Source: a bacterium (GTDB taxonomy: Bacteria > Auribacterota > JABMQX01). From it: a stretch of 64,000 nt of DNA. The stretch spans positions 67,553-131,552 of the forward strand of contig JAUYEE010000330.1 in the NCBI GenBank assembly GCA_030691545.1. Reading direction: 5' to 3'. The number at the start of each line of letters is the position of its first letter. Positions within the stretch are counted from its first letter, which is position 1. The position numbers and the translations under genes are program-made. Below are positions 1 to 64,000 of the stretch, piece after piece. Below the pieces are notes generated by a model. It was not told the DNA's origin, ran no database searches, and worked only from the letters and a program-made list of their open reading frames with translations.

Positions 1-412
1 CTGCGACGCCATTCTGAGCATTTATCTCAACGTGGTCGCGGGGATGGAGGTCTATCCCGAAATGATCAAGCGGAGGCTTGAACGGGAGTTGCCCTTTATG
101 GCGACGGAGAATATCCTCATGGAGGGGGTGAAGCGCGGAGGAGACCGCCAGACCCTGCATGAGAAAATGCGGCAGTACGCCTGGCAAGCGGCGGCGCAGG
201 TCAAAGGGGGCGGCGAAAACAACCTTCTCGAGATGATCGCCAATGACAAGTCGTTCAAGATGAGCCGCACCGAGATTCGGGAACTTATGGACCCCGCGCA
301 GTTTGTCGGACGAGCCCCCCAGCAGGTAGAAGAATTCATGAAGGAGGTTGTCGAGCCGATTCTTGAAGAAAACAAGGACGTTCCGGAAATTCGCGGTCGA
401 GTGAACGTGTAG
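1..412 (+). CDS. purB: adenylosuccinate lyase, C-terminal fragment (5' end outside window)
   Basis: ORF 32..412 is open to the window edge; the C-terminal region (ENILMEGVKRGGDRQ..LHEKMR..) matches the adenylosuccinate lyase C-terminal domain. Confidence 0.75.
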   Translation, partial: CDAILSIYLNVVAGMEVYPEMIKRRLERELPFMATENILMEGVKRGGDRQTLHEKMRQYAWQAAAQVKGGGENNLLEMIANDKSFKMSRTEIRELMDPAQFVGRAPQQVEEFMKEVVEPILEENKDVPEIRGRVNV

Positions 413-487
413 GCAATTCGTCTCTCCCCGCTTTTGTCCGGGCACGCCGACAATCCGAAACGGGTAACAAAAAAAACGAAACAATAG

Positions 488-592
488 GCAGGTAACGCCG
501 CCGTCTCGGCGGCAGTCCCGAGGGCGTCCCGCCCTCGGAATCGGGGGCAAGATGCCCCCGAGACAGCCGGCAGGATGCCGGCGGTACACGCG
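488..592. repeat. structured ~105-bp palindromic repeat P1 (four consecutive stem-loops); inverted copy at 35764-35866
   Basis: Sequence ~90% identical to the reverse complement of 35764-35866. Contains hairpins gccgcc/ggcggc, ccgagggcg/cgccctcgg, cgggggc/gcccccg and ccggca/tgccgg. It produces a shared spurious peptide in ORFs 52..636(-) and 35782..36147(+). Confidence 0.7.
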
Positions 593-607
593 TAATGGAG
601 GACCGGA

Positions 608-1600
608 GTGAAGCGCGCGTTGATTACCGGAATCACGGGACAGGACGGGAGCTACCTTGCGGAGTTCCTTCTTGAGAAAGGATACGAGGTGCACGGGATG
701 GTTCGGCGAGTGGCGCTCGAAGACCCGCTGCATCGCCTCAGCCGGGTTCTGCACATCAAAGACTCGATCCACATGCACTGTGCCTCCCTGGAAAGTTACG
801 CGAGCCTGCACAAGACCGTCACGACGGTTCACCCGGACGAGTGCTATCACCTCGCCGCACAGAGCTTTGTCGCCTATTCGTTCGACGACGAATTCTCCAC
901 CTTGAACACGAACATCAACGGAACTCATTATCTTCTTTCCGCGATCCAGAGTGTGGTTCCGACGTGTCGGTTCTACTTCGCTGCCTCCAGCGAGATGTTT
1001 GGGAACGCCGTGGAGGTGCCTCAGAAAGAGACCACCCCCTTTCGCCCGCGCTCCGCCTACGGCATCTCGAAACTCACCGGATTTCACCTGACCCGAAATT
1101 ACCGTGAAGCGTATGGCATGTTCGCGTGCAGCGGGATTTGCTTCAACCACGAATCCCCGCGGCGGGGGTTTGAGTTCGTGACCCGAAAAATCTCCGACGG
1201 CGTGAGCAAGATCAAACTGGGACTCCGCGAGACGCTCTCTCTTGGAAACCTCGACGCGAGACGCGATTGGGGGCACGCGAAGGATTACGTCCGAGCGATG
1301 TGGTTAATGCTTCAGCAGAACACACCCGATGATTTCGTCATTGCGACAGGGAAGTCGCATTCCGTCCGCGAGTTTTTGCAGGAAGCGTTCCGCACGGCGG
1401 GTATCGCGGACTGGGAGAGGTACATCCAGACTGACGAGCAACTCTTTCGGCCATCCGAAGTGAACGAGCTTGTCGGGGACGCGACAAAGGCAAGGCAGGT
1501 GCTTGGCTGGCAGAGCACAATTGATTTCAAATCCCTCGTGAAGGAAATGGTCACCAGCGACCTCGAAAGGACTCAGGATGCCCTCACCGGGCAGGGATGA
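608..1600 (+). CDS. gmd: GDP-mannose 4,6-dehydratase
   Basis: N-terminus ALITGITGQDGSYLAEFLLEKGYEVHG is the Rossmann/SDR signature of Gmd; 330 aa; GTG start. Confidence 0.9.
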   Translation: MKRALITGITGQDGSYLAEFLLEKGYEVHGMVRRVALEDPLHRLSRVLHIKDSIHMHCASLESYASLHKTVTTVHPDECYHLAAQSFVAYSFDDEFSTLNTNINGTHYLLSAIQSVVPTCRFYFAASSEMFGNAVEVPQKETTPFRPRSAYGISKLTGFHLTRNYREAYGMFACSGICFNHESPRRGFEFVTRKISDGVSKIKLGLRETLSLGNLDARRDWGHAKDYVRAMWLMLQQNTPDDFVIATGKSHSVREFLQEAFRTAGIADWERYIQTDEQLFRPSEVNELVGDATKARQVLGWQSTIDFKSLVKEMVTSDLERTQDALTGQG

Positions 1601-1627
1601 AGCTCAATCGCCGTGGCGGGGATTCTT

Positions 1628-1900
1628 TCAGGCAGCATCGCCGGAATTCGCCGGGCGATCTGCGTAGCAGAGGTTTGCTCTCAAACTGCGCGATTGCAGT
1701 TCGGCAGGGCACGAAGGGCGACGCTGGCAATTCTCGCAGAGGGGCACGCCTTGCGGCGCATTTAACGAACGGCGGGGCCTCACAGAGAACCATTTCTTCG
1801 CGACCGCTGCGAACCCGATGACGAAAGGAACAGCAAGCCCAGCCCCAACCGCGATGGTCTTTATGAATTCTCGCCTATTGACTGAATCCGTTTCTTTCAC
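1628..1900 (-). CDS. small Tat-signal secreted protein, 90 aa, Cys-containing (hypothetical)
   Basis: Inside ORF 1628..2161(-). An internal GTG at 1898-1900 is preceded by GAAGGAG plus 7 nt. The resulting N-terminus VKETDSVNRREFIKTIAVGAGLAVPFVIGFAAVA is a textbook twin-arginine motif (S/T-RRxFLK). The mature part is ~60 aa with a CxxC...C...C pattern. Confidence 0.5.
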   Translation of the reverse strand: MKETDSVNRREFIKTIAVGAGLAVPFVIGFAAVAKKWFSVRPRRSLNAPQGVPLCENCQRRPSCPAELQSRSLRANLCYADRPANSGDAA

Positions 1901-1992
1901 CTTGAGACTCCTTCGACGGGCAGACTTGCCGGTCCAAGACCCAATAGAATCACAGAATTGACGGGCTGTTGAGGACGATCCCCTGAATCTTG

Positions 1993-3564
1993 TCATCGTG
2001 TCGCCCCTCCCGCAGACTGCTGAGCCGTGACGATGGCCCTTGCCAGGAACTCGCCGACTGAGCGGAGGTTTTCGGGAATCGCAGGGTATTTCCGCGGATT
2101 GCGAGGCGGCCCGAAGCCTCCCAGGGCGACCTCGAGCGTGAAAGCGCAGGCGCCTGGACACGCCGAGAGCAGCCAGTTGCAGAACATGCCGGGGTCGCGC
2201 GCGCTATTCGCTTTTGCGACCGCGTGCGGGTATTTGCTTGCATCGAACTGCCTCAAAAGATGTTGCGAAAGCTGTGTTTGCATGTGCGGACCGGGGGGAA
2301 TCAGGAGCTCGATGCCGGTGACGCTCGCGGGGTAGTTGTGGATGTCGAACGCGGCAATGATGCTTCTGCCGCCGTTGACCCCAGCCGAGATCGCCTCCTT
2401 GACCGCCCGCACCTCCGGCTCGGGAACATCCGCGTCGTGCCCGGACCCGTTGTCGGACAAATCCCAATTCCGGTTCAGGTCTATCCCATGAGCATTGTAC
2501 CGGAACCAGGGATGGCTGGCGGCGTCCGGATTCACCATCGGCACGATGTGCCAGACAAGCTCCTTTCGCGCTCGCTCCGCCACGGGGTCATCCGAGAGCA
2601 GAAAGTCCATGATTCCCTCGCAGACTGCTCCACCGCCCATCTCATAGCCGTGCTGCTGGGCGACGAGCCAAACGGCGGGCCTCTCCGGCCAGGCTTCTTT
2701 CTTCTGAAGGAAGTCCGGAGAGCCGATCGTCACCCGGAAAATGGGACGCTCCTCGACGCTGTTGCCGATCCGCTCCATTCGCACGCAATCCATCAGGTAG
2801 ATTCTTCCCAAATATCGCTGGAGGTGCTGGGGCGTGTAAATAATTGACCAGGCGATGTAAAACGGGTCTCGCGTGGGGGTGAAGGCGATCTCCATGGACT
2901 CGCGGTCCGCGTCGTACCGGTATTCGGCGTTCTCCAGCACCCGCCAGTCGCCATCCACGTACGAATCCGTCCAGACCGCCCGAAAGCCTTTCGAGAATGT
3001 GCGGTCTCCGGCAGCAGTGGTGATGGAGGGAGGAGGAGGGACGTGTTTGCCAAATCCGAAAATCTCGAGCGTTATCTCCTTCCCGGCGCAGTTGTCAAGA
3101 CGACCATACCAGGCGGCGGACTCGATGAGATGGCAGGTAAACCTGTTTCCCGACTGGTGCACTTGTCCCATGTACCCTTTCGGGAATCGGTCCAAAAGGG
3201 TCAAGCCGCGGGAGGGAGGCGTTAGCACCTCCGCAAAGCAGCTATCCGCCGAGACGTTCCGCTCCTCGTCGAGAACTGTCAGCCGCGCTACATATCCGCC
3301 CGACCTCCGGTAGATGTGCGCCGCCGTCTTCCCGAAGGCGTCGTTCTGCGTCGAATCGGACTCGTCGAAATCCCAGCAATAGCGCAGGCCATTCCCGCTG
3401 GATGCCGAGCCATCGAAAAGCGCCTCCTCACAAGCGTACAGACGCATGTCCGGACCCGCATTCGCAAAAATCCGGATTTGGTCGTTGCCGGGCTTAACCA
3501 TTTCTCTCGCTTTTTTCAATGATTGGGGCTCAAGGGGATCCCGCAGCAGTTTACCTCTTCTCAC
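1993..3564 (-). CDS. M14 family zinc carboxypeptidase with N-terminal PKD domain
   Basis: PKD-like segment (LFDGSASSGNGLRYCWDFDESDS). M14 motifs HGYEMGG and VNPDA..NRNW. No obvious signal peptide at the annotated start. Confidence 0.8.
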   Translation of the reverse strand: MRRGKLLRDPLEPQSLKKAREMVKPGNDQIRIFANAGPDMRLYACEEALFDGSASSGNGLRYCWDFDESDSTQNDAFGKTAAHIYRRSGGYVARLTVLDEERNVSADSCFAEVLTPPSRGLTLLDRFPKGYMGQVHQSGNRFTCHLIESAAWYGRLDNCAGKEITLEIFGFGKHVPPPPSITTAAGDRTFSKGFRAVWTDSYVDGDWRVLENAEYRYDADRESMEIAFTPTRDPFYIAWSIIYTPQHLQRYLGRIYLMDCVRMERIGNSVEERPIFRVTIGSPDFLQKKEAWPERPAVWLVAQQHGYEMGGGAVCEGIMDFLLSDDPVAERARKELVWHIVPMVNPDAASHPWFRYNAHGIDLNRNWDLSDNGSGHDADVPEPEVRAVKEAISAGVNGGRSIIAAFDIHNYPASVTGIELLIPPGPHMQTQLSQHLLRQFDASKYPHAVAKANSARDPGMFCNWLLSACPGACAFTLEVALGGFGPPRNPRKYPAIPENLRSVGEFLARAIVTAQQSAGGATR

Positions 3565-3630
3565 CGGCGGCCGTCAATTCCTATCAGCCGTCGGCAGCGA
3601 TTCCCAAAGTTTGCGTAAGGGAAGCTCAGC

Positions 3631-4980
3631 TTGAATAAGCAAACGAAGTCTTGTATCCTCTTGAAAAGCAAACCGATCTCCCAGCGGGTCAGACTGAACG
3701 ATGGCCCTGTTTCACGGAAGTTTCTGTTCATGGGCACAGTGTCCTGGCATTTCCGGATCGCATTTTCGGGCGTGCTTCAGCGTCCGCTGCGGTCATTGCT
3801 GACGATGGTGACGGCTTCGATTGCCATCGCGTCGGTCGTGGCTTCCATGGCCATATTGAAAGGCGGCAGGCAACGAATCGAGAGGGACCTATCGAGGCTG
3901 GGATTGGATATCATCGTCGTGCAGAACATGGTCCCGAGTTTTGGGCAGGTGCTGAAGTCAAAGTTACTGACGAAGTCTGATGCCGAACAGATTCAGAAGA
4001 AGCTGCCGGAGGAGGTCGAGGCGGTCGCTCCGACTGCCTATCGGAGGTACTCGGTTTGCGTCCCGCCGAGCGAGGAGTGGACAACCGCCACAGTGCTTGG
4101 CGTAACGGCGGAATTCGGGCAGATGCTTAACCTCCGGCTGGAAACAGGGCATTTTCTGAGCGAGGTAGATGTCCGCGACCCTCGCCCCGTCTGCGTGATG
4201 GACCGAGCAATCGTCAGCGAGGTTTTCAAGGATGAAAATCCAATCGCGAAAGAAATCGAAATGGTCCGCGGCAACTCGCATCTGCGGTTGACCGTCGTCG
4301 GGGTGCTCGAAGACCCTTACAAGCTGCGGAAGCCGCGGGGACAATTGGACACAGTGGCGATGTCCCGCACGATTTTCGCAAGCCGCCTGGAGTTCAAGAA
4401 CATCTACGCGCCGCTGGGGCTAATACAGGATGAAGGGGAGGGCATCGGCACCATCCTCGTGAAAGCCCGCGACACCGACCGTGTTGACGCGGTCATGGAA
4501 AAACTGGAAAAGCTGTTTCCGCCGGAAGAGAAATATGTCGCCGTGGTGTCGCAGAAGGACTGGATTCTGGAAACTGTTCAATCCGTGCACGACTTCACCG
4601 GGTACAGCAACATCATCTGGATTATTATGGTGGGCGTAGCAGCCGCGATGATTGAGACGATTAACCTTCTGTCAGTGAGGGAACGGTACACGGAAATCGC
4701 CATTCGGAGAACCGAGGGGGCGACGAAAAAGGCGATCGGGCTACAGTTTGGACTGGAAGGTACTCTGCTCTGCGCGACCGGGGGATTGGCAGGAATCGGG
4801 TTGGGCATCGTCATGGCGATGGTGATCGAAGCGACCATCCTGCGGTGGGAGGTCGCGTTTTCGGCTTCCGCGATTGCGATTGCGGCAGGACTTTCTGTGG
4901 CGGTTGGGATTGTCTCGAGCATCCTGCCAGCGAAACGGGCGGCATCCCTGGACCCGATAGAGGTTTTCCGAATGCATTGA
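3631..4980 (+). CDS. ABC transporter permease, FtsX/MacB-like (no cognate ATPase nearby)
   Basis: N-terminal TM helix, large periplasmic loop and C-terminal FtsX-type four-helix segment (GATKKAIGLQFGLEGTLLCATGGLAGIGLG). Start uncertain: TTG 3631 or ATG 3730. Confidence 0.75.
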   Translation: MNKQTKSCILLKSKPISQRVRLNDGPVSRKFLFMGTVSWHFRIAFSGVLQRPLRSLLTMVTASIAIASVVASMAILKGGRQRIERDLSRLGLDIIVVQNMVPSFGQVLKSKLLTKSDAEQIQKKLPEEVEAVAPTAYRRYSVCVPPSEEWTTATVLGVTAEFGQMLNLRLETGHFLSEVDVRDPRPVCVMDRAIVSEVFKDENPIAKEIEMVRGNSHLRLTVVGVLEDPYKLRKPRGQLDTVAMSRTIFASRLEFKNIYAPLGLIQDEGEGIGTILVKARDTDRVDAVMEKLEKLFPPEEKYVAVVSQKDWILETVQSVHDFTGYSNIIWIIMVGVAAAMIETINLLSVRERYTEIAIRRTEGATKKAIGLQFGLEGTLLCATGGLAGIGLGIVMAMVIEATILRWEVAFSASAIAIAAGLSVAVGIVSSILPAKRAASLDPIEVFRMH

Positions 4981-5081
4981 ATCCTGCGGATGCAGTGCGA
5001 GAAGAGCAGCGACCCCGGACAAGTGGAACATGGCGGTCGCCCCGCTGTCGGCGCCGGACAATACGTGAGTTAAGCGAAATC

Positions 5082-5876
5082 ATGCTATGGGCTGCATTGC
5101 TGCTGTTGTTGTACAGTTACCGTGAGGCGCAGGCCATCCGACTGCGAAATGAGCGGATTGTCCTCAAGAGACTTCCGCGTGCGTTCGAAGGCTTCACCAT
5201 TGCCCTTCTGGCCGACCTGCACACCTCCTACTTCGGTCGGCGGGAGAAACGGCTTTGTGAACTGCTCCGTAATATTGAAGCCGACATGGTCGTGTTTGCG
5301 GGCGATTTCAAGCGCCGGAAGGCAACGAAGGAGGCTCCGGTAGCCGCGGCGCTGAAAGAGATTTCACGGTGCCTTCGATCCCGCCTCGCGCCACTCGCGG
5401 TCTTAGGAAATAAGGACAAAGCCGGGATGACCGCCGGGATTGAAGCGGCAGGCATCGAGATGCTTTCCGGCAGGGCGAAGCGAGTCAATCGGGGAAAAGA
5501 TGATATTTGGCTCGCGGGTGTGGATTCGTTGAGCCTCCAGCGGCTGGCGCGAGCGCTGATTTCCGTCACATCCGAAATCCCCGACGGGAGTTTTAAGATT
5601 CTTCTGTCGCACGGGCCGGACGTAGCGCGGCTGGCGAATGCGCTGGGATACGACCTCATTCTGTGTGGCGATACGCACGGCGGGCAAATCCGCCTGCCGC
5701 TGATTGGGGCGCCGGTCGTGAAATCAGAAATCTCCCGGCGTTACTGCCAGGGCATAATGCAGGAGGGCAGTGCGACGCTCTGCATCAGCAGCGGAATCGG
5801 CACCTGTGCCTTTCCGTTTCGCTTCCTGTGCCCCCCGGAGGTCATGCTGCTAACTCTGAGTCGCGAGCGAGGATGA
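5082..5876 (+). CDS. calcineurin-like metallophosphoesterase (YkuE-like)
   Basis: ALLADLHTSY..VVFAGDF..GNKD..LSHGPD..CGDTHGGQ metallophosphatase motifs. ATG at 5082 chosen after a hydrophobic leader; the upstream ORF extension overlaps the preceding gene. Confidence 0.75.
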   Translation: MLWAALLLLLYSYREAQAIRLRNERIVLKRLPRAFEGFTIALLADLHTSYFGRREKRLCELLRNIEADMVVFAGDFKRRKATKEAPVAAALKEISRCLRSRLAPLAVLGNKDKAGMTAGIEAAGIEMLSGRAKRVNRGKDDIWLAGVDSLSLQRLARALISVTSEIPDGSFKILLSHGPDVARLANALGYDLILCGDTHGGQIRLPLIGAPVVKSEISRRYCQGIMQEGSATLCISSGIGTCAFPFRFLCPPEVMLLTLSRERG

Positions 5877-6841
5877 AACCGGGCATTGACGTTGAGAAAA
5901 AAGTCAGGCTGCTTAGAGAGAGAGTCGGCGAGGCAATCTCGCTCCTCGGGACGTGCTCGATCTGCCCGAGGAACTGCGGCGTGAATCGCCTCGAGGGAGA
6001 AACCGGCGTATGCCGGGTTGGCAGAGAAGTGATTGTCTCGACGGCGTCCCTCCATCACGGGGAGGAACCGCCGATTTCAGGTTACTGCGGCTCGGGGACC
6101 ATTTTCTTCTCGTCGTGCAATCTCCGATGCGTCTTCTGCCAGAACTACGAGATTAGCCAGATGAGCCACGGGGACCCCGTGACTACGGACGAGTTGGCGG
6201 CGATGATGCTGGCGTTGCAGAAGAAAGGCGCCCACAACATCAACTTAGTGACGCCCACACATTTCGGGCCGCAGATCATGGAGGCTCTTCTCAAAGCGTA
6301 CGAGAGAGGTCTGAGTATTCCTATCGTGTACAACTGCGGCGGCTATGACTCCGTGGAGGTGTTGAAGCTGTGGGATGGCATCATTGACATCTACATGCCG
6401 GACATGAAATACGGAAAAGAAGAGTCCGCGAGAAAATATTCCTCCGCGCCGGATTATCCGCGGGCTAATCAGGAAGCCGTCTTAGAGATGCACCGGCAGG
6501 TGGGAGACCTCCGGATGGACGAGCAGGGCATCGCCAAAAGAGGCTTGCTCATTCGCCATCTTGTTCTCCCGAACGGCGTCGCCGGCAGCGAAGAGGTCAT
6601 GCGCTTCATCGCCGAGAAGGTCTCCCGCGGCACGTACATCAGCCTCATGAGCCAGTACTTCCCACAGTACCGGGCGGACGAGTTCCCGGAGATTAACCGG
6701 CGAATCACAAGGGCGGAATATCTCCCCGTCCAAAACCTGATGAAGAAGCTCGGCTTGACCAGCGGCTGGTTTCAGAACGTCCCCATTGACCCGGAGGTCT
6801 TCGCGCTTCGTCGGTTCTTGCTCGGGGACACGGACAAGTAG
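5873..6841 (+). CDS. radical SAM protein, PflX-like (COG1313, pyruvate-formate-lyase-activase homolog)
   Basis: Cys cluster (CSICPRNCGVNR, FFSSCNLRCVFCQN) typical of PflX-type radical SAM proteins. ATG 5873 overlaps the stop of the previous gene (ATGA). Confidence 0.85.
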   Translation: MKPGIDVEKKVRLLRERVGEAISLLGTCSICPRNCGVNRLEGETGVCRVGREVIVSTASLHHGEEPPISGYCGSGTIFFSSCNLRCVFCQNYEISQMSHGDPVTTDELAAMMLALQKKGAHNINLVTPTHFGPQIMEALLKAYERGLSIPIVYNCGGYDSVEVLKLWDGIIDIYMPDMKYGKEESARKYSSAPDYPRANQEAVLEMHRQVGDLRMDEQGIAKRGLLIRHLVLPNGVAGSEEVMRFIAEKVSRGTYISLMSQYFPQYRADEFPEINRRITRAEYLPVQNLMKKLGLTSGWFQNVPIDPEVFALRRFLLGDTDK

Positions 6842-7024
6842 CGCCCCGCTGTCCGAGCCAAACGCAGAGACCCCAAATATCCCGCGCTTCTAACTTACAC
6901 TCATCTTGGCGCCTTCGGGTCTTTGGGAGCAGCGTCTTTTGCCCTGTTTCTCTCGCCAAGCGGCGAAGCCGCCAAGGGGCCACGCCCCATCATCACAACC
7001 GCAAACATTCAGGGACATCGCGCT

Positions 7025-7054
7025 TGACGTCGGCCACAGGTTTGCAATATAGTG
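7025..7054 (+). promoter_or_regulatory. sigma70-like promoter (TTGACG-N18-TATAGT) with GTGACTG direct repeats
   Basis: cttgacgtcggccacaggtttgcaatatagtgactgttgggcttagtcattgtgactgg lies immediately upstream of the small ORF. The -10 overlaps an operator-like TGACTG..N15..GTGACTG. Confidence 0.4.
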
Positions 7055-7132
7055 ACTGTTGGGCTTAGTCATTGTGACTGGACTCGGAAACTCGTGAGGC
7101 GGGGGAATCCCTTGAGAAAAGGAGACGACACG

Positions 7133-7261
7133 ATGGGCAAGACTCGCATAGGTTACCGCAGCGCCATAACCGGCAGATTTGTGAAACCCGGGGACGCTAA
7201 AAAGCATCCGCGGACAACGGTGGGTGAGCGGATCCCCGTGAAGCCTAAGAAAGGCGAGTGA
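7133..7261 (+). CDS. small basic protein, 42 aa (hypothetical; possible regulator of the downstream R-M-like module)
   Basis: ATG 7133 is preceded by AAAGGAGA plus 7 nt. Protein MGKTRIGYRSAITGRFVKPGDAKKHPRTTVGERIPVKPKKGE. The ORF-track start at 7052 lies inside the promoter -10 element. Confidence 0.4.
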   Translation: MGKTRIGYRSAITGRFVKPGDAKKHPRTTVGERIPVKPKKGE

Positions 7262-7643
7262 CTTCTATCGGGAGCGTCTGGGCATCATGTTTGCAGCGCC
7301 GGCGGCTGCTCATGCTGTCTTGGGCGGTATAGCCAGCCGTAAGATCACGCCGCCGCAACAAGATGATCGAGGTGAGGCCGAACATGCGGCTTCATATCCG
7401 GGCGCACGAGGCCGTTCCTCGGTGGAAACGCCTGCGGTCGGGGTGAGTTCTTGTCGGCCCCGTCACCAAGCGCACGAGGGTTGAAAGGGAAGAAGCCAGG
7501 CGTATCGGCCAGTGGGCGTGCAACGGGGAGGCAGACCCGAAAGGGCCCGGACTAATCGTGTTATGAACAAGCCGGGTGGAGCATAGTCGGCCAGAAGCAG
7601 AACGGGGGCCGAGCGAAGTTGAGGGCCAGCGAGGACGTTCGGC

Positions 7644-8432
7644 GTGAAGAAAACGAAAGCATTCGATGTATTCGCCTCTTGCGCTCACGCGATCATACAG
7701 GCGGTACTGATAAATCGGGTTAGCAAGACCGACAAGGAATTCCACTTCCAGAACTGGTTTGAGGATCGCCTCCGGGGTACTGGAGTTCTGTTCGACAAGA
7801 GCGGCAGGAATTCGTACCCGGACTTCACTCTGGTGCAGTTCACCGAGGGGTACGAGACGAAAGGACTTGCGTGGCCGGGCAGAGAATCAACATACGACTG
7901 CAACAGTCAGGTTCCGAGCGGGTATCACAACGGACGTGACATATTCTATGTATTCGGGCGCTATCCGAAGGCGGAGGACGACGCAAGGGAGTATCCGGTG
8001 ATTGACTTGGTGCTGTGCCATGGCGACTTCCTTAATGCGGACCACGAATACGTTCACAAGAACAAGGCAATCAAGGGCTTCGGTACCTACGGGGACATCA
8101 TGATCCGGGACAGGAAGATGTACGTCGCACCTACCCCTTTTGCCCTTGCACGTGGCCTCACGGGCACTCGGACTTTGCTGGTACCATCGTCATGGGAACC
8201 CCCGAAGGGATTCAAGAAGGTCGGAGATATCATGCGGGTAGAAGCGCCAGACCTTGTGGTTGGGTACGAGTTCGACCTCAAGGCAAACAGCATTTGTGCG
8301 AAGGCGGTTCCGAATCCTGCGGCAGGCAAGGAGCACTGCTTCGTCTCCTATCGAATCGAATCGGACCCCGACGCGGCCGTCACTCTGGTTTGCAACGCGC
8401 ACCGTGAGCGTCTGGACGACTCTGACGCGTGA
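7644..8432 (+). CDS. PD-(D/E)xK nuclease, candidate Type II restriction endonuclease
   Basis: 262 aa. YPDF...(11 aa)...EGYETK gives a PD...ExK catalytic motif. Lower GC than flanks. Immediately upstream of a DNA methyltransferase on the same strand. Confidence 0.55.
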   Translation: MKKTKAFDVFASCAHAIIQAVLINRVSKTDKEFHFQNWFEDRLRGTGVLFDKSGRNSYPDFTLVQFTEGYETKGLAWPGRESTYDCNSQVPSGYHNGRDIFYVFGRYPKAEDDAREYPVIDLVLCHGDFLNADHEYVHKNKAIKGFGTYGDIMIRDRKMYVAPTPFALARGLTGTRTLLVPSSWEPPKGFKKVGDIMRVEAPDLVVGYEFDLKANSICAKAVPNPAAGKEHCFVSYRIESDPDAAVTLVCNAHRERLDDSDA

Positions 8433-8499
8433 GGTCTGTTCTGCTTGAACTGGGGAGCCCCGGTGCTCCCACGATGTTAGAACCGCGGGAGTAGTACAT

Positions 8500-10689
8500 A
8501 TGCCGAAACTCATTGAGAAAGACTTCCCTTTCGCGCGGCTTTCAGTCGTTGCCGAGCAAGAGTCTTGGCGTAAGGAGCTGCACCGCCCTGTCTACTACCT
8601 GCACAAGTGGTGGGGTCGAAGGCTCGGATCAGTCTTTCGCGGGATCCTGCTGGGCGTGTGCGCGAATGATTCTGATGACCTGTGGAAACTCTTCTATAGC
8701 AAGAACACCTTCGATAGCACAGTTGTTTTCGACCCTTTCATGGGAAGTGGGGTCACAGTTGGTGAGGCAATCAAGCTCGGGTGCAGGGCGATCGGTCGTG
8801 ACATTAACCATGTTGCCCATCTCGCATGTCGCGCGGCGTTCTCCCGGTACACGTACCACGATGTTCTCCGTACGTACCAACACATGCAGGCGGTGCTCGC
8901 CCCTAGGCTTGGCAGCTACTTCGCAACCAAGACGCGGTCAGGCGAGGATGCGACTGTTCTATACTACTTCCTAGTCAAAGTTGTCGGCTGCCCGCAATGC
9001 GGCGCGCATGTTGACCTTTTCAAGACACGGGTCTTCTCGAGGAATGCAGTACCCGAGAAGGATCCATCGGCGCGGGCGCTCTGCCCTCGCTGCGGTGCTG
9101 TGGGTTGCACCCGGTACGATGCGGAGCGCGCTGTTTGTCCAGAGTGTTCGCACCTATACAACCCGCAACAGGGGAACATTAGGGGGCCAGAGGTTCGGTG
9201 CCCCGCCTGTCAGGCATCATTCCGTTTGGTGGACAGAATGAGGTCCATGGAGGGACCGCTAGGCCTCCGTCGATACGCGAAAATGATCCTTTCGGCAGAC
9301 GGAAAGAAGCGCTACGAGGCGTTGAACAAATTCGACAGGGAGCTTGAGAGACAAGTAGCAGAGGAGTTTGCGGCTATCGCCAACACGTTTCCGGCAGTGG
9401 CTATCGAGCCCGGGTGCAACACCGACCAGATACTGAAGCACAACTACGCCTACTGGCACCAGCTGTTCTCGGACCGACAGTTAGTCTGCATTGCGCAGAT
9501 CATTGAGGCGATCAGGGGCATTGAGGACCCGGACTTGAGGGTGCTATTTGCCTGCCTCTTCTCTGGGGTGCTGGAGTTCAACAATCTGTTCGCGTCTTTC
9601 AAAGGAGAGGGAACAGGGGCCGTGCGCCCCATCTTCGCTCACCATGTGCTCAGGCCGGAAATGATGCCAGTGGAGGCGAACATCTGGGGCACGAGCAAGT
9701 CTTCGGGTGCATTTTCCTCCTTGTTCGGCTCACGTGTGGAGAGAGCGCTGGCATACAAGTCTGATCCCACCGAGCTGCAGGTCTGCTCGTCGAAAAGCAT
9801 AAGGGTCCGGGGCATCAACCATCCCATCGCAACACGCATAGCGAGCAGTTTCTCGGAGTTCGTCTCTCAGCCCGACAGCCTTTACCTCAGCTGTGGGGAT
9901 TCCAGCAGTGTCGACATACCGGACAAAACCGTTGACGCGGTCGTGACGGATCCGCCTTTCTTCGACAACGTGCACTACTCTCAGCTCGCGGACTTCTTTT
10001 ACTACTGGCTTAATCAGATTCTCGATCTCTCACCAAGGAGGACTACAAGATCACTCGCTGAAGTCCAAGACACGGATCCTGAGCTGTTCACGACCAAGCT
10101 GACGTCCGTGTTCGCCGAGTGCCGCCGCGTCCTGCGTGACAACGGTCTCCTCGTTTTTACGTACCATCACTCACGACACGAGGGATGGACCGCGGTCCAT
10201 CGAGCCATCAGACATTCGGGGTTCATCTGTATACAGGCCTACCCCATCAAAGCGGAGATGTCCGTTTCTGTGGCCTTGCAGCAGGCCAGGTCTCCGATCC
10301 ATCTGGATCTCATTCTCGTGTGTCAGAGGGATTCGCGCGACACCCCAGGGGATCCCGCGGGTGGTAACCTTCTCTCCGCCCTATCTTTAGGTAAGGAACA
10401 GATATCCTCGCTCAAGACGCTGGGCATCAAGGTGTCCCTCGGGGATGTGAAAGTCATCCTCATGGGTCGCTTCCTGTGCGAGGCGCATAGGATGGGAAAT
10501 CTGGAGTTGGAGGAGGGGTTCCTCGCGGAACTGGAACACGACATCGACGCTTACGTCAGCGAACTGATCTCTGCAGAGGGAGAAGTCCTCTATCGAGAGG
10601 CGGAGCAGGGGCAACTCGTGCTCTTCGAGGGCATCGCAAGGTACTTGGCGGAGAAGCGGACGCGGCTGACGCCTAACCGCCGCGGCTGA
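8500..10689 (+). CDS. DNA methyltransferase, DUF1156/COG1743 type with Zn-ribbon
   Basis: N-terminal DUF1156 (MPKLIEKDFPF..LHKWWGRRL). Motif I DPFMGSGVTVGEAIKLGCRAIGRD. Four-Cys Zn-ribbon (CPQCGAH..CPRCGA..CPECSH..CPACQ). Motif IV VVTDPPFFDNV (DPPF/Y), consistent with an N6A/N4C amino-methyltransferase. Confidence 0.85.
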   Translation: MPKLIEKDFPFARLSVVAEQESWRKELHRPVYYLHKWWGRRLGSVFRGILLGVCANDSDDLWKLFYSKNTFDSTVVFDPFMGSGVTVGEAIKLGCRAIGRDINHVAHLACRAAFSRYTYHDVLRTYQHMQAVLAPRLGSYFATKTRSGEDATVLYYFLVKVVGCPQCGAHVDLFKTRVFSRNAVPEKDPSARALCPRCGAVGCTRYDAERAVCPECSHLYNPQQGNIRGPEVRCPACQASFRLVDRMRSMEGPLGLRRYAKMILSADGKKRYEALNKFDRELERQVAEEFAAIANTFPAVAIEPGCNTDQILKHNYAYWHQLFSDRQLVCIAQIIEAIRGIEDPDLRVLFACLFSGVLEFNNLFASFKGEGTGAVRPIFAHHVLRPEMMPVEANIWGTSKSSGAFSSLFGSRVERALAYKSDPTELQVCSSKSIRVRGINHPIATRIASSFSEFVSQPDSLYLSCGDSSSVDIPDKTVDAVVTDPPFFDNVHYSQLADFFYYWLNQILDLSPRRTTRSLAEVQDTDPELFTTKLTSVFAECRRVLRDNGLLVFTYHHSRHEGWTAVHRAIRHSGFICIQAYPIKAEMSVSVALQQARSPIHLDLILVCQRDSRDTPGDPAGGNLLSALSLGKEQISSLKTLGIKVSLGDVKVILMGRFLCEAHRMGNLELEEGFLAELEHDIDAYVSELISAEGEVLYREAEQGQLVLFEGIARYLAEKRTRLTPNRRG

Positions 10690-11177
10690 TTCACCCGTCA
10701 GGCCAGGCGCGCGGCTTCATGTCGGGACGGACGACGCAGTTCTCTGCTGAGCCTCCTGCGTGAGCGATTAGGTATCGCCAGGCACGGTCGCGCTGGCGCG
10801 GCTCGCCATAGAGATGCGCCCCCTGGGTCCACCGCTCCGCCGCCCAAGACCTCCTGCATCTGATTCTTCATTCCTCCTTTGCGCCTTCGCGCCCTTGCGA
10901 GAGGCTTCCTATCTTCGGTCTTGCCTCGCCAGGAGGCCAAGACTCCTGCCGCGCGGAAGATGGGCTGGGCGGAAACTTGTGAACCTTCCCGGTCAGCCAT
11001 TGGTCGAAAGTGGTTTTATTTCGGTGGCGATTCTGGTACGATTCCGCGCAGCAAACGAAGAGTGGGGCGGAGGACTTGAAGCTTTGTCCATCATGCAGGA
11101 AAGGCTTTGTGTCCTTTGCACGCCGAACGCTCTTTCACGGTTCGCCTGAAAACAGCTCAATCAGGGAGGTACAGGTC

Positions 11178-12140
11178 ATGACTGTTGCACGTGTACGACG
11201 AGCTTGGAGAGTGAGTATCCCGCTGCTTTGCGGCATCCTTATTTTGGTCAGTTTTCTGATGCCCGGCTGCCGCAAGAAGAAGGAGACGTATGCCCTCGTG
11301 CCGAAATCTATCGGGCAAATCTACTGGGAAGGCTGTCGGCGAGGGATGGAGAAAGCCGCGAAGGAGGAGGGAATCAAAGGCTATTTCACCGGCCCCGCGA
11401 CTACGGACATCGCCAAACAGATTGACATTATCGAGAACCTCATTGTCCAGGGTGTGAAAGGAATCGGCATCTCGCCGAACGACCCGACGGCGGTCAAGGA
11501 TGTCATTGCGCGAGCCATGAAGCAGGGCATCCCGGTAGTCACGTTTGATTCAGACTCCCCCGAGAGCAATCGCATGGCTTATATCGGTACGGACAACGAG
11601 GCGGCGGGGAGAGTCGCTGGTGAGACGTTGGCTAAGTTCATGGGAGGAAAAGGCGAGTTCGTCATTCTCACCGGCGGACTCGGCGCCCACAACCTGAACC
11701 TACGGATCAAGGGGTTCAGAGAGGCCATCAAGAACTTCCCGGAAATGAAGGAAGCCACCGACGAGCAGCCGGACGATGACGATTCCGAGAAGGCTACAGC
11801 AATTGCCGAGAACCTTCTTATTTCTCACCCGAACCTCGCCGGTTTCTTCGGAGTGTCGGCCCCGGGGGCGCCCGGCGCCGCTCGTGCGGTAAAAGACGCG
11901 AACAAAGTGGGAAAAGTCATTGTCGTGGGCTTTGATGACACGCCGGAATGCCGAGGGTACATCAAGGAAGGTGTCATCCAGGCGACCGTCGCTCAACGTC
12001 CTTTCGACATGGGATACCGGGCCATCAAAGTCCTCGTCGAGGCAAATAAAGGGAACAAGCCGAAGACCAAAATCATTGACACGGGCGTTCTGGTTATCAC
12101 GAAAGATAACCTGAAAGAGACCGAGCAGAAATATGATTGA
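11178..12140 (+). CDS. sugar ABC transporter substrate-binding lipoprotein (RbsB-like)
   Basis: Lipoprotein signal (..LVSFLMPGCRKKK). Periplasmic-binding-protein type-1 fold similar to ribose-binding protein. GGGAGG RBS 6 nt before ATG 11178. Confidence 0.85.
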   Translation: MTVARVRRAWRVSIPLLCGILILVSFLMPGCRKKKETYALVPKSIGQIYWEGCRRGMEKAAKEEGIKGYFTGPATTDIAKQIDIIENLIVQGVKGIGISPNDPTAVKDVIARAMKQGIPVVTFDSDSPESNRMAYIGTDNEAAGRVAGETLAKFMGGKGEFVILTGGLGAHNLNLRIKGFREAIKNFPEMKEATDEQPDDDDSEKATAIAENLLISHPNLAGFFGVSAPGAPGAARAVKDANKVGKVIVVGFDDTPECRGYIKEGVIQATVAQRPFDMGYRAIKVLVEANKGNKPKTKIIDTGVLVITKDNLKETEQKYD

Positions 12141-12199
12141 GGGCGGGAAGAGGGGTCATTGCTTCCGCCAGTGTTGAGCCAGTCACCTCGGGCTGTTTC

Positions 12200-13735
12200 A
12201 TGCAACCATCAGTGAGCAAAAAAACTCCGCCTCTGCCCCGGCAGGATACCGCCGTGCCGGCGGTGGAGATGCGAAACATCAGGAAATCCTTCCCCGGTGT
12301 CCAGGCGCTCGACGGGGTAGATTTGAACATCTGGCCCGGAGAGGTTCTGGCACTCGTCGGCGAGAACGGCGCCGGCAAGTCCACGCTCATCAAAATACTC
12401 TGCGGGGCCTACCACGCCGATGCTGGCGAGATTTTCATTCAAGGGGAAAAGGCGCACATTCGTTCGCCTCAGGACGCCCGCGCCCTCGGCATCGTCGCCA
12501 TCTACCAGGAGCTCAGCCTCTTCCCCAACATGAGCGTTGCTGAGAACATTCTCATCAGCCGCATGCCGAAGCGACAGGGTATTCCGATGGTCAACTGGTC
12601 TCGCCTTCGGCAACAAGCTCGCGTGGCTCTCGACACCATCGGCGCCCGGTTCGACCCCTCCGTTCGTCTCGGAGACCTCAGCGTCGCCGGTCAGCAGATG
12701 GTCGAGATCGCCCGGGCCGCTTCCTCGGACGCCCGGGTCATCGTCATGGACGAGCCCACTTCCGCCCTCTCCGAACACGAGGTCGAGACGCTTTTTCAAA
12801 TTATCACCACGCTGAAAAAGCGGGGTGTCGCCATCATCTACATCACACATCGCCTTGAGGAGGTCTCGCGGGTTGCCGACCGCATCACCGTTCTGCGTGA
12901 CGGAAAATACATCGGTGACCTGCCCATCGCCGACGCGACGAAAGAGAAGATTGTCCAGATGATGGTCGGGCGCGCCCTGAACCTCTTTCCCAAGGAGCCC
13001 GCCCCAATCGGCAAAGAGGTCATGCGGGTGGAGAATTTCTCCCGGAAGGACGCGTTCTCGGACATTTCCTTCTCGGTGAGGAAGGGCGAGATTCTCGGGG
13101 TCGCGGGGCTGATGGGAGCGGGGCGCACCGAGATCGCGCGCGCCATCTTCGGCATAGACCCGAAAGACTCCGGCGAGGTCTTTGTTGAGGGGAAAAAGGT
13201 TATCATTGATTCCCCCATTGACGCCATCCGCAGCGGCTTTGGACTGGTGCCCGAGGACAGGAAACTTCAGGCACTGGTTCTTTCTATGGCTGTCCGAGAG
13301 AACATCACGCTCGCGCACCTCAGCGATTTTGCCAGAAGCGGGATTGTCAGCAAAGCCAAGGAAAGGAGAGAGGCGGGTCGCCACGTTCAGGAGTTGGACA
13401 TACGAACGCCAAGCGTCGAGCAAAAAGTCTCTAACCTCAGCGGCGGCAATCAGCAAAAGGTCGTCATCGCCAAATGGCTCGGAGTGAAACCGAAAGTCCT
13501 CATGCTCGACGAGCCGACCCGGGGGATTGATGTCGGAGCGAAAGCCGCCATTCACTCCCTCATGTGCAAGCTGGCGGCAAGCGGCGTCGGCATTGTCATG
13601 ATTTCCTCGGAACTCCCCGAAATCATGGCGATGAGCGACCGAATCGTCGTTCTTCATGAGGGCTGCATCACGGCAAGGCTTAATAGGGAAGAGGCCACCC
13701 AGGACCGAATCATGATGGCGGCCACCGGAGGGTAA
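12200..13735 (+). CDS. sugar ABC transporter ATP-binding protein (two tandem ATPase domains, RbsA-like)
   Basis: Two Walker A sites (GENGAGKST; GLMGAGRTE) and two signature motifs (LSVAGQQ; LSGGNQQ). Confidence 0.9.
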   Translation: MQPSVSKKTPPLPRQDTAVPAVEMRNIRKSFPGVQALDGVDLNIWPGEVLALVGENGAGKSTLIKILCGAYHADAGEIFIQGEKAHIRSPQDARALGIVAIYQELSLFPNMSVAENILISRMPKRQGIPMVNWSRLRQQARVALDTIGARFDPSVRLGDLSVAGQQMVEIARAASSDARVIVMDEPTSALSEHEVETLFQIITTLKKRGVAIIYITHRLEEVSRVADRITVLRDGKYIGDLPIADATKEKIVQMMVGRALNLFPKEPAPIGKEVMRVENFSRKDAFSDISFSVRKGEILGVAGLMGAGRTEIARAIFGIDPKDSGEVFVEGKKVIIDSPIDAIRSGFGLVPEDRKLQALVLSMAVRENITLAHLSDFARSGIVSKAKERREAGRHVQELDIRTPSVEQKVSNLSGGNQQKVVIAKWLGVKPKVLMLDEPTRGIDVGAKAAIHSLMCKLAASGVGIVMISSELPEIMAMSDRIVVLHEGCITARLNREEATQDRIMMAATGG

Positions 13736-13759
13736 ACCAGCAGGGAGAACAGATTCGAG

Positions 13760-14722
13760 ATGCCTGAAGAAACACGGACAAGACCGTTATCCGCCATCGG
13801 ACGGATAAGGCGGGCAAAAGAGTTCTGGATTTTTCTATTCCTGTTGGCTATCTATGTTTTCCTTCTTATTCTGAAACCGCAGTTCAGGAGTCCCGACAAC
13901 CAGCTCATCGTCGTCCGGCAGTTCTCCTGGATCGCCATCATCGCCGTGGGGATGACGATGGTCATCATTACGGCGGGGATAGACCTCTCGATCGGGTCCG
14001 TATTAGCCCTCGCCGCTTGTTCGATGGGAAAGCTCGTCGAGCATGGGATGAACGTATGGCTGGGGGTTCTTGCGGCATTGGCTATCGGCGCGACATGCGG
14101 CTTCCTCAACGGCCTGGCCATTACGAAGCTGAAGATTCCTCCTTTCATCGCAACGCTGGGGATGATGGCAATGGCCAGAGGGGCGACCTTGATTGTCACC
14201 CAAAGCACCTACTCTATCCTGCCGGACGCGTTGGTGGAGTCCGTGGGGCGGGGCACATGGTGGGGAGTCCCCGTGCCCGTCTGCATCATGGCGGCGGTGG
14301 CGGTCTGGGGGGCGATCCTCCTCCGCCACACGACGATGGGTCGCTACATTTATGCGATCGGCGGCAACGAGCAGGCGGCAGCGTTGTCGGGAATAAGGGT
14401 CGAGCTCGTTAAGCTTGTTGTTTACACCCTCACGGGATTTCTGGCCGCACTCGCCGGAATTGTGGTCGCTGCGCGTTCTGGATCAGCTCAGCCTACAGCC
14501 GGCATTGGGTCGGAGTTGAACGTCATCGCCGCGGTAATTGTCGGCGGCACCAGCCTCATGGGCGGCGAGGGGAGTGTGATTGGAACGATCATTGGAGCGG
14601 CGATCTTAGGGATTATCCCCTGCGCTTTGATTCTTTTCTTCATTCCCGCAGACTGGCAATACATCGCAGTTGGCGCCGTCATTATCATTGCCGTCGCCCT
14701 TGACCGCCTGAAAAAGCGCTGA
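13760..14722 (+). CDS. sugar ABC transporter permease (RbsC-like)
   Basis: Multi-TM BPD_transp_2-type permease; conserved GGxxxxGGxGSVxGT segment. Confidence 0.9.
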   Translation: MPEETRTRPLSAIGRIRRAKEFWIFLFLLAIYVFLLILKPQFRSPDNQLIVVRQFSWIAIIAVGMTMVIITAGIDLSIGSVLALAACSMGKLVEHGMNVWLGVLAALAIGATCGFLNGLAITKLKIPPFIATLGMMAMARGATLIVTQSTYSILPDALVESVGRGTWWGVPVPVCIMAAVAVWGAILLRHTTMGRYIYAIGGNEQAAALSGIRVELVKLVVYTLTGFLAALAGIVVAARSGSAQPTAGIGSELNVIAAVIVGGTSLMGGEGSVIGTIIGAAILGIIPCALILFFIPADWQYIAVGAVIIIAVALDRLKKR

Positions 14723-14749
14723 GAGCCGACCATCCTTTCGTTTCCGCGC

Positions 14750-14770
14750 TCTCTGCGTCCTCTGCGGTGA
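14750..14770 (+). repeat. CTCTGCG-N2-CTCTGCGGTGA motif, copy T1
   Basis: ctctgcgtcctctgcggtga. Near-identical copies at 18599-18619 and 36058-36079; all intergenic, same orientation. Confidence 0.5.
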
Positions 14771-14801
14771 ATGCCTTTTTCGTTACAGAGAAGGACTGCA
14801 C

Positions 14802-15539
14802 ATGCCCGACGATTTTGACGAGATCTCCGGAGTCCTCGACAAGCTCGTCGAGGAACTGCTCGCCAAATGCGGAATTGACCGCCCGCCCATCGAACCGAAG
14901 AAAATCGCCGATGCGCTCGGGTTGGTTTATGACGAGACGGAACTCGAGGGGAGACGCGGGCAGAGCTACCGTCGCTACGGACGCCAGCACGTTGAGATTC
15001 ACCGCAAGGATAGACCTGAGCGGAAGAACTTCGCTCTCGCTCACGAGATCATGGAGCTGGAGCTGAAGAAGGTCCTCGATGACCCGAGGGAATCCCATCG
15101 CTGGGCGAATCTCGGCGCCTCCTTTCTCCTGATGCCGACACCCTGGTTTCGCGACCAGTGCATCCAGACCGGCTTTGACCTCGCAAAGCTGAAGAAGGTC
15201 TTTACCACGGCATCGTGGGAGGTCATCGCCTTACGGACCCTGAACTTCTCGGAGTCCATCATCACAATCGTGGACGACGACCGCGTCACCCGAAGAAAGT
15301 CCAGCTATCCCTTCTATGTCTCAAAGAGACTGTCGGACGAGGAAAAGCACGTCGTGCTGGACGTTCTCCAAACGAAGAAGGTGCAGAGGCAACATTTCCC
15401 CTCCTGCGAAGTGACCGGCTACCCGGTCTTCGAGAAAGGACACAAACGCGTCATCCTCCGTACAACGCTGGATGAAACAGGCTATGTTCGCGACTCATCC
15501 GAGACTCCGGAAGGCCAGGTTCGCTCTAACGGCGAATAA
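14802..15539 (+). CDS. ImmA/IrrE (DUF955)-like protein with HExxE in place of HExxH
   Basis: ..RQHVEIHRKDRPERKNFALAHEIMELE.. matches the ImmA/IrrE core (I.IN....RqRFTlAHElgH), but the second His is replaced by Glu. Confidence 0.6.
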   Translation: MPDDFDEISGVLDKLVEELLAKCGIDRPPIEPKKIADALGLVYDETELEGRRGQSYRRYGRQHVEIHRKDRPERKNFALAHEIMELELKKVLDDPRESHRWANLGASFLLMPTPWFRDQCIQTGFDLAKLKKVFTTASWEVIALRTLNFSESIITIVDDDRVTRRKSSYPFYVSKRLSDEEKHVVLDVLQTKKVQRQHFPSCEVTGYPVFEKGHKRVILRTTLDETGYVRDSSETPEGQVRSNGE

Positions 15540-15664
15540 ATCGCAGTCTCGCAAGGGGCGGTTGCCGTGACTGGGACGCGGGTGCTATCATACACATAGC
15601 TATCACGCGGGGAGCTCTCACGAGTTTTCTCCCGTATCTCTCCACGCGAGCCTGTTTGTATGAG

Positions 15665-16336
15665 ATGAAACAGCATTTGAAAGGCAAGAGAATCGCTATC
15701 ACGTCCGGGCCGACGCGGGCTGCGATTGACGCGGTGCGATTCATCTCCAACCGCTCGACGGGAGGGCTTGGCGTTGCGCTCGCCGAGGAATGCCTCCGGC
15801 AAGGGGCAGAGGTTACCTTCTATCGTGGCGCAGGCAGCCTGTTGCCAGTTCGCCGACCCGCACTGAAAATCATCGAGATCGAGACCGTGGACGACCTGAC
15901 TCGCTCGCTGAAAACGACTCTGAAAAGGGATCGCCATGATGTCTTCTTCCATGCGATGGCGGTCCTCGACTACGTTCCGGCAAGAGAGTTCAAAGGCAAA
16001 ATCAAGTCGGTCAAAGAGAGTCTGACGCTTCGCCTTGTGCGCACGCCCAAGGTCATTAACCTCATCAGGGAACTCTCGCCTGACACAATCTTGGTCGCCT
16101 TCAAGTTGGAAGTCAGCGCCACAAAGGCTCAGTTGAGCGAAGCCGCTAAGAACTTGATGCGAGCGTCCAACGCGGACTTCGTTTTCGCCAATGACTTGCG
16201 CTCCGTGGAGAAAGGCTCCCACAGCGGCTATCTTCTGCACCGCAACGGACAATTCCTCGGCCCCTTCAAGGGCAAGGAAACCATTGCTAAGGCCCTCGTC
16301 GCAGCCGTAACGGATACGCTGATTGGAGAATCCTGA
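15665..16336 (+). CDS. coaB: phosphopantothenate--cysteine ligase (stand-alone CoaB)
   Basis: GKRIAITSGPTRAAIDAVRFISNRSTGGLG matches the CoaB (DFP C-terminal domain) signature. No CoaC half present. Confidence 0.85.
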   Translation: MKQHLKGKRIAITSGPTRAAIDAVRFISNRSTGGLGVALAEECLRQGAEVTFYRGAGSLLPVRRPALKIIEIETVDDLTRSLKTTLKRDRHDVFFHAMAVLDYVPAREFKGKIKSVKESLTLRLVRTPKVINLIRELSPDTILVAFKLEVSATKAQLSEAAKNLMRASNADFVFANDLRSVEKGSHSGYLLHRNGQFLGPFKGKETIAKALVAAVTDTLIGES

Positions 16337-16544
16337 AAATCCTGGCATCCTGTCAGAAAATTCCGGCCACAATGCCTGCACCAAGTCTCGGCGGGGAAAT
16401 ACTTCTCATGTGACGACCGTGCCCTCCTCAATCCGCATTCGGAAATCCGAAATATTCACCCTCCCCTCTTTCCTTCTCTCGTGATATATTCATGGTGTGT
16501 TCTGCATCGGGATGAAAGGGCTCTTTCGGAGAAAGGAAGGAGCC

Positions 16545-18164
16545 ATGGGGAAAATCGTATTTCTTCTTACAGTGGCGCTGGCGGTGTCAGCGTCTTCGCC
16601 GGCTTTAGCAGCAACCTGGCACGTCAGCGAATCGGTCGAAAGCTCCGGAGACGGCGCCTCCTGGGGAACCGCCTTCAAGAGAATCCAGGAAGGGATTGAT
16701 GCGTCCTCGGACGGCGACACCGTGATTGTCGGTCCGGGAACCTACGTAGAGAACATTCGCTTCTCCGGCAAAAACATCACCCTCCGTAGCACCGATCCCC
16801 TCGATCCCGCCATCGTCGCCGCCACAATCATTGACGGCAACCAATCCGGCTCCGTCGTCACGTTCGATGGCACGGAGGACGAAACGTGCTGCCTGCGTGG
16901 TTTCACCATTCGAAATGGGGGCGCTGACTACGGAGCAGGGATCACCGGCAGCAAAGCGGGGCTTTTTACTCAGGCGACAATCGAGCGGAACCAAATTCGC
17001 GACAATTCGGCGTCTATCCATGGCGGGGCCGTAGCACACTGCGACGGCGCGATCGTCGAGAACAGAATCGTCGCGAACAGCGCGACCGGCATGGGCGGGG
17101 GCCTGTACGACTGCAATGGTCTGATCGCCTGGAACGTGATAATCGGGGACTCCGCCGGGCACGGCGGTGGTCTCGCTAAATGCCAGGCAACGATCAGTGG
17201 AAACGTTCTGTCGGACAATACGGCTACGAGAGAGGGCGGCGGCCTTTATATGTGCGACCGCATGATCTCGGGTAATCAGATCACAGGATGCTCCGGCTCC
17301 ATCGGGGCGGCGTTAGCCGATTGCGATGGCTCCATCCAGCGGAATACCATATCCCTAACGAAGTGGGGCAGTAGCGTGCTCGAGGACTGCGACGGCCTGA
17401 TCGAGGGCAACGCGATCACAGGCAACTCGGGGACGGCCATTTACGACTGCGATGGGACCATCGGCAATAACCTCGTCGCGGGTAACCGCGGAAAAGGCGG
17501 GGGCGGCATCTCAGAATGCGAGGGCATTATTGTCAACAACACCATCGTCAACAACTGGGCAGCCGCAGGCGGCGGCATCTGCTATTCCCAAGGCGTCATC
17601 GTGAACTGCGTTATCTGGGGAAACGACGCCACCTACGATTACTTAGGCCAGGTTTACTCCTCAAATGAGCCGACCTATTCCTGCATCCAGGATTGGAGCG
17701 GAGATGAGGGAAATACCGCGGAAGACCCGCAATTCGTTGACCCTGACGGGCCCGACAACAAGCTCGACACGTACCAAGATAACGATTACCACCTCCTCCC
17801 CGATTCGCCGTGCATTGATGCCGGCGAGAATTGGATGCTCGATCCGGCCAGCCTGGACCTGGAAGGGAATCTGCGCATTGCCTTTGGAGGAAAGTCTCTC
17901 ACCGTGGACATGGGCACCTACGAATACAACTCCAGTCCTTTTGCCATCAGCCAAATCTTCATGGACAACGACTCCCTCGTCATAACCTGGCACAGCCAGC
18001 CGAATGACACCTACGTTCTCTGGTTTTGCACCGACCCCGCGTTCCAGACATGGGCCAGAGGTGCGACTATCCCCTCCGATGGAGCTACCACCACATTCAC
18101 TGTGGTCAGCATCGCACCGTTTCCCGACTATCAGCTTTTCCGGATTGAGATGACCAGCCCCTGA
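16545..18164 (+). CDS. secreted right-handed parallel beta-helix repeat protein with conserved C-terminal domain
   Basis: Signal peptide (MGKIVFLLTVALAVSASSPALAATW). Repeated NxxxGGG/beta-helix turns. C-terminal ~150 aa homologous to the C-terminus of the 31860..34304 protein. Confidence 0.8.
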   Translation: MGKIVFLLTVALAVSASSPALAATWHVSESVESSGDGASWGTAFKRIQEGIDASSDGDTVIVGPGTYVENIRFSGKNITLRSTDPLDPAIVAATIIDGNQSGSVVTFDGTEDETCCLRGFTIRNGGADYGAGITGSKAGLFTQATIERNQIRDNSASIHGGAVAHCDGAIVENRIVANSATGMGGGLYDCNGLIAWNVIIGDSAGHGGGLAKCQATISGNVLSDNTATREGGGLYMCDRMISGNQITGCSGSIGAALADCDGSIQRNTISLTKWGSSVLEDCDGLIEGNAITGNSGTAIYDCDGTIGNNLVAGNRGKGGGGISECEGIIVNNTIVNNWAAAGGGICYSQGVIVNCVIWGNDATYDYLGQVYSSNEPTYSCIQDWSGDEGNTAEDPQFVDPDGPDNKLDTYQDNDYHLLPDSPCIDAGENWMLDPASLDLEGNLRIAFGGKSLTVDMGTYEYNSSPFAISQIFMDNDSLVITWHSQPNDTYVLWFCTDPAFQTWARGATIPSDGATTTFTVVSIAPFPDYQLFRIEMTSP

Positions 18165-18505
18165 TCTTCCAGAACTCGTCAGCATCGAGAGCACCAGACA
18201 GCCGAGAGGCAAATCGCCTCTTTCGTGCAGGTCCGCCGTAGGGACCGCCTCTATTCCCATCGCCTCGCGCTGATTGCTTAGCTTCCTCACACGCTTGCGT
18301 GGGGCGTAATGCCTCAGTTATGGGAGCTGAAAGGTCTCCCCCGTCACATCTTGCGGTCGCGGCCGGCGTCGTATTGCCGGCACCCCATTGACGCGGAGGC
18401 TCAGAGGGTATGGAGTGCGGCAGCCATGCTGCCGCCTTCGTGCGAGGGAGCGGAGCTCCCGGCTTGCGTGCAGGGACGCTCCGGAAGCTGCGCTTCCTGG
18501 TCGCA

Positions 18506-18535
18506 AAGCGGGAGCTGTCGCTCCCGCACTCCATA
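18506..18535. repeat. REP-like hairpin element S1 (gggagctgtcgctcccgcactcca)
   Basis: Near-identical to 45477-45503. Embedded in a larger set of nested inverted repeats at 18400-18540. Confidence 0.5.
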
Positions 18536-18598
18536 GCGTCCCGCCCTGCGTCTTGGCGCCTTTGCGTGACTCCTTCCTCTCGCTTTCCTCTCCGCGCC

Positions 18599-18619
18599 CT
18601 CTGCGTTCTCTGCGGTGAC
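18599..18619 (+). repeat. CTCTGCG-N2-CTCTGCGGTGA motif, copy T2
   Basis: cctctgcgttctctgcggtga. Confidence 0.5.
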
Positions 18620-18774
18620 TCCCCACCCGAAACTGAGCCATTACCGGAGGGCGCAGGACTTGCTTGACGCGACGACCCGCCCGCGCATATCCTCTTTGAG
18701 AAACGACCATTGCCCACCCGCTTTTGTTCGGGCAACGGCGTGTCGAGTAAGGCAGCGTGCGAAAGGAAATCCTC

Positions 18775-19548
18775 GTGAAATGCCGAATTGCGCTCGTCAT
18801 TGTTGCTTCTGCCATTCAGGTGGCTGCCTTCATGGTGAGTCCTATCTTCGCGGCGACTGGCACCGCGGAATCGCAATCCGCTGAGCCTGCATCGAGGTCT
18901 CAGTCCAGAGCAACCGGCCATCAGGCTCGCGGAAGGCTCGTCGAGGGAATGGCGGCTTACAAGTACCTCTGCTATCTCCCGGCAGGCTATGACACTCAGG
19001 CGAAGTTCTGGCCGACAATCATCTTTCTCCACGGGGCGTGCAACGATGAGGACCTGGAGAAGCTCAAACGATTCGGACCCCTCAAGTTCGCCCTCGAGCA
19101 GAAGGATTTCCCGTTTATCGTGGTCGCCCCAGCGACGGCAAAAGGGTGGGACGTCAGGCTGTTCGATGATTTTCTGAAGAGGATTCAGAGGCAGTTTCGC
19201 GTGGACCGCAATCGCATCTACTTGACCGGGGTGAGCATGGGCGGGCACGCGACGTGGAGATTGGCGATGGTTTATCCGAACCGCTTTGCCGCCATCGCGC
19301 CCGTTTCCGGTGCGGGCAATCCCCGCCAGGCGGCGGAATTGCTGCGTCGCCTTCCCGTCTGGGTGATCCACGGTGAGAACGACACGGTTGTCCCCGTCGA
19401 GCTTGCACGGAGAATGATTCGCGCGTTGGAACAGGTCGGCGGCAACGTCAAATCCACCATCTACCCCGACCGCGGTCACGACGCCTTCATCCCGGCATAC
19501 GACGACCCGGAGCTGTACGAGTGGTTTTTGAAACACAGCAAGCACTAA
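18775..19548 (+). CDS. alpha/beta-hydrolase fold esterase (PHB-depolymerase/carboxylesterase-like), secreted
   Basis: GVSMGGHATW nucleophile elbow, HGENDTVVP, signal peptide. GTG 18775 has an AGGAAA RBS; the alternative ATG 18757 is 6 codons upstream. Confidence 0.8.
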   Translation: MKCRIALVIVASAIQVAAFMVSPIFAATGTAESQSAEPASRSQSRATGHQARGRLVEGMAAYKYLCYLPAGYDTQAKFWPTIIFLHGACNDEDLEKLKRFGPLKFALEQKDFPFIVVAPATAKGWDVRLFDDFLKRIQRQFRVDRNRIYLTGVSMGGHATWRLAMVYPNRFAAIAPVSGAGNPRQAAELLRRLPVWVIHGENDTVVPVELARRMIRALEQVGGNVKSTIYPDRGHDAFIPAYDDPELYEWFLKHSKH

Positions 19549-19933
19549 AAGAGGCAGAGAAAACCCGCGCGGCGGATGGTTTCGCGGTCCGGGGCTGTCG
19601 TTTCATGTAGGCGGCGCTGACAGCGTTGCCTGCCGTTTTGGAGTGCTGGAGCATGGCTCCGGCCTTCAAAAGCTGCCCGCCCGTTCACTGGAGCAGAACG
19701 CCACACAGCCCGAAAGGGGCCCGCCTGCACGCTGTTACCCCCGCAGGGTAAGTGGCCAGCGAAGCATGGCTTCAGCACTCGAGAAGGCGTACCCGTGAAA
19801 CATTCAAACGACGGAAAGAGGACGCCCCCTCAGGCATGGATGATGGGACGGACAAGGCTCGTGTGAACGGTTCTCAAGACTTGGACTGTTCTGGGTGATT
19901 TTGATTGGGCTTCAGACCCACAAGCTATGCTGG

Positions 19934-22021
19934 TCAGTGGCCAGTCTCGGTCTTCCGAATGCGAGCGCGAATGGCGCTGGGTTGCCGACCGAGGAGAGAC
20001 GCGATTTCACTGATTTTCCTGCCCTGGGCAACATACTCCCTCAACCTCTTCTCCTCCTCTTGGCTCCAGGCCTCGTAAGCATGTGGATGTGTGGAGCGGA
20101 TCTCAGACATCCGCTCGTGATGGGGAACATTGCCGCAAGTTGGATTCTGAGTGGGTCCGGGGGGACGCGACGTTGCGGAGTACGTCCCTGAAATGGGGCT
20201 CGGATCCCTTTCAATTCCCTCTGCAGCACAATATTCCTTGACAACCGCAATGAACTCAGCACCGTACCGTTCGTTCTTCTTCTCTCCGACTCCTCTCACC
20301 TCAAGGAAGGCCTCGGGGGTTTTGGGCCTTCGGCGCGCCATGTCACGCAGCGCAGCATCGTCGAACACGATAAACGCGGGGACGTTCTTTTCCTCGGCGA
20401 GACGCCGTCTCAGCTTTCGCAACGTCTCGAACAACCCCTTGTCTACACCCTCCCACGAGTCGGCGGCAACCTGGGGTGCTCTCGCAGGCACTCTTGACGG
20501 CTTCAGCAGACGGGGAACCTCTTCACCTTTCAGGACACGCCATCCCATTTCTGTTAGATTCAGGATGCTGTACTCGTCGGTCTTTGTGAGGCATCGCTGC
20601 GCCACCAACTGTTCGATCCAGTCCCGTACGACCCGTCTTGTGCAGTCAGACAAAAGGGCGTATGTGCTCAAAGTGTCATGGCCGTTCTGTATGATGCGCT
20701 CCTCGCGGGAACCAATCAGAACCGAGGTCGTGTAGTCCGCACCGAATCGCTGATGGAGCGACACGACGCACGAAAGGATTTTCTGGGCGGTCCCCAGAGA
20801 GTTCTGCACACAGTCCAGCCGCCCGAGGCACACGTCACAAGCGCTGCAATTCTCCTTGCCGAGGTCTTGGCCAAAGTAGCCGACGACCGCCTTGTGCCTG
20901 CAAGTAACACCCCCGCAATAGTCATACATGTCATTCAGCTTCTGCAAAGCGATCGCCTTCGCTTCCGGCTCCATATCCGCCAAGACCCTCCTCCACACTC
21001 TGTAGTCGTTGCCCGAGTACAGCAAGCAGCATTCAGCTTCCAGTCCGTCGCGCCCCGCCCGCCCCGTCTCCTGGTGGTATTGCTCGACCGATTTGGGCAT
21101 GCCGTTATGAACAACGTACCGCACGTTCGATTTATCGATCCCCATGCCGAACGCGATCGTGGCAACAATCGTCGCGACCTTATCTTCGATGAACGCCTCT
21201 TGGTTTCTCCTTCGCTCGTCATCGTCCATCCCGGCGTGGTACGGCGCGACGCTATAGCGCTTATCGGTCAATTGCGCGCACAGCTCGTCAACATCAGCGC
21301 GACGGATGCAATAGATGATGCCCGATTCCCCCTTGTGCTGATCGAGGATTTTGCACACTTGTTCAATCATGTTGGCGCGCCGTTCAACTCGATAAACCAG
21401 GTTGGGGCGATCAAACGAGCCGACTAACACTTCGGGATTCTCGAGACGCAGATACAAAGCAATGTCTCGACGCACGTGTTCGGTGGCACTTGCGGTGTAT
21501 GCGTGGACGGCGATTCCGGGGAAAGCATTCTTTAAAACGCCCAGTTCCCTGTATTCCGGCCGAAAGTCATGCCCCCACACGCTCACGCAGTGCGCCTCGT
21601 CCACGGCAATGAAAGACAATCTCGTTGTTTTGAGAAGCCCGATGAACTTCTGCGTCACGAGCCGCTCGGGCGCAACGTAGAGCAGTTTGAGATCCCCGTG
21701 ATAGATTTGTCGCAAGACAGCGCTTTGCTCGTTGGGAGACATGCTGCTGTCCAAACGTCGTGCAGCGACGCCACATTCCAGCAATGCGTCAACCTGGTCC
21801 TTCATAAGCGAGATGAGCGGCGAGACAACAACGGTCATTCCCGGCATGGCCACCCCTGGAGCCTGGAAACAGAGCGATTTGCCGCCCCCCGTCGGCATGA
21901 CAACAATCGAGTCTCTCCCCTTTGTGACGCACTCTATAGCCTCCTTCTGCAATGGCAAGAAGCTCTCATAGCCCCATTGGGCTTTCAGAACGGCTTTGAT
22001 CTTCTCGAACACGATTGACAT
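19934..22021 (-). CDS. recQ: ATP-dependent DNA helicase RecQ
   Basis: PLQKEAI..VVMPTGGGKSLCFQ (motif I), DEAH box, RecQ-C Zn-binding Cys cluster, HRDC, plus a C-terminal HTH-like tail. Confidence 0.95.
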   Translation of the reverse strand: MSIVFEKIKAVLKAQWGYESFLPLQKEAIECVTKGRDSIVVMPTGGGKSLCFQAPGVAMPGMTVVVSPLISLMKDQVDALLECGVAARRLDSSMSPNEQSAVLRQIYHGDLKLLYVAPERLVTQKFIGLLKTTRLSFIAVDEAHCVSVWGHDFRPEYRELGVLKNAFPGIAVHAYTASATEHVRRDIALYLRLENPEVLVGSFDRPNLVYRVERRANMIEQVCKILDQHKGESGIIYCIRRADVDELCAQLTDKRYSVAPYHAGMDDDERRRNQEAFIEDKVATIVATIAFGMGIDKSNVRYVVHNGMPKSVEQYHQETGRAGRDGLEAECCLLYSGNDYRVWRRVLADMEPEAKAIALQKLNDMYDYCGGVTCRHKAVVGYFGQDLGKENCSACDVCLGRLDCVQNSLGTAQKILSCVVSLHQRFGADYTTSVLIGSREERIIQNGHDTLSTYALLSDCTRRVVRDWIEQLVAQRCLTKTDEYSILNLTEMGWRVLKGEEVPRLLKPSRVPARAPQVAADSWEGVDKGLFETLRKLRRRLAEEKNVPAFIVFDDAALRDMARRRPKTPEAFLEVRGVGEKKNERYGAEFIAVVKEYCAAEGIERDPSPISGTYSATSRPPGPTQNPTCGNVPHHERMSEIRSTHPHAYEAWSQEEEKRLREYVAQGRKISEIASLLGRQPSAIRARIRKTETGH

Positions 22022-22439
22022 CCCTCTTGCCCCTCAACCAAACCCGAGGGCGATTACCTGATGGCCGACGACTTTTGGAACCATGAACTGCACGCGCCGG
22101 TTTGTCCTCCAACCATGCTGTCGCATGATGTGCTGCCCTTGCCCGGAGTAAGAAACGCAGGTCTCTGCTTGGCTGAATGTCAAACTCATTCTGCGTCACC
22201 CTTCCCGCGATTGTCAAGGCGACAGCGGCCGTGGGTGTGGCTTTGAATCGGCTTTCTGGTCGTCAGCGGCAGATGCAGAAGGGGGACCAAGGTTGGCGCA
22301 CAGGTGACAGCCTGTCGTGGCACCAGCGAGCCTGTCCGGACAGGAACGCCCGTGCCGCGGGGTGCCGAGCCGACCTTTCGTTCTCGCGTTTTGGTCATGG
22401 CCCGAGACAGGGCAAACCGATCCTCCCAAGGAAAGACGC

Positions 22440-25400
22440 TCAGTCTCCAGCGGCAGCAAAGATGCGGTAGAAGCGCTGTGTTACGGACGGGTCGCCGGGA
22501 GAAATCCCCGTAGTGGTTCCATCATCCGTCCAGCTCAGGACGTTGCCATTGGCGAGGAGATTCGCAGCGGACAACCATCTCCTGTCGGTGAAGTGGGCAG
22601 CGAACTCCACTTCGTAGCTGTTCCCCTGCTCGACTTCCCACACGACAGTGACTGTCTTGTTCCCTTTGCCGAGCATAAGATCAAGGACTCTCGGTGTGGT
22701 GTTCTGAATCTCCGACACAATGAGCCGATCGAGAGCGAGGTTGCGGTCCTCGGGTGGCTCGTAATAGTCGTTCACGAATGCCAGGGCGACGATGTGCTCG
22801 CCCTTCGTCACTGTCGCAGACAGGAGGAAGCGGCTGGGGGACTGGCTGTCCACGGTCTCCTCATCCTGCTTCACCCCGTCAATTCTCAGTTCCAAAAGCG
22901 GATACACTCCGAGGGCGGGTGTGCCGTAGCCTGTCACCTCGAACGAGTAATCTCCGGAATTAGTGAAAAGAACGGATGCTTCGAGCCGGCCATTGCTTCC
23001 GCAGAAGGCGATTCCGTTGGCGATGCGGAAGTAGCCGAAGCCCTTCGGCTCCATTTCCTCCGCCTCGATTCTCAAGCCGGACGGCGTCCGGATCGTGGCG
23101 CCCAGGTCGGTCAGGAGCGTTGAAATGATTCTCTCCGCCTTGCCGCGGTTTTTCTGCTCGGTTTCCCACGCAATCTCGTCGAGGAGAATGACCCCATCTC
23201 CCCGGTTCACCTGCACGATGGCGCCCGGGCGCGTCAGAAAAGCCTCGTCCTGGGGCGATCGGGCCAAGCCATATCTCACCTGGTCCATGTAAAGGTTCCG
23301 GTCGTCCGGTGGATCCCAGGCGTCGTTGGTGAACACGAGAGCCATCTCGTGTTGTCCCGCCGAAAGGTTTGCGCCAAGCGAGTACAACTGCCAGGTCTCG
23401 CTCTTCACAACAAGCGCGTCCTCGAACTTCCCGTCAATTCGGAGGACCATTCGGGGATATTCGCCATAGGCTTGCGTCCCTCTCGCGATGACGCCGAAGA
23501 GATACGTGCCGCCCTTTGCGACAGTGATGTTCTGCGCCACGTAGCCGTTGACGTACATGTTCCAGCCGCCAGCCACGGGACCGCCGCCCGTTTTCACGGG
23601 CATGTTCTCCACCTCGATGACCTCGTAATGAGTCAAGGTGAATCGCTTGCGGTAAACCCTCTCGGCGATGTCCTCAGAGAGCGTCGCCTCGCGGTCCCAG
23701 CTTCCCGGTTGATCAATCCAGTACAGGTCGTAATTTGTGAGAGAGGAGACGTCCTGCGTCTTCTCCCCTTTGAGAATGGGCACGCTCACGTTGGGTGCAG
23801 CCTCCAGGTCCGGAAACAGCGTCGAAGCCGCTGCCGAAAGGAACGCGTCGGATGGACGATGGAGCAGGAGCTTTCCTCCTTGCTCGACATAGGAAGCGAA
23901 CTTCCCGAGAAATGCCTGCGCCTCATTCCAGGCGCTGTCGCCGCCTGCGATCAGTAGCAGAGGGTAGATTGCCACGTTCTGCGTGGCGAGGCGACCGGAG
24001 AGGTTCTCGTGGAGCAGGCCGAGTTCAGAGAGCGCCTTCGCCGCGTCGGAATCTGGCTCTGCGACAAGCCCCGCATAACGGAGATGATTGCTTTGATGGG
24101 AACAGTAATCGAGAGTTTGTTGGAGCAGGATTCCCGCCATCGGCTCGGAAGAGAACTTCGTCACTATGAGCATCTGGGAACAAAGGAATCCGCCTTTCCC
24201 GCGCGGCACCTCAACCATCGTGGCGTGGTCAAGCCCGTTCTCCGAGCCAACGTCCGCCAACACGCGGAAATTCCCCCGCGAAGGCTTCGGCAGATTCCCT
24301 GCCGTCACCAGGTTGTCGCCGCGCCACCAGCGAAGGTCCTCTGCCGACATTCCTGAAACGATCGAGTGGTCCGCGGCTCGTGGAAACGCGAAGTTTGCCC
24401 GGTAGTCTGTAACCGAAAGCGAAAGGGGCATCCAGCGCGGGTAGGAGGATTGCTCGAGAACGATGATCCATCCGCCGCCTTCCGCAAATGCTTCCCATCT
24501 CGCTCCAATGCTCTCCGCCCCGACCTGAAGCGCCTGCTCTTCACGGAGTGAATTCTTCCCGACAATCAGCACATCGAGCCGGTCGTAGGGCGCCGTCGCG
24601 AGGTCGCTGATTGGCGTGTAGGGAACGCCCTGCTGGGTGAGAAGCGCAGCCGTGCTTCCTTCCGTGTCAAAGACACCGAGCCTTGTGCCCTCAGCAAGTG
24701 TAAGAAGAGGCGCTGCACAAGCGGCATACATCTTCTCATCCGAAAAGACTGTCGTTTCCCCGTCGAGAAGCTCGATGGTCAGTCTGAAATTGCCCGGCGT
24801 CGAGGGCGTCTGAAATGCAATCGTCTCCCGCCTTCTGTCGGCGGGCTCCATCGGGAAGCTTCGCGTGCTTGATTGACCTCCCACACTCCACTGGAGCGTG
24901 TAATTACCGTGCCGCATCGTGTTGTTATAGATGCTGAGCGACCGCTCGACCGTCTCGCCGATGAAGAACCGGCTGTCGTATTCCTTCACGAAGACGGCGT
25001 TCGGGTGATAGGCTTCCTTCTGAACCTGGTAAAGATAATTCTCCTCGGTGTTCAGGTCGAGGGCGCCCCAGCGAGTGGCGATGTCCTCGAACATCGTCCA
25101 GGGGCACATACCGTTCACTCCGTAATCGCGATACGCCTCGATCTGCATTCGCCACGTCCAGCCTTTGGCTTGGTTTCGGTAGTAGGACAGGTCGGCGTAC
25201 GGTTCGTCCCCGTACAGAATCGTGAAGCCGTCAGGCGAGGACGCTGGCACCCAGAGGAACTCCCCGATGTACAGCGGCTTCTGCCGATCCCATTGCCACA
25301 TGCCGCCCGGAGCGAAGCCGATGGGAATTGGCTCGTCCATCCAATAGGCCGTGTTCGGCCAGAGGTGATAATTCGGAAACTCGTGGGGATAATGCAGACC

Positions 25401-26822
25401 GATAACGTCCGCTTCGCCGCCCGGGTCGAGGTCGGCTTCGTAAGTGATCGGCCGAGTTGGGTCAAGCTCTTTCACGAGTCTGCCGAGTTTCGCCAGTTCC
25501 GCCTCCGTTCCCGCGTAAATGTTCCCTGCGCCGCAGTGGAGCAGTTCATTTTCGAGGCTCCACATCACGAGCGACGGATGATTGCGGTCTCTTTTGACTG
25601 CCGCTGTCAGGTGGTCGCCGAAATTCGCCCAGAAGCTCGGGTCCGCCAGGCGGTACGCCGCGGGATCACACCACACCGCCCCTTCATCGACGATGAGGAG
25701 CCCTACCTCGTCCGCGACCTCGTACCACGTCTCGTCCCAGGGCTGCGTGTGCAGCCGGTACGCGACGTTGTTGCCCGCTTTCACATCTTGGAGAACCTTC
25801 CGGATGTCCTCGGCATTCATCAGATTGTTCGGGGGCCAGCAGGACGTCGCCAGAAGATTGATCCTCGTCCCGTTAAGGTAAAAGCTGTCTCCCTCGCGCC
25901 AGAACTCGCGGAAGCCGAATCGTGTAACGACCTCGTCCGCTAAGCCGCTGGGCGGCTCAAGCGTCGTGTCGAGGTGATAGAGGTGAGGGTCTGAGAGAGA
26001 CCACTGGCTAGCGTCCGGCCAACTCGCCTCAACCTCCTTCACTACACTCTCTCCCGGTGCGAGCGTTACCTCCGCCTCCGGAGGCGTGAGCACGATTTGT
26101 TGCCCATCGAGCACCTGGTTTCTGAGAGCGCCGGCTCGTTCAACCGCATCCTCATTCCGCAGGGTGACCCGCACAGTCAGCTTGCCTTCTCTGATGGACG
26201 GGATGACAAACACGTCCTCGATGGAGAAATGGGGCACGCTTCGCAGAGTCACGCCCTGCCAGATTCCATAGAGGTCATACCGGCCGCCGATCGGCGCGAT
26301 GATAACGTCATTTGGGCGGTCTCGCGGGTTTTCCCCCGGCTGGAGGTTCGAGAAATCAACCGGGGAAGTGAACAACGCCGTCCAATCGCTCAGTCCCACT
26401 AGAAGCTCATTCTCTGCTCCGAACTGCACCGCGTTCGTAATGTCCAGCTCAAACGGATTGTATCCGTTGAGATGCCCGCCGGCGAGCTGCCCGTTCACAT
26501 AGACCTTGCTGTCGTATTTCACTCCTCCGAACAACAGCTTGATTCTCATGCCGGACATCGAAGCAGGCAAGGTGAACATCTTCCGAAACCACGCCTTTTT
26601 GTAGTTGTAGCCGCTGAGGTAACCGGGCACCGTCGTCGCCTGCCATGCGCTGGGAGGCGGATAGGCCAGCTCGGCGACCTTCTGATATTGCCAGTCTCCA
26701 TTGAGGTCAACGTCTTCGCGTGCCGGGCTGTCTGTACCGCATAACCAGGCGGCCGCAGCAATTACGAAGATAGCGGTCAGCCGTCGAGGCACCGGACTTT
26801 TTCCACGGGTTGTCATCTTCAT
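22440..26822 (-). CDS. glycoside hydrolase family 2 multi-domain secreted protein (~1460 aa)
   Basis: Signal peptide (MKMTTRGK..), GH2 sugar-binding domain, NHPS(L)VMWSLENE catalytic motif, multiple C-terminal beta-sandwich/CBM-like domains. ATG 26822 chosen because it places the signal peptide at the N-terminus. Confidence 0.9.
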   Translation of the reverse strand: MKMTTRGKSPVPRRLTAIFVIAAAAWLCGTDSPAREDVDLNGDWQYQKVAELAYPPPSAWQATTVPGYLSGYNYKKAWFRKMFTLPASMSGMRIKLLFGGVKYDSKVYVNGQLAGGHLNGYNPFELDITNAVQFGAENELLVGLSDWTALFTSPVDFSNLQPGENPRDRPNDVIIAPIGGRYDLYGIWQGVTLRSVPHFSIEDVFVIPSIREGKLTVRVTLRNEDAVERAGALRNQVLDGQQIVLTPPEAEVTLAPGESVVKEVEASWPDASQWSLSDPHLYHLDTTLEPPSGLADEVVTRFGFREFWREGDSFYLNGTRINLLATSCWPPNNLMNAEDIRKVLQDVKAGNNVAYRLHTQPWDETWYEVADEVGLLIVDEGAVWCDPAAYRLADPSFWANFGDHLTAAVKRDRNHPSLVMWSLENELLHCGAGNIYAGTEAELAKLGRLVKELDPTRPITYEADLDPGGEADVIGLHYPHEFPNYHLWPNTAYWMDEPIPIGFAPGGMWQWDRQKPLYIGEFLWVPASSPDGFTILYGDEPYADLSYYRNQAKGWTWRMQIEAYRDYGVNGMCPWTMFEDIATRWGALDLNTEENYLYQVQKEAYHPNAVFVKEYDSRFFIGETVERSLSIYNNTMRHGNYTLQWSVGGQSSTRSFPMEPADRRRETIAFQTPSTPGNFRLTIELLDGETTVFSDEKMYAACAAPLLTLAEGTRLGVFDTEGSTAALLTQQGVPYTPISDLATAPYDRLDVLIVGKNSLREEQALQVGAESIGARWEAFAEGGGWIIVLEQSSYPRWMPLSLSVTDYRANFAFPRAADHSIVSGMSAEDLRWWRGDNLVTAGNLPKPSRGNFRVLADVGSENGLDHATMVEVPRGKGGFLCSQMLIVTKFSSEPMAGILLQQTLDYCSHQSNHLRYAGLVAEPDSDAAKALSELGLLHENLSGRLATQNVAIYPLLLIAGGDSAWNEAQAFLGKFASYVEQGGKLLLHRPSDAFLSAAASTLFPDLEAAPNVSVPILKGEKTQDVSSLTNYDLYWIDQPGSWDREATLSEDIAERVYRKRFTLTHYEVIEVENMPVKTGGGPVAGGWNMYVNGYVAQNITVAKGGTYLFGVIARGTQAYGEYPRMVLRIDGKFEDALVVKSETWQLYSLGANLSAGQHEMALVFTNDAWDPPDDRNLYMDQVRYGLARSPQDEAFLTRPGAIVQVNRGDGVILLDEIAWETEQKNRGKAERIISTLLTDLGATIRTPSGLRIEAEEMEPKGFGYFRIANGIAFCGSNGRLEASVLFTNSGDYSFEVTGYGTPALGVYPLLELRIDGVKQDEETVDSQSPSRFLLSATVTKGEHIVALAFVNDYYEPPEDRNLALDRLIVSEIQNTTPRVLDLMLGKGNKTVTVVWEVEQGNSYEVEFAAHFTDRRWLSAANLLANGNVLSWTDDGTTTGISPGDPSVTQRFYRIFAAAGD

Positions 26823-26868
26823 CCTCGCTTTCGCGGGTCTGTCGGGTACGACTTGTAGCGCAATTCGC

Positions 26869-28716
26869 TCAATCCCTTTTCTCCCACGCCTTGATATACT
26901 GCGATCGCTCGTCGCGCTTCGATGCCCCGGCTTTGTCCACATCCACCTTCTCGCTCCGGATTCGATTCAGCCCCCAAGCAAGGCAGCCCGCCACGTAAGG
27001 CCGCTTTTCCATTCGGAACATCTCAAGGAGAGCCGGCGCGTCAGCGGCTGTGGCCGTGCGTTTCACGACATCGGCAGCCCGATCGCGAACTTCCCCATCA
27101 CCTGCGCTCAGAGCCGCCATTGCTACTCGGAAAGCCCGCTGCGGAGCACGATGGAACAACGCTCCGAGCAAGCAAACCCGCACCTGCGAATCTTGCCGTG
27201 GGTTTAGAATCTCCGGGACGATGCGGTCTGCCAGTTCCGGCGGCATCGCCTCCTCCAGTGTCCGGGCAACGTGTCGTCTTACGACAAGATCGCTATCTCT
27301 CAGCAAGGGGACCAGCCCGCCTGCGACAACGGGGCTGGCGATGCGTTCGAGGGCGAGGGCCGCGGCGCGCTGGGTCGTTGTGTCGCTGACGGAGAGGTAG
27401 CGAAGCAGAGCGGGAGCCGCCGGACCGTAACTCATTGCCCCGAGGTTCTCGATGGCATCGAGGAGAGCCGCCCCTTTGCTCTCGGGTAATCCATCCAACA
27501 GCCGTTTTGGAATTCTCTCGTCTTTCCATCTGATTGCGTGGTCTATTTCGACAATCCGTGCGTTTTTGCCTTTCTTCTGTCCACCTTTTTCCAGCCCATA
27601 GGAGCGCAACTCAATCCTGTCGTCGCCAACCTCCAGAAAGCTGTAGTGCGGCAGGGACATTCCTCTCGCAATCGTCGCCGTCCACCAATCGGGGTAATTG
27701 CCCCCAACGGCTCCTCCCTGGATGAGATGCACCGTGCCATTCCGGTCGTCTCGCTTTCCGCCGCGAATTGGAAACGACCGCTCATAGATATGCGTGTGCC
27801 CCACAAGCACCATGTCCACGCCGTGCTTGTCGAGAATCGCCTCCACCTTCGGATTGCCGGACGCCTTCCGCTTGTCGGACGGCCCCTCGTACCCGGTGCA
27901 ATAGACCGGATAATGAAACGCCACGAACTTCCACTTTTTCTTTGTCGCCGCAAGGTCAGCATCTAAGAAAGACGCGCACTTCTCGATGTGCGTGTACGAG
28001 ACAATGGCGAAATGCGCGTTACCCCAGTCGAACGAGGAATACGGCTCGCCCCCGGGGAGCTCGTGGTACGTTGAGAACCAGTTGTCCTTCGGATCGTCTC
28101 GCTCATGGTTTCCCCTCGCGGCAAAGATCGGGATGCGCTTCTGAACAGACTCGAATCTACCGAAATGCTGCGGCCACTGCTCGTATTTCCGCCCGTCGGT
28201 GACCAGGTCACCCATGTGCAGGGCAAACTCCGGCTGCCGCGACATCAAATGCTCGGGCAGGGAACTTTTCTGCCAGTACTCGCCCCAGAACCGCGAATCC
28301 CCGATGACGGCGAAGCGGATGGGGCGGTCTTCGGCAGGCGCCGTCGCGAAATCCCCCTCCGCAATGTTATCCGCGCATTTCACCCGATAGCCGTACCGCG
28401 TGTCCGGTTTCAGCTCGCCAATCCGCACCTTGTGAATCTTCGCAGCCGGACTCCCGATTGACCTCATTTCTCCGCCGGCGCTGAGCGCCAGCTCCCAGTA
28501 TTCCACCCTTCCCGCGACAGGCTTCTTCGCCTCCCACATAATTGTGATCGCTGTGGGGGATGCGTTCTGAAGGTACGGGGCGATGTAAAAGGGGTTCTTT
28601 GCCGCGGTTTTGCCGAGGTCTTCGCTCACAACCCCGTGCGGACACGTCGCCGCGAGAACCAGTGCCGCCAATGATAGCGCGATTGTTCTAATCCATTTGC
28701 CTGTCATACAGCGCAT
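26869..28716 (-). CDS. purple-acid-phosphatase-like metallophosphoesterase fused to C-terminal HEAT (PBS-lyase-type) repeats, secreted
   Basis: Signal peptide. FN3-like N-terminal domain (PAP N-terminal). GDSRF..GDLV..GNHE..VGHTH metallophosphatase motifs. C-terminal ~230 aa of repeated (A)LxxLGxxxAxxAL HEAT-like units. Confidence 0.8.
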   Translation of the reverse strand: MRCMTGKWIRTIALSLAALVLAATCPHGVVSEDLGKTAAKNPFYIAPYLQNASPTAITIMWEAKKPVAGRVEYWELALSAGGEMRSIGSPAAKIHKVRIGELKPDTRYGYRVKCADNIAEGDFATAPAEDRPIRFAVIGDSRFWGEYWQKSSLPEHLMSRQPEFALHMGDLVTDGRKYEQWPQHFGRFESVQKRIPIFAARGNHERDDPKDNWFSTYHELPGGEPYSSFDWGNAHFAIVSYTHIEKCASFLDADLAATKKKWKFVAFHYPVYCTGYEGPSDKRKASGNPKVEAILDKHGVDMVLVGHTHIYERSFPIRGGKRDDRNGTVHLIQGGAVGGNYPDWWTATIARGMSLPHYSFLEVGDDRIELRSYGLEKGGQKKGKNARIVEIDHAIRWKDERIPKRLLDGLPESKGAALLDAIENLGAMSYGPAAPALLRYLSVSDTTTQRAAALALERIASPVVAGGLVPLLRDSDLVVRRHVARTLEEAMPPELADRIVPEILNPRQDSQVRVCLLGALFHRAPQRAFRVAMAALSAGDGEVRDRAADVVKRTATAADAPALLEMFRMEKRPYVAGCLAWGLNRIRSEKVDVDKAGASKRDERSQYIKAWEKRD

Positions 28717-29077
28717 CGTACATCTCCACTTCTCGTGTTCCTTGAATGTTTTCGCCATCTTCAACAACAGGATGTCGCCGGCGGTTTCCCGACGCCACGC
28801 AGAAACCTACTTCGTAACATGGGCAATGTCAATTACAAGCTCCTTGCTGACTTTTCAGTGGACGGTGTGATATTCTTCCCGCGTTCTGCACAGAGAATGG
28901 TGAACCGCGAGGGCGTCGCTTCCGGCGACGTTCTCGCCATCTGACAGGAGAAAAAGACAGGCAGCATGCTCAGGCAGGGAGACAGGATTCCATGTATCCT
29001 GATAATCCTGTTATCCTGTCTTCAAAAATGCTTTACCGACGTTGTGGACTGGCGCACTTACCAGGAGGGGACAACGC

Positions 29078-30115
29078 TTGAAACTGACACGACAACGCTT
29101 GGAACAGCTTCTCGAAAAATTCCAGGGCCTCAAGGTCACCGTCGTGGGCGACTTCTATCTCGACCGATACATCTCCGGCAGCATGGAATCCATCTCGCGT
29201 GAGGCGGCCGTGCCGGTGGTTCGCATACAGAGCGATGTCTATTCTCCCGGCGCCGCTGGCAACACCGCATGCAACCTCTCGTCCATGGGAGCGGAGGTCT
29301 TCGCGGTCAGCGTCCTCGGAGATGACCTCAGCGCGGACATTATGAGGAAGGAGCTTGGCAAGAGAGGCGTCAACACCGACAACCTCATCTCCATCGCCAC
29401 CCGCCACACCCCCACCTTCAACAAAATCTACGCCTCGTCTTACCACGGCAGGATGCAGCAGGTCGGACGCTTCGACCAGGAAAATGATTCCCCCATTGGC
29501 TCAGAAGCCGAGTCGCGCGTCATTGAAGTGCTCGATTCGCTTTCCAGCGAATGCGCTGGCATCATCGCTGCCGACTACGCCGAAATCCCCGGCACCGGCG
29601 TCGCTGCCAAACCGATTCTGCAAAAGGTGGCTGCCCTGACCCGCACGAAAGACCTCATCTCCACCGGCGATTCCCGCGACCGCATCGGCGAGTTCTGCGA
29701 CTTCAGCGTGCTGGTTCCTAACGACTACGAAGCCGCGATGGCTGCGGGCGTCTATCGCCCTCACGAGAGCAAACACATCAGCGAGGAAACCGTCCTTGTC
29801 GCCGGGAGAGAACTCTGCGAGATCACCCGCTGCCAGACCCTGATGATAACTCGCGCGGAACGCGGCATGACCGTCTTCAGCAGGGGCGGCAGACCGATTG
29901 ACGTGCCAACCACTCCCTGCACCGGCGAAGTGGACGCCACCGGAGCCGGCGACACCGTCACCGCCGCGATTGCCCTTTCGATAGCCGCGGGAGCCGACGT
30001 CATCGAAGCCGCCGAGCTCGCCAACCTCGCCGCCGGGACCACCGTCAAGAAACTCGGCACCACCGGCTGGCCCACCCCCTCCGAAATCCTCTCCGCGTTC
30101 GACTGCCTTGGGTAG
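29078..30115 (+). CDS. hldE: D-glycero-beta-D-manno-heptose-7-phosphate kinase (HldE/RfaE domain I-like, PfkB family)
   Basis: VTVVGDFYLDRYISG.MESISREAAVPVVRIQ matches the RfaE-I N-terminus. PfkB C-terminal GAGD motif. TTG 29078 preceded by AGGAGGGG plus 7 nt. Confidence 0.7.
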   Translation: MKLTRQRLEQLLEKFQGLKVTVVGDFYLDRYISGSMESISREAAVPVVRIQSDVYSPGAAGNTACNLSSMGAEVFAVSVLGDDLSADIMRKELGKRGVNTDNLISIATRHTPTFNKIYASSYHGRMQQVGRFDQENDSPIGSEAESRVIEVLDSLSSECAGIIAADYAEIPGTGVAAKPILQKVAALTRTKDLISTGDSRDRIGEFCDFSVLVPNDYEAAMAAGVYRPHESKHISEETVLVAGRELCEITRCQTLMITRAERGMTVFSRGGRPIDVPTTPCTGEVDATGAGDTVTAAIALSIAAGADVIEAAELANLAAGTTVKKLGTTGWPTPSEILSAFDCLG

Positions 30116-30207
30116 GCGTCGCAGGGCGGGCAGCGCCCGGGCGATGGAGAGCCTCACCCCGGGCCACCATTGCTCCGAACCCCGGGCCGCGGGGACAGGT
30201 GTCGCTC

Positions 30208-30600
30208 TTACGACGCCCGAGGGGCACGCAAGTGTCTTTTCTTCTTGAGCGCCAACTTCCCGAGATCCGTGATAGCCACGTAGCGCGGGTCCGGGTCCCG
30301 AGGGCTCACTCGAACATCTGGTTCCCCCACCTTGGAGGATATGAGCACGCATCCCCGCATTTCCAGCTCGATGATCTCAAGATCAAGGGCGGGAATGGTG
30401 AGCGCCAGGGTCGATCGCACCTGCTCTATGCGCATGGGCCTGCAACTCTTCTCAGCATGTCGGCCTAGCATTCGAAGGATCTTGCGTTGTGTTCGAGGCA
30501 GCCGCATGCCTGCGTCGCGCAGCCACGCCCCGGTGAGGCAGCTTGCCACAGTGCGCGCGATGGCGGCACCGGCGCCGGAGAGCACCCTTAGCCATGTCAT
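30208..30600 (-). CDS. hypothetical protein, winged-helix-like (130 aa)
   Basis: ATG 30600 preceded by AAGGAGGG. The segment ..RTQRKILRMLGRHAE..RPMRIEQV..CVLISSKVGEPDVR...RYVAITDLGKLALKK looks like an HTH plus beta-wing. Confidence 0.5.
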   Translation of the reverse strand: MTWLRVLSGAGAAIARTVASCLTGAWLRDAGMRLPRTQRKILRMLGRHAEKSCRPMRIEQVRSTLALTIPALDLEIIELEMRGCVLISSKVGEPDVRVSPRDPDPRYVAITDLGKLALKKKRHLRAPRAS

Positions 30601-30651
30601 CTTACCCTCCTTGACCAAGCGGCTAATAACCAAACGCCCCAATCCTGGCCG

Positions 30652-31314
30652 TCAGCCCTGCCCTCTGTGGCACACAAGGGCATAACGCCGCTGGCAGCGC
30701 AGGTCCTCGGGTCTTGCCGCCATGGCGCGCGAGGTCTGCGCACAGATCGTCAGCAATCTTGGGAGAAGCACGGCGTTCCACGCCTCGCAATAGACGCGTA
30801 TGAAGACCCGTGGTCGCCGTCTGCCGGTCTCGTGGACGTTCACGAACCCGTCCCACAGGGTCGTGCCTGCGAAACGGTGCCAGGGAAGGAAGGCGGGGCC
30901 CCGAAGTAGTCGCGGCCGGGTGATGCCTTCGCTGGTGATCTCCACGGCGTCGATGCGTGTGACGCCTGGGCCTGCGTAGACACTTTCAAGTTGCTTGGTT
31001 ATAACCACCGGCTCGATCAGAGACGCTACCGCGCCGCACAGCTGCGCGAAGCGTTCCCCAAGCTTGTCGTTGCGCGTCCCGAACGGCACCCAGGAGAAGC
31101 GAATTTTGATGGTCTCCGAGGCGGACCGGACCCTAACACTATAGCTCTGTCCGGTGAATATGGCATTTACATACCTCGCGCTGGAGCTGTAGGCGACGTC
31201 CGTGATGTCGCGGTAGTAGATCCGCCGCCCTTTGTACTCCAGCGCCTCGGCGAGAAACGACACCCGCTTGCAGCGCGAAATCTGCACAGCGACGATCGGC
31301 GAGTCCGTATCCAT
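30652..31314 (-). CDS. hypothetical protein (220 aa), possibly two PH/GRAM-like beta-sandwich halves
   Basis: ATG 31314 with GGAGGG RBS 7 nt upstream; no recognisable family. Confidence 0.5.
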   Translation of the reverse strand: MDTDSPIVAVQISRCKRVSFLAEALEYKGRRIYYRDITDVAYSSSARYVNAIFTGQSYSVRVRSASETIKIRFSWVPFGTRNDKLGERFAQLCGAVASLIEPVVITKQLESVYAGPGVTRIDAVEITSEGITRPRLLRGPAFLPWHRFAGTTLWDGFVNVHETGRRRPRVFIRVYCEAWNAVLLPRLLTICAQTSRAMAARPEDLRCQRRYALVCHRGQG

Positions 31315-31579
31315 GGCATAACCCTCCACGCAATTCGTTCGGTCGGGACACAGAGGGTGCCCAGCCGTTCCCTACGGTTTCGTCCCTGATGTCCCCGGCA
31401 CGCCCCCCGTTCTGCCGGGATAGGGGAGCCCACAGAGCTTTCCGCCTTGGGCCACATAACCTCCGAAATCCTCTCCCCCTTCCCTTCGCTCGCGCCGCGC
31501 CAGTAATACGAGTTGTCCGGGAGGGCCAGGTGCCGGAACGTGGCGTATGGGGAACCGGGCCGCTGGCGCCTGCGCGGCG

Positions 31580-31831
31580 CTACTCCAGAAACGTCCTGTC
31601 CGGCGGGAAGGCCTCTCCGTCCACCAAGTTCTCAACCTCGTCGAGATGCAAGGTGACACTGTGGCACCTGTACGACCTATCTACGGAGCCATGCGCCTTG
31701 AGCGCACCGCTCTCATAGGTCGCGTAATCCGCCTTAAGGCGCTCGTACTCCGCCTCGTCGAGTTCCAGGTCGATGCCTGGGCTGTGGCCTTTTCCTTCAA
31801 CGGGTCTCAAGTGCACGTCAACGCGCTTCAT
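31580..31831 (-). CDS. hypothetical small acidic protein (83 aa) immediately downstream of the C10 protease gene
   Basis: ATG 31831 lies 28 nt after the stop of 31860..34304, with AAGGAGG 12 nt upstream; no family recognised. Confidence 0.4.
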   Translation of the reverse strand: MKRVDVHLRPVEGKGHSPGIDLELDEAEYERLKADYATYESGALKAHGSVDRSYRCHSVTLHLDEVENLVDGEAFPPDRTFLE

Positions 31832-31859
31832 GTTCCGCTCACGCCTCCTTTGTTTCGGC

Positions 31860-34304
31860 TTATCTCATTTCAACTCGATAGAGCTTCATCCGGCCCGAAG
31901 GGGCGCTATGCGTCCATGACGTCGTGGTACCCTGGGATGGGATGGTGGCGACGCTCGTCCATTGGTCGCCCAGGAGGCTCCCGGACGACCAGATCACATA
32001 GGTGTCCCCAGGCCGACTATACCAGGTCAGCTTGGTCCCACCCCCCGTCGCGCTCACGACACTGAGAACTCTGAACGGGAGCGAGCCGAACTCGTAGGCG
32101 CCCATGTCAACTGTCAGGGAACTGCCCCCGTAAAAGACCCGAAGGTTGCCGTCCATGTCTGTCGCGCGCCACATCCAGTCCTCGTTCTTGCCAGCGTCAA
32201 TGCACGGCGAATCTGCCCGCAGGCGCCAATCACCACCGCCGATGTCCGCGAATCCCGGGTCTCGGGCGGTATTGCCCTCGCCGCCTGCGGCCCAATCCTG
32301 GATGCACGAAAAAATGGGTACAGCGCAGTCGTAGAGCGCTCCGTAGTATGTTGATGTGTTCGCATGGACGATGCAGTTTTGGAGATTGGCCGTGCACCCG
32401 CCCAGTCCACCGCCCCACTGGGCCGAGTTCTTGGAGATAGTGGTATTCTGGATAGCCCCGTTGCATTCATACGCCCCGCCTCCGACCTGCTCGGCGGTGT
32501 TCCCTGATATGACGCAGTTACGAACCGTGCCGTCCCACCTCCCCAGTCCACCGCCCCACTGCGCGGAATTCCCCCTGATTACGGATTTGGCTAATGTCGC
32601 ATCGCCGCTTTTACAAAAAACTCCACCACCCACAACGGCAGAATTTTCTGAGATAACGCAGCCGGTGATCGTGGGGTGGGACTCCACAGAATAGATGCCC
32701 CCGCCCCACTGCGCGGAATTCTGAGTAATTACACAAGTTGCGATTGTTGGGCTGCTGCCCCAAAGGCAAGCGATGCCCCCTCCCCAGTCATCAGCCCGCC
32801 CGCCGCGGATCGTCAACCCGCTTAGCCACACGTCTTCAGTTTCCCCTCTTTTAAAGAGGAACCCCCGTCCGCCGCGCTCGCAGTCAATTACACAGCCGGC
32901 AGGGCCGTTTGCGCTCCGCAGTGTGATGGAACAACCCCCGAGGTCAAGGGTCCTGTTGGCTGCGCCGGTATATGTGCCGTCCGCCACAATCACTGTGTCG
33001 CCAGCGCCTGCGGCGCAAATCCCGGCTTGTATGCTTTTCTTCGGGCCGGATGTCCCTCCGCGCCAAAGGGGTTCCGTGCCATCCCAATCATCTCGGCCAA
33101 TCCCGCCGTTGACGTAGTAGGTCTTTGGCGACGTTTCGCGATGAGGCGCGATGTCCAGAACAGCGTTGCAGGACTCCCACCCGTATGGGAAGTTCCCAAC
33201 GGGGTACCAGCCGTCACCCCCTCCTCCCCACCCCATGTTCAGATGAACAAGGTTGGGAATGTCGTAACCGTCCAGGACGAGGGCGTGATTTACCATCCCA
33301 TACAAGACGGGCTGACCCTTGCTGACCTGTTCGCGCATCACGTCGTACCAATCAGCATCGGTGTAGCCCGATTTTTCGACATAGCGAGTGTGCTTATAGC
33401 GAAAGTACCGTGTCATCGCGCCAGAGTGCATGTACCCCGGGGATTCATCGGGCGAGAACTCGGTGTTCGCGGCCACCGCACAATGGTAGCAGAGGGTGCT
33501 GACGGCATCTTTCACAACTTGGGGGCTGGAAGGATTGGGTTGGTCCGTCATGTTGTCCCAGTCATACGTCGTCGAGCCGAAGTCTGCGCACAAGGTCTCC
33601 TCACCGAGTGACCACCGGTAACAGTGGCTACCGGTGCCCTTTTCGGGATGCCGCCAGTACCGCATTATCTGGGCCATCGCGATGGCTGTACATCCCACGG
33701 TGCAACGCTCGCCTTGATACTGAGGGCACTTGTCCTCGTAAGGGGTAGCCTGAAGCCACGAGGTTGTCAGCAGCGGCCCCACGGGGCCTGAGGAGGTGGG
33801 AGTGCTGGGCCTAATGCCGTCTGGGGAATCAGTGCGTTCCACGAGTAACGCCCAAAGGGCATCAGGCGGCCGTGTCCTGGGATACCGGGAATGCCGAAGC
33901 TCGGAGATTCGGTCGGCGAAAGCGTCCATAATCACCTGTGCCGGTGGGACTTCGGGAACGTGAAGCGTGTTATCCCGAGAGTAGTAGAGCACCGGAGTCA
34001 GCTCGTCATCGGCAACGATGGCAATGCAGCCGCCCTCGGGAACATCAAAGGCAAAACCGATTGTCGTCTCCTTGGCGACGATGGGCCTCGCATTCTGCCC
34101 CGTGATGAACGACTCAGGCCCCGCCGCAAGAGGTTGCTCCTGCGCGTTGTCCTGAAACCGGAGCTTGTACCATGCTCTTGCCGCGATTGCCGCCTGCGAT
34201 GGGTCAACTGGCTCGCCGAAGCCTTCGCGGCTTGCCGCCAAAACCAGAAAAAGGCAAAAACAAGACAGGGCCCCGAAAATTGCTGTAGAGATCGCCCGCC
34301 TCAT
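31860..34304 (-). CDS. secreted C10-family (streptopain-like) cysteine peptidase fused to a parallel beta-helix and conserved C-terminal domain
   Basis: Signal peptide. GCTAIAMAQIMRYWRHP matches the C10 catalytic Cys region (SpeB GCVATATAQIMKYH). Repeated NSAQWGGGI beta-helix turns. C-terminal ~150 aa homologous to the 16545..18164 protein. Confidence 0.8.
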   Translation of the reverse strand: MRRAISTAIFGALSCFCLFLVLAASREGFGEPVDPSQAAIAARAWYKLRFQDNAQEQPLAAGPESFITGQNARPIVAKETTIGFAFDVPEGGCIAIVADDELTPVLYYSRDNTLHVPEVPPAQVIMDAFADRISELRHSRYPRTRPPDALWALLVERTDSPDGIRPSTPTSSGPVGPLLTTSWLQATPYEDKCPQYQGERCTVGCTAIAMAQIMRYWRHPEKGTGSHCYRWSLGEETLCADFGSTTYDWDNMTDQPNPSSPQVVKDAVSTLCYHCAVAANTEFSPDESPGYMHSGAMTRYFRYKHTRYVEKSGYTDADWYDVMREQVSKGQPVLYGMVNHALVLDGYDIPNLVHLNMGWGGGGDGWYPVGNFPYGWESCNAVLDIAPHRETSPKTYYVNGGIGRDDWDGTEPLWRGGTSGPKKSIQAGICAAGAGDTVIVADGTYTGAANRTLDLGGCSITLRSANGPAGCVIDCERGGRGFLFKRGETEDVWLSGLTIRGGRADDWGGGIACLWGSSPTIATCVITQNSAQWGGGIYSVESHPTITGCVISENSAVVGGGVFCKSGDATLAKSVIRGNSAQWGGGLGRWDGTVRNCVISGNTAEQVGGGAYECNGAIQNTTISKNSAQWGGGLGGCTANLQNCIVHANTSTYYGALYDCAVPIFSCIQDWAAGGEGNTARDPGFADIGGGDWRLRADSPCIDAGKNEDWMWRATDMDGNLRVFYGGSSLTVDMGAYEFGSLPFRVLSVVSATGGGTKLTWYSRPGDTYVIWSSGSLLGDQWTSVATIPSQGTTTSWTHSAPSGRMKLYRVEMR

Positions 34305-34586
34305 GAGTGGATTCTCCTCTTTTTCACCTCATTCGTGACGCGAAAATGCAGTGCGATAGCCCCCCTGGAGCGTGCGGTATCCCGGTAGACAAGACGTGCA
34401 CCGATTTACCAAGCAAGGGGCGTGCCAGACGGACAGGGTTAGATTGCGGTGAGTCGCCTCCCCGCACATGCGATAGTCGGAGATTCTGCCGCGTACAATA
34501 TTGTTCGCAAAGAGCGCTGCTTGAGAATGCTTGCGCTCGCGGGAGAGCCTGTGCAGTGGGAGGTATAAGCTGGTTCTCGCCGGAGG

Positions 34587-35426
34587 CTATTCGGAGAAAA
34601 AGGTCACGAGTTCCTGGACTTTTGCGGGGATTTCTTTGCGGGGGAGGATCATGTCTATCATGCCGTGGTCGAGGAGGAACTCGGAGCGCTGGAAGCCCTG
34701 GGGGAGTTCCTGGCGGATGGTCTGCTCGATGACCCGCGGACCGGCAAAGCCAATCAGTGCTCCCGGCTCGGCAATGATGACGTCCCCTAATGACGCGAAG
34801 CTCGCCGTCACGCCCCCCGTCGTCGGATTCGTCAAAAGCGCGAGGTAGAACAATCCCGCCTGGTGGAATTTCGCGAGTGCCCCGGAGGTCTTTGCCATCT
34901 GCATGAGGCTGTACGTGGACTCCATCATCCGGGCGCCGCCGGACGATGTGACGATGATGAGAACGCATCGCTCATCGAGGCACCGCTCGGTCAACCGCGT
35001 GACTTTCTCCCCGACGACCGACCCCATGCTCCCGCCGATGTAGCTGAAATCCATCGCCCCAAGCCCGACGCAATGCCCGGTGACATTCCCCATTCCCGTC
35101 ACAATCGCCTCGTTCAGCTTCGTTTTCTGCGTGGCTTCCCTCTGGCGGTCGGTATATTTCCTGAAGTCCGTGAAGCCGAGCGGGTCCGTCGGGAGCATGT
35201 CGCGGTCCATCTCCACGAAGCTGTCCTTATCAAGGAGCAAGCCAATCCACTCCCAGGCGGTCATTCGATAGTGAAACTTGCACCGAGGGCAGGTCTTGAA
35301 CGCGGTCTCGAAGGCTTTCGCGTCAACGGTCTCGCGACAGTTCGTGCACTTCATCCAGCGTCCGGTGGGAATCTGCACTTTCTTGACCTTGATCGCGGAA
35401 TATTTCGGTTTTCCAAAAAGCGCCAT
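34587..35426 (-). CDS. accD: acetyl-CoA carboxylase carboxyltransferase subunit beta
   Basis: N-terminal Zn-ribbon CTNCRE..CPRCKFHYRMTA and the carboxyltransferase beta-subunit core. Confidence 0.95.
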   Translation of the reverse strand: MALFGKPKYSAIKVKKVQIPTGRWMKCTNCRETVDAKAFETAFKTCPRCKFHYRMTAWEWIGLLLDKDSFVEMDRDMLPTDPLGFTDFRKYTDRQREATQKTKLNEAIVTGMGNVTGHCVGLGAMDFSYIGGSMGSVVGEKVTRLTERCLDERCVLIIVTSSGGARMMESTYSLMQMAKTSGALAKFHQAGLFYLALLTNPTTGGVTASFASLGDVIIAEPGALIGFAGPRVIEQTIRQELPQGFQRSEFLLDHGMIDMILPRKEIPAKVQELVTFFSE

Positions 35427-35612
35427 GGCTGTTAAATTCTCAACTTCGCCGCGTCCGGTCCATTGCCTTTCACCCGGGGGGGCACCTCGCGCGAACCTGC
35501 GCGGCGGACCATCGCCCGTTTTGCCTCACCGCTCAACCCAAATAATACAAAAAAATCCTACAATATGCTACAAGCGAAACTCTGCTCGCTGAGGTTGCAC
35601 ATGGGGGAGGCA

Positions 35613-35704
35613 TTATTTCGCCCCTTCAGGGCTGGGGCTGCTGTGGTGTGCGCGGACCCAGGGCGGTGCCCTGGGCTATGATATTGCGCCCTTTCAGGGC
35701 TGCC
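35613..35704 (+). repeat. composite REP-like element Q1 (attgcgcccc-ttcagggct ... gacccagggcgGcgccctgggctatg ... attgcgccc-tttcagggct)
   Basis: Direct repeat of 37699-37790 (Q2). Contains the perfect palindrome cccagggcg/cgccctggg. Confidence 0.65.
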
Positions 35705-35763
35705 CATGAGGCCTGGCTGATGCTCACGCAAGCGCGGCGGTTAGGCCACTCTCCCCTGGGCCC

Positions 35764-35866
35764 GGGTGTACCGCTGGCATCTTGCCGGCTGTCTCGGGGG
35801 CATCCTGCCCCCGAATCCGAGGGCGAGACGCCCTCGGGAGTGCCGCCGAGACGGCGGCGTTACCTG
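35764..35866. repeat. structured palindromic repeat P2 (inverted copy of 488-592)
   Basis: Reverse complement ~90% identical to P1; four stem-loops. Confidence 0.7.
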
Positions 35867-36057
35867 TGCGAGCTTTAGCCCTTGAATACAGCCTCATCTG
35901 CGCAATTCGCACAGCCCGTGTCATCGGCGGTGATGAGTCCGCAACGAGCCGCCTGTGTCGGTTTCCCGTTGAACATTCCCTCAACCACGAAGACACCAAG
36001 ACACAATTGGCTCCTGCCTTCGTGCTGCTTCGTGTCTTTGTGGTAAGTGCTCCTTTA

Positions 36058-36079
36058 TTCTCTGCGGTCTCTGCGGTGA
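36058..36079 (+). repeat. CTCTGCG-N1-CTCTGCGGTGA motif, copy T3 followed by T7 run
   Basis: ttctctgcggtctctgcggtgagttttttt. Confidence 0.5.
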
Positions 36080-36112
36080 GTTTTTTTCCGGCGCAGAAAG
36101 CTCGCCGGCCCA

Positions 36113-37540
36113 TCACCCTTTCAGTTTCTCTATCAGGATTCTATTGACCACCTGCGGGTCGGCTTTTCCCTTCGCGACGCGCATGACCTGCCCCATGAGG
36201 AAGCCGAGGGCTTTTCCCTTCCCCCCACGAAATTCTTCAACTGGCTTGGGATTTTCCGCGATGACCTTCTCGACCATCTTCTCGATTTCTCCTGTGTCCG
36301 TGACAGGCAGGAGATTCTTCTCTTTGATGACCTGCTCGGGGGACTGGCCGGTCTGCGCCATCTCCGCAAAAACTGTCTTGGCGATGGTGCTGGTGATTTT
36401 GCCCTCGTCAATCATCCGGATCATGTCGGTCAGCATCTTCGGCGAAATCGGCAGAGCGTCGAGCGTGATTTTCCGGTCGTTCAGCTCCCGCAAGACGGCT
36501 CCCATGACCCAGTTGCAGTCCGCCTTGTAATTCTCGTAGAGTCGGGTGCACTCCTCGAAATAGTCCGCGTAATCCTTCTGCGAAGTGAGCACCCCGGCAT
36601 CGTACTCCGAAAGCCCGAACTCCGCCATGAACCGCTTCTTCCTCGCTATGGGGAGCTCCGGTATGGTCGCCCTCACCTTGTCAATCCAGTCCTTCTCTAA
36701 CACAAACGGCACGAGGTCCGGCTCGGGGAAATAGCGGTAATCGTGGGCTTCCTCCTTGCTCCGCATGGGACTTGTCGTTTGCGTCTCCGGCTCCCACCGC
36801 CGCGTCTCCCGGATGACCCTCCCGCCGCTCTCGACGACCTCGATCTGCCGTTCGATTTCGAATGCGAGTGCCCGGCGAACGGCGCTGAAGCTGTTCATGT
36901 TCTTGACCTCGGTCTGCGTCCAGAGCTTCTCCGACCCCTTCGGGCGCACCGAAACATTCGCGTCGCACCGGAGACTTCCCTCCTCCATGTTGCAGTCGCT
37001 CACGTCGAGGTACTGGAGCAACTGCTTCAGCCCAATAAGATAATCATACGCCTCGTCCGGCGTCTGAATCTCCGGTTTGCTCACGATCTCGAGCAGCGGA
37101 ATCCCGACTCGGTTGAAATCCACGCCGCTTTCGCCATCGTCAAAGTGGATCAACTTGCCGGCTTCCTCCTCCAGGTGCACGCGGATCAAGCCGACTTTTC
37201 GCAACTCCCCGTCGGAGGCGAATTCGAGGGCGCCTCCCTCGCACAGCGGCTCGTCGTATTGCGAAATCTGGAAATTCTTCGGCAGGTCCGGGTAGAAGTA
37301 GTTCTTCCGGTCGAACTTACTGAACGCGGAGATTTTGCTACCCACCGTCAGTCCGACCTTCACCGCGAATTGCAGCGCTTTCTCATTGATAACCGGCAGA
37401 ACGCCCGGCAGACCGAGGCACACCGGACACGTCTGCGTGTTCGGCGGCGACCCGAACTTCGTCGAGCATCCGCAGAACAGCTTCGTCTCCGTCTTCAGTT
37501 CCGCGTGGACTTCTAGCCCAATCACACCTTCGTATTCCAT
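36113..37540 (-). CDS. gatB: aspartyl/glutamyl-tRNA(Asn/Gln) amidotransferase subunit B
   Basis: MEYEGVIGLEVHAEL..TKLFCGCS N-terminus and GatB/YqeY C-terminal domain. ATG 37540; the ORF-track upstream extension is not conserved. Confidence 0.95.
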   Translation of the reverse strand: MEYEGVIGLEVHAELKTETKLFCGCSTKFGSPPNTQTCPVCLGLPGVLPVINEKALQFAVKVGLTVGSKISAFSKFDRKNYFYPDLPKNFQISQYDEPLCEGGALEFASDGELRKVGLIRVHLEEEAGKLIHFDDGESGVDFNRVGIPLLEIVSKPEIQTPDEAYDYLIGLKQLLQYLDVSDCNMEEGSLRCDANVSVRPKGSEKLWTQTEVKNMNSFSAVRRALAFEIERQIEVVESGGRVIRETRRWEPETQTTSPMRSKEEAHDYRYFPEPDLVPFVLEKDWIDKVRATIPELPIARKKRFMAEFGLSEYDAGVLTSQKDYADYFEECTRLYENYKADCNWVMGAVLRELNDRKITLDALPISPKMLTDMIRMIDEGKITSTIAKTVFAEMAQTGQSPEQVIKEKNLLPVTDTGEIEKMVEKVIAENPKPVEEFRGGKGKALGFLMGQVMRVAKGKADPQVVNRILIEKLKG

Positions 37541-37698
37541 GTGCACTCTCCAGGCAATGAACGAACCATGCGCCCGAGGACCCGCTACAATGTCCTCCGG
37601 ACCGACTTGTTCCTGCACTGTAAGGTACCGCGCGCCGGGCACCTGTGTCAAAGCCTATTCCCGCCCCAATGGGTGCGGCTCTGTTATAGTGGCATGGC

Positions 37699-37790
37699 TT
37701 ATTGCGCCCCTTCAGGGCTTGGATGATTCGATTCGATTGGGACCCAGGGCGGCGCCCTGGGCTATGGTATTGCGCCCCGTTGGGGCTTGG
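37699..37790 (+). repeat. composite REP-like element Q2
   Basis: Direct repeat of Q1, located ~160 nt upstream of the gatB start. Includes the hairpin gggcttgg..ccaagccc. Confidence 0.65.
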
Positions 37791-37921
37791 CATCTCCTCA
37801 GGGACCAAGCCCTGCCTGCCCGGCCAGGGAAAGGGCGCAGTAATGCGACGTCATTATAAAAGAGTCGCACCCCGCGGCAACAGCTCTGACGAACGAAGGA
37901 TTCTGTGCGACAATTCGCATC

Positions 37922-37950
37922 TTGACAGTTTCCATGAACTGTGGCATAGT
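37922..37950 (+). promoter_or_regulatory. candidate sigma70 promoter TTGACA-N17-CATAGT with overlapping palindrome ACAGTT-N6-AACTGT
   Basis: cttgacagtttccatgaactgtggcatagtaattctgacagtag; ~270 nt upstream of the sigma-54 activator gene. Confidence 0.35.
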
Positions 37951-38217
37951 AATTCTGACAGTAGAATCCTTCCATGGCCAGTCACATTCTGCCAGGTTTT
38001 ACCGACTTGGCTTCGCCCGCATGTGTGCGCGGCACGTTCGTATCCTTTTCGCGTCAGCCCACGCGCTGTGTCTTTTCTAAGAGCATAGGCACACTCATGC
38101 CAAGAGTCGCCTCACCTGTCCGTAGAGAATAAGACTGTGCGTCCTACAAAGGCGCCGCCGGACCGATCCGCGGCGCCCAGAGTTCTTCTGTCTCTCAGGT
38201 CAAAAAAGGAGGCGACG

Positions 38218-39609
38218 GTGAAAACTCAAATCTCGGTCTTGATCGTTGACGACGATGATGAGGTTCGCAATCTGTGCGCCGCCATAGTCTCCAATGTTGG
38301 CTTTCTCCCCCGGGCGGCTTCCAACACCGTCGAGGCACGGACGCTCCTGGGACAGGCCAAGCCCGACCTCGTTCTCCTTGACCTGCGTCTTCCCGACGGC
38401 GACGGGACCGACCTCCTGAAAGAGATCAAGGAAAACAGCCCCCAGACGGAAGTCATCGTCATCACCGCCTACGGGACCATCCGGTCCGCCGTGGACGCCA
38501 TGAAGATGGGCGCCTATCATTACATCACCAAGCCCTTCAGCACGCGGGACATGATTGTGCTTCTTCGCAACGCTGCCCGACGCCATCCGGAGAAATCCTC
38601 TTCCATCCAGGCGGCTGACGACCTGGATTCCGAGGGGTTTCACGGCATCATCGGCGTGTCTTCCTGCATGAAGAAAATCTACAGTCTCATTCGCAGGCTC
38701 GGCAATGTGGACAGCACCGTTCTGATTCAGGGCGAAAGCGGGACCGGCAAGGAACTGGTCGCAAGAGCGATCCATGCCTGCGGGCCCAACGCGGACAAGC
38801 CCTTTATCCCCATTGACTGCAACATCTTGAATGAGAACATCATTGAAAGCGAGCTGTTCGGACACCTCAAGGGCGCCTTCACCGGCGCCACACGAGACCG
38901 CGATGGGCTCTTCAAAGTCGCCGGAAAAGGGACGGTCTTTCTCGATGAAATCTCCGAAATCGCCCTCGAGATCCAGACCAAGCTCCTCCGCGCCATCCAG
39001 GAGCGGACGATGAAACCCGTCGGCAGTACCAGGCAAATCGAGTTCGACGCCCGAATCATCGCCGCCACTCACCGGGACCTTGAGGCGGAGGTCAAGCGGG
39101 GCGCCTTTCGCGAGGACCTCTTCTACCGTCTCAACGTCATCCCCATCACCGTACCGCCTTTGCGCTATCGCAAGGAGGACATCCCCGTCCTGGTCAGTCA
39201 GTTCATTCAAACCTTCAGTGTCGCCAAGAAGCAACCCTGCACTCTCTCCGGGGCCGCGTTATCCGCACTCACAGAATACGATTGGCCCGGGAACGTCCGT
39301 GAGCTTGAGAACTGCATTGAGCAGGCTGTTGCCCTGAGCCTCTCCCCGGTTATTGACGTTGACGACCTCCCCCTGAGAATTCGCCGCAAGGAGCGAGTTC
39401 ACACTCCCCTGGCGGGAGCGAAGTGTCTCCGCGAGCTGGAGCGTGAGGCAATCCTCGCGGCTCTCCGCGACACGAACGGAAACCGAAGGCAAGCCGCTCG
39501 CCTCCTCGGCATCGCGGAAAGCACCCTCTATTTGAAGTTGAAGGAGATGAAATCGGAGATTTGCGACCTGCCGAGCCGCTCCCGCGGCAAGAGTCTCCCC
39601 AGAGTGTAA
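38218..39609 (+). CDS. sigma-54-dependent response regulator (NtrC family), orphan
   Basis: REC domain (VLIVDDDDEV..DLVLLDLRLPDG), AAA+ sigma-54 interaction domain (GESGTGKELVARAIH, GAFTGA), C-terminal Fis-type HTH. GTG 38218 after AAGGAGG. Confidence 0.9.
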   Translation: MKTQISVLIVDDDDEVRNLCAAIVSNVGFLPRAASNTVEARTLLGQAKPDLVLLDLRLPDGDGTDLLKEIKENSPQTEVIVITAYGTIRSAVDAMKMGAYHYITKPFSTRDMIVLLRNAARRHPEKSSSIQAADDLDSEGFHGIIGVSSCMKKIYSLIRRLGNVDSTVLIQGESGTGKELVARAIHACGPNADKPFIPIDCNILNENIIESELFGHLKGAFTGATRDRDGLFKVAGKGTVFLDEISEIALEIQTKLLRAIQERTMKPVGSTRQIEFDARIIAATHRDLEAEVKRGAFREDLFYRLNVIPITVPPLRYRKEDIPVLVSQFIQTFSVAKKQPCTLSGAALSALTEYDWPGNVRELENCIEQAVALSLSPVIDVDDLPLRIRRKERVHTPLAGAKCLRELEREAILAALRDTNGNRRQAARLLGIAESTLYLKLKEMKSEICDLPSRSRGKSLPRV

Positions 39610-40193
39610 GCTCCACTTTCACGGGAGAATCCTCAGAAGGAAGATGTGCCCGAACTCCCACTCCGATGCCCGTTTCGCGTCTCGCAGAAGTATCGCGATC
39701 CCCCACTCCTTTCCAAGCAGCGCCGAGTCGAACAGCCCCCCGGCGACCGGAGGCGCACCCCACACCGGCACGCCCCGGAGGACTTGGGGCCGACCCATGG
39801 TTGCACGAACTCAAAAGAGTGCGGGTGGGGGGGGAGATAGAAACTTATGGTCGCCGCGTCCGGCGGCGGCATGATTGTGTCGCCGCTGCTTCAGGAGCGG
39901 GTCCCATCTGCCAGTTGTACGGCCCTCACCGCGAACACGTTGTAATCGAGGGGGTGCCTGTCCAGTTGATTCCGGCCTACAACCCTCTGGTCGAATAAGC
40001 TGTTGCGGCCGCCAAAGAAATGCGTTACAAGTGCACAACAAGAGTGCTTCGGGCGGAGCATCTCCTCGCGATTATGCTGCAGACGCACCGGCCGAAAGAC
40101 AGAACGCGGATGCCCCCTGAGCTCGTATCAGTTCTGGTCAAACAGGCTTCTGGCTTATTATGAGACGCAATCATTGAGAAGAAAGGAGTCCCG

Positions 40194-41198
40194 ATGACGG
40201 ATTTAAAAACCAAAGAACCCGATATCCCCGCGGCAGGGAGGTGGGTCTCCTTCCGTTCGGAGATCACGTTGCTGGATTGCACGATTCGTGACGGGGGACT
40301 GATGAACGATCACGCCTTCAATGACGAAACGGTGAAGGCGGTGTATAACGCCTGCGTTCAGGCTGGCATTGACTATATGGAATTGGGATACAAGGGGTCC
40401 AAGAAGATTTTTTCCCCGGACGAGTTTGGCAGATGGAAGTTCTGCGCTGAGGAGGACATAAGACGCATTGTCGGTGAAAACGATACGTCCTTGAAACTCT
40501 CTGTTATGGCAGACGCCGAGCGAACCGACTACCACACCGACATCTTGCCAAAAGAGGAAAGCGTGCTGGATATGATTCGCGTCGCATCCTATATCCACCA
40601 GATACCTACAGCGCTGGATATGATAAAGGATGCTCATGACAAGGGTTATGAGACGACCATTAACCTGATGGCGGTTTCAACGGTTAACGAGCACGAACTC
40701 AATGAGGCGCTGGCGTTGCTGGCGTCTTCGGAAGTGGATGTCATCTATCTGGTGGACAGTTTTGGCGCCCTTTATAGTGAGCAGGTCCAATACTACATGC
40801 GGAAGTATCTCCACTACGCCAAATCAAAACAGAAACAGGTCGGGATGCACGCCCACAACAACCAGCAATTGGCGTACGCGAATACGATTGAGGCGATTGT
40901 CATGGGGGCGAATATGCTTGACGGCAGCATGGCAGGCCTTGGTCGCGGTGCGGGCAATTGCCCTATCGAATCGCTGCTTGGTTTCCTTCACAACCCGAAG
41001 TTTCACCTCAGACCTGTGCTTCAGTGTATCCAGGAGCAGATCGAACCTCTTCGCAAGGACCTTCTCTGGGGATTTGATATACCGTACATGATCACGGGGC
41101 TTCTCAATCAGCATCCCCGTGCTGCGATGAAGTTCAACGCTTCCAAGGACAGAGGCGACCTGGCCAAGTTCTTCGATATGATGACTGAAGAAGAATGA
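40194..41198 (+). CDS. DRE-TIM metallolyase (HMGL-like / pyruvate carboxyltransferase family aldolase)
   Basis: LLDCTIRDGG N-terminal motif and TIM-barrel metal ligands (H..H); AAGGAG RBS. Confidence 0.7.
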   Translation: MTDLKTKEPDIPAAGRWVSFRSEITLLDCTIRDGGLMNDHAFNDETVKAVYNACVQAGIDYMELGYKGSKKIFSPDEFGRWKFCAEEDIRRIVGENDTSLKLSVMADAERTDYHTDILPKEESVLDMIRVASYIHQIPTALDMIKDAHDKGYETTINLMAVSTVNEHELNEALALLASSEVDVIYLVDSFGALYSEQVQYYMRKYLHYAKSKQKQVGMHAHNNQQLAYANTIEAIVMGANMLDGSMAGLGRGAGNCPIESLLGFLHNPKFHLRPVLQCIQEQIEPLRKDLLWGFDIPYMITGLLNQHPRAAMKFNASKDRGDLAKFFDMMTEEE

Positions 41199-41406
41199 AC
41201 CTGGAGATGGGCTCATTTGCGGTCTGTGGAGCGTCTTTGGCTGAGTTTCGGCGTGCAGAGTCCACGGAGCGCCCCCGGAGTCGCAATCGTTGCAAAGTCA
41301 ATGTCCGCAAGCACCGGGCCCCGTGGACCCCGGCGGACAACCGGGGGATTGATTCTGTGAAACTCGCAGTTTCTCGCGTTGAAACCCCAAGGAGGAACGA
41401 ACAAAG

Positions 41407-42366
41407 ATGACGAGTGATCGCTGTATATCGAGACGGATGTTCCTGGCTTCCAGTGCCTCCGGCATTGTTGCTGCGGGATTGACGCCGTTTGCGGCACGGG
41501 GCGATTCGAAGGGCGGAAGCGGCATGCCCACGCCGTTTCGCTACTCCCTGAACATGGGGACGGTCATGGGGCACAAGCTCAGCCTCGAGCAGGAGATCGA
41601 AATCGCGGCGAAAGCAGGCTACGACGCCGTCGAGCCGTGGATTCGCAAGATCGAGGAGTACCGTAACGGCGGCGGCTCCCTGAAAGACCTCGGAAAGCGA
41701 ATCCGCGACCTCGGGCTGACAGTCGAGGGCGCCATCGGGTTCACTCGGTGGATTGTGGATGACGATGCGGCTCGTGCCCAGGGTCTGGAACAGTATAAGC
41801 GAGAAATGGCCATGCTGGCGGAAATGGGGGGCAAGCGCATCGCGGCGCCCCCCGCCGGAGCGACCGGCGACCCGAAGCTCGACCTGACGAAAGCAGCCGA
41901 GCGCTACCGCGCACTTTTGGGCATTGGCGACGAAGTCGGCGTGACGCCTGCCCTCGAGATATGGGGTTCCTCTAAGAATCTTGGTCGCCTGTCGGAGGCA
42001 GCGTTTGTGGCTATCGAGAGCGGACATCCCAAAGCCTGCATTATCCCGGACGTATTTCACATGTACAAAGGGGGCTCGGGTTTCCACGGGGTGAAGCTCG
42101 TCAGCAACCGGATGATTCCCGTCTTTCACTTGAACGACTATCCCGCTGACCCGCCGCGTGAGCGGATTTCCGACAGAGACCGCGTTTTCCCCGGCGACGG
42201 CATCGCCCCGCTCTCCCAGATTCTTCGAGACCTTTACGACAACGGCGCCGGGACAGTCCTTTCGCTCGAGCTGTTTAATCCCGCCTACTGGCGAGAGGAC
42301 GCCTTGACCGTTGCCAAGACCGGGCTCGAGAAGATGAAAACGTCCGTCGAGAAAGCTCTGAGCTGA
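41407..42366 (+). CDS. Tat-exported sugar phosphate isomerase/epimerase (xylose-isomerase-like TIM barrel)
   Basis: Tat motif SRRMFLASSASGIVAAGL; AP-endonuclease-2/xylose isomerase-like barrel; AAGGAGG RBS. Confidence 0.8.
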   Translation: MTSDRCISRRMFLASSASGIVAAGLTPFAARGDSKGGSGMPTPFRYSLNMGTVMGHKLSLEQEIEIAAKAGYDAVEPWIRKIEEYRNGGGSLKDLGKRIRDLGLTVEGAIGFTRWIVDDDAARAQGLEQYKREMAMLAEMGGKRIAAPPAGATGDPKLDLTKAAERYRALLGIGDEVGVTPALEIWGSSKNLGRLSEAAFVAIESGHPKACIIPDVFHMYKGGSGFHGVKLVSNRMIPVFHLNDYPADPPRERISDRDRVFPGDGIAPLSQILRDLYDNGAGTVLSLELFNPAYWREDALTVAKTGLEKMKTSVEKALS

Positions 42367-42502
42367 GGGCGCCTCGTCCCCTTGTGAGTCTTATCCTTTG
42401 ACAAGACGAACCGCCCGGCTACAATGAGGCCGTTCTATTGCGGCTGGGCCTCGCGTCATCAACAAAGCCAAGCCGCAAGAAACCATTTCTCAGGAGGCGC
42501 CT

Positions 42503-43858
42503 ATGAAAGCAACGCTATGTTTCGCAACGGTGTTCATCCTCTGCATCAGCCCGGCAGCGAATGGAGAAGGGCTGAGTCCCGCCGAGAGAGACCGCATTCA
42601 GACGGTGATTGACGCAGTTGAGGAAGAGTGCCTGACCCCGCCGTACGTCTATACGATTGGAATCGTCAAGGCGAAACGGTTGGCGGAGCTTGTCCGCGAG
42701 AGAAAACCGCAACTCGTCGTCGAGTGCGGCTCCGCCGTCGGGTACTCCGGGCTGTGGATTGCGCGGGAGCTTAAGGCCGTTGGCGGCGGCAAACTCATCA
42801 CCATCGAGATTGATCCGGAAACCGCACAGAAGGCTCAGGAGAATTTCCGAAAAGCCGGCCTCGCGGACCTGATAACGCTTAAAGTCGGGGACGCCACGAA
42901 ACTCGTCAAAGAAATCGCCGGACCCATTGACTTCGCCTTCATTGACTGCAATGGGGAAAACTACCTCCCCTGCTTTCTGGGAATGGAGAAGAATCTCTCG
43001 CCGGGCGCGGTGGTTGTTGCGGATAACGTCGGGGTTTCCCCGCGGCAGGTGCGGAACTACCTGAAGCACGTCCGCACAAATTACGAGAGCCGCGAGGAAT
43101 GGTTCGACGTGAACCTTCCGTGGGCAAAACGCGACTCCATGGAAGTGACAATCATCAAGCCGCCGCAAACAGCCGACAACGTTCCGCCGCCCGGATTCAG
43201 GGCATTGTTTAATGGGCGGGATTTCACAGGTTGGAACGTCCCCGAGGGCGATGGCGGGCACTGGAAAATCATTGACGGCGTGATTGACTACGACGCCCAG
43301 AGCGAGGCGAAAGGCGACAAGAGCCTCTGGCACACGGAAGATTTCGGCGATTTCGTTCTTCGCGTGGATTGGCGGATCAAGGAGACGCCCTACGTCAACC
43401 CGAACGTCCCGTACATCCTGCCCGACGGCACGCACGCTCGCGACATACACGGCAAGGAGTATCGGTTCTCGCTCCCCGACTCCGATTCCGGCATCTACCT
43501 CCGCGGTTCCGGGAAGAACCAGGTGAACATCTGGTGCTGGCCCATTGGTTCCGGCGAGTTCTACGGCTATCGCACGGATTCCTCCCAGCCGCCGGAAGTC
43601 CGCGCCGGAGTGACGCCCCGCACGCAAGCCGATACGCCGGTTGGGGAATGGAACACGTTCGAGATCACCGTGCGCAGTGACCGCGTAAAAGTCGTCCTTA
43701 ACGGCAAGGTCGTCATACCCGACGCCCAGTTGCCCGGCGTCGCGCCGCGCGGACCCATCGGCTTGCAGCATCACGGCGGCAAGGGCGACGGACAGTGGAC
43801 CGGCCCGCCCAGTCTTCTCCAATTCAAGAACATCTTCATCAAGGAGCTTGATATATAA
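42503..43858 (+). CDS. class I SAM-dependent O-methyltransferase fused to DUF1080 (3-keto-disaccharide hydrolase-like) domain, secreted
   Basis: Signal peptide. Caffeoyl-CoA-OMT-like core (VVECGSAVGYSGLWIA..FAFIDCNGENY). C-terminal FNGRDFTGWNV...GPIGLQHHG is the DUF1080 signature. Confidence 0.75.
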   Translation: MKATLCFATVFILCISPAANGEGLSPAERDRIQTVIDAVEEECLTPPYVYTIGIVKAKRLAELVRERKPQLVVECGSAVGYSGLWIARELKAVGGGKLITIEIDPETAQKAQENFRKAGLADLITLKVGDATKLVKEIAGPIDFAFIDCNGENYLPCFLGMEKNLSPGAVVVADNVGVSPRQVRNYLKHVRTNYESREEWFDVNLPWAKRDSMEVTIIKPPQTADNVPPPGFRALFNGRDFTGWNVPEGDGGHWKIIDGVIDYDAQSEAKGDKSLWHTEDFGDFVLRVDWRIKETPYVNPNVPYILPDGTHARDIHGKEYRFSLPDSDSGIYLRGSGKNQVNIWCWPIGSGEFYGYRTDSSQPPEVRAGVTPRTQADTPVGEWNTFEITVRSDRVKVVLNGKVVIPDAQLPGVAPRGPIGLQHHGGKGDGQWTGPPSLLQFKNIFIKELDI

Positions 43859-43912
43859 CCCAGCGCTGAAGCCAAACACCCATTCCCTAACCCGAGACTG
43901 AGGAGCCCAGAT

Positions 43913-45310
43913 ATGAGCGAACAGAATTTCAGAAGTGAGCCGACTCTTTCCCGGCGAGACTTTGTGAAGGGAGCCGCGGTTACTGCCGCCGCTATAACGC
44001 TCGTCCCGCGTCACGTGCTCGGTGCGACGCACTTCGTCCCGCCCAGCGAGAAGGTCACAATTGCCGCCATCGGCATCGGCGATCAGGGCAAACGGGACAT
44101 GGAGAGGTTCCTCGAGCGAGACGACACGCGAATTATCGCTGTGTGCGACGTGGACGCCAATAACCGCAACGCCGCCCGCGACACGGTGAACAAGAAGTAC
44201 GGTGACAGGAACTGCGCCGCCTTCAACGATTTCCGCGAGCTCCTCGCCACGCAGAAGGACCTTGACGCCGTGCTGGCGGTGGTGCCTGACCACTCGCACG
44301 CGGTCGTTTCGATGGCCGCGTTGAAAGCTGGCAAGCATGTCTATTGCCAGAAGCCCTTCACCCACACCGTGTACGAGGCCCACAGGCTTGCGGAGGTGAC
44401 CCGCGAGACCAAGCTCGCCACTCAGCTCGGCACAGCCAACCAGGCGAGCGAAGGACGACGTGTCCTCCAGGAATGGATTGAGGACGGAGCTATCGGCGGC
44501 GTCCGCGAGGTGCACATCTGGACGAATCGCCCCTTCTGGCCTCAGGGGATAGACCGACCGACGGACACGCCACCTGTGCCAGCAACATTGGACTGGGACC
44601 TCTGGCTCGGACCGGCGCCTTTCCGCCCGTATCATCCCGCTTATCTCCCCTTGGTCTTCCGGGGCTGGTGGGATTTCGGCACCGGCGCCCTCGGCGATAT
44701 GGGCTGTTACGCCCTCGACACGGTCTTTCGTGTCCTTAGACTCAAGTACCCGACAAGCGTCGAAGCCTGCGGTTCCTGCTTCGCTCGAAAAATGTGGGAC
44801 CGGCTCGAGATGAACCGCGAGACGTTTCCTCGCGCTTCACTGATTCGATGGGAATTTCCCGCTCGGGGGGATGCGCCCCCGGTGACTGTGGTCTGGTACG
44901 ATGGCGGATTGCGACCGCCTCGCCCGAAGGACCTCGATGAGGCTCAAGACCTGGGCGAGGAAGGTGCCTACTACGTGGGAGATAAAGGCGCCTTGATGTC
45001 GCGCTTCGGTGGGGACGAGCCGCGGCTTGTCCCGGCGTCGAAAATGGCAGCCTACAAACAACCGCCGAAAACCCTGCCGCGTTCCATCGGGCATCACAGC
45101 GAGTGGATTCAGGCGTGCAAAGGAGGCGAGCCTGCTGGCGCCAACTTCGAGTTCTCAGCGCTGGTGACCGAAGCGATGCTCCTCGGCAACGTCGCTTTGC
45201 GAGCCGGCAACAAGAAACTTCACTGGGACGGACCGAGTTTCAAGGTCACAAACGTCCCTGAAGTCAATCAATACCTGCACCGAAAGTACCGCGAGGGCTG
45301 GACGCTGTAA
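43913..45310 (+). CDS. Tat-signal Gfo/Idh/MocA family oxidoreductase
   Basis: SRRDFVKGAAVTAAAITL Tat signal; Rossmann GIGDQG; Gfo/Idh/MocA C-terminal domain. Confidence 0.85.
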   Translation: MSEQNFRSEPTLSRRDFVKGAAVTAAAITLVPRHVLGATHFVPPSEKVTIAAIGIGDQGKRDMERFLERDDTRIIAVCDVDANNRNAARDTVNKKYGDRNCAAFNDFRELLATQKDLDAVLAVVPDHSHAVVSMAALKAGKHVYCQKPFTHTVYEAHRLAEVTRETKLATQLGTANQASEGRRVLQEWIEDGAIGGVREVHIWTNRPFWPQGIDRPTDTPPVPATLDWDLWLGPAPFRPYHPAYLPLVFRGWWDFGTGALGDMGCYALDTVFRVLRLKYPTSVEACGSCFARKMWDRLEMNRETFPRASLIRWEFPARGDAPPVTVVWYDGGLRPPRPKDLDEAQDLGEEGAYYVGDKGALMSRFGGDEPRLVPASKMAAYKQPPKTLPRSIGHHSEWIQACKGGEPAGANFEFSALVTEAMLLGNVALRAGNKKLHWDGPSFKVTNVPEVNQYLHRKYREGWTL

Positions 45311-45476
45311 GTATCGGGGCGGCCGCCCCAATCATATTCTCGCGATTACACCGGCGCTATGGGACCTCGCCGACGTTGCCCAATAGAGCTTCTGGATGAG
45401 CCTGCGTGTATCTCACGCTGGTAGGGCCGAGCCTCTCGAATGCGGTCCCGCCGTGGCGGGACTGCCGCTGTTGAAG

Positions 45477-45503
45477 GCGGGAGCTGTGCTCCCGCACTCC
45501 AAA
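45477..45503. repeat. REP-like hairpin element S2
   Basis: gcgggagctgtgctcccgcactccaaa, adjacent to hairpin gtcccgcc/ggcgggac; near-identical to S1. Confidence 0.5.
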
Positions 45504-45549
45504 ACGCGTCGAGACCGGCGGCGCGGCGTCTTCTTGGCGGGACCGCCAC

Positions 45550-45939
45550 TCACTCCGGTTCGTTGCCGACCAGAGGGCCGACACGATCGAGGCGGAAGTG
45601 CACGAGGAAACGCTGTTCCCCCTCGGACGGATGGCAGCCCGCGGGCGTGGTTCTTCGCCGCAAAGCCGCGATCCGTTGCGGATCCGTCTCTTCCTTCACT
45701 TTCGTCAGGTACAATCTCTTGCCTTTATATCCCCCGCCCGCCTCGACGAACAGATAGGCGGCATACGGATTCGATTGAAGGTTCTCGTGGCTGAGGTGAT
45801 CCGCCATGATGAACGCGACCGTCCCGTTCTCCATGACATGAGGATGCCCGTAAATTGCCACATCCACTCGCCCTTTCGAGTCCGCCGTCGCGAGCACTCC
45901 CGTCCCTTTCGCCGTCTCAAAATACTCTTTCAACTCCAT
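45550..45939 (-). CDS. pyridoxamine 5'-phosphate oxidase-like FMN-binding split-barrel protein
   Basis: TGVLATADSKGRVDVAIY pattern of the PNPOx-like family; 129 aa. Confidence 0.7.
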   Translation of the reverse strand: MELKEYFETAKGTGVLATADSKGRVDVAIYGHPHVMENGTVAFIMADHLSHENLQSNPYAAYLFVEAGGGYKGKRLYLTKVKEETDPQRIAALRRRTTPAGCHPSEGEQRFLVHFRLDRVGPLVGNEPE

Positions 45940-46218
45940 CCTTTGTCCTCCATCTTTTTACTCTGGCGTTCATTCTTAGTAGGCAAACGCCGAAGTCCGG
46001 CAGAATCGTTCCGAGTATTTACTGACCCTTGCGCGGCAATACAACAGAGCCGGCTTCATGAACGCGAGGGGGTCCTTTCTCCTGGCGGTCTGCGAGTCAC
46101 CCCGGCGCTCCCCCGGCGCCCCAAAGCCCGGCTTGTCTTGCTGCCAGCTCCCCAGGCCCAGGCTCAACGGGCAGGCAGCGGGCTGCTGTGTTTAGCCACC
46201 CCGCCTCGGGCGGGACGG

Positions 46219-48075
46219 TCACGTGTCGGGGTGGTCAACTGGAGGCCGCGGTGTCTCGAACTCGGCTTTCATCTCTCGCGGCAGGACTCGGACATTTCCT
46301 TCCTTGTCGCAGAAATAGAGCGTGGATTCGGACGGCTCTCTCGCGTGCCCGTCAGCCCATAGGGCATAGAACTCCGGGTGCACGTTCACAGGTCGCCGCG
46401 CATACGTGTGGTTGTATTGGCTGTTCTTTGTGAGCTGCTTGACCTTCTGCCAGCTTTGCCCCTGGTCCTTGCTGACCCACATCGCCATTTCGCCGCCGGT
46501 GTTGTAGGGCTGGGGTCCCGTCTCCGTCGGGGCTATGATTCGCCACGCGCCGTCCTCCTCGAGGTACAGCGACCCCATATCGTAATTGTTGTCGGAGGTC
46601 ATTGCGGGTCGGATTTCCCATTTCTCTCCCGTCCATCGAGCCGTCGTCCATGTTCGCGGATCGTTCTGTGGACCGGGGTCGTACCCCTTGCTGGTCAGAA
46701 ACAGAATCACCGGTCGCCCCTCTTTGTCGAGCCGAATGTCCTTCAGATAGACAAGCAGGTCCTCCGCTTGGTAGTCATGGACGAGCGCCGGATTGTTGAC
46801 CTCCGTCAATGGCAGCGTCAGCTTCTGCCCGTCCACCGTTTGCCACGTCTCGCCGAAGTCGTTTGTCTCCATGTAATACAGGTTCGTTTGCCAGTACAGC
46901 CCCTTCCCCTGGGGACCGTAATTGAACGCTGTAACCGCCTTCCTCCCGGACGGGGCGCTGATCTGGTAATGCCCCTCGTCAATCGCCGCGAGCCGCGTCC
47001 ATTCCGACCACGTCACTCCGTCCGCGCTCGTCGCAGAGTAGATCGTCCGCGGCGGATAGTCCTGTGTGGAGAAGCAGACGAATCCTTTTCCCGCAACGTG
47101 CCAGGCTTGCATGTACTCTTTGTTGTACCCCATCTTCGTCGCGGGGACAAACTCAAACTCGCCGATGTCGTACGGCTTCTTGCTTCGATGGATGTACGGG
47201 CTGGAGAAAACCCAGATATGCCCCTTGTCATCCACGGAAATGACCGGGTTTTCGCGCGGGTCATCGGTTTTCTTGTCGAGCAGGATCGTTGGCCGCGGCA
47301 CCATTCCGGTTTCATGGTCGTAGTACGAGACCATATGGAGGGGGTGCCGATAGCTGTCCTTCGTTGTCCCGCCATAGCAGAAAAACGTCTTTTTCACCGC
47401 ATCGCAGTAGACCGCAAATGGCTGACGCTCCGCGCAAGAGGTCCCCAGTCCCCCGCTGTACCTGTACACGTACTCATCGCCTGAAGGCTGACCAGTGTAC
47501 CAGATGCCCCGATAGCCATCAGCCTTTCTCTTGCGTGTCCGGATGAAGTCAAGCGTTTCCCGCCGACGTTGCTGGAATTCCTCCTCCGATATGAACTTCC
47601 AATAGGTGAACCCGAACAGCACAGGTCGGCCCACGTACTTCATCTTGTGGATATTGCATTCCCACCGCGTGGGCTTGTAGTAGTACATGACAATCAGATC
47701 GTCCGAGTTGTCCAGCCGCAGCCCCTCGTTGTAGCGATAGCAGGACACATCCTCGGACAGCGAACGGTGCCTCTCCCAGTACTCCATCGCCTTCTTTTGC
47801 AGGGCGTGGCATGTGAAGAAATCCGTCTCCGAACGCTCTGTGATGCATTGGCCGAGGGAGTCGAGTGGCGTCTTTCCGCCTCGTGGAAACCACCCGTCAT
47901 GCTCCTGCGCGTAATCCAGCAGGTAATGTTTGACGAAGCTCCGGCAGTTCGCGCAGGAGGCATAAGGGTTGTAATATTGCCTCCGCCAGTATCGGAGTTC
48001 GAGGAGAAGTGCCAGGGCGCCTGCGAGAAGAAGCAGAGGCAACAGGAGTCTGATAAGATGCCACCGAGTTTTCAT
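46219..48075 (-). CDS. membrane-anchored BNR-repeat (sialidase-like beta-propeller) protein with novel ~280-aa N-terminal domain
   Basis: N-terminal TM (MKTRWHLIRLLLPLLLLAGALALLL). BNR motifs SADGVTWSEW, TNDFGETWQ, SKDQGQSWQK. Confidence 0.75.
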   Translation of the reverse strand: MKTRWHLIRLLLPLLLLAGALALLLELRYWRRQYYNPYASCANCRSFVKHYLLDYAQEHDGWFPRGGKTPLDSLGQCITERSETDFFTCHALQKKAMEYWERHRSLSEDVSCYRYNEGLRLDNSDDLIVMYYYKPTRWECNIHKMKYVGRPVLFGFTYWKFISEEEFQQRRRETLDFIRTRKRKADGYRGIWYTGQPSGDEYVYRYSGGLGTSCAERQPFAVYCDAVKKTFFCYGGTTKDSYRHPLHMVSYYDHETGMVPRPTILLDKKTDDPRENPVISVDDKGHIWVFSSPYIHRSKKPYDIGEFEFVPATKMGYNKEYMQAWHVAGKGFVCFSTQDYPPRTIYSATSADGVTWSEWTRLAAIDEGHYQISAPSGRKAVTAFNYGPQGKGLYWQTNLYYMETNDFGETWQTVDGQKLTLPLTEVNNPALVHDYQAEDLLVYLKDIRLDKEGRPVILFLTSKGYDPGPQNDPRTWTTARWTGEKWEIRPAMTSDNNYDMGSLYLEEDGAWRIIAPTETGPQPYNTGGEMAMWVSKDQGQSWQKVKQLTKNSQYNHTYARRPVNVHPEFYALWADGHAREPSESTLYFCDKEGNVRVLPREMKAEFETPRPPVDHPDT

Positions 48076-48345
48076 GGGTCGCCGAACACTTTTCACCGGA
48101 TTTTCCTTTCCCCCTATGCGAATATAGCACCGCCCCACGCGCCGGGCAAGGACTCGCTGCTGCGTCTCTATCTTGGTGGCATGGGCATCGTGCTCATGTC
48201 AGGCATGCCTGGTGTCAATCACGGGCGAGACGCCTGTGACACAGGGGGTTGTTGTCTTCGCCCCGGCTGAGATGGGGGCCACCATTCGCATCCGCGGCGG
48301 CTACGTGGATGCTTTGAACCTTTTGCTGGCGGACGGCACTAAAGA

Positions 48346-48921
48346 ATGATGGATGAGGCTGACATTGTTGCCGCGATGAAGGGCGGAGACGCCGCCGCCG
48401 TCGAGGAACTCGTCTGCCTTTATGGGGACAGACTGCTCCGGTCTGCTTATCTCCTCTGCGGCAACGAAGCGGATGCCCAGGACCTCGTCCAGGACACCCT
48501 CATCCTCGCTTTCCGAAATGCCCGCCGATTTCGCGGCAAATCCGCCCTTTACACCTATCTGCATGGAATCCTTCTCAACCTCACCCGGCACTACCATCGG
48601 AAGAGAAAGCGGGTGGTTTACACAGACCAACCGCCTGACCTCGCGAGTCCTGAGCCATCCCTCTCGCGTGACCCGGATGCCGCCGTCGCGTCCTCTGCCC
48701 TCATGGATGCCATCCAGCAGCTCTCCCCATCTCACCGCGAGGTCATCATCCTGCGTTACTACGAGGGCATGAAAATCCACGAAATCGCGAGGCAGATTGG
48801 TGTCACGAAAGGAACGGTCAAATCCCGCCTGCACTACGCCGTCAGCCGCCTTCGCCAACTCATTCCCGAAGAATTGAACCTTTTCTCCGCCAATGGCACA
48901 TACGACCGGAGAAAGCCATGA
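48346..48921 (+). CDS. ECF (group IV) RNA polymerase sigma factor
   Basis: Sigma-70 region 2 (DAQDLVQDTLILAF) and region 4 (VIILRYYEGMKIHEIARQIGVTKGTVKSRL). Confidence 0.9.
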   Translation: MMDEADIVAAMKGGDAAAVEELVCLYGDRLLRSAYLLCGNEADAQDLVQDTLILAFRNARRFRGKSALYTYLHGILLNLTRHYHRKRKRVVYTDQPPDLASPEPSLSRDPDAAVASSALMDAIQQLSPSHREVIILRYYEGMKIHEIARQIGVTKGTVKSRLHYAVSRLRQLIPEELNLFSANGTYDRRKP

Positions 48922-49487
48922 ACTGCAAGCGATGTCAGAAACTGATTCACGAGTACCTCGACGACGCTCTCCCGTCCGGGCTGCAGTCTTCCACCGAGGA
49001 ACATCTCAAAGCCTGTGATGATTGCCGGAAGGCTTTCGCTCAGGAGCGGGCGTTCTCAGAATCAGCCACGAAGCTCCTCCGTGAGTGTGTTCATTCGATG
49101 AGCCTCCATCCCGATATTCTCCCCAAGGTTCAGGCTGCGCTGGAGTCCGGCGCCCCGTCGCCGAGTCTCCCAGGCCATCGGAGAAAAGTCTTCCTGCGTC
49201 CGGCTCTGGCGCTGGGAGTCGCTGCCGTCCTGGTGACCGTAGTCTTCGCAATGCTTCGTAACCACCAACCACCGCACCCCATTCGCCGCGCCCAGTCCGT
49301 GCCCGAGCATCCGCAATCTTATATCATGTGCATGGCGACAATGTATGCCGACGAAACAAAGACCGATTGGATCGAACGACGGCTCATCGTCGAGATGAAA
49401 AATGGCGTTCATGGATACCTCAAAATCATCGCGACAAAACCGCCAAAACCAACTCAACCAAAAGAAGAGAAGGAGGCAGAGTCATGA
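48918..49487 (+). CDS. zinc-binding (ZAS-type) anti-sigma factor, single TM
   Basis: Start overlaps the sigma gene stop (ATGA). C-x2-C ... H-x3-C-x2-C (EHLKACDDC) ZAS motif; TM helix ALALGVAAVLVTVVFAML. Confidence 0.7.
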   Translation: MNCKRCQKLIHEYLDDALPSGLQSSTEEHLKACDDCRKAFAQERAFSESATKLLRECVHSMSLHPDILPKVQAALESGAPSPSLPGHRRKVFLRPALALGVAAVLVTVVFAMLRNHQPPHPIRRAQSVPEHPQSYIMCMATMYADETKTDWIERRLIVEMKNGVHGYLKIIATKPPKPTQPKEEKEAES

Positions 49488-50272
49488 AAAGGATTGTCTG
49501 GATTCCTGTTCTACTGTTGGCGACACTGACCGTCGCCTACGGACAGGTGGCTGAAGCGCCCTTACCCAGCGGTCTGCCCACGTACGGCCCGGGAGTTGCT
49601 CCGGTCGTGGTTGTGGAGCCTGCCGTAGCACAGCCGCCCGAAGCTGCTCCTCCCCCCATCCATTCGACTCCCGCGGTCAGGAGAGTTTTGGGCCCCGCGC
49701 CGGGCCCGGTCGCTGGAATGATGGAGGCTCCACCGCCCGCACAGCCCGAAGCCCCGGGCTACGGAATGACTCCCGGAACACCATGGCATGCCATTGGTGG
49801 TCAAGGCGCCGTCATGTTCACCCTGTTTGACCCCGAAAAAGGGGTGAGGTACGGACCTTTTCCCTTACGGACAGGTGGGCCGATCGCAGTGGGCGGGGTA
49901 GAGTATCACCTTGAAGTGGTTGGACTCGCGCCTCCACCGGAAGAAGAAAGGACCCGCGAGCAACTCAATCTCGAAGAAAGACTTCGCAAGACCCTCATCC
50001 CCGATCTCTTCCTCGAGGGTTCCGGTATTATGGATGCGGTTGACCTTCTTTCCGCCCAAGGCGAGGTGAATATCGTTGTCACCGAGGTGGTCCAGAAGAG
50101 CGGTTTCAACATCACTCTCAGACTGAGGAACATCCCGCTCTACGACGCCATCCGCTACGTCGCGGAGGTCGCAGACATTGGATTCCGGATTGATGACCAC
50201 GCCGTCGTAATCACGGACGAGGTGCCGCGGCCGGTCATGGTACCCATGCCTGTGCCTGGGGTCCGGAGATAG
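49484..50272 (+). CDS. secreted Pro-rich protein with C-terminal STN/secretin-N-like domain
   Basis: ATG overlaps the anti-sigma gene stop. Signal peptide, Pro/Ala-rich linker, C-terminal ..NITLRLRNIPLYDAIRYVAEVADIGFRIDDHAVVIT resembling the STN/secretin N0 fold. Confidence 0.6.
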   Translation: MKRIVWIPVLLLATLTVAYGQVAEAPLPSGLPTYGPGVAPVVVVEPAVAQPPEAAPPPIHSTPAVRRVLGPAPGPVAGMMEAPPPAQPEAPGYGMTPGTPWHAIGGQGAVMFTLFDPEKGVRYGPFPLRTGGPIAVGGVEYHLEVVGLAPPPEEERTREQLNLEERLRKTLIPDLFLEGSGIMDAVDLLSAQGEVNIVVTEVVQKSGFNITLRLRNIPLYDAIRYVAEVADIGFRIDDHAVVITDEVPRPVMVPMPVPGVRR

Positions 50273-50394
50273 CTTAGACAAGCAAAACGCTGTCCAAAGG
50301 AAGGGGAACGCCGGATCCTGAACCTTTGTCCGCCCCGTCGCGTCGGGTTGCAGCCGCAGAGGACGCAGAGCACGCCGAGACGTCTGCAATGAGT

Positions 50395-50432
50395 GAACCC
50401 TGCCCAGCTCAATGCCGGGCAGGGTTTCTTCT
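50395..50432 (+). terminator. rho-independent terminator candidate after ECF operon
   Basis: aaccctgccc-agctcaatgcc-gggcagggtt (10-bp perfect stem) followed by tcttctg. Confidence 0.5.
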
Positions 50433-50595
50433 GCGCTCTCCCTGGCCGTCGCCGTTGCAGGTGCCCGACACGCTGGGCTAACCGTAACGCAGGGGCAGCC
50501 CCCCTGCCTGATTGTCGAGATACGCGACAATTCCACAGCAATAGCGTACAATGGCAACATGTTTTCCGGGCAAATTTGCATCATGTCAGGAGCGG

Positions 50596-51603
50596 ATGAT
50601 GAAGAAGCTCAGCATTTTGTTCGTGTCAGCAATGGCGGCCGTGTTTGCCGCGGGACGGACAGATACTTCGACGGAAGCCGCGGGAGAGGCCTCCGGGCGT
50701 GGTCCTGCCCAGCCCCGCAGCGAGACGGCGCCACGGGTTGCGGGAACTGAGGGGGTGTCAGAGAACAAATTGAGCGTGCAGGCGGAGATCATCGCCATCG
50801 GCGATGAGTTGTGCTACGGGAAGGTGTATGACACAAACTCGTTCTGGATTGCGGATCAAATCACGAGGCGAGGGGTATTTGTGCGGAGAATCGTTTGCGT
50901 CCGGGACGACGTTGCCGACATGTCCGCGGCTTTGAAGGACGCTATGAGCCGCAAGCCCCGATTCATTTTCATCACGGGAGGATTGGGGCACACGGAGGAC
51001 GACCTGACGCGCGCGGCGTTGTCCGCGACCACGGGAAGAAGAATCGTGGCCCGCCCCGACATCCTCCAGTACATCGCAGAGAAAAGGGGCGTTTCGGTGA
51101 AGGACCTTCCGCCGCATTTCGCCATCTCCACCTCGTCGCTCGAGGGAGGGGTGGTTTTGCCGAACCCGGCTGGCGTGTCCCCTGTGAGCATAATCCAGGA
51201 AGGAGACACGGAAATCATCGCCCTTCCCGGACCGCCGCGTGAAGTGTACGCGTGCTTCGGGGAGCATCTGGCGGAACGAGTGCAACAGGTTACTGGCTAT
51301 CACAGCCATTCCCGGCGGGTCGTCGTTGACATGCACGAGTCAGAGCTGACGCCGTTAGTGACGCAGGTGATGCAGGAGGTGCCGGGGACCTACATCAAGG
51401 CGCTCGTGGGAGGATACAAAACAGGGTTTGGCATGCCCACCGAGGTGATGGCGTTCGGGCCGACGGAGGAGATTTGCCACGAGAGCTGTGACCGCGCCGT
51501 GGAGAGATTGCGGCAACTCAGCGCCGAGAAAGGGAGAAAGATGATGGACATGCCGCCAGAAGTTCCGGGTATGGGGTTTCGGGGGCAGGGGAGCATAGAT
51601 TGA
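50596..51603 (+). CDS. cinA: CinA-family competence/damage-inducible protein (MoCF-binding domain)
   Basis: AEIIAIGDELCYGKVYDTNSFWIADQI matches the CinA N-terminus; CinA C-terminal domain; AGGAG RBS before ATG 50596. Confidence 0.85.
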   Translation: MMKKLSILFVSAMAAVFAAGRTDTSTEAAGEASGRGPAQPRSETAPRVAGTEGVSENKLSVQAEIIAIGDELCYGKVYDTNSFWIADQITRRGVFVRRIVCVRDDVADMSAALKDAMSRKPRFIFITGGLGHTEDDLTRAALSATTGRRIVARPDILQYIAEKRGVSVKDLPPHFAISTSSLEGGVVLPNPAGVSPVSIIQEGDTEIIALPGPPREVYACFGEHLAERVQQVTGYHSHSRRVVVDMHESELTPLVTQVMQEVPGTYIKALVGGYKTGFGMPTEVMAFGPTEEICHESCDRAVERLRQLSAEKGRKMMDMPPEVPGMGFRGQGSID

Positions 51604-51624
51604 CCATTCCGGGTCGCCAAACCC

Positions 51625-51702
51625 TATCCCCCAAACCCCAAACCCGGGCTTCGTACTTGGGGTGTCGGGTTCAGGGGATGGGGTTTAGGGTTTCGGGAGC
51701 AT
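51625..51702. other. long imperfect C-tract/G-tract inverted repeat (ccaaacccc.../...ggggtttgg hairpin)
   Basis: caaaccctatcccccaaaccccaaacccggg - cttcgtactt - ggggtgtcgggttcaggggatggggtttagggtttcggg, between cinA and the permease gene. Confidence 0.45.
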
Positions 51703-51712
51703 CGCCACCGAT

Positions 51713-52663
51713 ATGAAGGGTCAATACGCCAACATCATAAATCTCGCGATCGGGCTGGTGGTCATCTTCGGCATGATGGCTGCCATTAGCCCGAAGGGGC
51801 CAGATGGGTTTCCGATCCTCTTGGGCAAGAGCAATCTGGTGGTGATGCTCGGCTTTTGCACCTTCAACATCCTTCTCGGCGCGGGGATGACGTTCGCTAT
51901 CCTCACCGGGGGGATTGACCTGTCGGTCGGGCGATGCCTCGCTGTGGCGAACGTGCTTTTCGCGCTTGTGCTGAATGCCACGAGCAGTCTGGTCCTGGCA
52001 ACCGCGGCAGCTCTCCTGTGCGGGGCGGGGGTTGGCCTGGTCAACGGCGTCATCACCGTGAAAGGTCGAATTCCCTCCTTCATCGCTACACTGGGGACGT
52101 ACATGGTGTGCTGGGGGTTGGCGTATGTGCTCTCGAGCGGCGAGACAATTACCACCAACGCAGAGATCATGCGCCGGCCCTTTGTGCGGGCGTGGATTCC
52201 TCTGGCGCCGGTCATTGTGCCGGTCATGGCCGTGGTCCTCGCGCACTTTCTCTTAACCAATTTCAAGTCTGGGCGATTCTTTTACGCGGTCGGCGGAAAC
52301 GTGGAAGCGGCAAGGCTGTCCGGCATCGCCGTGGACCGAGTCCGAATCATGGCGTTTGTGATCTGTGGGTTTTGCGCAGGGATTGGGGGAGTCCTTTACT
52401 GGACCAAACTGGGGAGCGGTAGTTCCCTCGCGGGGGAAGCCTTCGAGCTGTATGCGATTGCGGCAGTCATTATCGGTGGGACAAGCCTGTCGGGAGGAGA
52501 AGGCACGGTCATCGGCACGTTTCTCGGCGCCCTCATCATGGGTGTGCTGCGGGAAGGACTGGTCATTCGGGAGGTCAGCGAACACTGGCAGAAAGTAGTG
52601 TTTGGGGCGGTCATCATTGCCGCGGTGCTGTTCGATAGTCTCAGGAGGCGGCGCCGGGATTGA
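51713..52663 (+). CDS. ABC transporter permease (sugar, RbsC-like), lone
   Basis: BPD_transp_2 permease; no adjacent ATPase or binding-protein gene. Confidence 0.85.
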   Translation: MKGQYANIINLAIGLVVIFGMMAAISPKGPDGFPILLGKSNLVVMLGFCTFNILLGAGMTFAILTGGIDLSVGRCLAVANVLFALVLNATSSLVLATAAALLCGAGVGLVNGVITVKGRIPSFIATLGTYMVCWGLAYVLSSGETITTNAEIMRRPFVRAWIPLAPVIVPVMAVVLAHFLLTNFKSGRFFYAVGGNVEAARLSGIAVDRVRIMAFVICGFCAGIGGVLYWTKLGSGSSLAGEAFELYAIAAVIIGGTSLSGGEGTVIGTFLGALIMGVLREGLVIREVSEHWQKVVFGAVIIAAVLFDSLRRRRRD

Positions 52664-52719
52664 TGGGCGGGAGCTAAGTCCCCGCCACGGAACAAGTTTC
52701 CCTTTGACGGTTTGACATG

Positions 52720-52748
52720 TTTACATCGGCTCTGAACACGGCTAAAAT
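52720..52748 (+). promoter_or_regulatory. sigma70-like promoter TTTACA-N17-TAAAAT upstream of the DHS-like/agmatinase operon
   Basis: tttacatcggctctgaacacggctaaaat; ~150-nt leader to TTG 52902 (AGGAGG RBS). Confidence 0.45.
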
Positions 52749-52901
52749 TGATCCTGTGGGCATTTGCAGGGTAGCTCCCTGCGGAAGTGACGAACGATGC
52801 CTCGGCACGAAGGCCTGCAATTGTTCCGGCGCGGCCCGGGGCACCTCTGAGACAATAGGCGCGATTTCGGCGCATAAAGACGATTTCAGGAGGCTCGACC
52901 A

Positions 52902-54008
52902 TTGAAGAGAGAGATGCGCAACGGCAAGAACGATGGGCTGGAAAGCCTCGAAGCGATTGACGTCAGGTCCGCCAGCAGTTTCGCGGAGATGCTTCGGCAG
53001 ATGTCGAAGACGGCGTTTGGGGGAAGGCAACTGGGGCAAGCCTACCTCGTTCTCCGGGAAATGGCTGAGGACTCTTCGTGCACCATCATCGTGACGGTCT
53101 CCGGAGCCATGACCATCGCGAAGATGGGAAGGGTGCTGTGCGAGATGATTGACAGCGGGTTGGCGCATATCGTGGTGAGCACGGGCGCCTTGTTGGCCCA
53201 CGGGCTGTCGGAGTCCATCGGTGGAGTGCACTACAAGTATGACGGGCGTACGCCGGACAGGGTTCTGTACGAACGCGGGTACAACCGTGTGTACGACACG
53301 CTGGAGATGGAGACAAACCTCGCCGCGACTGACGACCTCATCAATGAAGTCGTCAGAGATTACGACTGGTCTCGTCCGACGTGCTCCCACGAGATCAACC
53401 GGGAGATCGGGCGGCACCTTGCCGAGAAGGGATTGATGCCGAGCATACTGGGTTGCGCGTACCGGAAGGGTGTGCCCGTGTTTGTCCCCGCTTTCACGGA
53501 TTCGGAGCTCGCCCTGGACCTGGCGACGCACTTCCTCAAAAAAGCCACCAAGAAGGGTGCGCGAAAGGAATCGGGGGGCGAGGGTCGGGAGGAAGCGGAG
53601 AATCTGTTTTCCTCGCAACCTCCTCCGTTCAATCCGTTTCTGGACCTGTACGATTTTGCCCGGAGGGTCTGTGCGGCGAAAACGCTCGGTATCTTCACCA
53701 TCGGCGGCGGCGTTCCGCGAAACTGGGGACAGCAGGTGGGTCCCTTTGTGGACATTATCAACATGAGGCTCGGTCTTGACCTCCCCACTCCACGAATCCG
53801 CTATGGGGTGAGAATCTGTCCGGAACCAGCGCATTGGGGCGGTTTGAGCGGATGTACGTACTCCGAGGGGGTCTCCTGGGGGAAGTTCATGTCGCCAGAC
53901 GAGGGCGGGCGTTTCGCGGAGGTCCACTGCGACGCGACTATCGCATGGCCCCTTCTCATTCGCGCGATTCTTGAGTCACGGGAAAAGAAGACTTCCAAGG
54001 GAGAGTGA
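52902..54008 (+). CDS. deoxyhypusine synthase-like protein (putative homospermidine/polyamine aminobutyl transferase)
   Basis: CTIIVTVSGAMT, VVSTGA, EGVSWGKF and IAWPLL motifs parallel eukaryotic DHS (CTIFLGYTS, VTTAGG, EAVSWGKI, LVFPLL). Confidence 0.7.
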   Translation: MKREMRNGKNDGLESLEAIDVRSASSFAEMLRQMSKTAFGGRQLGQAYLVLREMAEDSSCTIIVTVSGAMTIAKMGRVLCEMIDSGLAHIVVSTGALLAHGLSESIGGVHYKYDGRTPDRVLYERGYNRVYDTLEMETNLAATDDLINEVVRDYDWSRPTCSHEINREIGRHLAEKGLMPSILGCAYRKGVPVFVPAFTDSELALDLATHFLKKATKKGARKESGGEGREEAENLFSSQPPPFNPFLDLYDFARRVCAAKTLGIFTIGGGVPRNWGQQVGPFVDIINMRLGLDLPTPRIRYGVRICPEPAHWGGLSGCTYSEGVSWGKFMSPDEGGRFAEVHCDATIAWPLLIRAILESREKKTSKGE

Positions 54009-54892
54009 AAGCCGTGGCAATCGTGTACCCGGACCAGTTTTTGGGATTACCACCGTGCACCGTGGAAGACGCCGACGCGGTCATTCTTCCACTGCCGTTC
54101 GAGAGGACAGCCTCGTACGGGACGGGTGCCTGGAGGGCGCCTCGCGCCATTCTGGACGCAAGCTGCCAGGTGGAAACGTTCGACGAGGAGACCCTCGTGG
54201 ATTTCGAAGTCAGCCCCCGCATCCACACGGCGCCTGCCATTCTGGACGATGGAGATGCGGCGGTCGAAGAATACCTTGAGCGGGTCAAAGAGGCAGTAGC
54301 CCGGTTGAGGGGGAAGTTCGTCCTTTCTCTGGGCGGAGAGCACACCGTGACGTATGGCCTGGTGAGGGGGTTAGCCTCGAACGTTGCGAACCTTACCATT
54401 GTGCAGGTTGACGCCCACGCCGACCTCAGGGATGTCCTCGACGGGAAGCGCTGGTCTCACGCGACGGTCATGAGGCGATTGTTTGAGGAGGGGGCTCGGT
54501 TGGTGCAGGTTGGAGTGCGCAGTGTCTCGCGCGAGGAGTATGACCTGGTCAAGAGGGAGAAACGAATCGCATGCTTCTTCGCCCACGAACTGAAGTCCGG
54601 ATGGGAGCAGCTTCGAGAGACGTTGAGGCGTCTAAGAGGGGATGTTTACCTCAGTATTGACGTTGATGGTCTTGACCCGGGGGTGCTGCCCAACACGGGG
54701 ACTCCGCAACCGGACGGTTTGAGCTGGGCGCGGGTTATGGAGATTACTCACGAACTGTCCGTGTCAAGGCTCTGCCGCTTTCTCGCAGCCGACGTTGTGG
54801 AATACGTCGCCAGCCCTCATCCACCCGGCTGCGACATCATTGCCGCGAAGCTCGTGACAAAAATCCTTGCTCACCGTTTTGCCAAAAGGTAA
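54005..54892 (+). CDS. speB: agmatinase (ureohydrolase family)
   Basis: GGEHTVTYG, QVDAHADLRD, SIDVDGLDP Mn-binding motifs; GTG start overlaps the upstream stop. Confidence 0.9.
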   Translation: MKAVAIVYPDQFLGLPPCTVEDADAVILPLPFERTASYGTGAWRAPRAILDASCQVETFDEETLVDFEVSPRIHTAPAILDDGDAAVEEYLERVKEAVARLRGKFVLSLGGEHTVTYGLVRGLASNVANLTIVQVDAHADLRDVLDGKRWSHATVMRRLFEEGARLVQVGVRSVSREEYDLVKREKRIACFFAHELKSGWEQLRETLRRLRGDVYLSIDVDGLDPGVLPNTGTPQPDGLSWARVMEITHELSVSRLCRFLAADVVEYVASPHPPGCDIIAAKLVTKILAHRFAKR

Positions 54893-55071
54893 GCGGTGAG
54901 GACTAAACCGCGACTGCAAACCACCAAGACACAAAGACACAAATAGTGGAGGCGGCTTCCAGCCGCTTGGCGACGCGGCAAGACGCCGCGTCCACGGCAA
55001 TTCCCGCCAGATAGTTGCGTCTGGCGAGTACAAGCCCTTCCCCCAATCCGAGCAAAGGCCGCGCCCCTGGT

Positions 55072-55722
55072 TCAGCGTGAGCGTGCCGCGGCGACGGCTT
55101 CGACAAATTTCCGGGCGCGATCCGTTATCGCAGTGAACTGGCCGGCATTGATTTCTTTCGGGGGAGCGAGGTTTCCTCCTGCGGCAATCATCTCCGCCCC
55201 TGCTTTGATAAACTCGCCAGCATTTTCGAGGGTCACTCCGCCCGTCGGAACGAGTTTCACCTGCGGGAGCGGACCCTTGATGGCTTTCAGGTAATCCGGT
55301 CCGCCGACACTGGCCGGGAAGATTTTTACGGCATCGGCCCCGGCTTCCCACGCCTCGAGGATTTCAGTCGGGGTAAAGGCGCCGGGAATGGAAACCTTGC
55401 CATAGCGGTTCACGAGGAGAATCATCTCAGGGTCGAGTATGGGGCTGACCACAAACTCGGCTCCGGCGAGGATCGCGGCTCTCGCCGTCTGGGCATCGAG
55501 CACCGACCCCACGCCGATGATCGCGCCTCCCTTCAGCTCTCGTACTGCCTCGCGGACGACGTCCAGGGCGCCGGGCGTCGTCATCGTGACCTCGACGGAG
55601 ACGATGCCCCCTTCCGCAAGTGCGCTCGCCGTGGAGACAAGTTGGCCGGGCGAGTCGGTTCTCAACACAGCGATGACGCCGCAATCTACCATTCTGTCAA
55701 AAGTACAGCGGAACTTGTCCAT
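55072..55722 (-). CDS. eda: 2-dehydro-3-deoxyphosphogluconate / 4-hydroxy-2-oxoglutarate aldolase
   Basis: KDPG aldolase fold with conserved K in PTGGV; 216 aa. Confidence 0.9.
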   Translation of the reverse strand: MDKFRCTFDRMVDCGVIAVLRTDSPGQLVSTASALAEGGIVSVEVTMTTPGALDVVREAVRELKGGAIIGVGSVLDAQTARAAILAGAEFVVSPILDPEMILLVNRYGKVSIPGAFTPTEILEAWEAGADAVKIFPASVGGPDYLKAIKGPLPQVKLVPTGGVTLENAGEFIKAGAEMIAAGGNLAPPKEINAGQFTAITDRARKFVEAVAAARSR

Positions 55723-56001
55723 GTGCGTTCCTCTCGGGCGAAGTAGCTCAAGGCAATGGTCGTTTGCATGCTGCGCGGGCTGTCAGGCAGAGAACCTGCC
55801 GCGCCCAGCGTTCGATTCAGAAAATACTACAAGGCAAGCCTAAAATCAAGCTGGTGCAACCGCCGCCAAGTGCGCTTCTTGAGCATGTCGAGGAGAACGG
55901 CGCCGAGCGCGGAGGCATTGTGAATGGCGAAGATGCCCGCCAGGTCACAGTGCGCCTGAAGAATATCCCGATCGGTTTGGAAGCTTCGGTCGCGCCCGCC
56001 T

Positions 56002-56133
56002 TCAGGCTTGCCTTCGGGCCCCGACGTCAGTGCGCGGCGATGTGAGCTCCTCGGGTTCGCCCTTGTCCTTTCCGCATCCGACCAAAAGAGACAACGCAAT
56101 GACCAAAGCCAGTGAGAAAGCTGTGCTTTTCAA
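56002..56133 (-). CDS. tiny lipoprotein, 43 aa (hypothetical)
   Basis: TTG 56133 preceded by AAAGGAGGA plus 6 nt. Sequence (M)KSTAFSLALVIALSLLVGCGKDKGEPEELTSPRTDVGARRQA with an LVGC lipobox. The ORF-track ATG 56187 has no RBS. Confidence 0.45.
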   Translation of the reverse strand: MKSTAFSLALVIALSLLVGCGKDKGEPEELTSPRTDVGARRQA

Positions 56134-56240
56134 CGATTGTCCTCCTTTCGCGTGTTGAACTCCCGTATCGAAAGCACCGAAGAACACGTCGAGTCTCTAC
56201 CTCGGCCACTTCTCGGACTGTTCGGGGAACTCTGTCTCGC

Positions 56241-57812
56241 TCACCAAATGGGCTTCAGTTCCCAGCTCTCGAGCGATTCCAGGAGGGCTGTGCCGCCTTC
56301 GGCGAAGAGCTCAACCCCTTTGTCCTCGTCGCCGGGGTAAATGACTCGCGTCACACACGCCCGACCGCCGTTGACAAACACCTCCATGACCGATTTGTCC
56401 AGAAAGAGATGGAGAGTGAGCGGCGCTTTTTCATCGGCCCGCTTCAAGGAGACCTTCACACCTTCCACATCGAGCGTCGCGCCGTCGCAGCGAACGGTGA
56501 CCACGCGTTTTCCATCCTCGGACCGCCGCACCCTCAACCCGAACGCTCTGGCATCATCCCGTCGGAACACAGCATTGATCTCCATTGTGTCGCCGCGGAG
56601 ATTCTCAAGCACCAGGTGACCATCCTTGAGCGGGATTCCTGAAAACTCGAGATGCTTTCCTCGGAGCGCCTTCAGCTCAGGCGCCGGCCTCTGGATGAGG
56701 TATCCGTCGGGACCTATCGAAGGAATTCGCGGCAGAGCCATGCAGCCGTTCCATCCCCTGCCTTCGTGAAAACCCCGCACCCAGGCAAGCAACACGCATC
56801 GCCCGGCGCCATCGAAAAGCACATTTGTCGCGTAGTAGTCGCCGCTGTGGTCCACACGCCCTCGGTTCTCTGGGGTGAAGGCATATCTCTCCAGGTTGAA
56901 CGACCCGACGAAGTATTCCAGCGGGCGGTACGGTGAGCAGAGCAATACCCATTTCTCTCCAAGCTTGAAGAAGTTGGGGCACTCGGGGAATTGCGTGTCG
57001 CTCTTTGGCAGCCGGAAGAGGATGCCGCGATACGTCCAGTGGGTGAGACGGGGGTCTTCCGCTTCGTAGATGGGAACAACGGCTTCGTCGCCGAGGTCCG
57101 CTCCGACAACAAGAAACGTTCGCCCGGCTTCGCGGAAAATGAACGGGTCTCGCCAGCTTCCGCCGAACCTCGGTCCGCCCTGCGTCTCCAGGGTCAGAAT
57201 TGGATTTGCCGGGTGTTTCTGCCAGACAAGCAAGCTCTCGTCGCTCAACGCCGCCCACTGCTCATTTGGCCGCCGATTTCCATCCACGCTCGTGTAGAAC
57301 AGGAGGAGACGCCCCTCCCCGTCAAGAGCGGCACAGCCGGAGAAGCAATGGTTTTCTCCCTTCTCCTTCGACGGCCAGAGAGCGATGGGAAGATGTTCCC
57401 AGTGAATGAGGTCTTTACTGCGCGTGTGCCCCCAGTGCATGTTTCCCCATTGGTCGCCATAGGGATTGTGTTGATAGAAGACGTGATAATAGCCCTTGTA
57501 ATAGATTGTGCCGTTGGGGTCGTTCATCCAGAGAGCCGGAGGGCGGAAGTGGCAAACGGGCCGCGTGGGGTCTGCCTCTGCCTTCCGTACGGCAGCCGCT
57601 ACACTCTGCATGGCTTTTTCGATGGCGGGATTGGCGGAAGTCGCGGCGAGCCGTTCGGCGATGTGCGTGTCCGCGTCCGGGGTAACCACCGAGGCGGCTG
57701 GCGGCGCGACCTCGATGACAGAAACGAAGAGGCCCATGAAAGTCAAGAGCAGCCAGTTGCTCTGACACCATCTGTGCGATTTTGTCGTGCGGCGACTCAA
57801 CCTCCGTGTCAT
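56241..57812 (-). CDS. glycoside hydrolase family 32 (beta-fructofuranosidase/levanase-like), secreted
   Basis: WMNDPNG, RDP and EC(P) GH32 catalytic motifs; C-terminal beta-sandwich. Confidence 0.9.
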   Translation of the reverse strand: MTRRLSRRTTKSHRWCQSNWLLLTFMGLFVSVIEVAPPAASVVTPDADTHIAERLAATSANPAIEKAMQSVAAAVRKAEADPTRPVCHFRPPALWMNDPNGTIYYKGYYHVFYQHNPYGDQWGNMHWGHTRSKDLIHWEHLPIALWPSKEKGENHCFSGCAALDGEGRLLLFYTSVDGNRRPNEQWAALSDESLLVWQKHPANPILTLETQGGPRFGGSWRDPFIFREAGRTFLVVGADLGDEAVVPIYEAEDPRLTHWTYRGILFRLPKSDTQFPECPNFFKLGEKWVLLCSPYRPLEYFVGSFNLERYAFTPENRGRVDHSGDYYATNVLFDGAGRCVLLAWVRGFHEGRGWNGCMALPRIPSIGPDGYLIQRPAPELKALRGKHLEFSGIPLKDGHLVLENLRGDTMEINAVFRRDDARAFGLRVRRSEDGKRVVTVRCDGATLDVEGVKVSLKRADEKAPLTLHLFLDKSVMEVFVNGGRACVTRVIYPGDEDKGVELFAEGGTALLESLESWELKPIW

Positions 57813-58203
57813 GGTTTGTCTCCCGATTTTGCGCTGGTTGCTCGTAAAGCCGGGGGCATAGTTGCGAATCGTATGCTGTCAGAAACAATGCGGCCGGAGG
57901 GAGCATGTGTCAAGCGCATTCGCCTTTAGAAATGCACTGTACATGTAGAAGGTAGACAGGGGTATGGGAGGTTGAGTTACCTGAGCGCTGAGGTGATGAA
58001 GAGGCTGAGGAGAAGGGAAAGCGGCGTTGGCGGGTCGAGCGCGATTACAGGCGCCGGGCAGAGCGGAGTATTTCCCTGGAGGATAAGAAAGGTCTCCACA
58101 AGCCGACACCGACGGGGAGAATGGTGGAGAATCATCGGGTCGCGCGCGACCTCGGGGCGAAATTGATCCGCGGCGCTTGAAAGACGCTTGCAGCAGATGG
58201 ATC

Positions 58204-58485
58204 TCAGCACGTGACCAAGCAGCACCGTTGTCCCTCCACGCTGTCGGCCTGCCGCTGCCACCAAGTGTAGATTTTCCGGAGCATTCGATCCGCAGCCGAC
58301 AATCTGAGTGATGGCGCCAACACGACGGTTCTTGCCGCAGCGTCCAAAACTACAGAGCATTGTCCCACATCGGCAACAATGACCTCCACTCCCAACGAGC
58401 CAAACTGCTCCTGCCAATTCCTCATCCAACTTCTGACGTTCATCTCTTCTCTCCAGCTCTCCTGCGCTCTTTTTCGGAATAACAT
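58204..58485 (-). CDS. candidate small protein (93 aa) in AT-richer intergenic region
   Basis: ATG 58485 preceded by GAGAAAGGA plus 6 nt. Non-biased composition (W-rich N-terminus, C-terminal CCLVTC). The overlapping 57977..58429(-) ORF is compositionally junk-like. Confidence 0.3.
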   Translation of the reverse strand: MLFRKRAQESWREEMNVRSWMRNWQEQFGSLGVEVIVADVGQCSVVLDAAARTVVLAPSLRLSAADRMLRKIYTWWQRQADSVEGQRCCLVTC

Positions 58486-58844
58486 CTGAGGTCCTTTCTC
58501 GTATATGTGACTCAGTGTTTTGCTCGTTTGTTCCTTGTTTTCATAAACCTATATGCTGTTCTGTCGGCATTTCTTCGCGCAATCGAGACGTCTTTTCGCC
58601 AGAGCTCTGTTAGAGTGATTGCGACTGCCGATGCATGCCGGTGAGGGCAGCGGTCAGGGGGAGGCAATCTGCGTCCATCCGCGTTCATCTGCCGTTTTGT
58701 TCCGCAGGAGCGGACGGAACCGCGAAAGGTGCCGGACTTGTTGGACTTGTCTTGTGCGAGGACTATCGGTATAAAGAGACGGTGAAACGTTCCCGCGGGA
58801 AAAGCGGTTTAGAGAATGAATGGCATGGAAGCGGAGCACCGAGA

Positions 58845-61004
58845 ATGTGGAAGCGATTCGGCAGGAGTTTGTTTGGCTGTGCATGCGGAGGTTTGTTCGT
58901 GAATATGGCGTTCGGAGCTGACGTGGCAAGGACAGGCGATATGTTCCCTGAGAAACCGCCGGAGACGCGGAGGGATGACGTGAGGGAGGTCATGCACGGC
59001 GTCGAGGTCAGCGACCCGTACCGCTGGCTCGAAGACCGAACTTCCCCGGAGACAGAGGCATGGATCAAGGCACAGAATGAATATACAGAAGCCGTCCTTC
59101 ATTCGCTGCCCCGAAGGGAGGAAGTGAAGCAACGGCTCACCGAATTGATGAAGGTTGATTCGGTTGGACTGCCCTGGGTGAGAAATGGGCGGTATTTCCT
59201 CGTGAAAAGAGACCGTGAGCAGGAGCTGTCGGTCATCTCAGTCAGGAATGGGCTTCGAGGAAAAGAAGAAGTGCTGCTTGACCCGCATCCGCTCAGCCCG
59301 GATCACACCACGAGCGTCGGATTACTCGACGTCTCCGACGACGGCACGTTGATGGCCTACAGTGTCCGAGAAGGTGGGCAGGACGAGGTGACCGTCAAGT
59401 TTTTTGACGCGGAGAGGAAGGAGATTTTGCCAGAGAGTCTCCCGAAAGCCCGTTACTTCGATTGTTGCCTGGCGCCCGACAAACGCGGAGCCTACTACTC
59501 GCGGCACGGAGAAGAAGGGACGCGAATTTACTATCACGCGTTCACGAATGCAGGCGGGGACGCCTGCGCTACGATGGGGAAGGGACGCGAGGGCGACCGG
59601 CAAATCTTCGGGGAGGGCTACGGCCCGGACAAGGGAATAAGCGTTGACCTGTCCGACGATGGGCGATACTTGCTCATGACCGTGTGGCACGGTTCCGCGG
59701 CCGAGAAAACGGAGGTCTATTTTCAGGACCTCGCCGAAGGCGGCCCCATCGTTCCAGTGGCGAACGATATTGACGCGCGGTTCGCAGGGGAGATCGGAGG
59801 CGAATCTCTCTTCCTTCACACGAACTGGAAGGCGCCAAAGGGACGTATCCTCCGGATTGACCTGAGAAAGCCCGCGCGCGAGAACTGGCGGGAGATTGTC
59901 CCCGAAACCGATGCGGTCATTGATGGATTCTCCTTAGGAGGCGGGAGGCTTTTCGTCAACTACCTCGAGAATGTGAAGTCACGAGTCCGCGTGTTCGAGG
60001 CAGACGGTCGCCGCGTGGAGGACATTGCGTTTCCGGCGATGGGAAGCATCTCGGGAATCGGAGGGAGGTGGGCGAGCGATGAAGCGTTTTTCATGTTCTC
60101 GTCTTTTCACATTCCGTCCACGATCTACCGATACGAGTTGCCCAGCGGGAGGCAGGAAGTCTGGTGGCGGTTGCAGGTCCCCATGGACAGCGACTCCCTT
60201 GAGATCGAACAGGTCTGGTACAAGTCAAAGGATGGGACGAGGGTGCCGATGTTCCTTGTTCACGGGAAGGGTCTTCACCGAAATGGCTCGAACCCGGCGC
60301 TCCTGACCGGCTACGGGGGCTTCAACGCGACGCTGACGCCGTGGTTCTCGCCCATTGCCGCGATCTGGGCGGAGAGCGGAGGGGTCTTTGCTGTGGCAAA
60401 CTTGCGGGGAGGCGGAGAGTTCGGCGAGGAGTGGCATCGGGCCGGCATGCGAGAGAACAAGCAGAACGTCTTCGACGACTTTCTCGCGGCTGCCGAATGG
60501 CTTATCGCTAATGGCTACACGCGCCCGGAGAAGCTCGCAATCTCCGGCGGTAGCAACGGGGGTCTTCTCGTTGGAGCCGCCCTGGCCCAGCGGCCGGAGT
60601 TCTTTCGCGCGGTTGTGTGCACATATCCCCTCCTCGATATGGTCCGTTACCACAAGTTCCTCCTTGCGCGATTCTGGGTACCTGAGTATGGTTCGTCAGA
60701 GGACTCCGAGCAATTCAAATACCTCCATGCTTACTCTCCCTACCATCGCGTACAGAAAGGTACGAAATACCCCGCAGTTCTTTTCATCACCGGCGACGAA
60801 GACACTCGCGTGGACCCACTTCACGCCAGGAAAATGACGGCTCGTCTCCAGGCTTCGACCGCTTCTAACAGGCCAATCCTCCTTCAGTATGAGACAAAAG
60901 CAGGACATTCCGGCGGACGCCCCCTCAGTAAACAAATCGAAGACCTGACCGACGAATTAGTTTTCCTGTTCTATCAGCTTGGCGTGAACCCTGCCGTCCG
61001 TTAA
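58845..61004 (+). CDS. prolyl oligopeptidase (S9A family), secreted
   Basis: N-terminal beta-propeller; catalytic GGSNGGLLVGA Ser plus Asp/His; signal peptide MWKRFGRSLFGCACGGLFVNMAFGA. Confidence 0.9.
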   Translation: MWKRFGRSLFGCACGGLFVNMAFGADVARTGDMFPEKPPETRRDDVREVMHGVEVSDPYRWLEDRTSPETEAWIKAQNEYTEAVLHSLPRREEVKQRLTELMKVDSVGLPWVRNGRYFLVKRDREQELSVISVRNGLRGKEEVLLDPHPLSPDHTTSVGLLDVSDDGTLMAYSVREGGQDEVTVKFFDAERKEILPESLPKARYFDCCLAPDKRGAYYSRHGEEGTRIYYHAFTNAGGDACATMGKGREGDRQIFGEGYGPDKGISVDLSDDGRYLLMTVWHGSAAEKTEVYFQDLAEGGPIVPVANDIDARFAGEIGGESLFLHTNWKAPKGRILRIDLRKPARENWREIVPETDAVIDGFSLGGGRLFVNYLENVKSRVRVFEADGRRVEDIAFPAMGSISGIGGRWASDEAFFMFSSFHIPSTIYRYELPSGRQEVWWRLQVPMDSDSLEIEQVWYKSKDGTRVPMFLVHGKGLHRNGSNPALLTGYGGFNATLTPWFSPIAAIWAESGGVFAVANLRGGGEFGEEWHRAGMRENKQNVFDDFLAAAEWLIANGYTRPEKLAISGGSNGGLLVGAALAQRPEFFRAVVCTYPLLDMVRYHKFLLARFWVPEYGSSEDSEQFKYLHAYSPYHRVQKGTKYPAVLFITGDEDTRVDPLHARKMTARLQASTASNRPILLQYETKAGHSGGRPLSKQIEDLTDELVFLFYQLGVNPAVR

Positions 61005-61011
61005 GCTTCGC

Positions 61012-61070
61012 GCCCTTCGTGTCCTTCGTGGTGAATATACGCCCGAGTCCGACCACGAAGAGCGCGAAGG
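61012..61070 (-). repeat. periodic repeat copy A (core gcccttcgtgtccttcgtggtgaaTatacgCccg plus ..tccgaccacgaagagcgcgaagg)
   Basis: Copies at 61316-61374 (same orientation) and 61580-61650 (inverted); cores 33-35/35 identical; ~300-bp spacing. Confidence 0.7.
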
Positions 61071-61315
61071 CCACGGAGGTGGATACATGCGGCCGTGCTT
61101 CGTGCTCCTCGCCTGCCCGCCTGCCCGTGGGCGCGCGCGACGGTCGGAGCGGGACCGCGGGACCGTCCGCGCTCCTGGGCGGCGTCTGCCCGAACGGCCA
61201 GGGTTCCCGCGCACAGGCTTCGGACCCCGCGCCTCCCACCGTGCGCGCCCTTGCCCCCATCAGGGCGAACGACTTGCCACGAAGAACACGAAGGGGGATA
61301 TATCTTGTGCTCCAC

Positions 61316-61374
61316 GCCCTTCGTGTCCTTCGTGGTGAACATACGGCCGGATCCAACCACCGAATCCGAAATCG
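61316..61374 (-). repeat. periodic repeat copy B
   Basis: gcccttcgtgtccttcgtggtgaacatacggccgg + atccaaccaccgaatccgaaatcg. Confidence 0.7.
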
Positions 61375-61579
61375 TGGGCGCAGTATCGTACTTTCTGGCA
61401 GCCGTGGGAAGGTAATCGTGCACAAAAATGTCCCGCGGCGCGGACTCGAGCGAATGTGTGCGCACCTCATCTCGTTGCGGACCAGATAGATATGGAAATC
61501 GTGTCCTTTGCAGGACGCCTGGCACAAATCTTGAGTAAACCTCCCGCAATGTTTCCCGGCCACAGGCCGCCCCTGTTCC

Positions 61580-61650
61580 GCTCTTCGCGGTCTTCGTGTT
61601 CTTCGTGGTTGGAGCCCGGCCGTATGTTCACCACGAAGGACACGAAGGGC
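61580..61650 (+). repeat. periodic repeat copy C (inverted relative to A/B)
   Basis: gctcttcgcggtcttcgtgttcttcgtggttggagcccggccgtatgttcaccacgaaggacacgaagggc. Confidence 0.7.
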
Positions 61651-61695
61651 AGGAAGCTTGCCGATAAAACCAGTCAAGTATGGAGGCGTTTTCGG

Positions 61696-63672
61696 ATGCA
61701 AGGCGAAGCCGACGCGGAAGTTCGGTGCAGGGATGAGTTTATGGACGCGCAATCGAGGTGCGGAGCACCAAGGACTACGGAGAAGCGAGGAAAGGAAGAT
61801 GACTTTGTAGCGGCGGAGCGCGGCCTTCTCCACACGGCCGTAGATAACGTACCAGACCATATTTACATCAAGGACGCCGAAGGTCGTTTCGTTCTCGCCA
61901 ACGCTTCGCTCGCGCGCCACATGGGTATCCGGTCACCTCAAGAACTTGTCGGAAGAACGAATTTTGAGTTTTATCCGCCGGACCTCGCGGCCAAATTCGA
62001 TGCCGATGAACGAGGAGTCATCAACTCCGGACTGCCGCGCATTAATCAAGAAGAAGTCGGTGTGGACAGATTTGGCAATAGGATGTGGTTCCTCAGTACG
62101 AAGGTCCCCCTGAGGAATGCCGACGGAAGAATCGTCGGAATCGTCGGCAGCAGCCGGGACATCACGGAACAAAAGAGAATCGAAGAAGCACTTCGAGATT
62201 CGGAGGCCCTGTATCACTCCCTTGTGGAAAGTATCCCGCTAAACGTCTTTCGCAAAGACCTGGATGGAAGATTCACCTTCTGCAATCGCCGGTTCTGCGA
62301 GGTGCTGGGCCGGCCACCTAACGAAATCTTAGGCAAGACCGACTGGGACTTCTTTCCAAAAGAGCTCGCCGAGAAGTACCGAAAGGACGACAGGAAGGTT
62401 ATCGAAACCGGGCAGGTGTTTGAGGACATTGAGGAACATCGCAAGTCCCGCCAAGGGCGGGACGAGACGATCTACGTTCAGGTTTTCAAGACGCCCGTCT
62501 GGAACTCCAGAGGCGAGGTCATCGGAACCCAGGGTCTGTTCTGGGACGTGACGGAGCGAAAGCGGACAGAGGATGCTCTGGCGCAAGAGAAGTATCTCAT
62601 AGACAGCCTCATGGACAATCTCCCCGATAGCATTTACTTCAAGGATAAGGAGAGCCGGTTCACCAAAATCAATAGAGCCCTCGCGAGATGTTTTGGCCTC
62701 GCCGACCCATCGGAAGCGCTTGGGAAGACGGACTTCGACTTCTTCACCGAGGAGCATGCCCGACCAGCTTTCGAGGACGAGCAGGAGGTGATGCGGACCG
62801 GATGCCCCATCGTCGCAAAAGAGGAAAAGGAAACGTGGGCGGATGGGCGGGTGAAATGGGCATCCACGACCAAGATGCCTCTCCGGGACAAGGACGGGAA
62901 AATCATCGGCACGTTTGGCGCCTCGAGGGACATCACTGACCGGAAGGAGGCTCTGGACGCCCTTCAGCAGAAAACCGAAGAGCTGGCACGCTCCAACACG
63001 GAGCTGGAGCAGTTCGCGTACGTCGCCTCGCACGATTTGCAGGAACCGCTTCGGATGGTGGCGAGCTACGCACAGCTCCTTTCAAAGCGATACAAAGGCA
63101 ATCTCGACGCGGACGCGGACGATTTCATCGGTTACATTGTGGATGGGGCGACCCGAATGCAGACCCTCATCAACGACCTGTTGTTGTACTCGCGGGTCGG
63201 CACTCGGGGCAAACCGTTTCGGGAAACCGACTGTGAGGCTGTCCTGAGATGCGTTCTGACGAACCTCCAGGTGGCGATTCATGAGAGCGGAGCCCTCGTG
63301 ACCCACGACCGACTCCCTACCGTGATGGCCGACCGGTCCCAACTCGAGCAGCTTTTCCAGAACCTCATCGGCAACGCGATCAAGTTCCACGGTCCGGAGG
63401 CGCCCCGAGTCCACATATCGGCCGTAGAAACCGCCGCTGAATGGCTCTTCTCGGTGCGAGATAACGGCATCGGCATCGAACCGGAGTACCACGACCGCAT
63501 CTTCGTGATTTTCCAGCGCCTCCACAACCGAACAGAGTACCCCGGAACCGGCATCGGGCTGGCCGTCTGCAAGAAGATTGTGGAACGCCACGGCGGCCGC
63601 ATCTGGCTTGAGTCGCAGCAGGGGAAAGGTTCGACCTTTTACTTCACAATTCCATTTAGAGGAGACCTATAG
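61696..63672 (+). CDS. multi-PAS sensor histidine kinase (HisKA + HATPase_c)
   Basis: Four PAS/PAC units. H-box [16 protein letters not shown]1 (DNGIGI), G2 (GTGIGL). ATG 61696 with GGAGG RBS; the upstream ORF extension runs through the repeat array. Confidence 0.85.
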
Positions 63673-63675
63673 GTA

Positions 63676-64000
63676 TGGAAGCGGCGAGCTTCGGCAAACC
63701 CATCGAGATTCTGCTTGTCGAGGACAATGAGGGCGACGTGCGCCTCACCACGGAAGCCCTGAAGGAGAACAAAGTCTGCAATAACCTCAGCGTCGTCGGA
63801 GATGGAGTCGAGGCCATGCACTTCCTTCGCCAGCAAGGGAAGCACGCGGGGGCCCCTCGCCCGGACCTCATCCTGCTGGACCTGAATCTGCCGAAAAAAG
63901 ACGGACGCGAAGTCCTGGCGGAGATCAAGTCCGACGAAGAGCTTAGGCGCATCCCGGTGGTGATCCTCACCACATCAAAGGCGGAAGAGGACGTCATCCG
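63676..64000 (+). CDS. response regulator receiver domain protein (3' end outside window)
   Basis: ATG 63676 lies 4 nt after the kinase stop. Sequence [13 protein letters not shown]...[15 protein letters not shown]...PVVILTTS matches the CheY-like REC domain. Open to the window end, so absent from the ORF track. Confidence 0.8.

Follow-up and report, generated by a model that had tools for sequence, protein, structure and literature searches.

The three open reading frames that follow the secreted C10 peptidase gene on the minus strand of the window, the 64,000-nt stretch of DNA analysed here, are probably explained jointly as two independent units: an operon formed by the C10 gene and orf83, and a foreign insert of 1,382 bp that carries orf220 and orf130 (Table 1). 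The initial annotation had described the three as frames of 83, 220 and 130 aa, each with its own ribosome-binding site, and the frames, their coordinates and their strand were confirmed, as were the Shine-Dalgarno sequences AAGGAGG for orf83, GGAGGG for orf220 and AAGGAGGG for orf130. The distance from the C10 stop to the start of orf83 is exactly 28 nt, as claimed, and the statement that none of the frames belongs to a family that can be named agrees with the scans against Pfam, NCBIfam, PHROGs and PADLOC, which returned zero family matches. What did not withstand comparison with related loci is the view of the three as a single cluster, for orf220 and orf130 are missing there, whereas C10 and orf83 are retained. 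Of the two proposals made at the outset, a protease-immunity or regulation module and the remnant of a mobile element, each suits a separate part of the region and neither covers all three genes; a mobile-element remnant fits orf220 and orf130 on their 1.38-kb insertion, but not orf83.

Table 1. Features of the C10-orf83 locus and of the insertion in pfkB, in order of position in the window.
Feature	Position	Strand	Basis or remark
pfkB-family sugar kinase, heptose-7-phosphate-kinase-like, convergent with the protease operon	29078..30115	+	Pfam PfkB E=2e-30
Direct repeat, right copy, 23 bp, CCTCCGAAATCCTCTCCGCGTTC, inside the functional pfkB 3′ end	30078..30100	+	21/23 versus 31460-31482
Strain-specific insert, 1,359 bp (1,382 bp including one repeat copy), GC 63.3%	30101..31459	.	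Absent in relatives
orf130, basic (pI 11) orphan ORF, probably coding	30208..30600	-	Shine-Dalgarno sequence, codon score
orf220, basic (pI 10) protein, predicted tandem PH-like (double-PH)	30652..31314	-	AF2 model, Foldseek, 110 homologs
Displaced, decaying old pfkB 3′ end, ..SEILSPFPSLAPRQ, stop 31504-31506; holds left repeat 31460-31482	31460..31506	+	Aligns to empty site
Ancestral spacer, 73 nt, between convergent orf83 and pfkB	31507..31579	.	Alignment; near-identical in L001
orf83, acidic (pI 5.0) small conserved cytoplasmic protein, C10 partner gene, candidate cognate inhibitor	31580..31831	-	Homologs, dN/dS, codon score
Spacer from C10 stop to orf83 start, 28 nt, carries the Shine-Dalgarno sequence AAGGAGG	31832..31859	-	Equal length in 5/5 lineages
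Secreted C10 (SpeB-like) cysteine peptidase, 814 aa	31860..34304	-	Pfam PF01640 Peptidase_C10 E=6.4e-54

The insertion is evident from three related lineages (L001, L004 and L008) that possess the empty site. At this site the flanks abut, the insert is missing in blastn alignments, and the 23-bp repeat is present in a single copy. The displaced tail in the window aligns with the 3′ end of pfkB at the empty site of all three, and the functional pfkB has had its last seven codons swapped for four that derive from the insert (..SAFDCLG before the stop, versus ..SAFASLASGQ). Foreign DNA of 1,382 bp has recombined into the 3′ end of pfkB, duplicating 23 bp and displacing the old tail; since it is the 3′ end of pfkB that occurs twice, the duplication must stem from the insertion event. 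The two repeat copies are spaced by 1,382 bp and stand out from shuffled sequence with z of about 6, and no further copy was found in the window. Among stretches of equal size, the insert ranks in the top 1.5% for GC content, its tetranucleotide composition deviates too, and both of its junctions are present, at 100% identity, in an independent assembly (L016). With regard to the surroundings, the kinase also matches TIGR02198 (E=8.5e-69, below the cut-off), and the genes ~8 kb to either side of the insert are accD, a metallophosphatase, GH2 and similar. In L011 the same spot is occupied by a different, unrelated orphan gene; genes of 224 and 81 aa at this spot were tested as relatives of orf220 and orf130 and found to be unrelated.

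Only two ORFs, both without a family match, and no integrase, recombinase or transposase were found in the insert, which is single-copy within the window, and none of the 11 pairs detected forms terminal inverted repeats. An insertion sequence or MITE was considered and rejected, as terminal inverted repeats, a transposase domain and a second copy in the window are all lacking. With neither an integrase or transposase gene nor terminal inverted repeats found in it, the insert can only be inferred to be mobile: it would be the cargo or the remnant of an integrative mobile element without a recombinase of its own, and its adjacency to the protease gene would be accidental. The insert shares with integrase-less att-repeat elements its site at the 3′ end of a gene, the direct repeats at its junctions, the new gene end that it supplies in place of the displaced old one, and its deviant composition. 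Such elements, which are cis-mobilisable elements or decayed genomic islets, are integrated at a gene's 3′ end and flanked by att-like repeats. Unlike them, the insert is very small (1.38 kb) and has no other known copy, and its imperfect 21/23 repeat may be microhomology.

The earlier guess that orf220 is PH-like is supported by a confident AF2 model (pLDDT 92.2, pTM 0.86) and by the fold search. The protein comprises 220 aa from the ATG, or 225 aa from an upstream GTG, and is modelled as two beta-sandwich-plus-helix modules, with strands predicted in residues 8-75 followed by a helix at 82-113, and strands in 119-175 followed by a helix at 181-200. The predicted structure is a tandem PH-like fold, in which a seven-stranded antiparallel beta-sandwich capped by a long C-terminal helix occurs twice. 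Among its Foldseek matches, which also include the PH-PTB domains of Dok7, the best are the double-PH middle domains of FACT Spt16/Pob3, BBS5, and a bacterial PH protein (DUF1696, PDB 3dcx). To the eukaryotic double-PH proteins there is no sequence homology (6-17% identity), and the low overall TM-scores (0.22-0.30) show that what they share with orf220 is the fold class alone. Searches of PDB sequences with the single sequence and with the family profile gave nothing meaningful, and the model had no significant match in the viral structure library.

By sequence, orf220 belongs to a widespread, uncharacterised family of 110 distant homologs, which align over residues ~5-195 at 21-33% identity. 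Fusions to zinc ribbons or J-domain modules are common in this family. No match of orf220 to DUF6585 (PF20226, gathering threshold 27.7 bits) was found, while 4 of 60 family members match it at E<=0.01, the best at 1.4e-6; the member P0036 reaches 15.7 bits in the homologous region, short of the cut-off. These scores suggest that the family is related to DUF6585, though distantly only. The expectation that homologs of orf220 would follow C10 genes failed, as C10 occurs in 0 of 7 homolog contexts. In four of the seven, mobile-element genes lie within ~5 kb (serine recombinase, Prim-Pol primase, rve transposase and IS110 transposase), and in two a trypsin-like protease gene lies directly downstream; apart from this protease, no conserved partner gene was detected in the seven contexts. 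An 83-aa gene upstream of the orf220 homolog in L020 was examined as a relative of orf83 and rejected, since it encodes an unrelated repeat protein. A tblastn search of plasmids with orf220 and orf130 gave no match bar one fragment at E=1, and neither protein matched any of the PADLOC anti-phage defence models (0 families at E<=1).

The second ORF of the insert, orf130, encodes 130 aa from the ATG, or 144 aa from an upstream TTG. It matched only itself among 5.8 billion proteins, and it was missed by the GenBank annotation of the MAG, being called only by the Logan gene caller. The winged-helix-like character once suggested for it gained no support from any sequence search: for such a domain there was no match in Pfam or NCBIfam at E<=1, nor among PDB sequences at E<=10.

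In the other unit, the C10 peptidase consists of a signal peptide at a hydrophobic N-terminus, a weak Spi-like pro-region (Pfam Inhibitor_I69, E=1.1e-3, below the cut-off), a catalytic domain in which the Cys and His motifs are intact (GC205TAIAMAQ and H340ALVLDGY), a right-handed beta-helix (Pfam Beta_helix, E=6.6e-12), and a conserved C-terminal domain. Other secreted proteins encoded in the window bear a related C-terminal domain, and have no orf83-like neighbour.

Orthologs of orf83 were found in five further clusters, from four distinct lineages of uncultured Verrucomicrobiota, at 62-83% identity. The question of whether homologs of the 83-aa protein always trail C10 genes can be answered in the affirmative for all that were found: in L001, L004, L008 and L011/L015, each starts 28 nt past the C10 stop and on the same strand, a co-occurrence that is confounded by general synteny because all of these orthologs come from closely syntenic genomes. 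The Shine-Dalgarno sequence is kept in four of the five lineages and reads GACGAGG in L004, and dN/dS amounts to 0.22-0.58. orf83 is a genuine gene that evolves under purifying selection, found in one Verrucomicrobiota clade only and always immediately 3′ of C10. Furthermore, the pair has survived three independent rearrangements, namely the insertion in the window, the loss of pfkB in L011, and a tandem duplication of C10 in L004; behind the first tandem copy in L004, a remnant of orf83 was looked for and is absent. Neither a signal peptide nor a transmembrane segment is predicted for the protein. A ribbon-helix-helix assignment for its N-terminus, suggested by the pattern MKRVDVHL..., was abandoned for want of profile support.

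Were all three ORFs instead one C10 immunity or regulation module, composed of an inhibitor, a PH-like adaptor and a DNA-binding regulator, then their common orientation downstream of the protease, each with a Shine-Dalgarno sequence, would be accounted for, as would the lack of a detected terminator between orf83 and orf220, and the trypsin-like protease downstream of two of the seven orf220 homologs would hint at a link between this family and proteases. We regard such a module as very improbable, and as largely refuted by the comparative data, given that L001, L004 and L008 are without orf220 and orf130 at this position yet keep C10 and orf83, that orf220 and orf130 lie inside a repeat-bounded insertion of deviant GC, that no orf220 homolog is found beside a C10 gene in the seven contexts, and that orf130 has neither a homolog nor a match to a DNA-binding domain. 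Scans for promoters and terminators and the folding of spacer RNA revealed nothing exceeding shuffles, the 73-nt spacer between orf83 and pfkB has no significant hairpin (z = -0.3), and an Rfam scan of 29800-32000 was empty. Because orf220 and orf130 are read in the same direction as the C10-orf83 operon, and the scans detected no terminator between the operon and these genes, their read-through co-expression is possible.

A different objection concerns the origin of the insert, which might have been captured once by microhomology-mediated illegitimate recombination or repair, or might be ancestral and lost from the relatives through recombination between the repeats. The absence of a recombinase, of terminal inverted repeats and of an att-like site elsewhere would be in keeping with this, and the repeat is short and imperfect, with a score of 36 against 34 for the best shuffle; but an identical empty site is common to three lineages of differing divergence, GC and tetranucleotide composition deviate, and mobile-element genes are frequent in the neighbourhood of cargo-gene homologs, and we judge a non-mobile origin to be unlikely. 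Within the insert, it is also conceivable that orf130 is not a gene but a chance ORF in GC-rich DNA. As 29% of random 700-nt segments of equal composition hold an ORF of at least 130 codons, ORF length says little in DNA of 59-63% GC; the codon-usage score of orf130 is near zero (0.016), it has no homologs and no GenBank call, and its pI of 11 is what spurious ORFs in GC-rich DNA typically show. Conversely, none of the other five frames scores better, the codon score ranks in the top 2.3% when set against random ORFs, the ORF starts 51 nt past orf220 on the same strand, and a strong Shine-Dalgarno sequence stands 4 nt ahead of its ATG, against a background frequency for AGGAGG of 0.6% per 15 nt. 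A chance ORF seems to us rather doubtful, and orf130 is probably coding. The scores of orf83 (0.225) and orf220 (0.13) were attained by none of the random ORFs, and both are corroborated as genuine genes by their homologs.

An inhibitor or immunity role for orf83 can be entertained because all of its homologs trail C10 at 28 nt. By analogy, orf83 would be a cytoplasmic cognate partner of the C10 peptidase, most likely an inhibitor of the Spi or staphostatin kind, an assignment that is plausible and that we make tentatively, at somewhat less than even confidence. Such an inhibitor would neutralise protease that folds or activates ahead of export, in a logic that would parallel Spi for SpeB and the staphostatins for the staphopains, but with an unrelated sequence. 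Small co-transcribed inhibitor genes at <=35 bp from C10 or C47 protease genes are an established pattern (PMC2873492).

The comparison with Spi, the SpeB inhibitor of Streptococcus pyogenes (MEROPS I69), had already been made in the initial annotation, and it holds with respect to gene arrangement, though not to sequence. Like Spi, orf83 is small, lacks a signal peptide, and adjoins and is co-oriented with a C10 gene, and both are proposed to neutralise prematurely active intracellular protease. In sequence, Spi is homologous to the propeptide of SpeB (Kagawa et al. 2005, as cited in PMC2873492). Unlike Spi, orf83 shows no similarity to the pro-region of its own protease, which is where the I69-like segment resides in this system: when the orf83 family was compared by hhalign with an alignment of the pro-regions from its own proteases, the probability was 0.1%, and no Pfam match to PF13734 was obtained at E<=1.

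orf83 also resembles staphostatins A and B (I57/I58) and Bfi/Bti in being a small ORF beside the gene of a papain-like (C47/C10) protease. The hallmark of staphostatins and Bfi is an eight-stranded lipocalin-like beta-barrel with a conserved glycine in the binding loop. The staphostatins and Bfi/Bti of Bacteroides are encoded within ~35 bp of the protease and co-transcribed with it, are very poorly conserved in sequence and are recognised mainly by position, and staphostatins and Bfi are lipocalin-like all-beta barrels of 105-138 aa, Bfi having export or lipoprotein signals (PMC2873492, PMC3462683). Unlike these proteins, orf83 is only 83 aa long and signal-less, and its AF2 model, built from a 6-sequence alignment and unusable at pLDDT 50, has a low-confidence helix at residues 26-40. 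A fold search with this model returned four matches, all at E>6, which were discarded. Neither the Pfam families nor the PDB chains of staphostatins were matched at permissive E-values, the orf83 profile found nothing meaningful among PDB sequences, and no homology to inhibitor families was detected overall (Pfam, NCBIfam, PDB sequence, and hhalign to the pro-region).

Several observations count against inhibition. In diderms, cytoplasmic folding of a Sec-exported protease is improbable, and the Bfi inhibitors of Bacteroides have signals for export. Moreover, the first copy of the tandem C10 pair in L004 is without an orf83 of its own. In addition, tight co-evolution of inhibitor and enzyme is poorly matched, because the identity of orf83 across lineages follows the C-terminal domain of the protease (88/86/83/63% versus 83/83/72/62% in the comparison of orf83 with this domain) and not the catalytic domain, which is flat at 58-61%. 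orf83 could be not an inhibitor but an accessory factor of the protease, such as a cytoplasmic chaperone of the large C10 pre-protein, an export-targeting factor or a small regulator of the operon, which we consider possible, if somewhat unlikely. The evidence of linkage and selection is equal for both readings, and the parallel with the C-terminal rather than the catalytic domain, the Spi-like pro-region that the protease already has for latency, and the cytoplasmic location of orf83 as against the Sec-exported protease all favour an accessory role; what speaks against it is that the other secreted proteins of the window with related C-terminal domains come without such a neighbour, and that no chaperone or regulator domain was detected in orf83 with Pfam or NCBIfam. 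To our knowledge, there is no precedent for a dedicated chaperone or regulator of C10 peptidases. As an inhibitor, orf83 would found a new, clade-restricted family of cytoplasmic C10 inhibitors, unlike Spi and the staphostatins in sequence and probably in fold, an outcome that is possible but that we hold to be on the doubtful side.

For annotation, the locus illustrates that synteny should be checked before neighbouring co-oriented unknown genes are treated as one module, and the insertion itself represents ordinary genome flux. The model of orf220 offers the first confident tandem PH-like structural assignment for a widespread bacterial family that appears related to DUF6585. Streptopain-like enzymes attract interest for their part in virulence and as proteases for biotechnology, and if orf83 does inhibit its C10 neighbour, it would provide a new inhibitor family, possibly with a new fold, for enzymes of this type. 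The operon design of a protease with its cognate inhibitor would then recur in free-living Verrucomicrobiota, and the placement of an inhibitor gene behind a protease gene would, if true, be a solution invented independently for a third time, in environmental members of this phylum.

The initial annotation located the three ORFs downstream of the secreted C10 peptidase gene (orf83, orf220 and orf130) correctly: all occupy the stated positions, on the minus strand, each preceded by the Shine-Dalgarno motif it had credited them with. Its count of 28 nt from the end of the C10 gene to the start codon of orf83 was likewise correct. Its description of a single three-gene cluster, by contrast, was not upheld. 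The region very probably consists of two juxtaposed units: the C10 gene with orf83 (Unit A), and a strain-specific insert carrying orf220 and orf130 (Unit B).

Features of the protease region and of the comparison loci
Sequence	Feature	Position	Strand	Details
Window	pfkB-family kinase	29078-30115	+	best match heptose-7-phosphate kinase (rfaE domain I), E=8.5e-69, below curated cut-off
Window	direct repeat copies	30078-30100 and 31460-31482		21/23 identical, 1,382 bp apart
Window	orf130	30208-30600	-	130 aa; 144 aa from upstream TTG
Window	orf220	30652-31314	-	220 aa; 225 aa from upstream GTG
Window	stop of original pfkB tail	31504-31506
Window	orf83	31580-31831	-	83 aa
Window	C10 peptidase gene	31860-34304		814 aa; upstream of orf83; PF01640, E=6e-54
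Window	secreted beta-helix protein (NosD/Beta_helix)	16677-18152	+	34% identical to C10 residues 423-813
Window	part of 1500-aa GH2-like protein	22461-22691	-	C-terminal ~70-aa domain weakly similar to that of C10
L001	C10 gene	632-4027		compared with window C10 gene
L004	tandem C10 duplication	434-7972		1186 aa + 1128 aa, spacer 591 nt
L011 (= L015)	224-aa orphan ORF and 124-bp pfkB remnant	6288-8026 (= 6250-7988)		after orf83 ortholog; ORF unrelated
L017	orf220-homolog locus with Zn-ribbon-trypsin gene	4001-5742		trypsin gene 5 nt after orf220 homolog
L020	orf220-homolog locus with trypsin-PDZ gene	5001-7780		trypsin gene directly downstream of orf220 homolog

Scans of Pfam, NCBIfam, PHROGs and PADLOC gave no match for any of the three, in agreement with the earlier statement that none could be matched to a nameable family. 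At 59-63% GC, the length of an ORF says little about whether it is a gene: among random 700-nt segments with matching composition, 29% carry one of 130 codons or more. Under a codon model trained on the long genes of the window, orf83 and orf220 score 0.225 and 0.13 bits per codon, values reached by no random ORF, and homologs further confirm both as real genes. The score of orf130 is 0.016 bits per codon, the best of six frames and within the top 2.3% of random ORFs. It was called by one gene caller only, is absent from the GenBank annotation, and matched only itself among 5.8 billion proteins; with its strong Shine-Dalgarno motif taken into account, it is probably a real gene.

In blastn comparison with L001, the closest relative, window positions 32213-31460 and 30101-26014 align to contiguous sequence at 88-91% nucleotide identity, and both alignments share the same 24 L001 bases; L004 and L008 behave alike. 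On these alignments, orf220 and orf130 are carried by a strain-specific insertion. Base-level alignment and repeat finding located a direct repeat of 23 bp with imperfect copies, CCTCCGAAATCCTCTCC[G/C]C[G/C]TTC. In the convergently oriented pfkB-type kinase gene the repeat codes for ..PSEILSAF.., close to the 3' end. This gene now ends in ..SAFDCLG-stop, not ..SAFASLASGQ-stop, seven C-terminal residues having given way to four insert-encoded ones, while the original tail is stranded beside orf83; the pfkB ORF is apparently undisrupted by the exchange. The insert is single-copy within the window, its GC content of 63.3% ranks among the highest 1.5% for windows of that size, and an independently assembled contig reproduces both junctions with 100% identity. 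Neither a recombinase nor terminal inverted repeats were found within it. orf220 and orf130 are thus cargo on a 1.38-kb insertion into the 3' end of the neighbouring kinase gene. A mobile-element origin is likely, the simplest view being that Unit B is the remnant of an integrative element or its cargo. The earlier proposal of a mobile-element remnant fits these two ORFs, which lie on a repeat-flanked insert, but not C10-orf83, a conserved operon. In L011/L015, a more distant relative, the intergenic spot after orf83 has been remodelled independently, and because other DNA occupies the same position there, the insertion site is a local rearrangement hotspot.

A word-indexed search with orf220 returned only orf220 itself; an exhaustive HMMER search of 1.84 billion representatives yielded 110 homologs at E<=1e-3 and 29 at E<=1e-10, which are 21-33% identical and cover residues ~5-195. 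The AF2 model (60-sequence alignment; pLDDT 92.2, pTM 0.86) comprises two seven-stranded sandwiches in succession, with a long helix capping each. Its best Foldseek matches in the PDB were the double-PH modules BBS5, Spt16 and Pob3 middle domains and Dok7 PH-PTB, together with FERM F3 lobes and the bacterial PH domain 3dcx. The model and these matches support the initial guess of a PH-like protein; with low overall TM-scores (0.22-0.30), the likeness is limited to fold class. Family members are standalone or fused to zinc ribbons (14/60), J-domain/DnaJ_C or RDD/GYF/HEAT segments; DUF6585 is matched by four of them at E<=0.01, the best at 1.4e-6; the one inspected fell below the cut-off. Hsp40-type fusions recur among the representatives (P0009, with a J domain; P0012/P0119, the former with DnaJ_C; P0017, P0019, P0034, P0096 and P0112), and ~540-aa forms have J-like N-termini ('NAYHVLGL...') with no obvious HPD motif. 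Fusion of a double-PH domain to Hsp40 modules and zinc ribbons may point to a function as an adaptor or in client binding.

As to the question raised earlier, whether orf220 homologs follow C10 genes, none of seven neighbourhoods contained a C10 peptidase gene. Relatives of orf130 were also absent from all seven, and the only recurrent partner was a trypsin-like serine protease gene, directly downstream in two (L017 and L020), the two proteases showing weak mutual similarity. Counting the C10 neighbour in the window, there are three protease-adjacent cases, which could reflect chance or a real association. In 4/7 neighbourhoods a mobile-element gene lies within ~5 kb (serine recombinase, Prim-Pol/AAA_25 primase, rve transposase or IS110 transposase). 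All comparative evidence concurs that Unit B is unrelated to the protease.

The homologs of orf83 form five clusters (62-83% identity), all from uncultured Verrucomicrobiota MAGs or metagenomes. Here the co-occurrence raised earlier does hold: every retrieved context has the order accD - C10 - orf83, with orf83 directly after the C10 gene and starting exactly 28 nt past its stop. The Shine-Dalgarno motif in this spacer is kept in 4/5 lineages, and pairwise dN/dS is 0.22-0.58. The pair has come through three independent local rearrangements intact: insertion of Unit B in the window; a change in L011/L015, where pfkB was lost and another orphan gene acquired; and the tandem duplication in L004, where a lone orf83 follows the second C10 copy and no orf83 remnant follows the first, homology ending at that copy's stop codon. 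From this conservation, orf83 is the partner gene of the C10 protease gene, and Unit A a conserved operon.

The C10 peptidase has a signal peptide, intact catalytic Cys and His motifs, a right-handed beta-helix and, at its N-terminus, a weak, sub-threshold match to the Spi-like Inhibitor_I69; it lacks a ~300-aa BACON/Ig-like repeat block of its orthologs (1081-1186 aa). Set against L001, L004, L008 and L011, the gene is a mosaic. Relative to L001, whose pfkB product is 95% identical, the pro-region is 73%, the catalytic domain 58% and the last 115 residues 88% identical, and catalytic-domain identity is flat at 58-61% to every ortholog, a pattern that points to replacement of the enzyme core by recombination, or to its rapid diversification. 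Two further proteins of the window, a second secreted beta-helix protein and a GH2-like protein, resemble the C10 C-terminal portion, apparently a module that secreted proteins of this genome have in common; no orf83-like gene follows either gene.

Spi, the staphostatins and Bacteroides Bfi, encoded by small ORFs within ~35 bp of C10/C47 protease genes, are co-transcribed cognate inhibitors recognised largely by position (PMC2873492). This positional pattern makes it reasonable, if tentative, to read orf83 as an inhibitor of the C10 protease. The analogy drawn earlier with Spi after SpeB is sound as to the conserved position behind C10, the aspect it named, and does not extend to propeptide homology: a Spi-type propeptide mimic was rejected, since orf83, unlike Spi, has no similarity to its own protease's pro-region (hhalign probability 0.1%). 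Searches of staphostatin families and PDB chains with orf83 gave no match, and its AF2 model (pLDDT 50) was too poor for use.

Several observations speak against inhibition. The identity of orf83 (83/83/72/62%) tracks that of the protease C-terminal domain (88/86/83/63%) and not that of the catalytic domain, flat even to the closest relative, and its co-occurrence with C10 is drawn from one syntenic clade. Furthermore, orf83, an acidic protein with a pI of 5.0, lacks any hydrophobic segment and is therefore cytoplasmic, in contrast to the exported protease; the rationale for a cytoplasmic inhibitor is weaker where the bacterium is diderm and the enzyme leaves by the Sec route. A non-inhibitory accessory role for the protease, the alternative to inhibition, is almost as probable, though each by itself is less likely than not. 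The small gene of Unit A, orf83, is a candidate, as yet unproven, for a new type of cognate protease partner.

Follow-up and report, generated by a model that had tools for sequence, protein, structure and literature searches.

Gene-less heptamer-array hairpins upstream of a PAS kinase gene as probable orphans of a GxxExxY nuclease cassette

Comparison with described repeat and nuclease systems

The closest described systems are the REP/REPIN-RAYT pairs, the MITEs derived from insertion sequences, the IS200/IS605 elements, the homing endonuclease genes and the nucleases of the Cas4/RecB/lambda-exonuclease type. Here we describe short heptamer arrays in a bacterial contig window (the whole 64-kb stretch of DNA that was analysed). 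In other genomes, arrays of the same design flank a gene for a GxxExxY protein. The combination resembles REP/REPIN-RAYT in that a short repeat stands in inverted copies on either side of a small nuclease-type gene, hairpin-forming inverted doublets without the gene are scattered through intergenic DNA and far outnumber it, a target-site duplication is lacking, and repeat and gene vary together between lineages. It differs in the partner of the arrays, which is a PF13366 protein of the PD-(D/E)XK nuclease type and not an IS200/IS605-type HUH Y1 transposase, and in the arms, which consist of three tandem heptamers instead of one imperfect palindrome of 20-40 nt headed by GTAG. Moreover, the GxxExxY gene is often multi-copy and its family (GxxExxY/PDDEXK_3) is very large, with 21,070 clusters at 50% identity, and the arrays occur in most bacterial phyla with a nearly constant arm design.

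Like MITEs, the gene-less forms (mini-elements) are short and non-coding, end in the same inverted repeats as a gene-bearing partner, reach high copy number in some genomes and are accompanied by internally deleted intermediates. Unlike MITEs, they lack a target-site duplication, their partner encodes no recognised transposase, their inverted repeats are tandem arrays with variable 2-nt spacers, and many of their interiors hold no trace of the gene. The IS200/IS605 elements are similar in their very small size, in encoding a protein of about 125-150 aa, in lacking a target-site duplication, and in having hairpin-forming ends which, with the flexible spacing, suggest single-strand recognition. 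They differ in fold (HUH instead of PD-(D/E)XK), and the ends of the GxxExxY cassette are true mutual inverted repeats with no TnpB-like partner. Free-standing homing endonuclease genes, and those of PD-(D/E)XK homing enzymes such as I-Ssp6803I, are likewise tiny selfish nuclease genes that sit co-oriented between housekeeping genes without a promoter of their own. However, the repeats that flank the GxxExxY gene travel with it and also stand alone in large numbers, and the insertion sites are unrelated intergenic spacers rather than one conserved target. Finally, the Cas4/RecB/lambda-exonuclease group gives the best structural matches to the GxxExxY protein, which has the D...ExK triad; the protein is only the core domain (123 aa), lacks the Fe-S cluster module as well as any CRISPR or recombination partners, and is marginally similar in sequence.

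We consider it likely that the units in the window are gene-less copies of a pan-bacterial repeat module, that is, REPIN- or MITE-like orphans of a GxxExxY nuclease cassette. They look like selfish DNA, not like a local regulatory site.

Repeat units in the window and in close relatives

Three units of about 74 nt, at 61006-61078, 61278-61377 and 61583-61656, lie between a prolyl oligopeptidase gene and a PAS histidine kinase gene. Arrays are called R-type or L-type below, and the features are as follows.

58845-61004, + strand: prolyl oligopeptidase (S9 family), left neighbour, outside the element
61006-61035, + strand: unit A, R-type array, CTTCGCG cc CTTCGTG tc CTTCGTG followed by GTGAA
61036-61053, + strand: unit A, loop tatacgcccgagtccgac
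61054-61078, + strand: unit A, L-type array, CACGAAG ag CGCGAAG gc CACGGAG
61278-61293, + strand: unit B, L-type array, CACGAAG aa CACGAAG
61294-61318, + strand: unit B, interior ggggatatatcttgtgctccacgcc, 25 nt
61319-61339, + strand: unit B, R-type array, CTTCGTG tc CTTCGTG followed by GTGAA
61340-61377, + strand: B', loop CATACGGCCGGATCCAA and degenerate L-type array ccaccgaatccgaaatcgtgg
61583-61609, + strand: unit C, R-type array, CTTCGCG gt CTTCGTG tt CTTCGTG GT
61610-61626, + strand: unit C, loop, the reverse complement of the B' loop
61627-61656, + strand: unit C, TTCAC and L-type array, CACGAAG ga CACGAAG gg CAGGAAG
61696-63672, + strand: PAS histidine kinase, right neighbour, outside the element, with the Shine-Dalgarno sequence GGAGG at 61682-61686

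The core of the units, CCTTCGTGTCCTTCGTGGTGAACATACGGCCGG, is exact at 61318-61350 (+) and 61616-61648 (-) and has 3 mismatches in unit A at 61014-61046 (+). It has no further copy in the 64-kb window, and 100 shuffles gave 0 matches. An earlier note on this DNA had reported a 35-bp core in three copies, two forward and one inverted. This holds, with identities of 32-35/35 among the units; the first copy is identical at 32 and not at 33 positions. The CACGAAG tandems of that note are equally real: allowing up to two mismatches, the tandem pattern CTTCGTGNNCTTCGTG has 12 matches against 0.65 expected, and 10 of the 12 fall within 61006-61656. A further degenerate copy, placed by the note at 61276-61296, is found at 61277-61295, and the repeats do give rise to 10-aa peptides in junk ORFs, one form twice and another form once.

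The note had pictured each unit as a core extended by a tail. Its heptamer tandems are confirmed, but each unit is in fact a hairpin whose two arms are inverted heptamer arrays (CTTCGTG/CACGAAG), with a 9-nt period and usually ending in GGTGAA. Arrays of the form CTnnGYG or CRCnnAG, with at least two and typically three nearly identical heptamers at an 8-10 nt period, are present at 61006-61030, 61054-61078, 61278-61293, 61319-61334, 61583-61607 and 61632-61656, and array ends of the GGTGAA/TTCACC kind are seen as GTGAA at 61031-61035 and 61335-61339 and as TTCAC at 61627-61631. In the array family the inverted repeat extends 5 nt past the last heptamer. The loop sequence of the 74-nt unit is GAACATACGGCCGG. 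As RNA, the three units have predicted folding energies of -37.7, -36.7 and -39.9 kcal/mol (z-scores -4.9, -6.0 and -4.4).

The arrays at 61278-61293 and 61319-61339 together form a canonical L-to-R mini-element, unit B, with an interior length typical of gene-less minis. The second of these arrays also belongs to B' (61319-61339 with 61340-61377), which has the same layout as units A and C and a decayed right arm, and which folds poorly (-17.2 kcal/mol, z +0.68). The window thus holds one canonical mini, unit B, and a lineage-specific palindromic unit of 74 nt, made of such arrays, that is present two or three times (A, B' and C). In unit B the GTGAA ends face outward, while units A and C have the R-to-L layout. 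The latter, a point against our reading, is rare: in genomes it is found in 7 pairs while 92 are L-to-R, and in viral contigs the corresponding numbers are 1 and 55.

Close relatives provide a view of how the units turn over, a comparison that the earlier note had proposed. In the relative L202, the prolyl oligopeptidase is 93% identical, the gene order is the same and the backbone is about 90-95% identical, and the window stretches 61007-61051, 61271-61377 and 61583-61656 are replaced. L202 is without units B and C and half of A. It has unrelated sequence in place of the left arm and loop of unit A (61007-61051) and about 100 nt of unrelated sequence in place of unit C, and it shares the L-type array of unit A in a diverged form (CCACCAAGagCACCAAGgcCAGGGAG). 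Since this right arm is common to L202, it is older than the left arm. Because a close relative lacks units B and C as well as the left half of A, at least these parts were probably gained after the split from the L202 lineage. In this comparison the units are replaced, not cleanly inserted.

About 80 nt of the first between-unit stretch (61203-61270 and the start) and nearly all of the second are backbone conserved in L202; the remainder of the first is an 84-nt insertion specific to the window. Because the stretches between units are unrelated to one another and in good part conserved backbone, the spacing of about 300 nt is not due to tandem duplication. We agree with the note that the arrangement is not CRISPR-like, as the orientation is mixed and the intervening sequence of about 200 nt is in good part that backbone. 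A 657-bp composite element bounded by a 43-nt inverted repeat with AAGCTT was considered and rejected, since the sequence between the units is in good part L202 backbone; the AAGC and GCTT ends of this inverted repeat are themselves backbone in L202. The 84-nt insertion (61119-61202) is GC-rich and unique in the window, and it folds no better than shuffled sequence.

The note had also suggested that the repeats are binding sites for the downstream response regulator. Their position upstream of the kinase operon would suit binding sites for this or another local transcription factor, and direct heptamers superficially resemble response-regulator boxes. However, the regulator, encoded 3' of the PAS kinase gene, is a receiver-only protein of 148 aa with PF00072 alone and no DNA-binding domain. 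L202 keeps both kinase and regulator without units B and C, and L205/L206 keep the kinase with all units missing. In addition, identical arrays adjoin unrelated genes in many phyla, and the array period varies between 8 and 10 nt. We regard local binding sites as the least credible of the readings, scarcely worth retaining. CsrA-type GGA motifs, parS, DnaA boxes and NarL/PhoB heptamers are also unsupported, as the spacer dinucleotides vary and the motif lies beside unrelated genes across phyla.

Further arrays occur in the window, bringing it to about 8 array loci of at least three heptamer types, whereas 20 shuffles produced none.

14751-14771, + strand: solo R-type array, CTCTGCG tc CTCTGCG gtgaa, between two co-directional ORFs
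18590-18619, + strand: solo R-type array, CTCCGCG cc CTCTGCG tt CTCTGCG gtgac
35986-36042, + strand: second CACGAAG-type L-to-R mini, CACGAAG a CACCAAG, 17 nt, CTTCGTG ctg CTTCGTG t CTTTGTG gtaag
36060-36080, + strand: solo R-type array of a different heptamer type, CTCTGCG gt CTCTGCG gtgag
50355-50379, + strand: L-type array, CGCAGAG ga CGCAGAG ca CGCCGAG, intergenic
54922-54944, + strand: L-type array with an 8-nt period, CACCAAG a CACAAAG a CACAAAT

The second CACGAAG mini lies 25 kb from the three units and, like unit B, has its GTGAA-type ends outward. Searches of the six frames of the window by tblastn and hmmsearch for a GxxExxY gene or remnant gave only noise. The window arrays are gene-less orphans, and the absence of the presumed mobilising gene from the window counts against our reading.

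The array family, its GxxExxY gene and gene-less elements

In contigs representing one genome per species, the pattern CTTCGTGNNCTTCGTGGTGAA is found in at least 120 stretches, and the matches listed include Acidobacteriota, Planctomycetota, Verrucomicrobiota, Desulfobacterota, Binatia, Chloroflexota, Thermotogae, Gammaproteobacteria and Actinomycetota. A further 81 stretches of viral contigs carry the module. Only the three 9-mers and GTGAA are conserved across array stretches. These occurrences contradict the idea that the pattern is a local artefact of duplication, which the earlier note had raised as a possible refutation, or of replication slippage, unrelated to anything elsewhere. It is true that the exact 33-nt core is confined to a 700-nt region of the window and that unit A (about 79 nt) has no match among plasmids. 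Nevertheless, the second mini 25 kb away and the mutually unrelated between-unit stretches, which L202 shares as backbone, also speak against an artefact, and we hold this explanation to be very improbable.

The only neighbour family that recurs 0-11 nt from an array is a protein of 123 aa, which is GxxExxY (TIGR04256, E 5e-44; PF13366, E 2e-42). At three loci (L018, L059 and L084) two inverted arrays bracket its gene exactly, and three others (L006, L093 and L121) are internally deleted remnants of the cassette. The gene is placed precisely between the arrays, with a leader of 0-22 nt. In metagenomes, 71 of 80 GxxExxY genes have a flanking array of at least three units, and for 47 of the 80 both sides carry such an array; at 38 of the 80 loci the arrays form strict inverted triples whose periods mirror each other. 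Up to 150 nt from the gene ends there are 5.24 arrays per kb, against 0.113 per kb elsewhere. The complete element measures about 440 bp and reads TTCAC-(CACGAAGNN)x3, a gene of about 370 bp, then (NNCTTCGTG)x3-GTGAA. Its heptamer differs from element to element (CACGAAG, CACAGAG, CACGGAG, CGCAGAG, CGCAAAG or CATGAAG) and is largely uniform inside one. In isolates, cassettes lie inside operons and are co-oriented with their neighbours (radA, fabD-fabG, ade), and the overall excess of co-orientation of the gene is slight (78% and 75% vs 65%). A literature search on the array sequences and on the family names (GxxExxY, PDDEXK_3, PF13366, TIGR04256, REPIN/RAYT) returned only chance primer matches and catalogue entries. 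Thus, the arrays and the GxxExxY gene are a widespread family for which we found no description in the searchable literature.

By family assignment, conserved residues and predicted structure (pLDDT 95), the GxxExxY protein is a minimal PD-(D/E)XK nuclease of the Cas4/lambda-exonuclease type. Across 67 diverse members, D67, E77 and K79 hardly vary, in keeping with the D...ExK triad of the superfamily and with the PF13366 assignment. The best structural matches of the model are Cas4 SSO0001 (4ic1, E 2e-3, TM 0.51), LHK-Exo (3syy) and lambda exonuclease, and PADLOC gives weak Cas4 matches. A prediction from a shallow alignment (pLDDT 48.6) was not used. Sequence search retrieved no solved structure for GxxExxY/PDDEXK_3, on which there is almost no literature.

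Gene-less versions, with arrays about 20-60 nt apart, far outnumber the genes and litter intergenic DNA. Among 256 arrays there are 92 L-to-R pairs, with interiors that peak near 24 nt. Some contigs have one gene-less form per 2-3 kb, and in Gemmatirosa kalamazoonensis there are at least 40 matching places per plasmid of about 1 Mb, compared with 3 gene places on plasmid 1. Since arrays are the ends of GxxExxY cassettes and gene-less minis are abundant, a nest of miniature mobile elements, one of the options in the earlier note, is the reading closest to the evidence. One mini subfamily has its own 24-nt palindromic interior, TTCGGA...TCCGAA. Words from the gene ends are not significantly retained in 74 mini interiors (4 vs 1.9 expected), and the minis may not be simple deletion derivatives of cassettes. 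We had considered the unit B interior atcttgtgctcc as a remnant of the 3' end of the gene, and this was dropped because gene-end words are not enriched in those interiors.

Could the hairpins be RNA or DNA structures selected by the host, such as stabilisers of mRNA 3' ends, RNase III processing stems or insulators that separate transcription units, like enterobacterial REP/BIME, with mobility secondary? The strong predicted folds are consistent with this, and so are the positions of unit A, 2 nt past the prolyl oligopeptidase stop codon (TAA 61002-61004), and of unit C, about 40 nt upstream of the kinase start. The isolate cassettes inside operons point the same way, and in a transcript the arrays on either side of the gene would pair with each other. 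However, the 2-nt stem spacers of minis are complementary only at the chance level (0.25), so conservation is on the heptamers and not on the helix, and the three heptamers of an arm are identical, which pairing does not need. The units are also missing from the same intergenic region of close relatives, no U-tract terminators are present at the hairpins, and the minis have no flank-orientation bias. Rfam 15 gave only microRNA hairpin noise for the window and the region (15-26 bits against gathering thresholds of 84-107) and no match for the arrays of 18 related loci. The Rfam result and the spacers argue against the sRNA family that the earlier note had mentioned, and selection for structure is in our judgement improbable as the main explanation.

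Mobility and proposed mechanism

The elements have no target-site duplication: across 90 L-to-R pairs, with boundary offsets of 0-9, there is no excess of 2-5 nt direct repeats. Sphingomonas parapaucimobilis has a complete cassette in the fabD-fabG spacer, and in S. paeninsulae this spacer is about 35 nt and lacks the whole cassette, arrays included. No filled and empty site pair was obtained at nucleotide precision. Gene-bearing copies bear no sign of recent transposition, as the two GxxExxY proteins P0147 and P0165, found on 15-16 contigs each, always have essentially one genomic context each, that of a single locus in different samples. Both the missing duplication and this constancy of context count against our reading.

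It is conceivable, though unlikely, that the arrays are an independent hairpin family and that the GxxExxY gene is a homing-type parasite copied into cut hairpin loops, with the arrays serving as homology arms for repair; the window units would then be empty target sites. This would suit the mini interiors, which are not recognisable gene remnants and in one subfamily are a palindrome of their own, as well as the lack of target-site duplication, the precise position of the gene between the arrays and the resemblance of the fold to end-processing nucleases. However, this would leave the multiplication of gene-less hairpins to at least 40 per Mb without an explanation, internally deleted gene remnants do exist, and the empty Sphingomonas fabD-fabG spacer has no arrays either.

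We favor the cassette reading, and for the units as orphans we envisage the following. A GxxExxY nuclease encoded elsewhere in the genome would recognise the heptamers and promote copying of the arrays. In view of the flexible spacing of 8-10 nt, recognition would probably take place on single-stranded or hairpin DNA. Where transcribed, hairpins of -37 to -40 kcal/mol may act on neighbouring mRNAs only incidentally, as 3'-end or processing stems. More tentatively, and with somewhat less than even confidence, we propose that the arrays and the gene are an unrecognised pan-bacterial selfish cassette of about 440 bp, whose minimal Cas4/RecB-like nuclease would recognise its own heptamers and propagate itself and gene-less mini-hairpins without target-site duplication. 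Such a cassette would be a functional analogue of REP/RAYT on a different fold, its repeat specificity co-evolving with the protein.

If this is true, a very common kind of bacterial junk, the hairpins of CTCTGTG-, CTCCGTG-, CTTCGTG- or CTCTGCG-type 9-mers, has a single origin, GxxExxY/PDDEXK_3 has a testable function, and the HUH-based REP/RAYT and IS200/IS605 systems have a counterpart based on PD-(D/E)XK. These intergenic hairpins spawn spurious ORFs and break short-read assemblies. With the arrays recognised, junk ORFs can be masked, read-through C-termini such as that of a 142-aa Sphingomonas annotation can be flagged, and hairpins need no longer be mistaken for regulatory sites.

The arrays would also be a simple system for studying joint change in the specificity of a nuclease and its DNA sites. 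Heptamer type tracks protein similarity weakly but significantly, a link that shared descent alone could explain: the difference in identity is small (0.608 vs 0.581) and was reached in 0 of 2000 permutations. The nearest protein neighbour has the same heptamer type in 26 of 69 cases, where 12.1 are expected.

Array pairs between the peptidase and kinase genes

The repeats between the prolyl oligopeptidase and PAS histidine kinase genes are best explained as REPIN/MITE-like orphans of GxxExxY cassettes, in which a nuclease gene of about 123 codons is bracketed by inverted heptamer arrays. R-type arrays are tandem CTTCGTG-like heptamers, L-type arrays their reverse complement (CACGAAG-like), with GGTGAA as the usual end; gene-less array pairs are termed minis. 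The repeats that the earlier note placed in this spacer are present, as are its junk-ORF peptides, and an independent gene call supports the kinase start. No further copy of the 33-nt core occurs in the rest of the 64 kb or in shuffled sequence. A 9-nt-period pattern, CTTCGTGNNCTTCGTG, has 12 matches against 0.65 expected, ten of them in this spacer. The repeat finder resolves each unit as an inverted array pair.

Features of the peptidase-kinase spacer
61002-61004 to 61696: peptidase stop to kinase ATG, enclosing the 691-nt spacer
61014-61046: core copy with three mismatches
61318-61350 (+): exact core copy
61616-61648 (-): exact core copy
61006-61035 and 61054-61078: arms of unit A
61278-61293 and 61319-61339: arms of unit B
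61357-61377: decayed right arm, through which the right arm of B has the layout and loop of A and C
61583-61609 and 61627-61656: arms of unit C

Predicted RNA folding energies for A, B and C are -37.7, -36.7 and -39.9 kcal/mol (z -4.9, -6.0 and -4.4). Unit B is a canonical mini. Since units A and C share the rare R-to-L layout and a common loop, GAACATACGGCCGGRYCCA, a 74-nt palindromic unit made of arrays seems to have been copied in the window's lineage.

In a relative (L202), the peptidase is 93% identical, the kinase and receiver genes follow it as in the window, and the backbone aligns at about 90-95% identity. Unrelated sequence replaces 61007-61051 (left arm and loop of A), 61271-61377 (the B region) and 61583-61656 (C). 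The right arm of A is kept in diverged form; at 72-84% identity, more distant relatives have none of units A-C. Because of this turnover, judged from replaced segments, the units are probably recent at this locus. The spacer looks like a hotspot of small-repeat turnover.

At the positions of B and C, L202 (4480-4580, 4795-4890) has other sequence, including a solitary CTTCGTGG accompanied by a decayed array as well as a GC hairpin, gcaggcccgccttgcgggcctgc. An 84-nt GC-rich stretch (61119-61202), single-copy in the window and absent from L202, folds no better than shuffles; the word CCGAACGGCCAGGGT at its end recurs at another position in L202, which hints at rearrangement. The short-read contig L001 (Logan SRR13727536_69454) has an identical kinase and stops inside unit C, 75 nt before that gene; repeats that disrupt de Bruijn graph assembly would have this effect.

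Spread of the arrays and their link to the GxxExxY gene

A scan for CTTCGTGNNCTTCGTGGTGAA in one genome per species gave at least 120 matches, covering nearly every major bacterial phylum. The matches listed include isolates of Thioalkalivibrio and Methylobacter and are mostly intergenic by a rough ORF test. With the matches aligned on the pattern, a third 9-mer upstream is also conserved, the two spacer bases vary, and conservation stops at GTGAA. The suggestion that the arrays are sites for the downstream response regulator fails, because that regulator is receiver-only, relatives that retain the kinase lack the units (L202 retains the regulator as well), and identical arrays adjoin unrelated genes across phyla.

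When all ORFs around the matches were clustered, a single family recurred immediately beside the array, a 123-aa protein, TIGR04256 "GxxExxY" (E 5e-44) and PF13366 PDDEXK_3 (E 2e-42). Its gene is exactly bracketed in three loci (L018, L059, L084): TTCAC-(CACGAAGNN)x3, ATG to stop, (NNCTTCGTG)x3-GTGAA. In three others (L006, L093, L121) only gene fragments lie between the arrays. Among 80 metagenome-derived GxxExxY genes, 71 are flanked by an array of three or more units, 47 of them on both sides; arrays number 5.24 per kb up to 150 nt from the gene ends, compared with 0.113 per kb in the remainder of these loci. Strict inverted triples occur in 38 of the 80, with periods mirrored too, e.g. (8,9) upstream and (9,8) downstream. 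Heptamers vary between elements (CACGAAG, CACAGAG, CACGGAG, CGCAGAG, CGCAAAG, CATGAAG and others), are largely uniform over the six copies of one element, and are weakly but significantly associated with protein similarity.

The same design is found in isolates, for example of Gemmatirosa, Bacteroides finegoldii (radA, GxxExxY, FAD protein), Bernardetia (ade, GxxExxY, manC-like gene) and Sphingomonas parapaucimobilis (fabD, GxxExxY, fabG). The S. parapaucimobilis spacer holds the whole cassette, TTCAC to GTGAA, and that of S. paeninsulae is about 35 nt; therefore, whole-unit cassettes can occupy spacers whose counterparts in a related species are short and contain no arrays.

Gene-less forms dominate. 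The 256 CACGAAG-type arrays form 92 L-to-R pairs against seven R-to-L pairs, the L-to-R interiors being short, with a peak near 24 nt. Contigs of the viral collection show a ratio of 55 to 1, some of them having one mini per 2-3 kb. The ~1-Mb plasmids of Gemmatirosa kalamazoonensis each have at least about 40 places matching a CGCAGAG-type mini; plasmid 1 has three gene places. Derivation of mini interiors from the gene was not detectable.

Several variants were observed. Four loci (L125, L142, L165, L182) are inside-out, with an R-type array upstream, an L-type array downstream and GTGAA-type ends beside the gene; this is the topology of units A and C, but the loop holds a gene. Some proteins (P0241-P0245, P0248 and others) are about 265-295 aa long and contain two tandem GxxExxY domains; these are fused or read-through double cassettes. 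L150 (310-1156) has a long periodic series of L-type arrays that all point the same way: three double arrays at an 87-nt period and a fourth array in register upstream of a GxxExxY gene, and more downstream. L180 (2862-3354) has three tandem minis 3' of the gene at a ~180-nt period. In S. parapaucimobilis (L227, 1471-1899), RefSeq WP_347090946.1 is annotated as 142 aa because the ORF runs through the R-type array (…SSRLRVNQRIGG); arrays can thus generate spurious C-terminal extensions. One mini subfamily (L016, L022, L024, L033, L064, L031), conserved in MAGs that bear Deltaproteobacteria or Binatia labels, has a 24-nt interior that is itself palindromic (TTCGGA...n...TCCGAA). In Binatia and other MAGs (L049, L054, L102, L027, L114), a second conserved module, GGTTGCGGCTTTGCCGCGCTAGGT, adjoins the GTGAA end on its 3' side; the heptamer arrays there appear to have been joined with lineage-specific repeats. 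On L084, a Planctomycetes contig, a group II intron at 4592-5244 (RF02005 161.7 bits; RF00029) lies ~4 kb off a GxxExxY cassette.

The nuclease and the nature of the element

The GxxExxY protein retains D67, E77 and K79. The best structural matches of its deep-alignment model (pLDDT 95) are Cas4 SSO0001, LHK-Exo and lambda exonuclease; PADLOC also reports weak Cas4 matches, and sequence search found no solved structure. The family comprises 21,070 clusters at 50% identity (E <= 1e-3), is rare on plasmids, with eight records, and had no match in the phage collection. We infer that this nuclease mobilises the arrays. Two GxxExxY proteins, on 15-16 contigs each, always lie in essentially one genomic setting, a single locus in different samples, which argues against ongoing mobility of gene-bearing copies.

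No boundary has a target-site duplication, and the inverted repeat stops exactly 5 nt (GTGAA) past the last heptamer. In minis, the 2-nt spacers of one arm are not complementary to those of the other (0.25, chance level), and units are spaced 8 to 10 nt apart. Conservation thus concerns the identical heptamer set and not a continuous helix or helical phase. This fits a protein that would recognise heptamers repeatedly, perhaps on nucleic acid in single-stranded or hairpin form. A selected RNA structure may be a by-product; as the main cause of the units it is made less likely by the spacer data and the turnover.

For the orphan-cassette reading, REP/RAYT is the closest analogue in behaviour. 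However, membership fails, since the gene encodes a PD-(D/E)XK nuclease rather than a HUH transposase and the repeat anatomy is different. In the searchable literature, which leaves out subscription literature and curators' notes, we found no description of the gene-array link; PMC3424549 gives PDDEXK_3 only as "unknown, multiple transfers". There is a substantial chance that these arrays mark a distinct class of selfish element.

Other arrays and RNAs in the window

Array loci occur about once per 8 kb in the window and not in its shuffled sequence; no GxxExxY gene or remnant was found within it. Rfam gave only microRNA-hairpin noise on the repeat region. Relatives of the window's peptidase carry Terriglobia names which, taken with the two Acido-Lenti-1 RNAs listed below, point to an acidobacterial source.

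Other features of the window
35986-36042: second CACGAAG mini
14751, 18590, 36060, 50355, 54922: starts of arrays of other heptamer types
35657-35701 (+): Acido-Lenti-1 RNA, 49.4 bits (gathering score 37)
37743-37787 (+): Acido-Lenti-1 RNA, 43.3 bits (gathering score 37)

The two Acido-Lenti-1 RNAs lie one on each side of a 512-aa minus-strand ORF; the one at 35657-35701 precedes the mini at 35986-36042 by ~280 nt.
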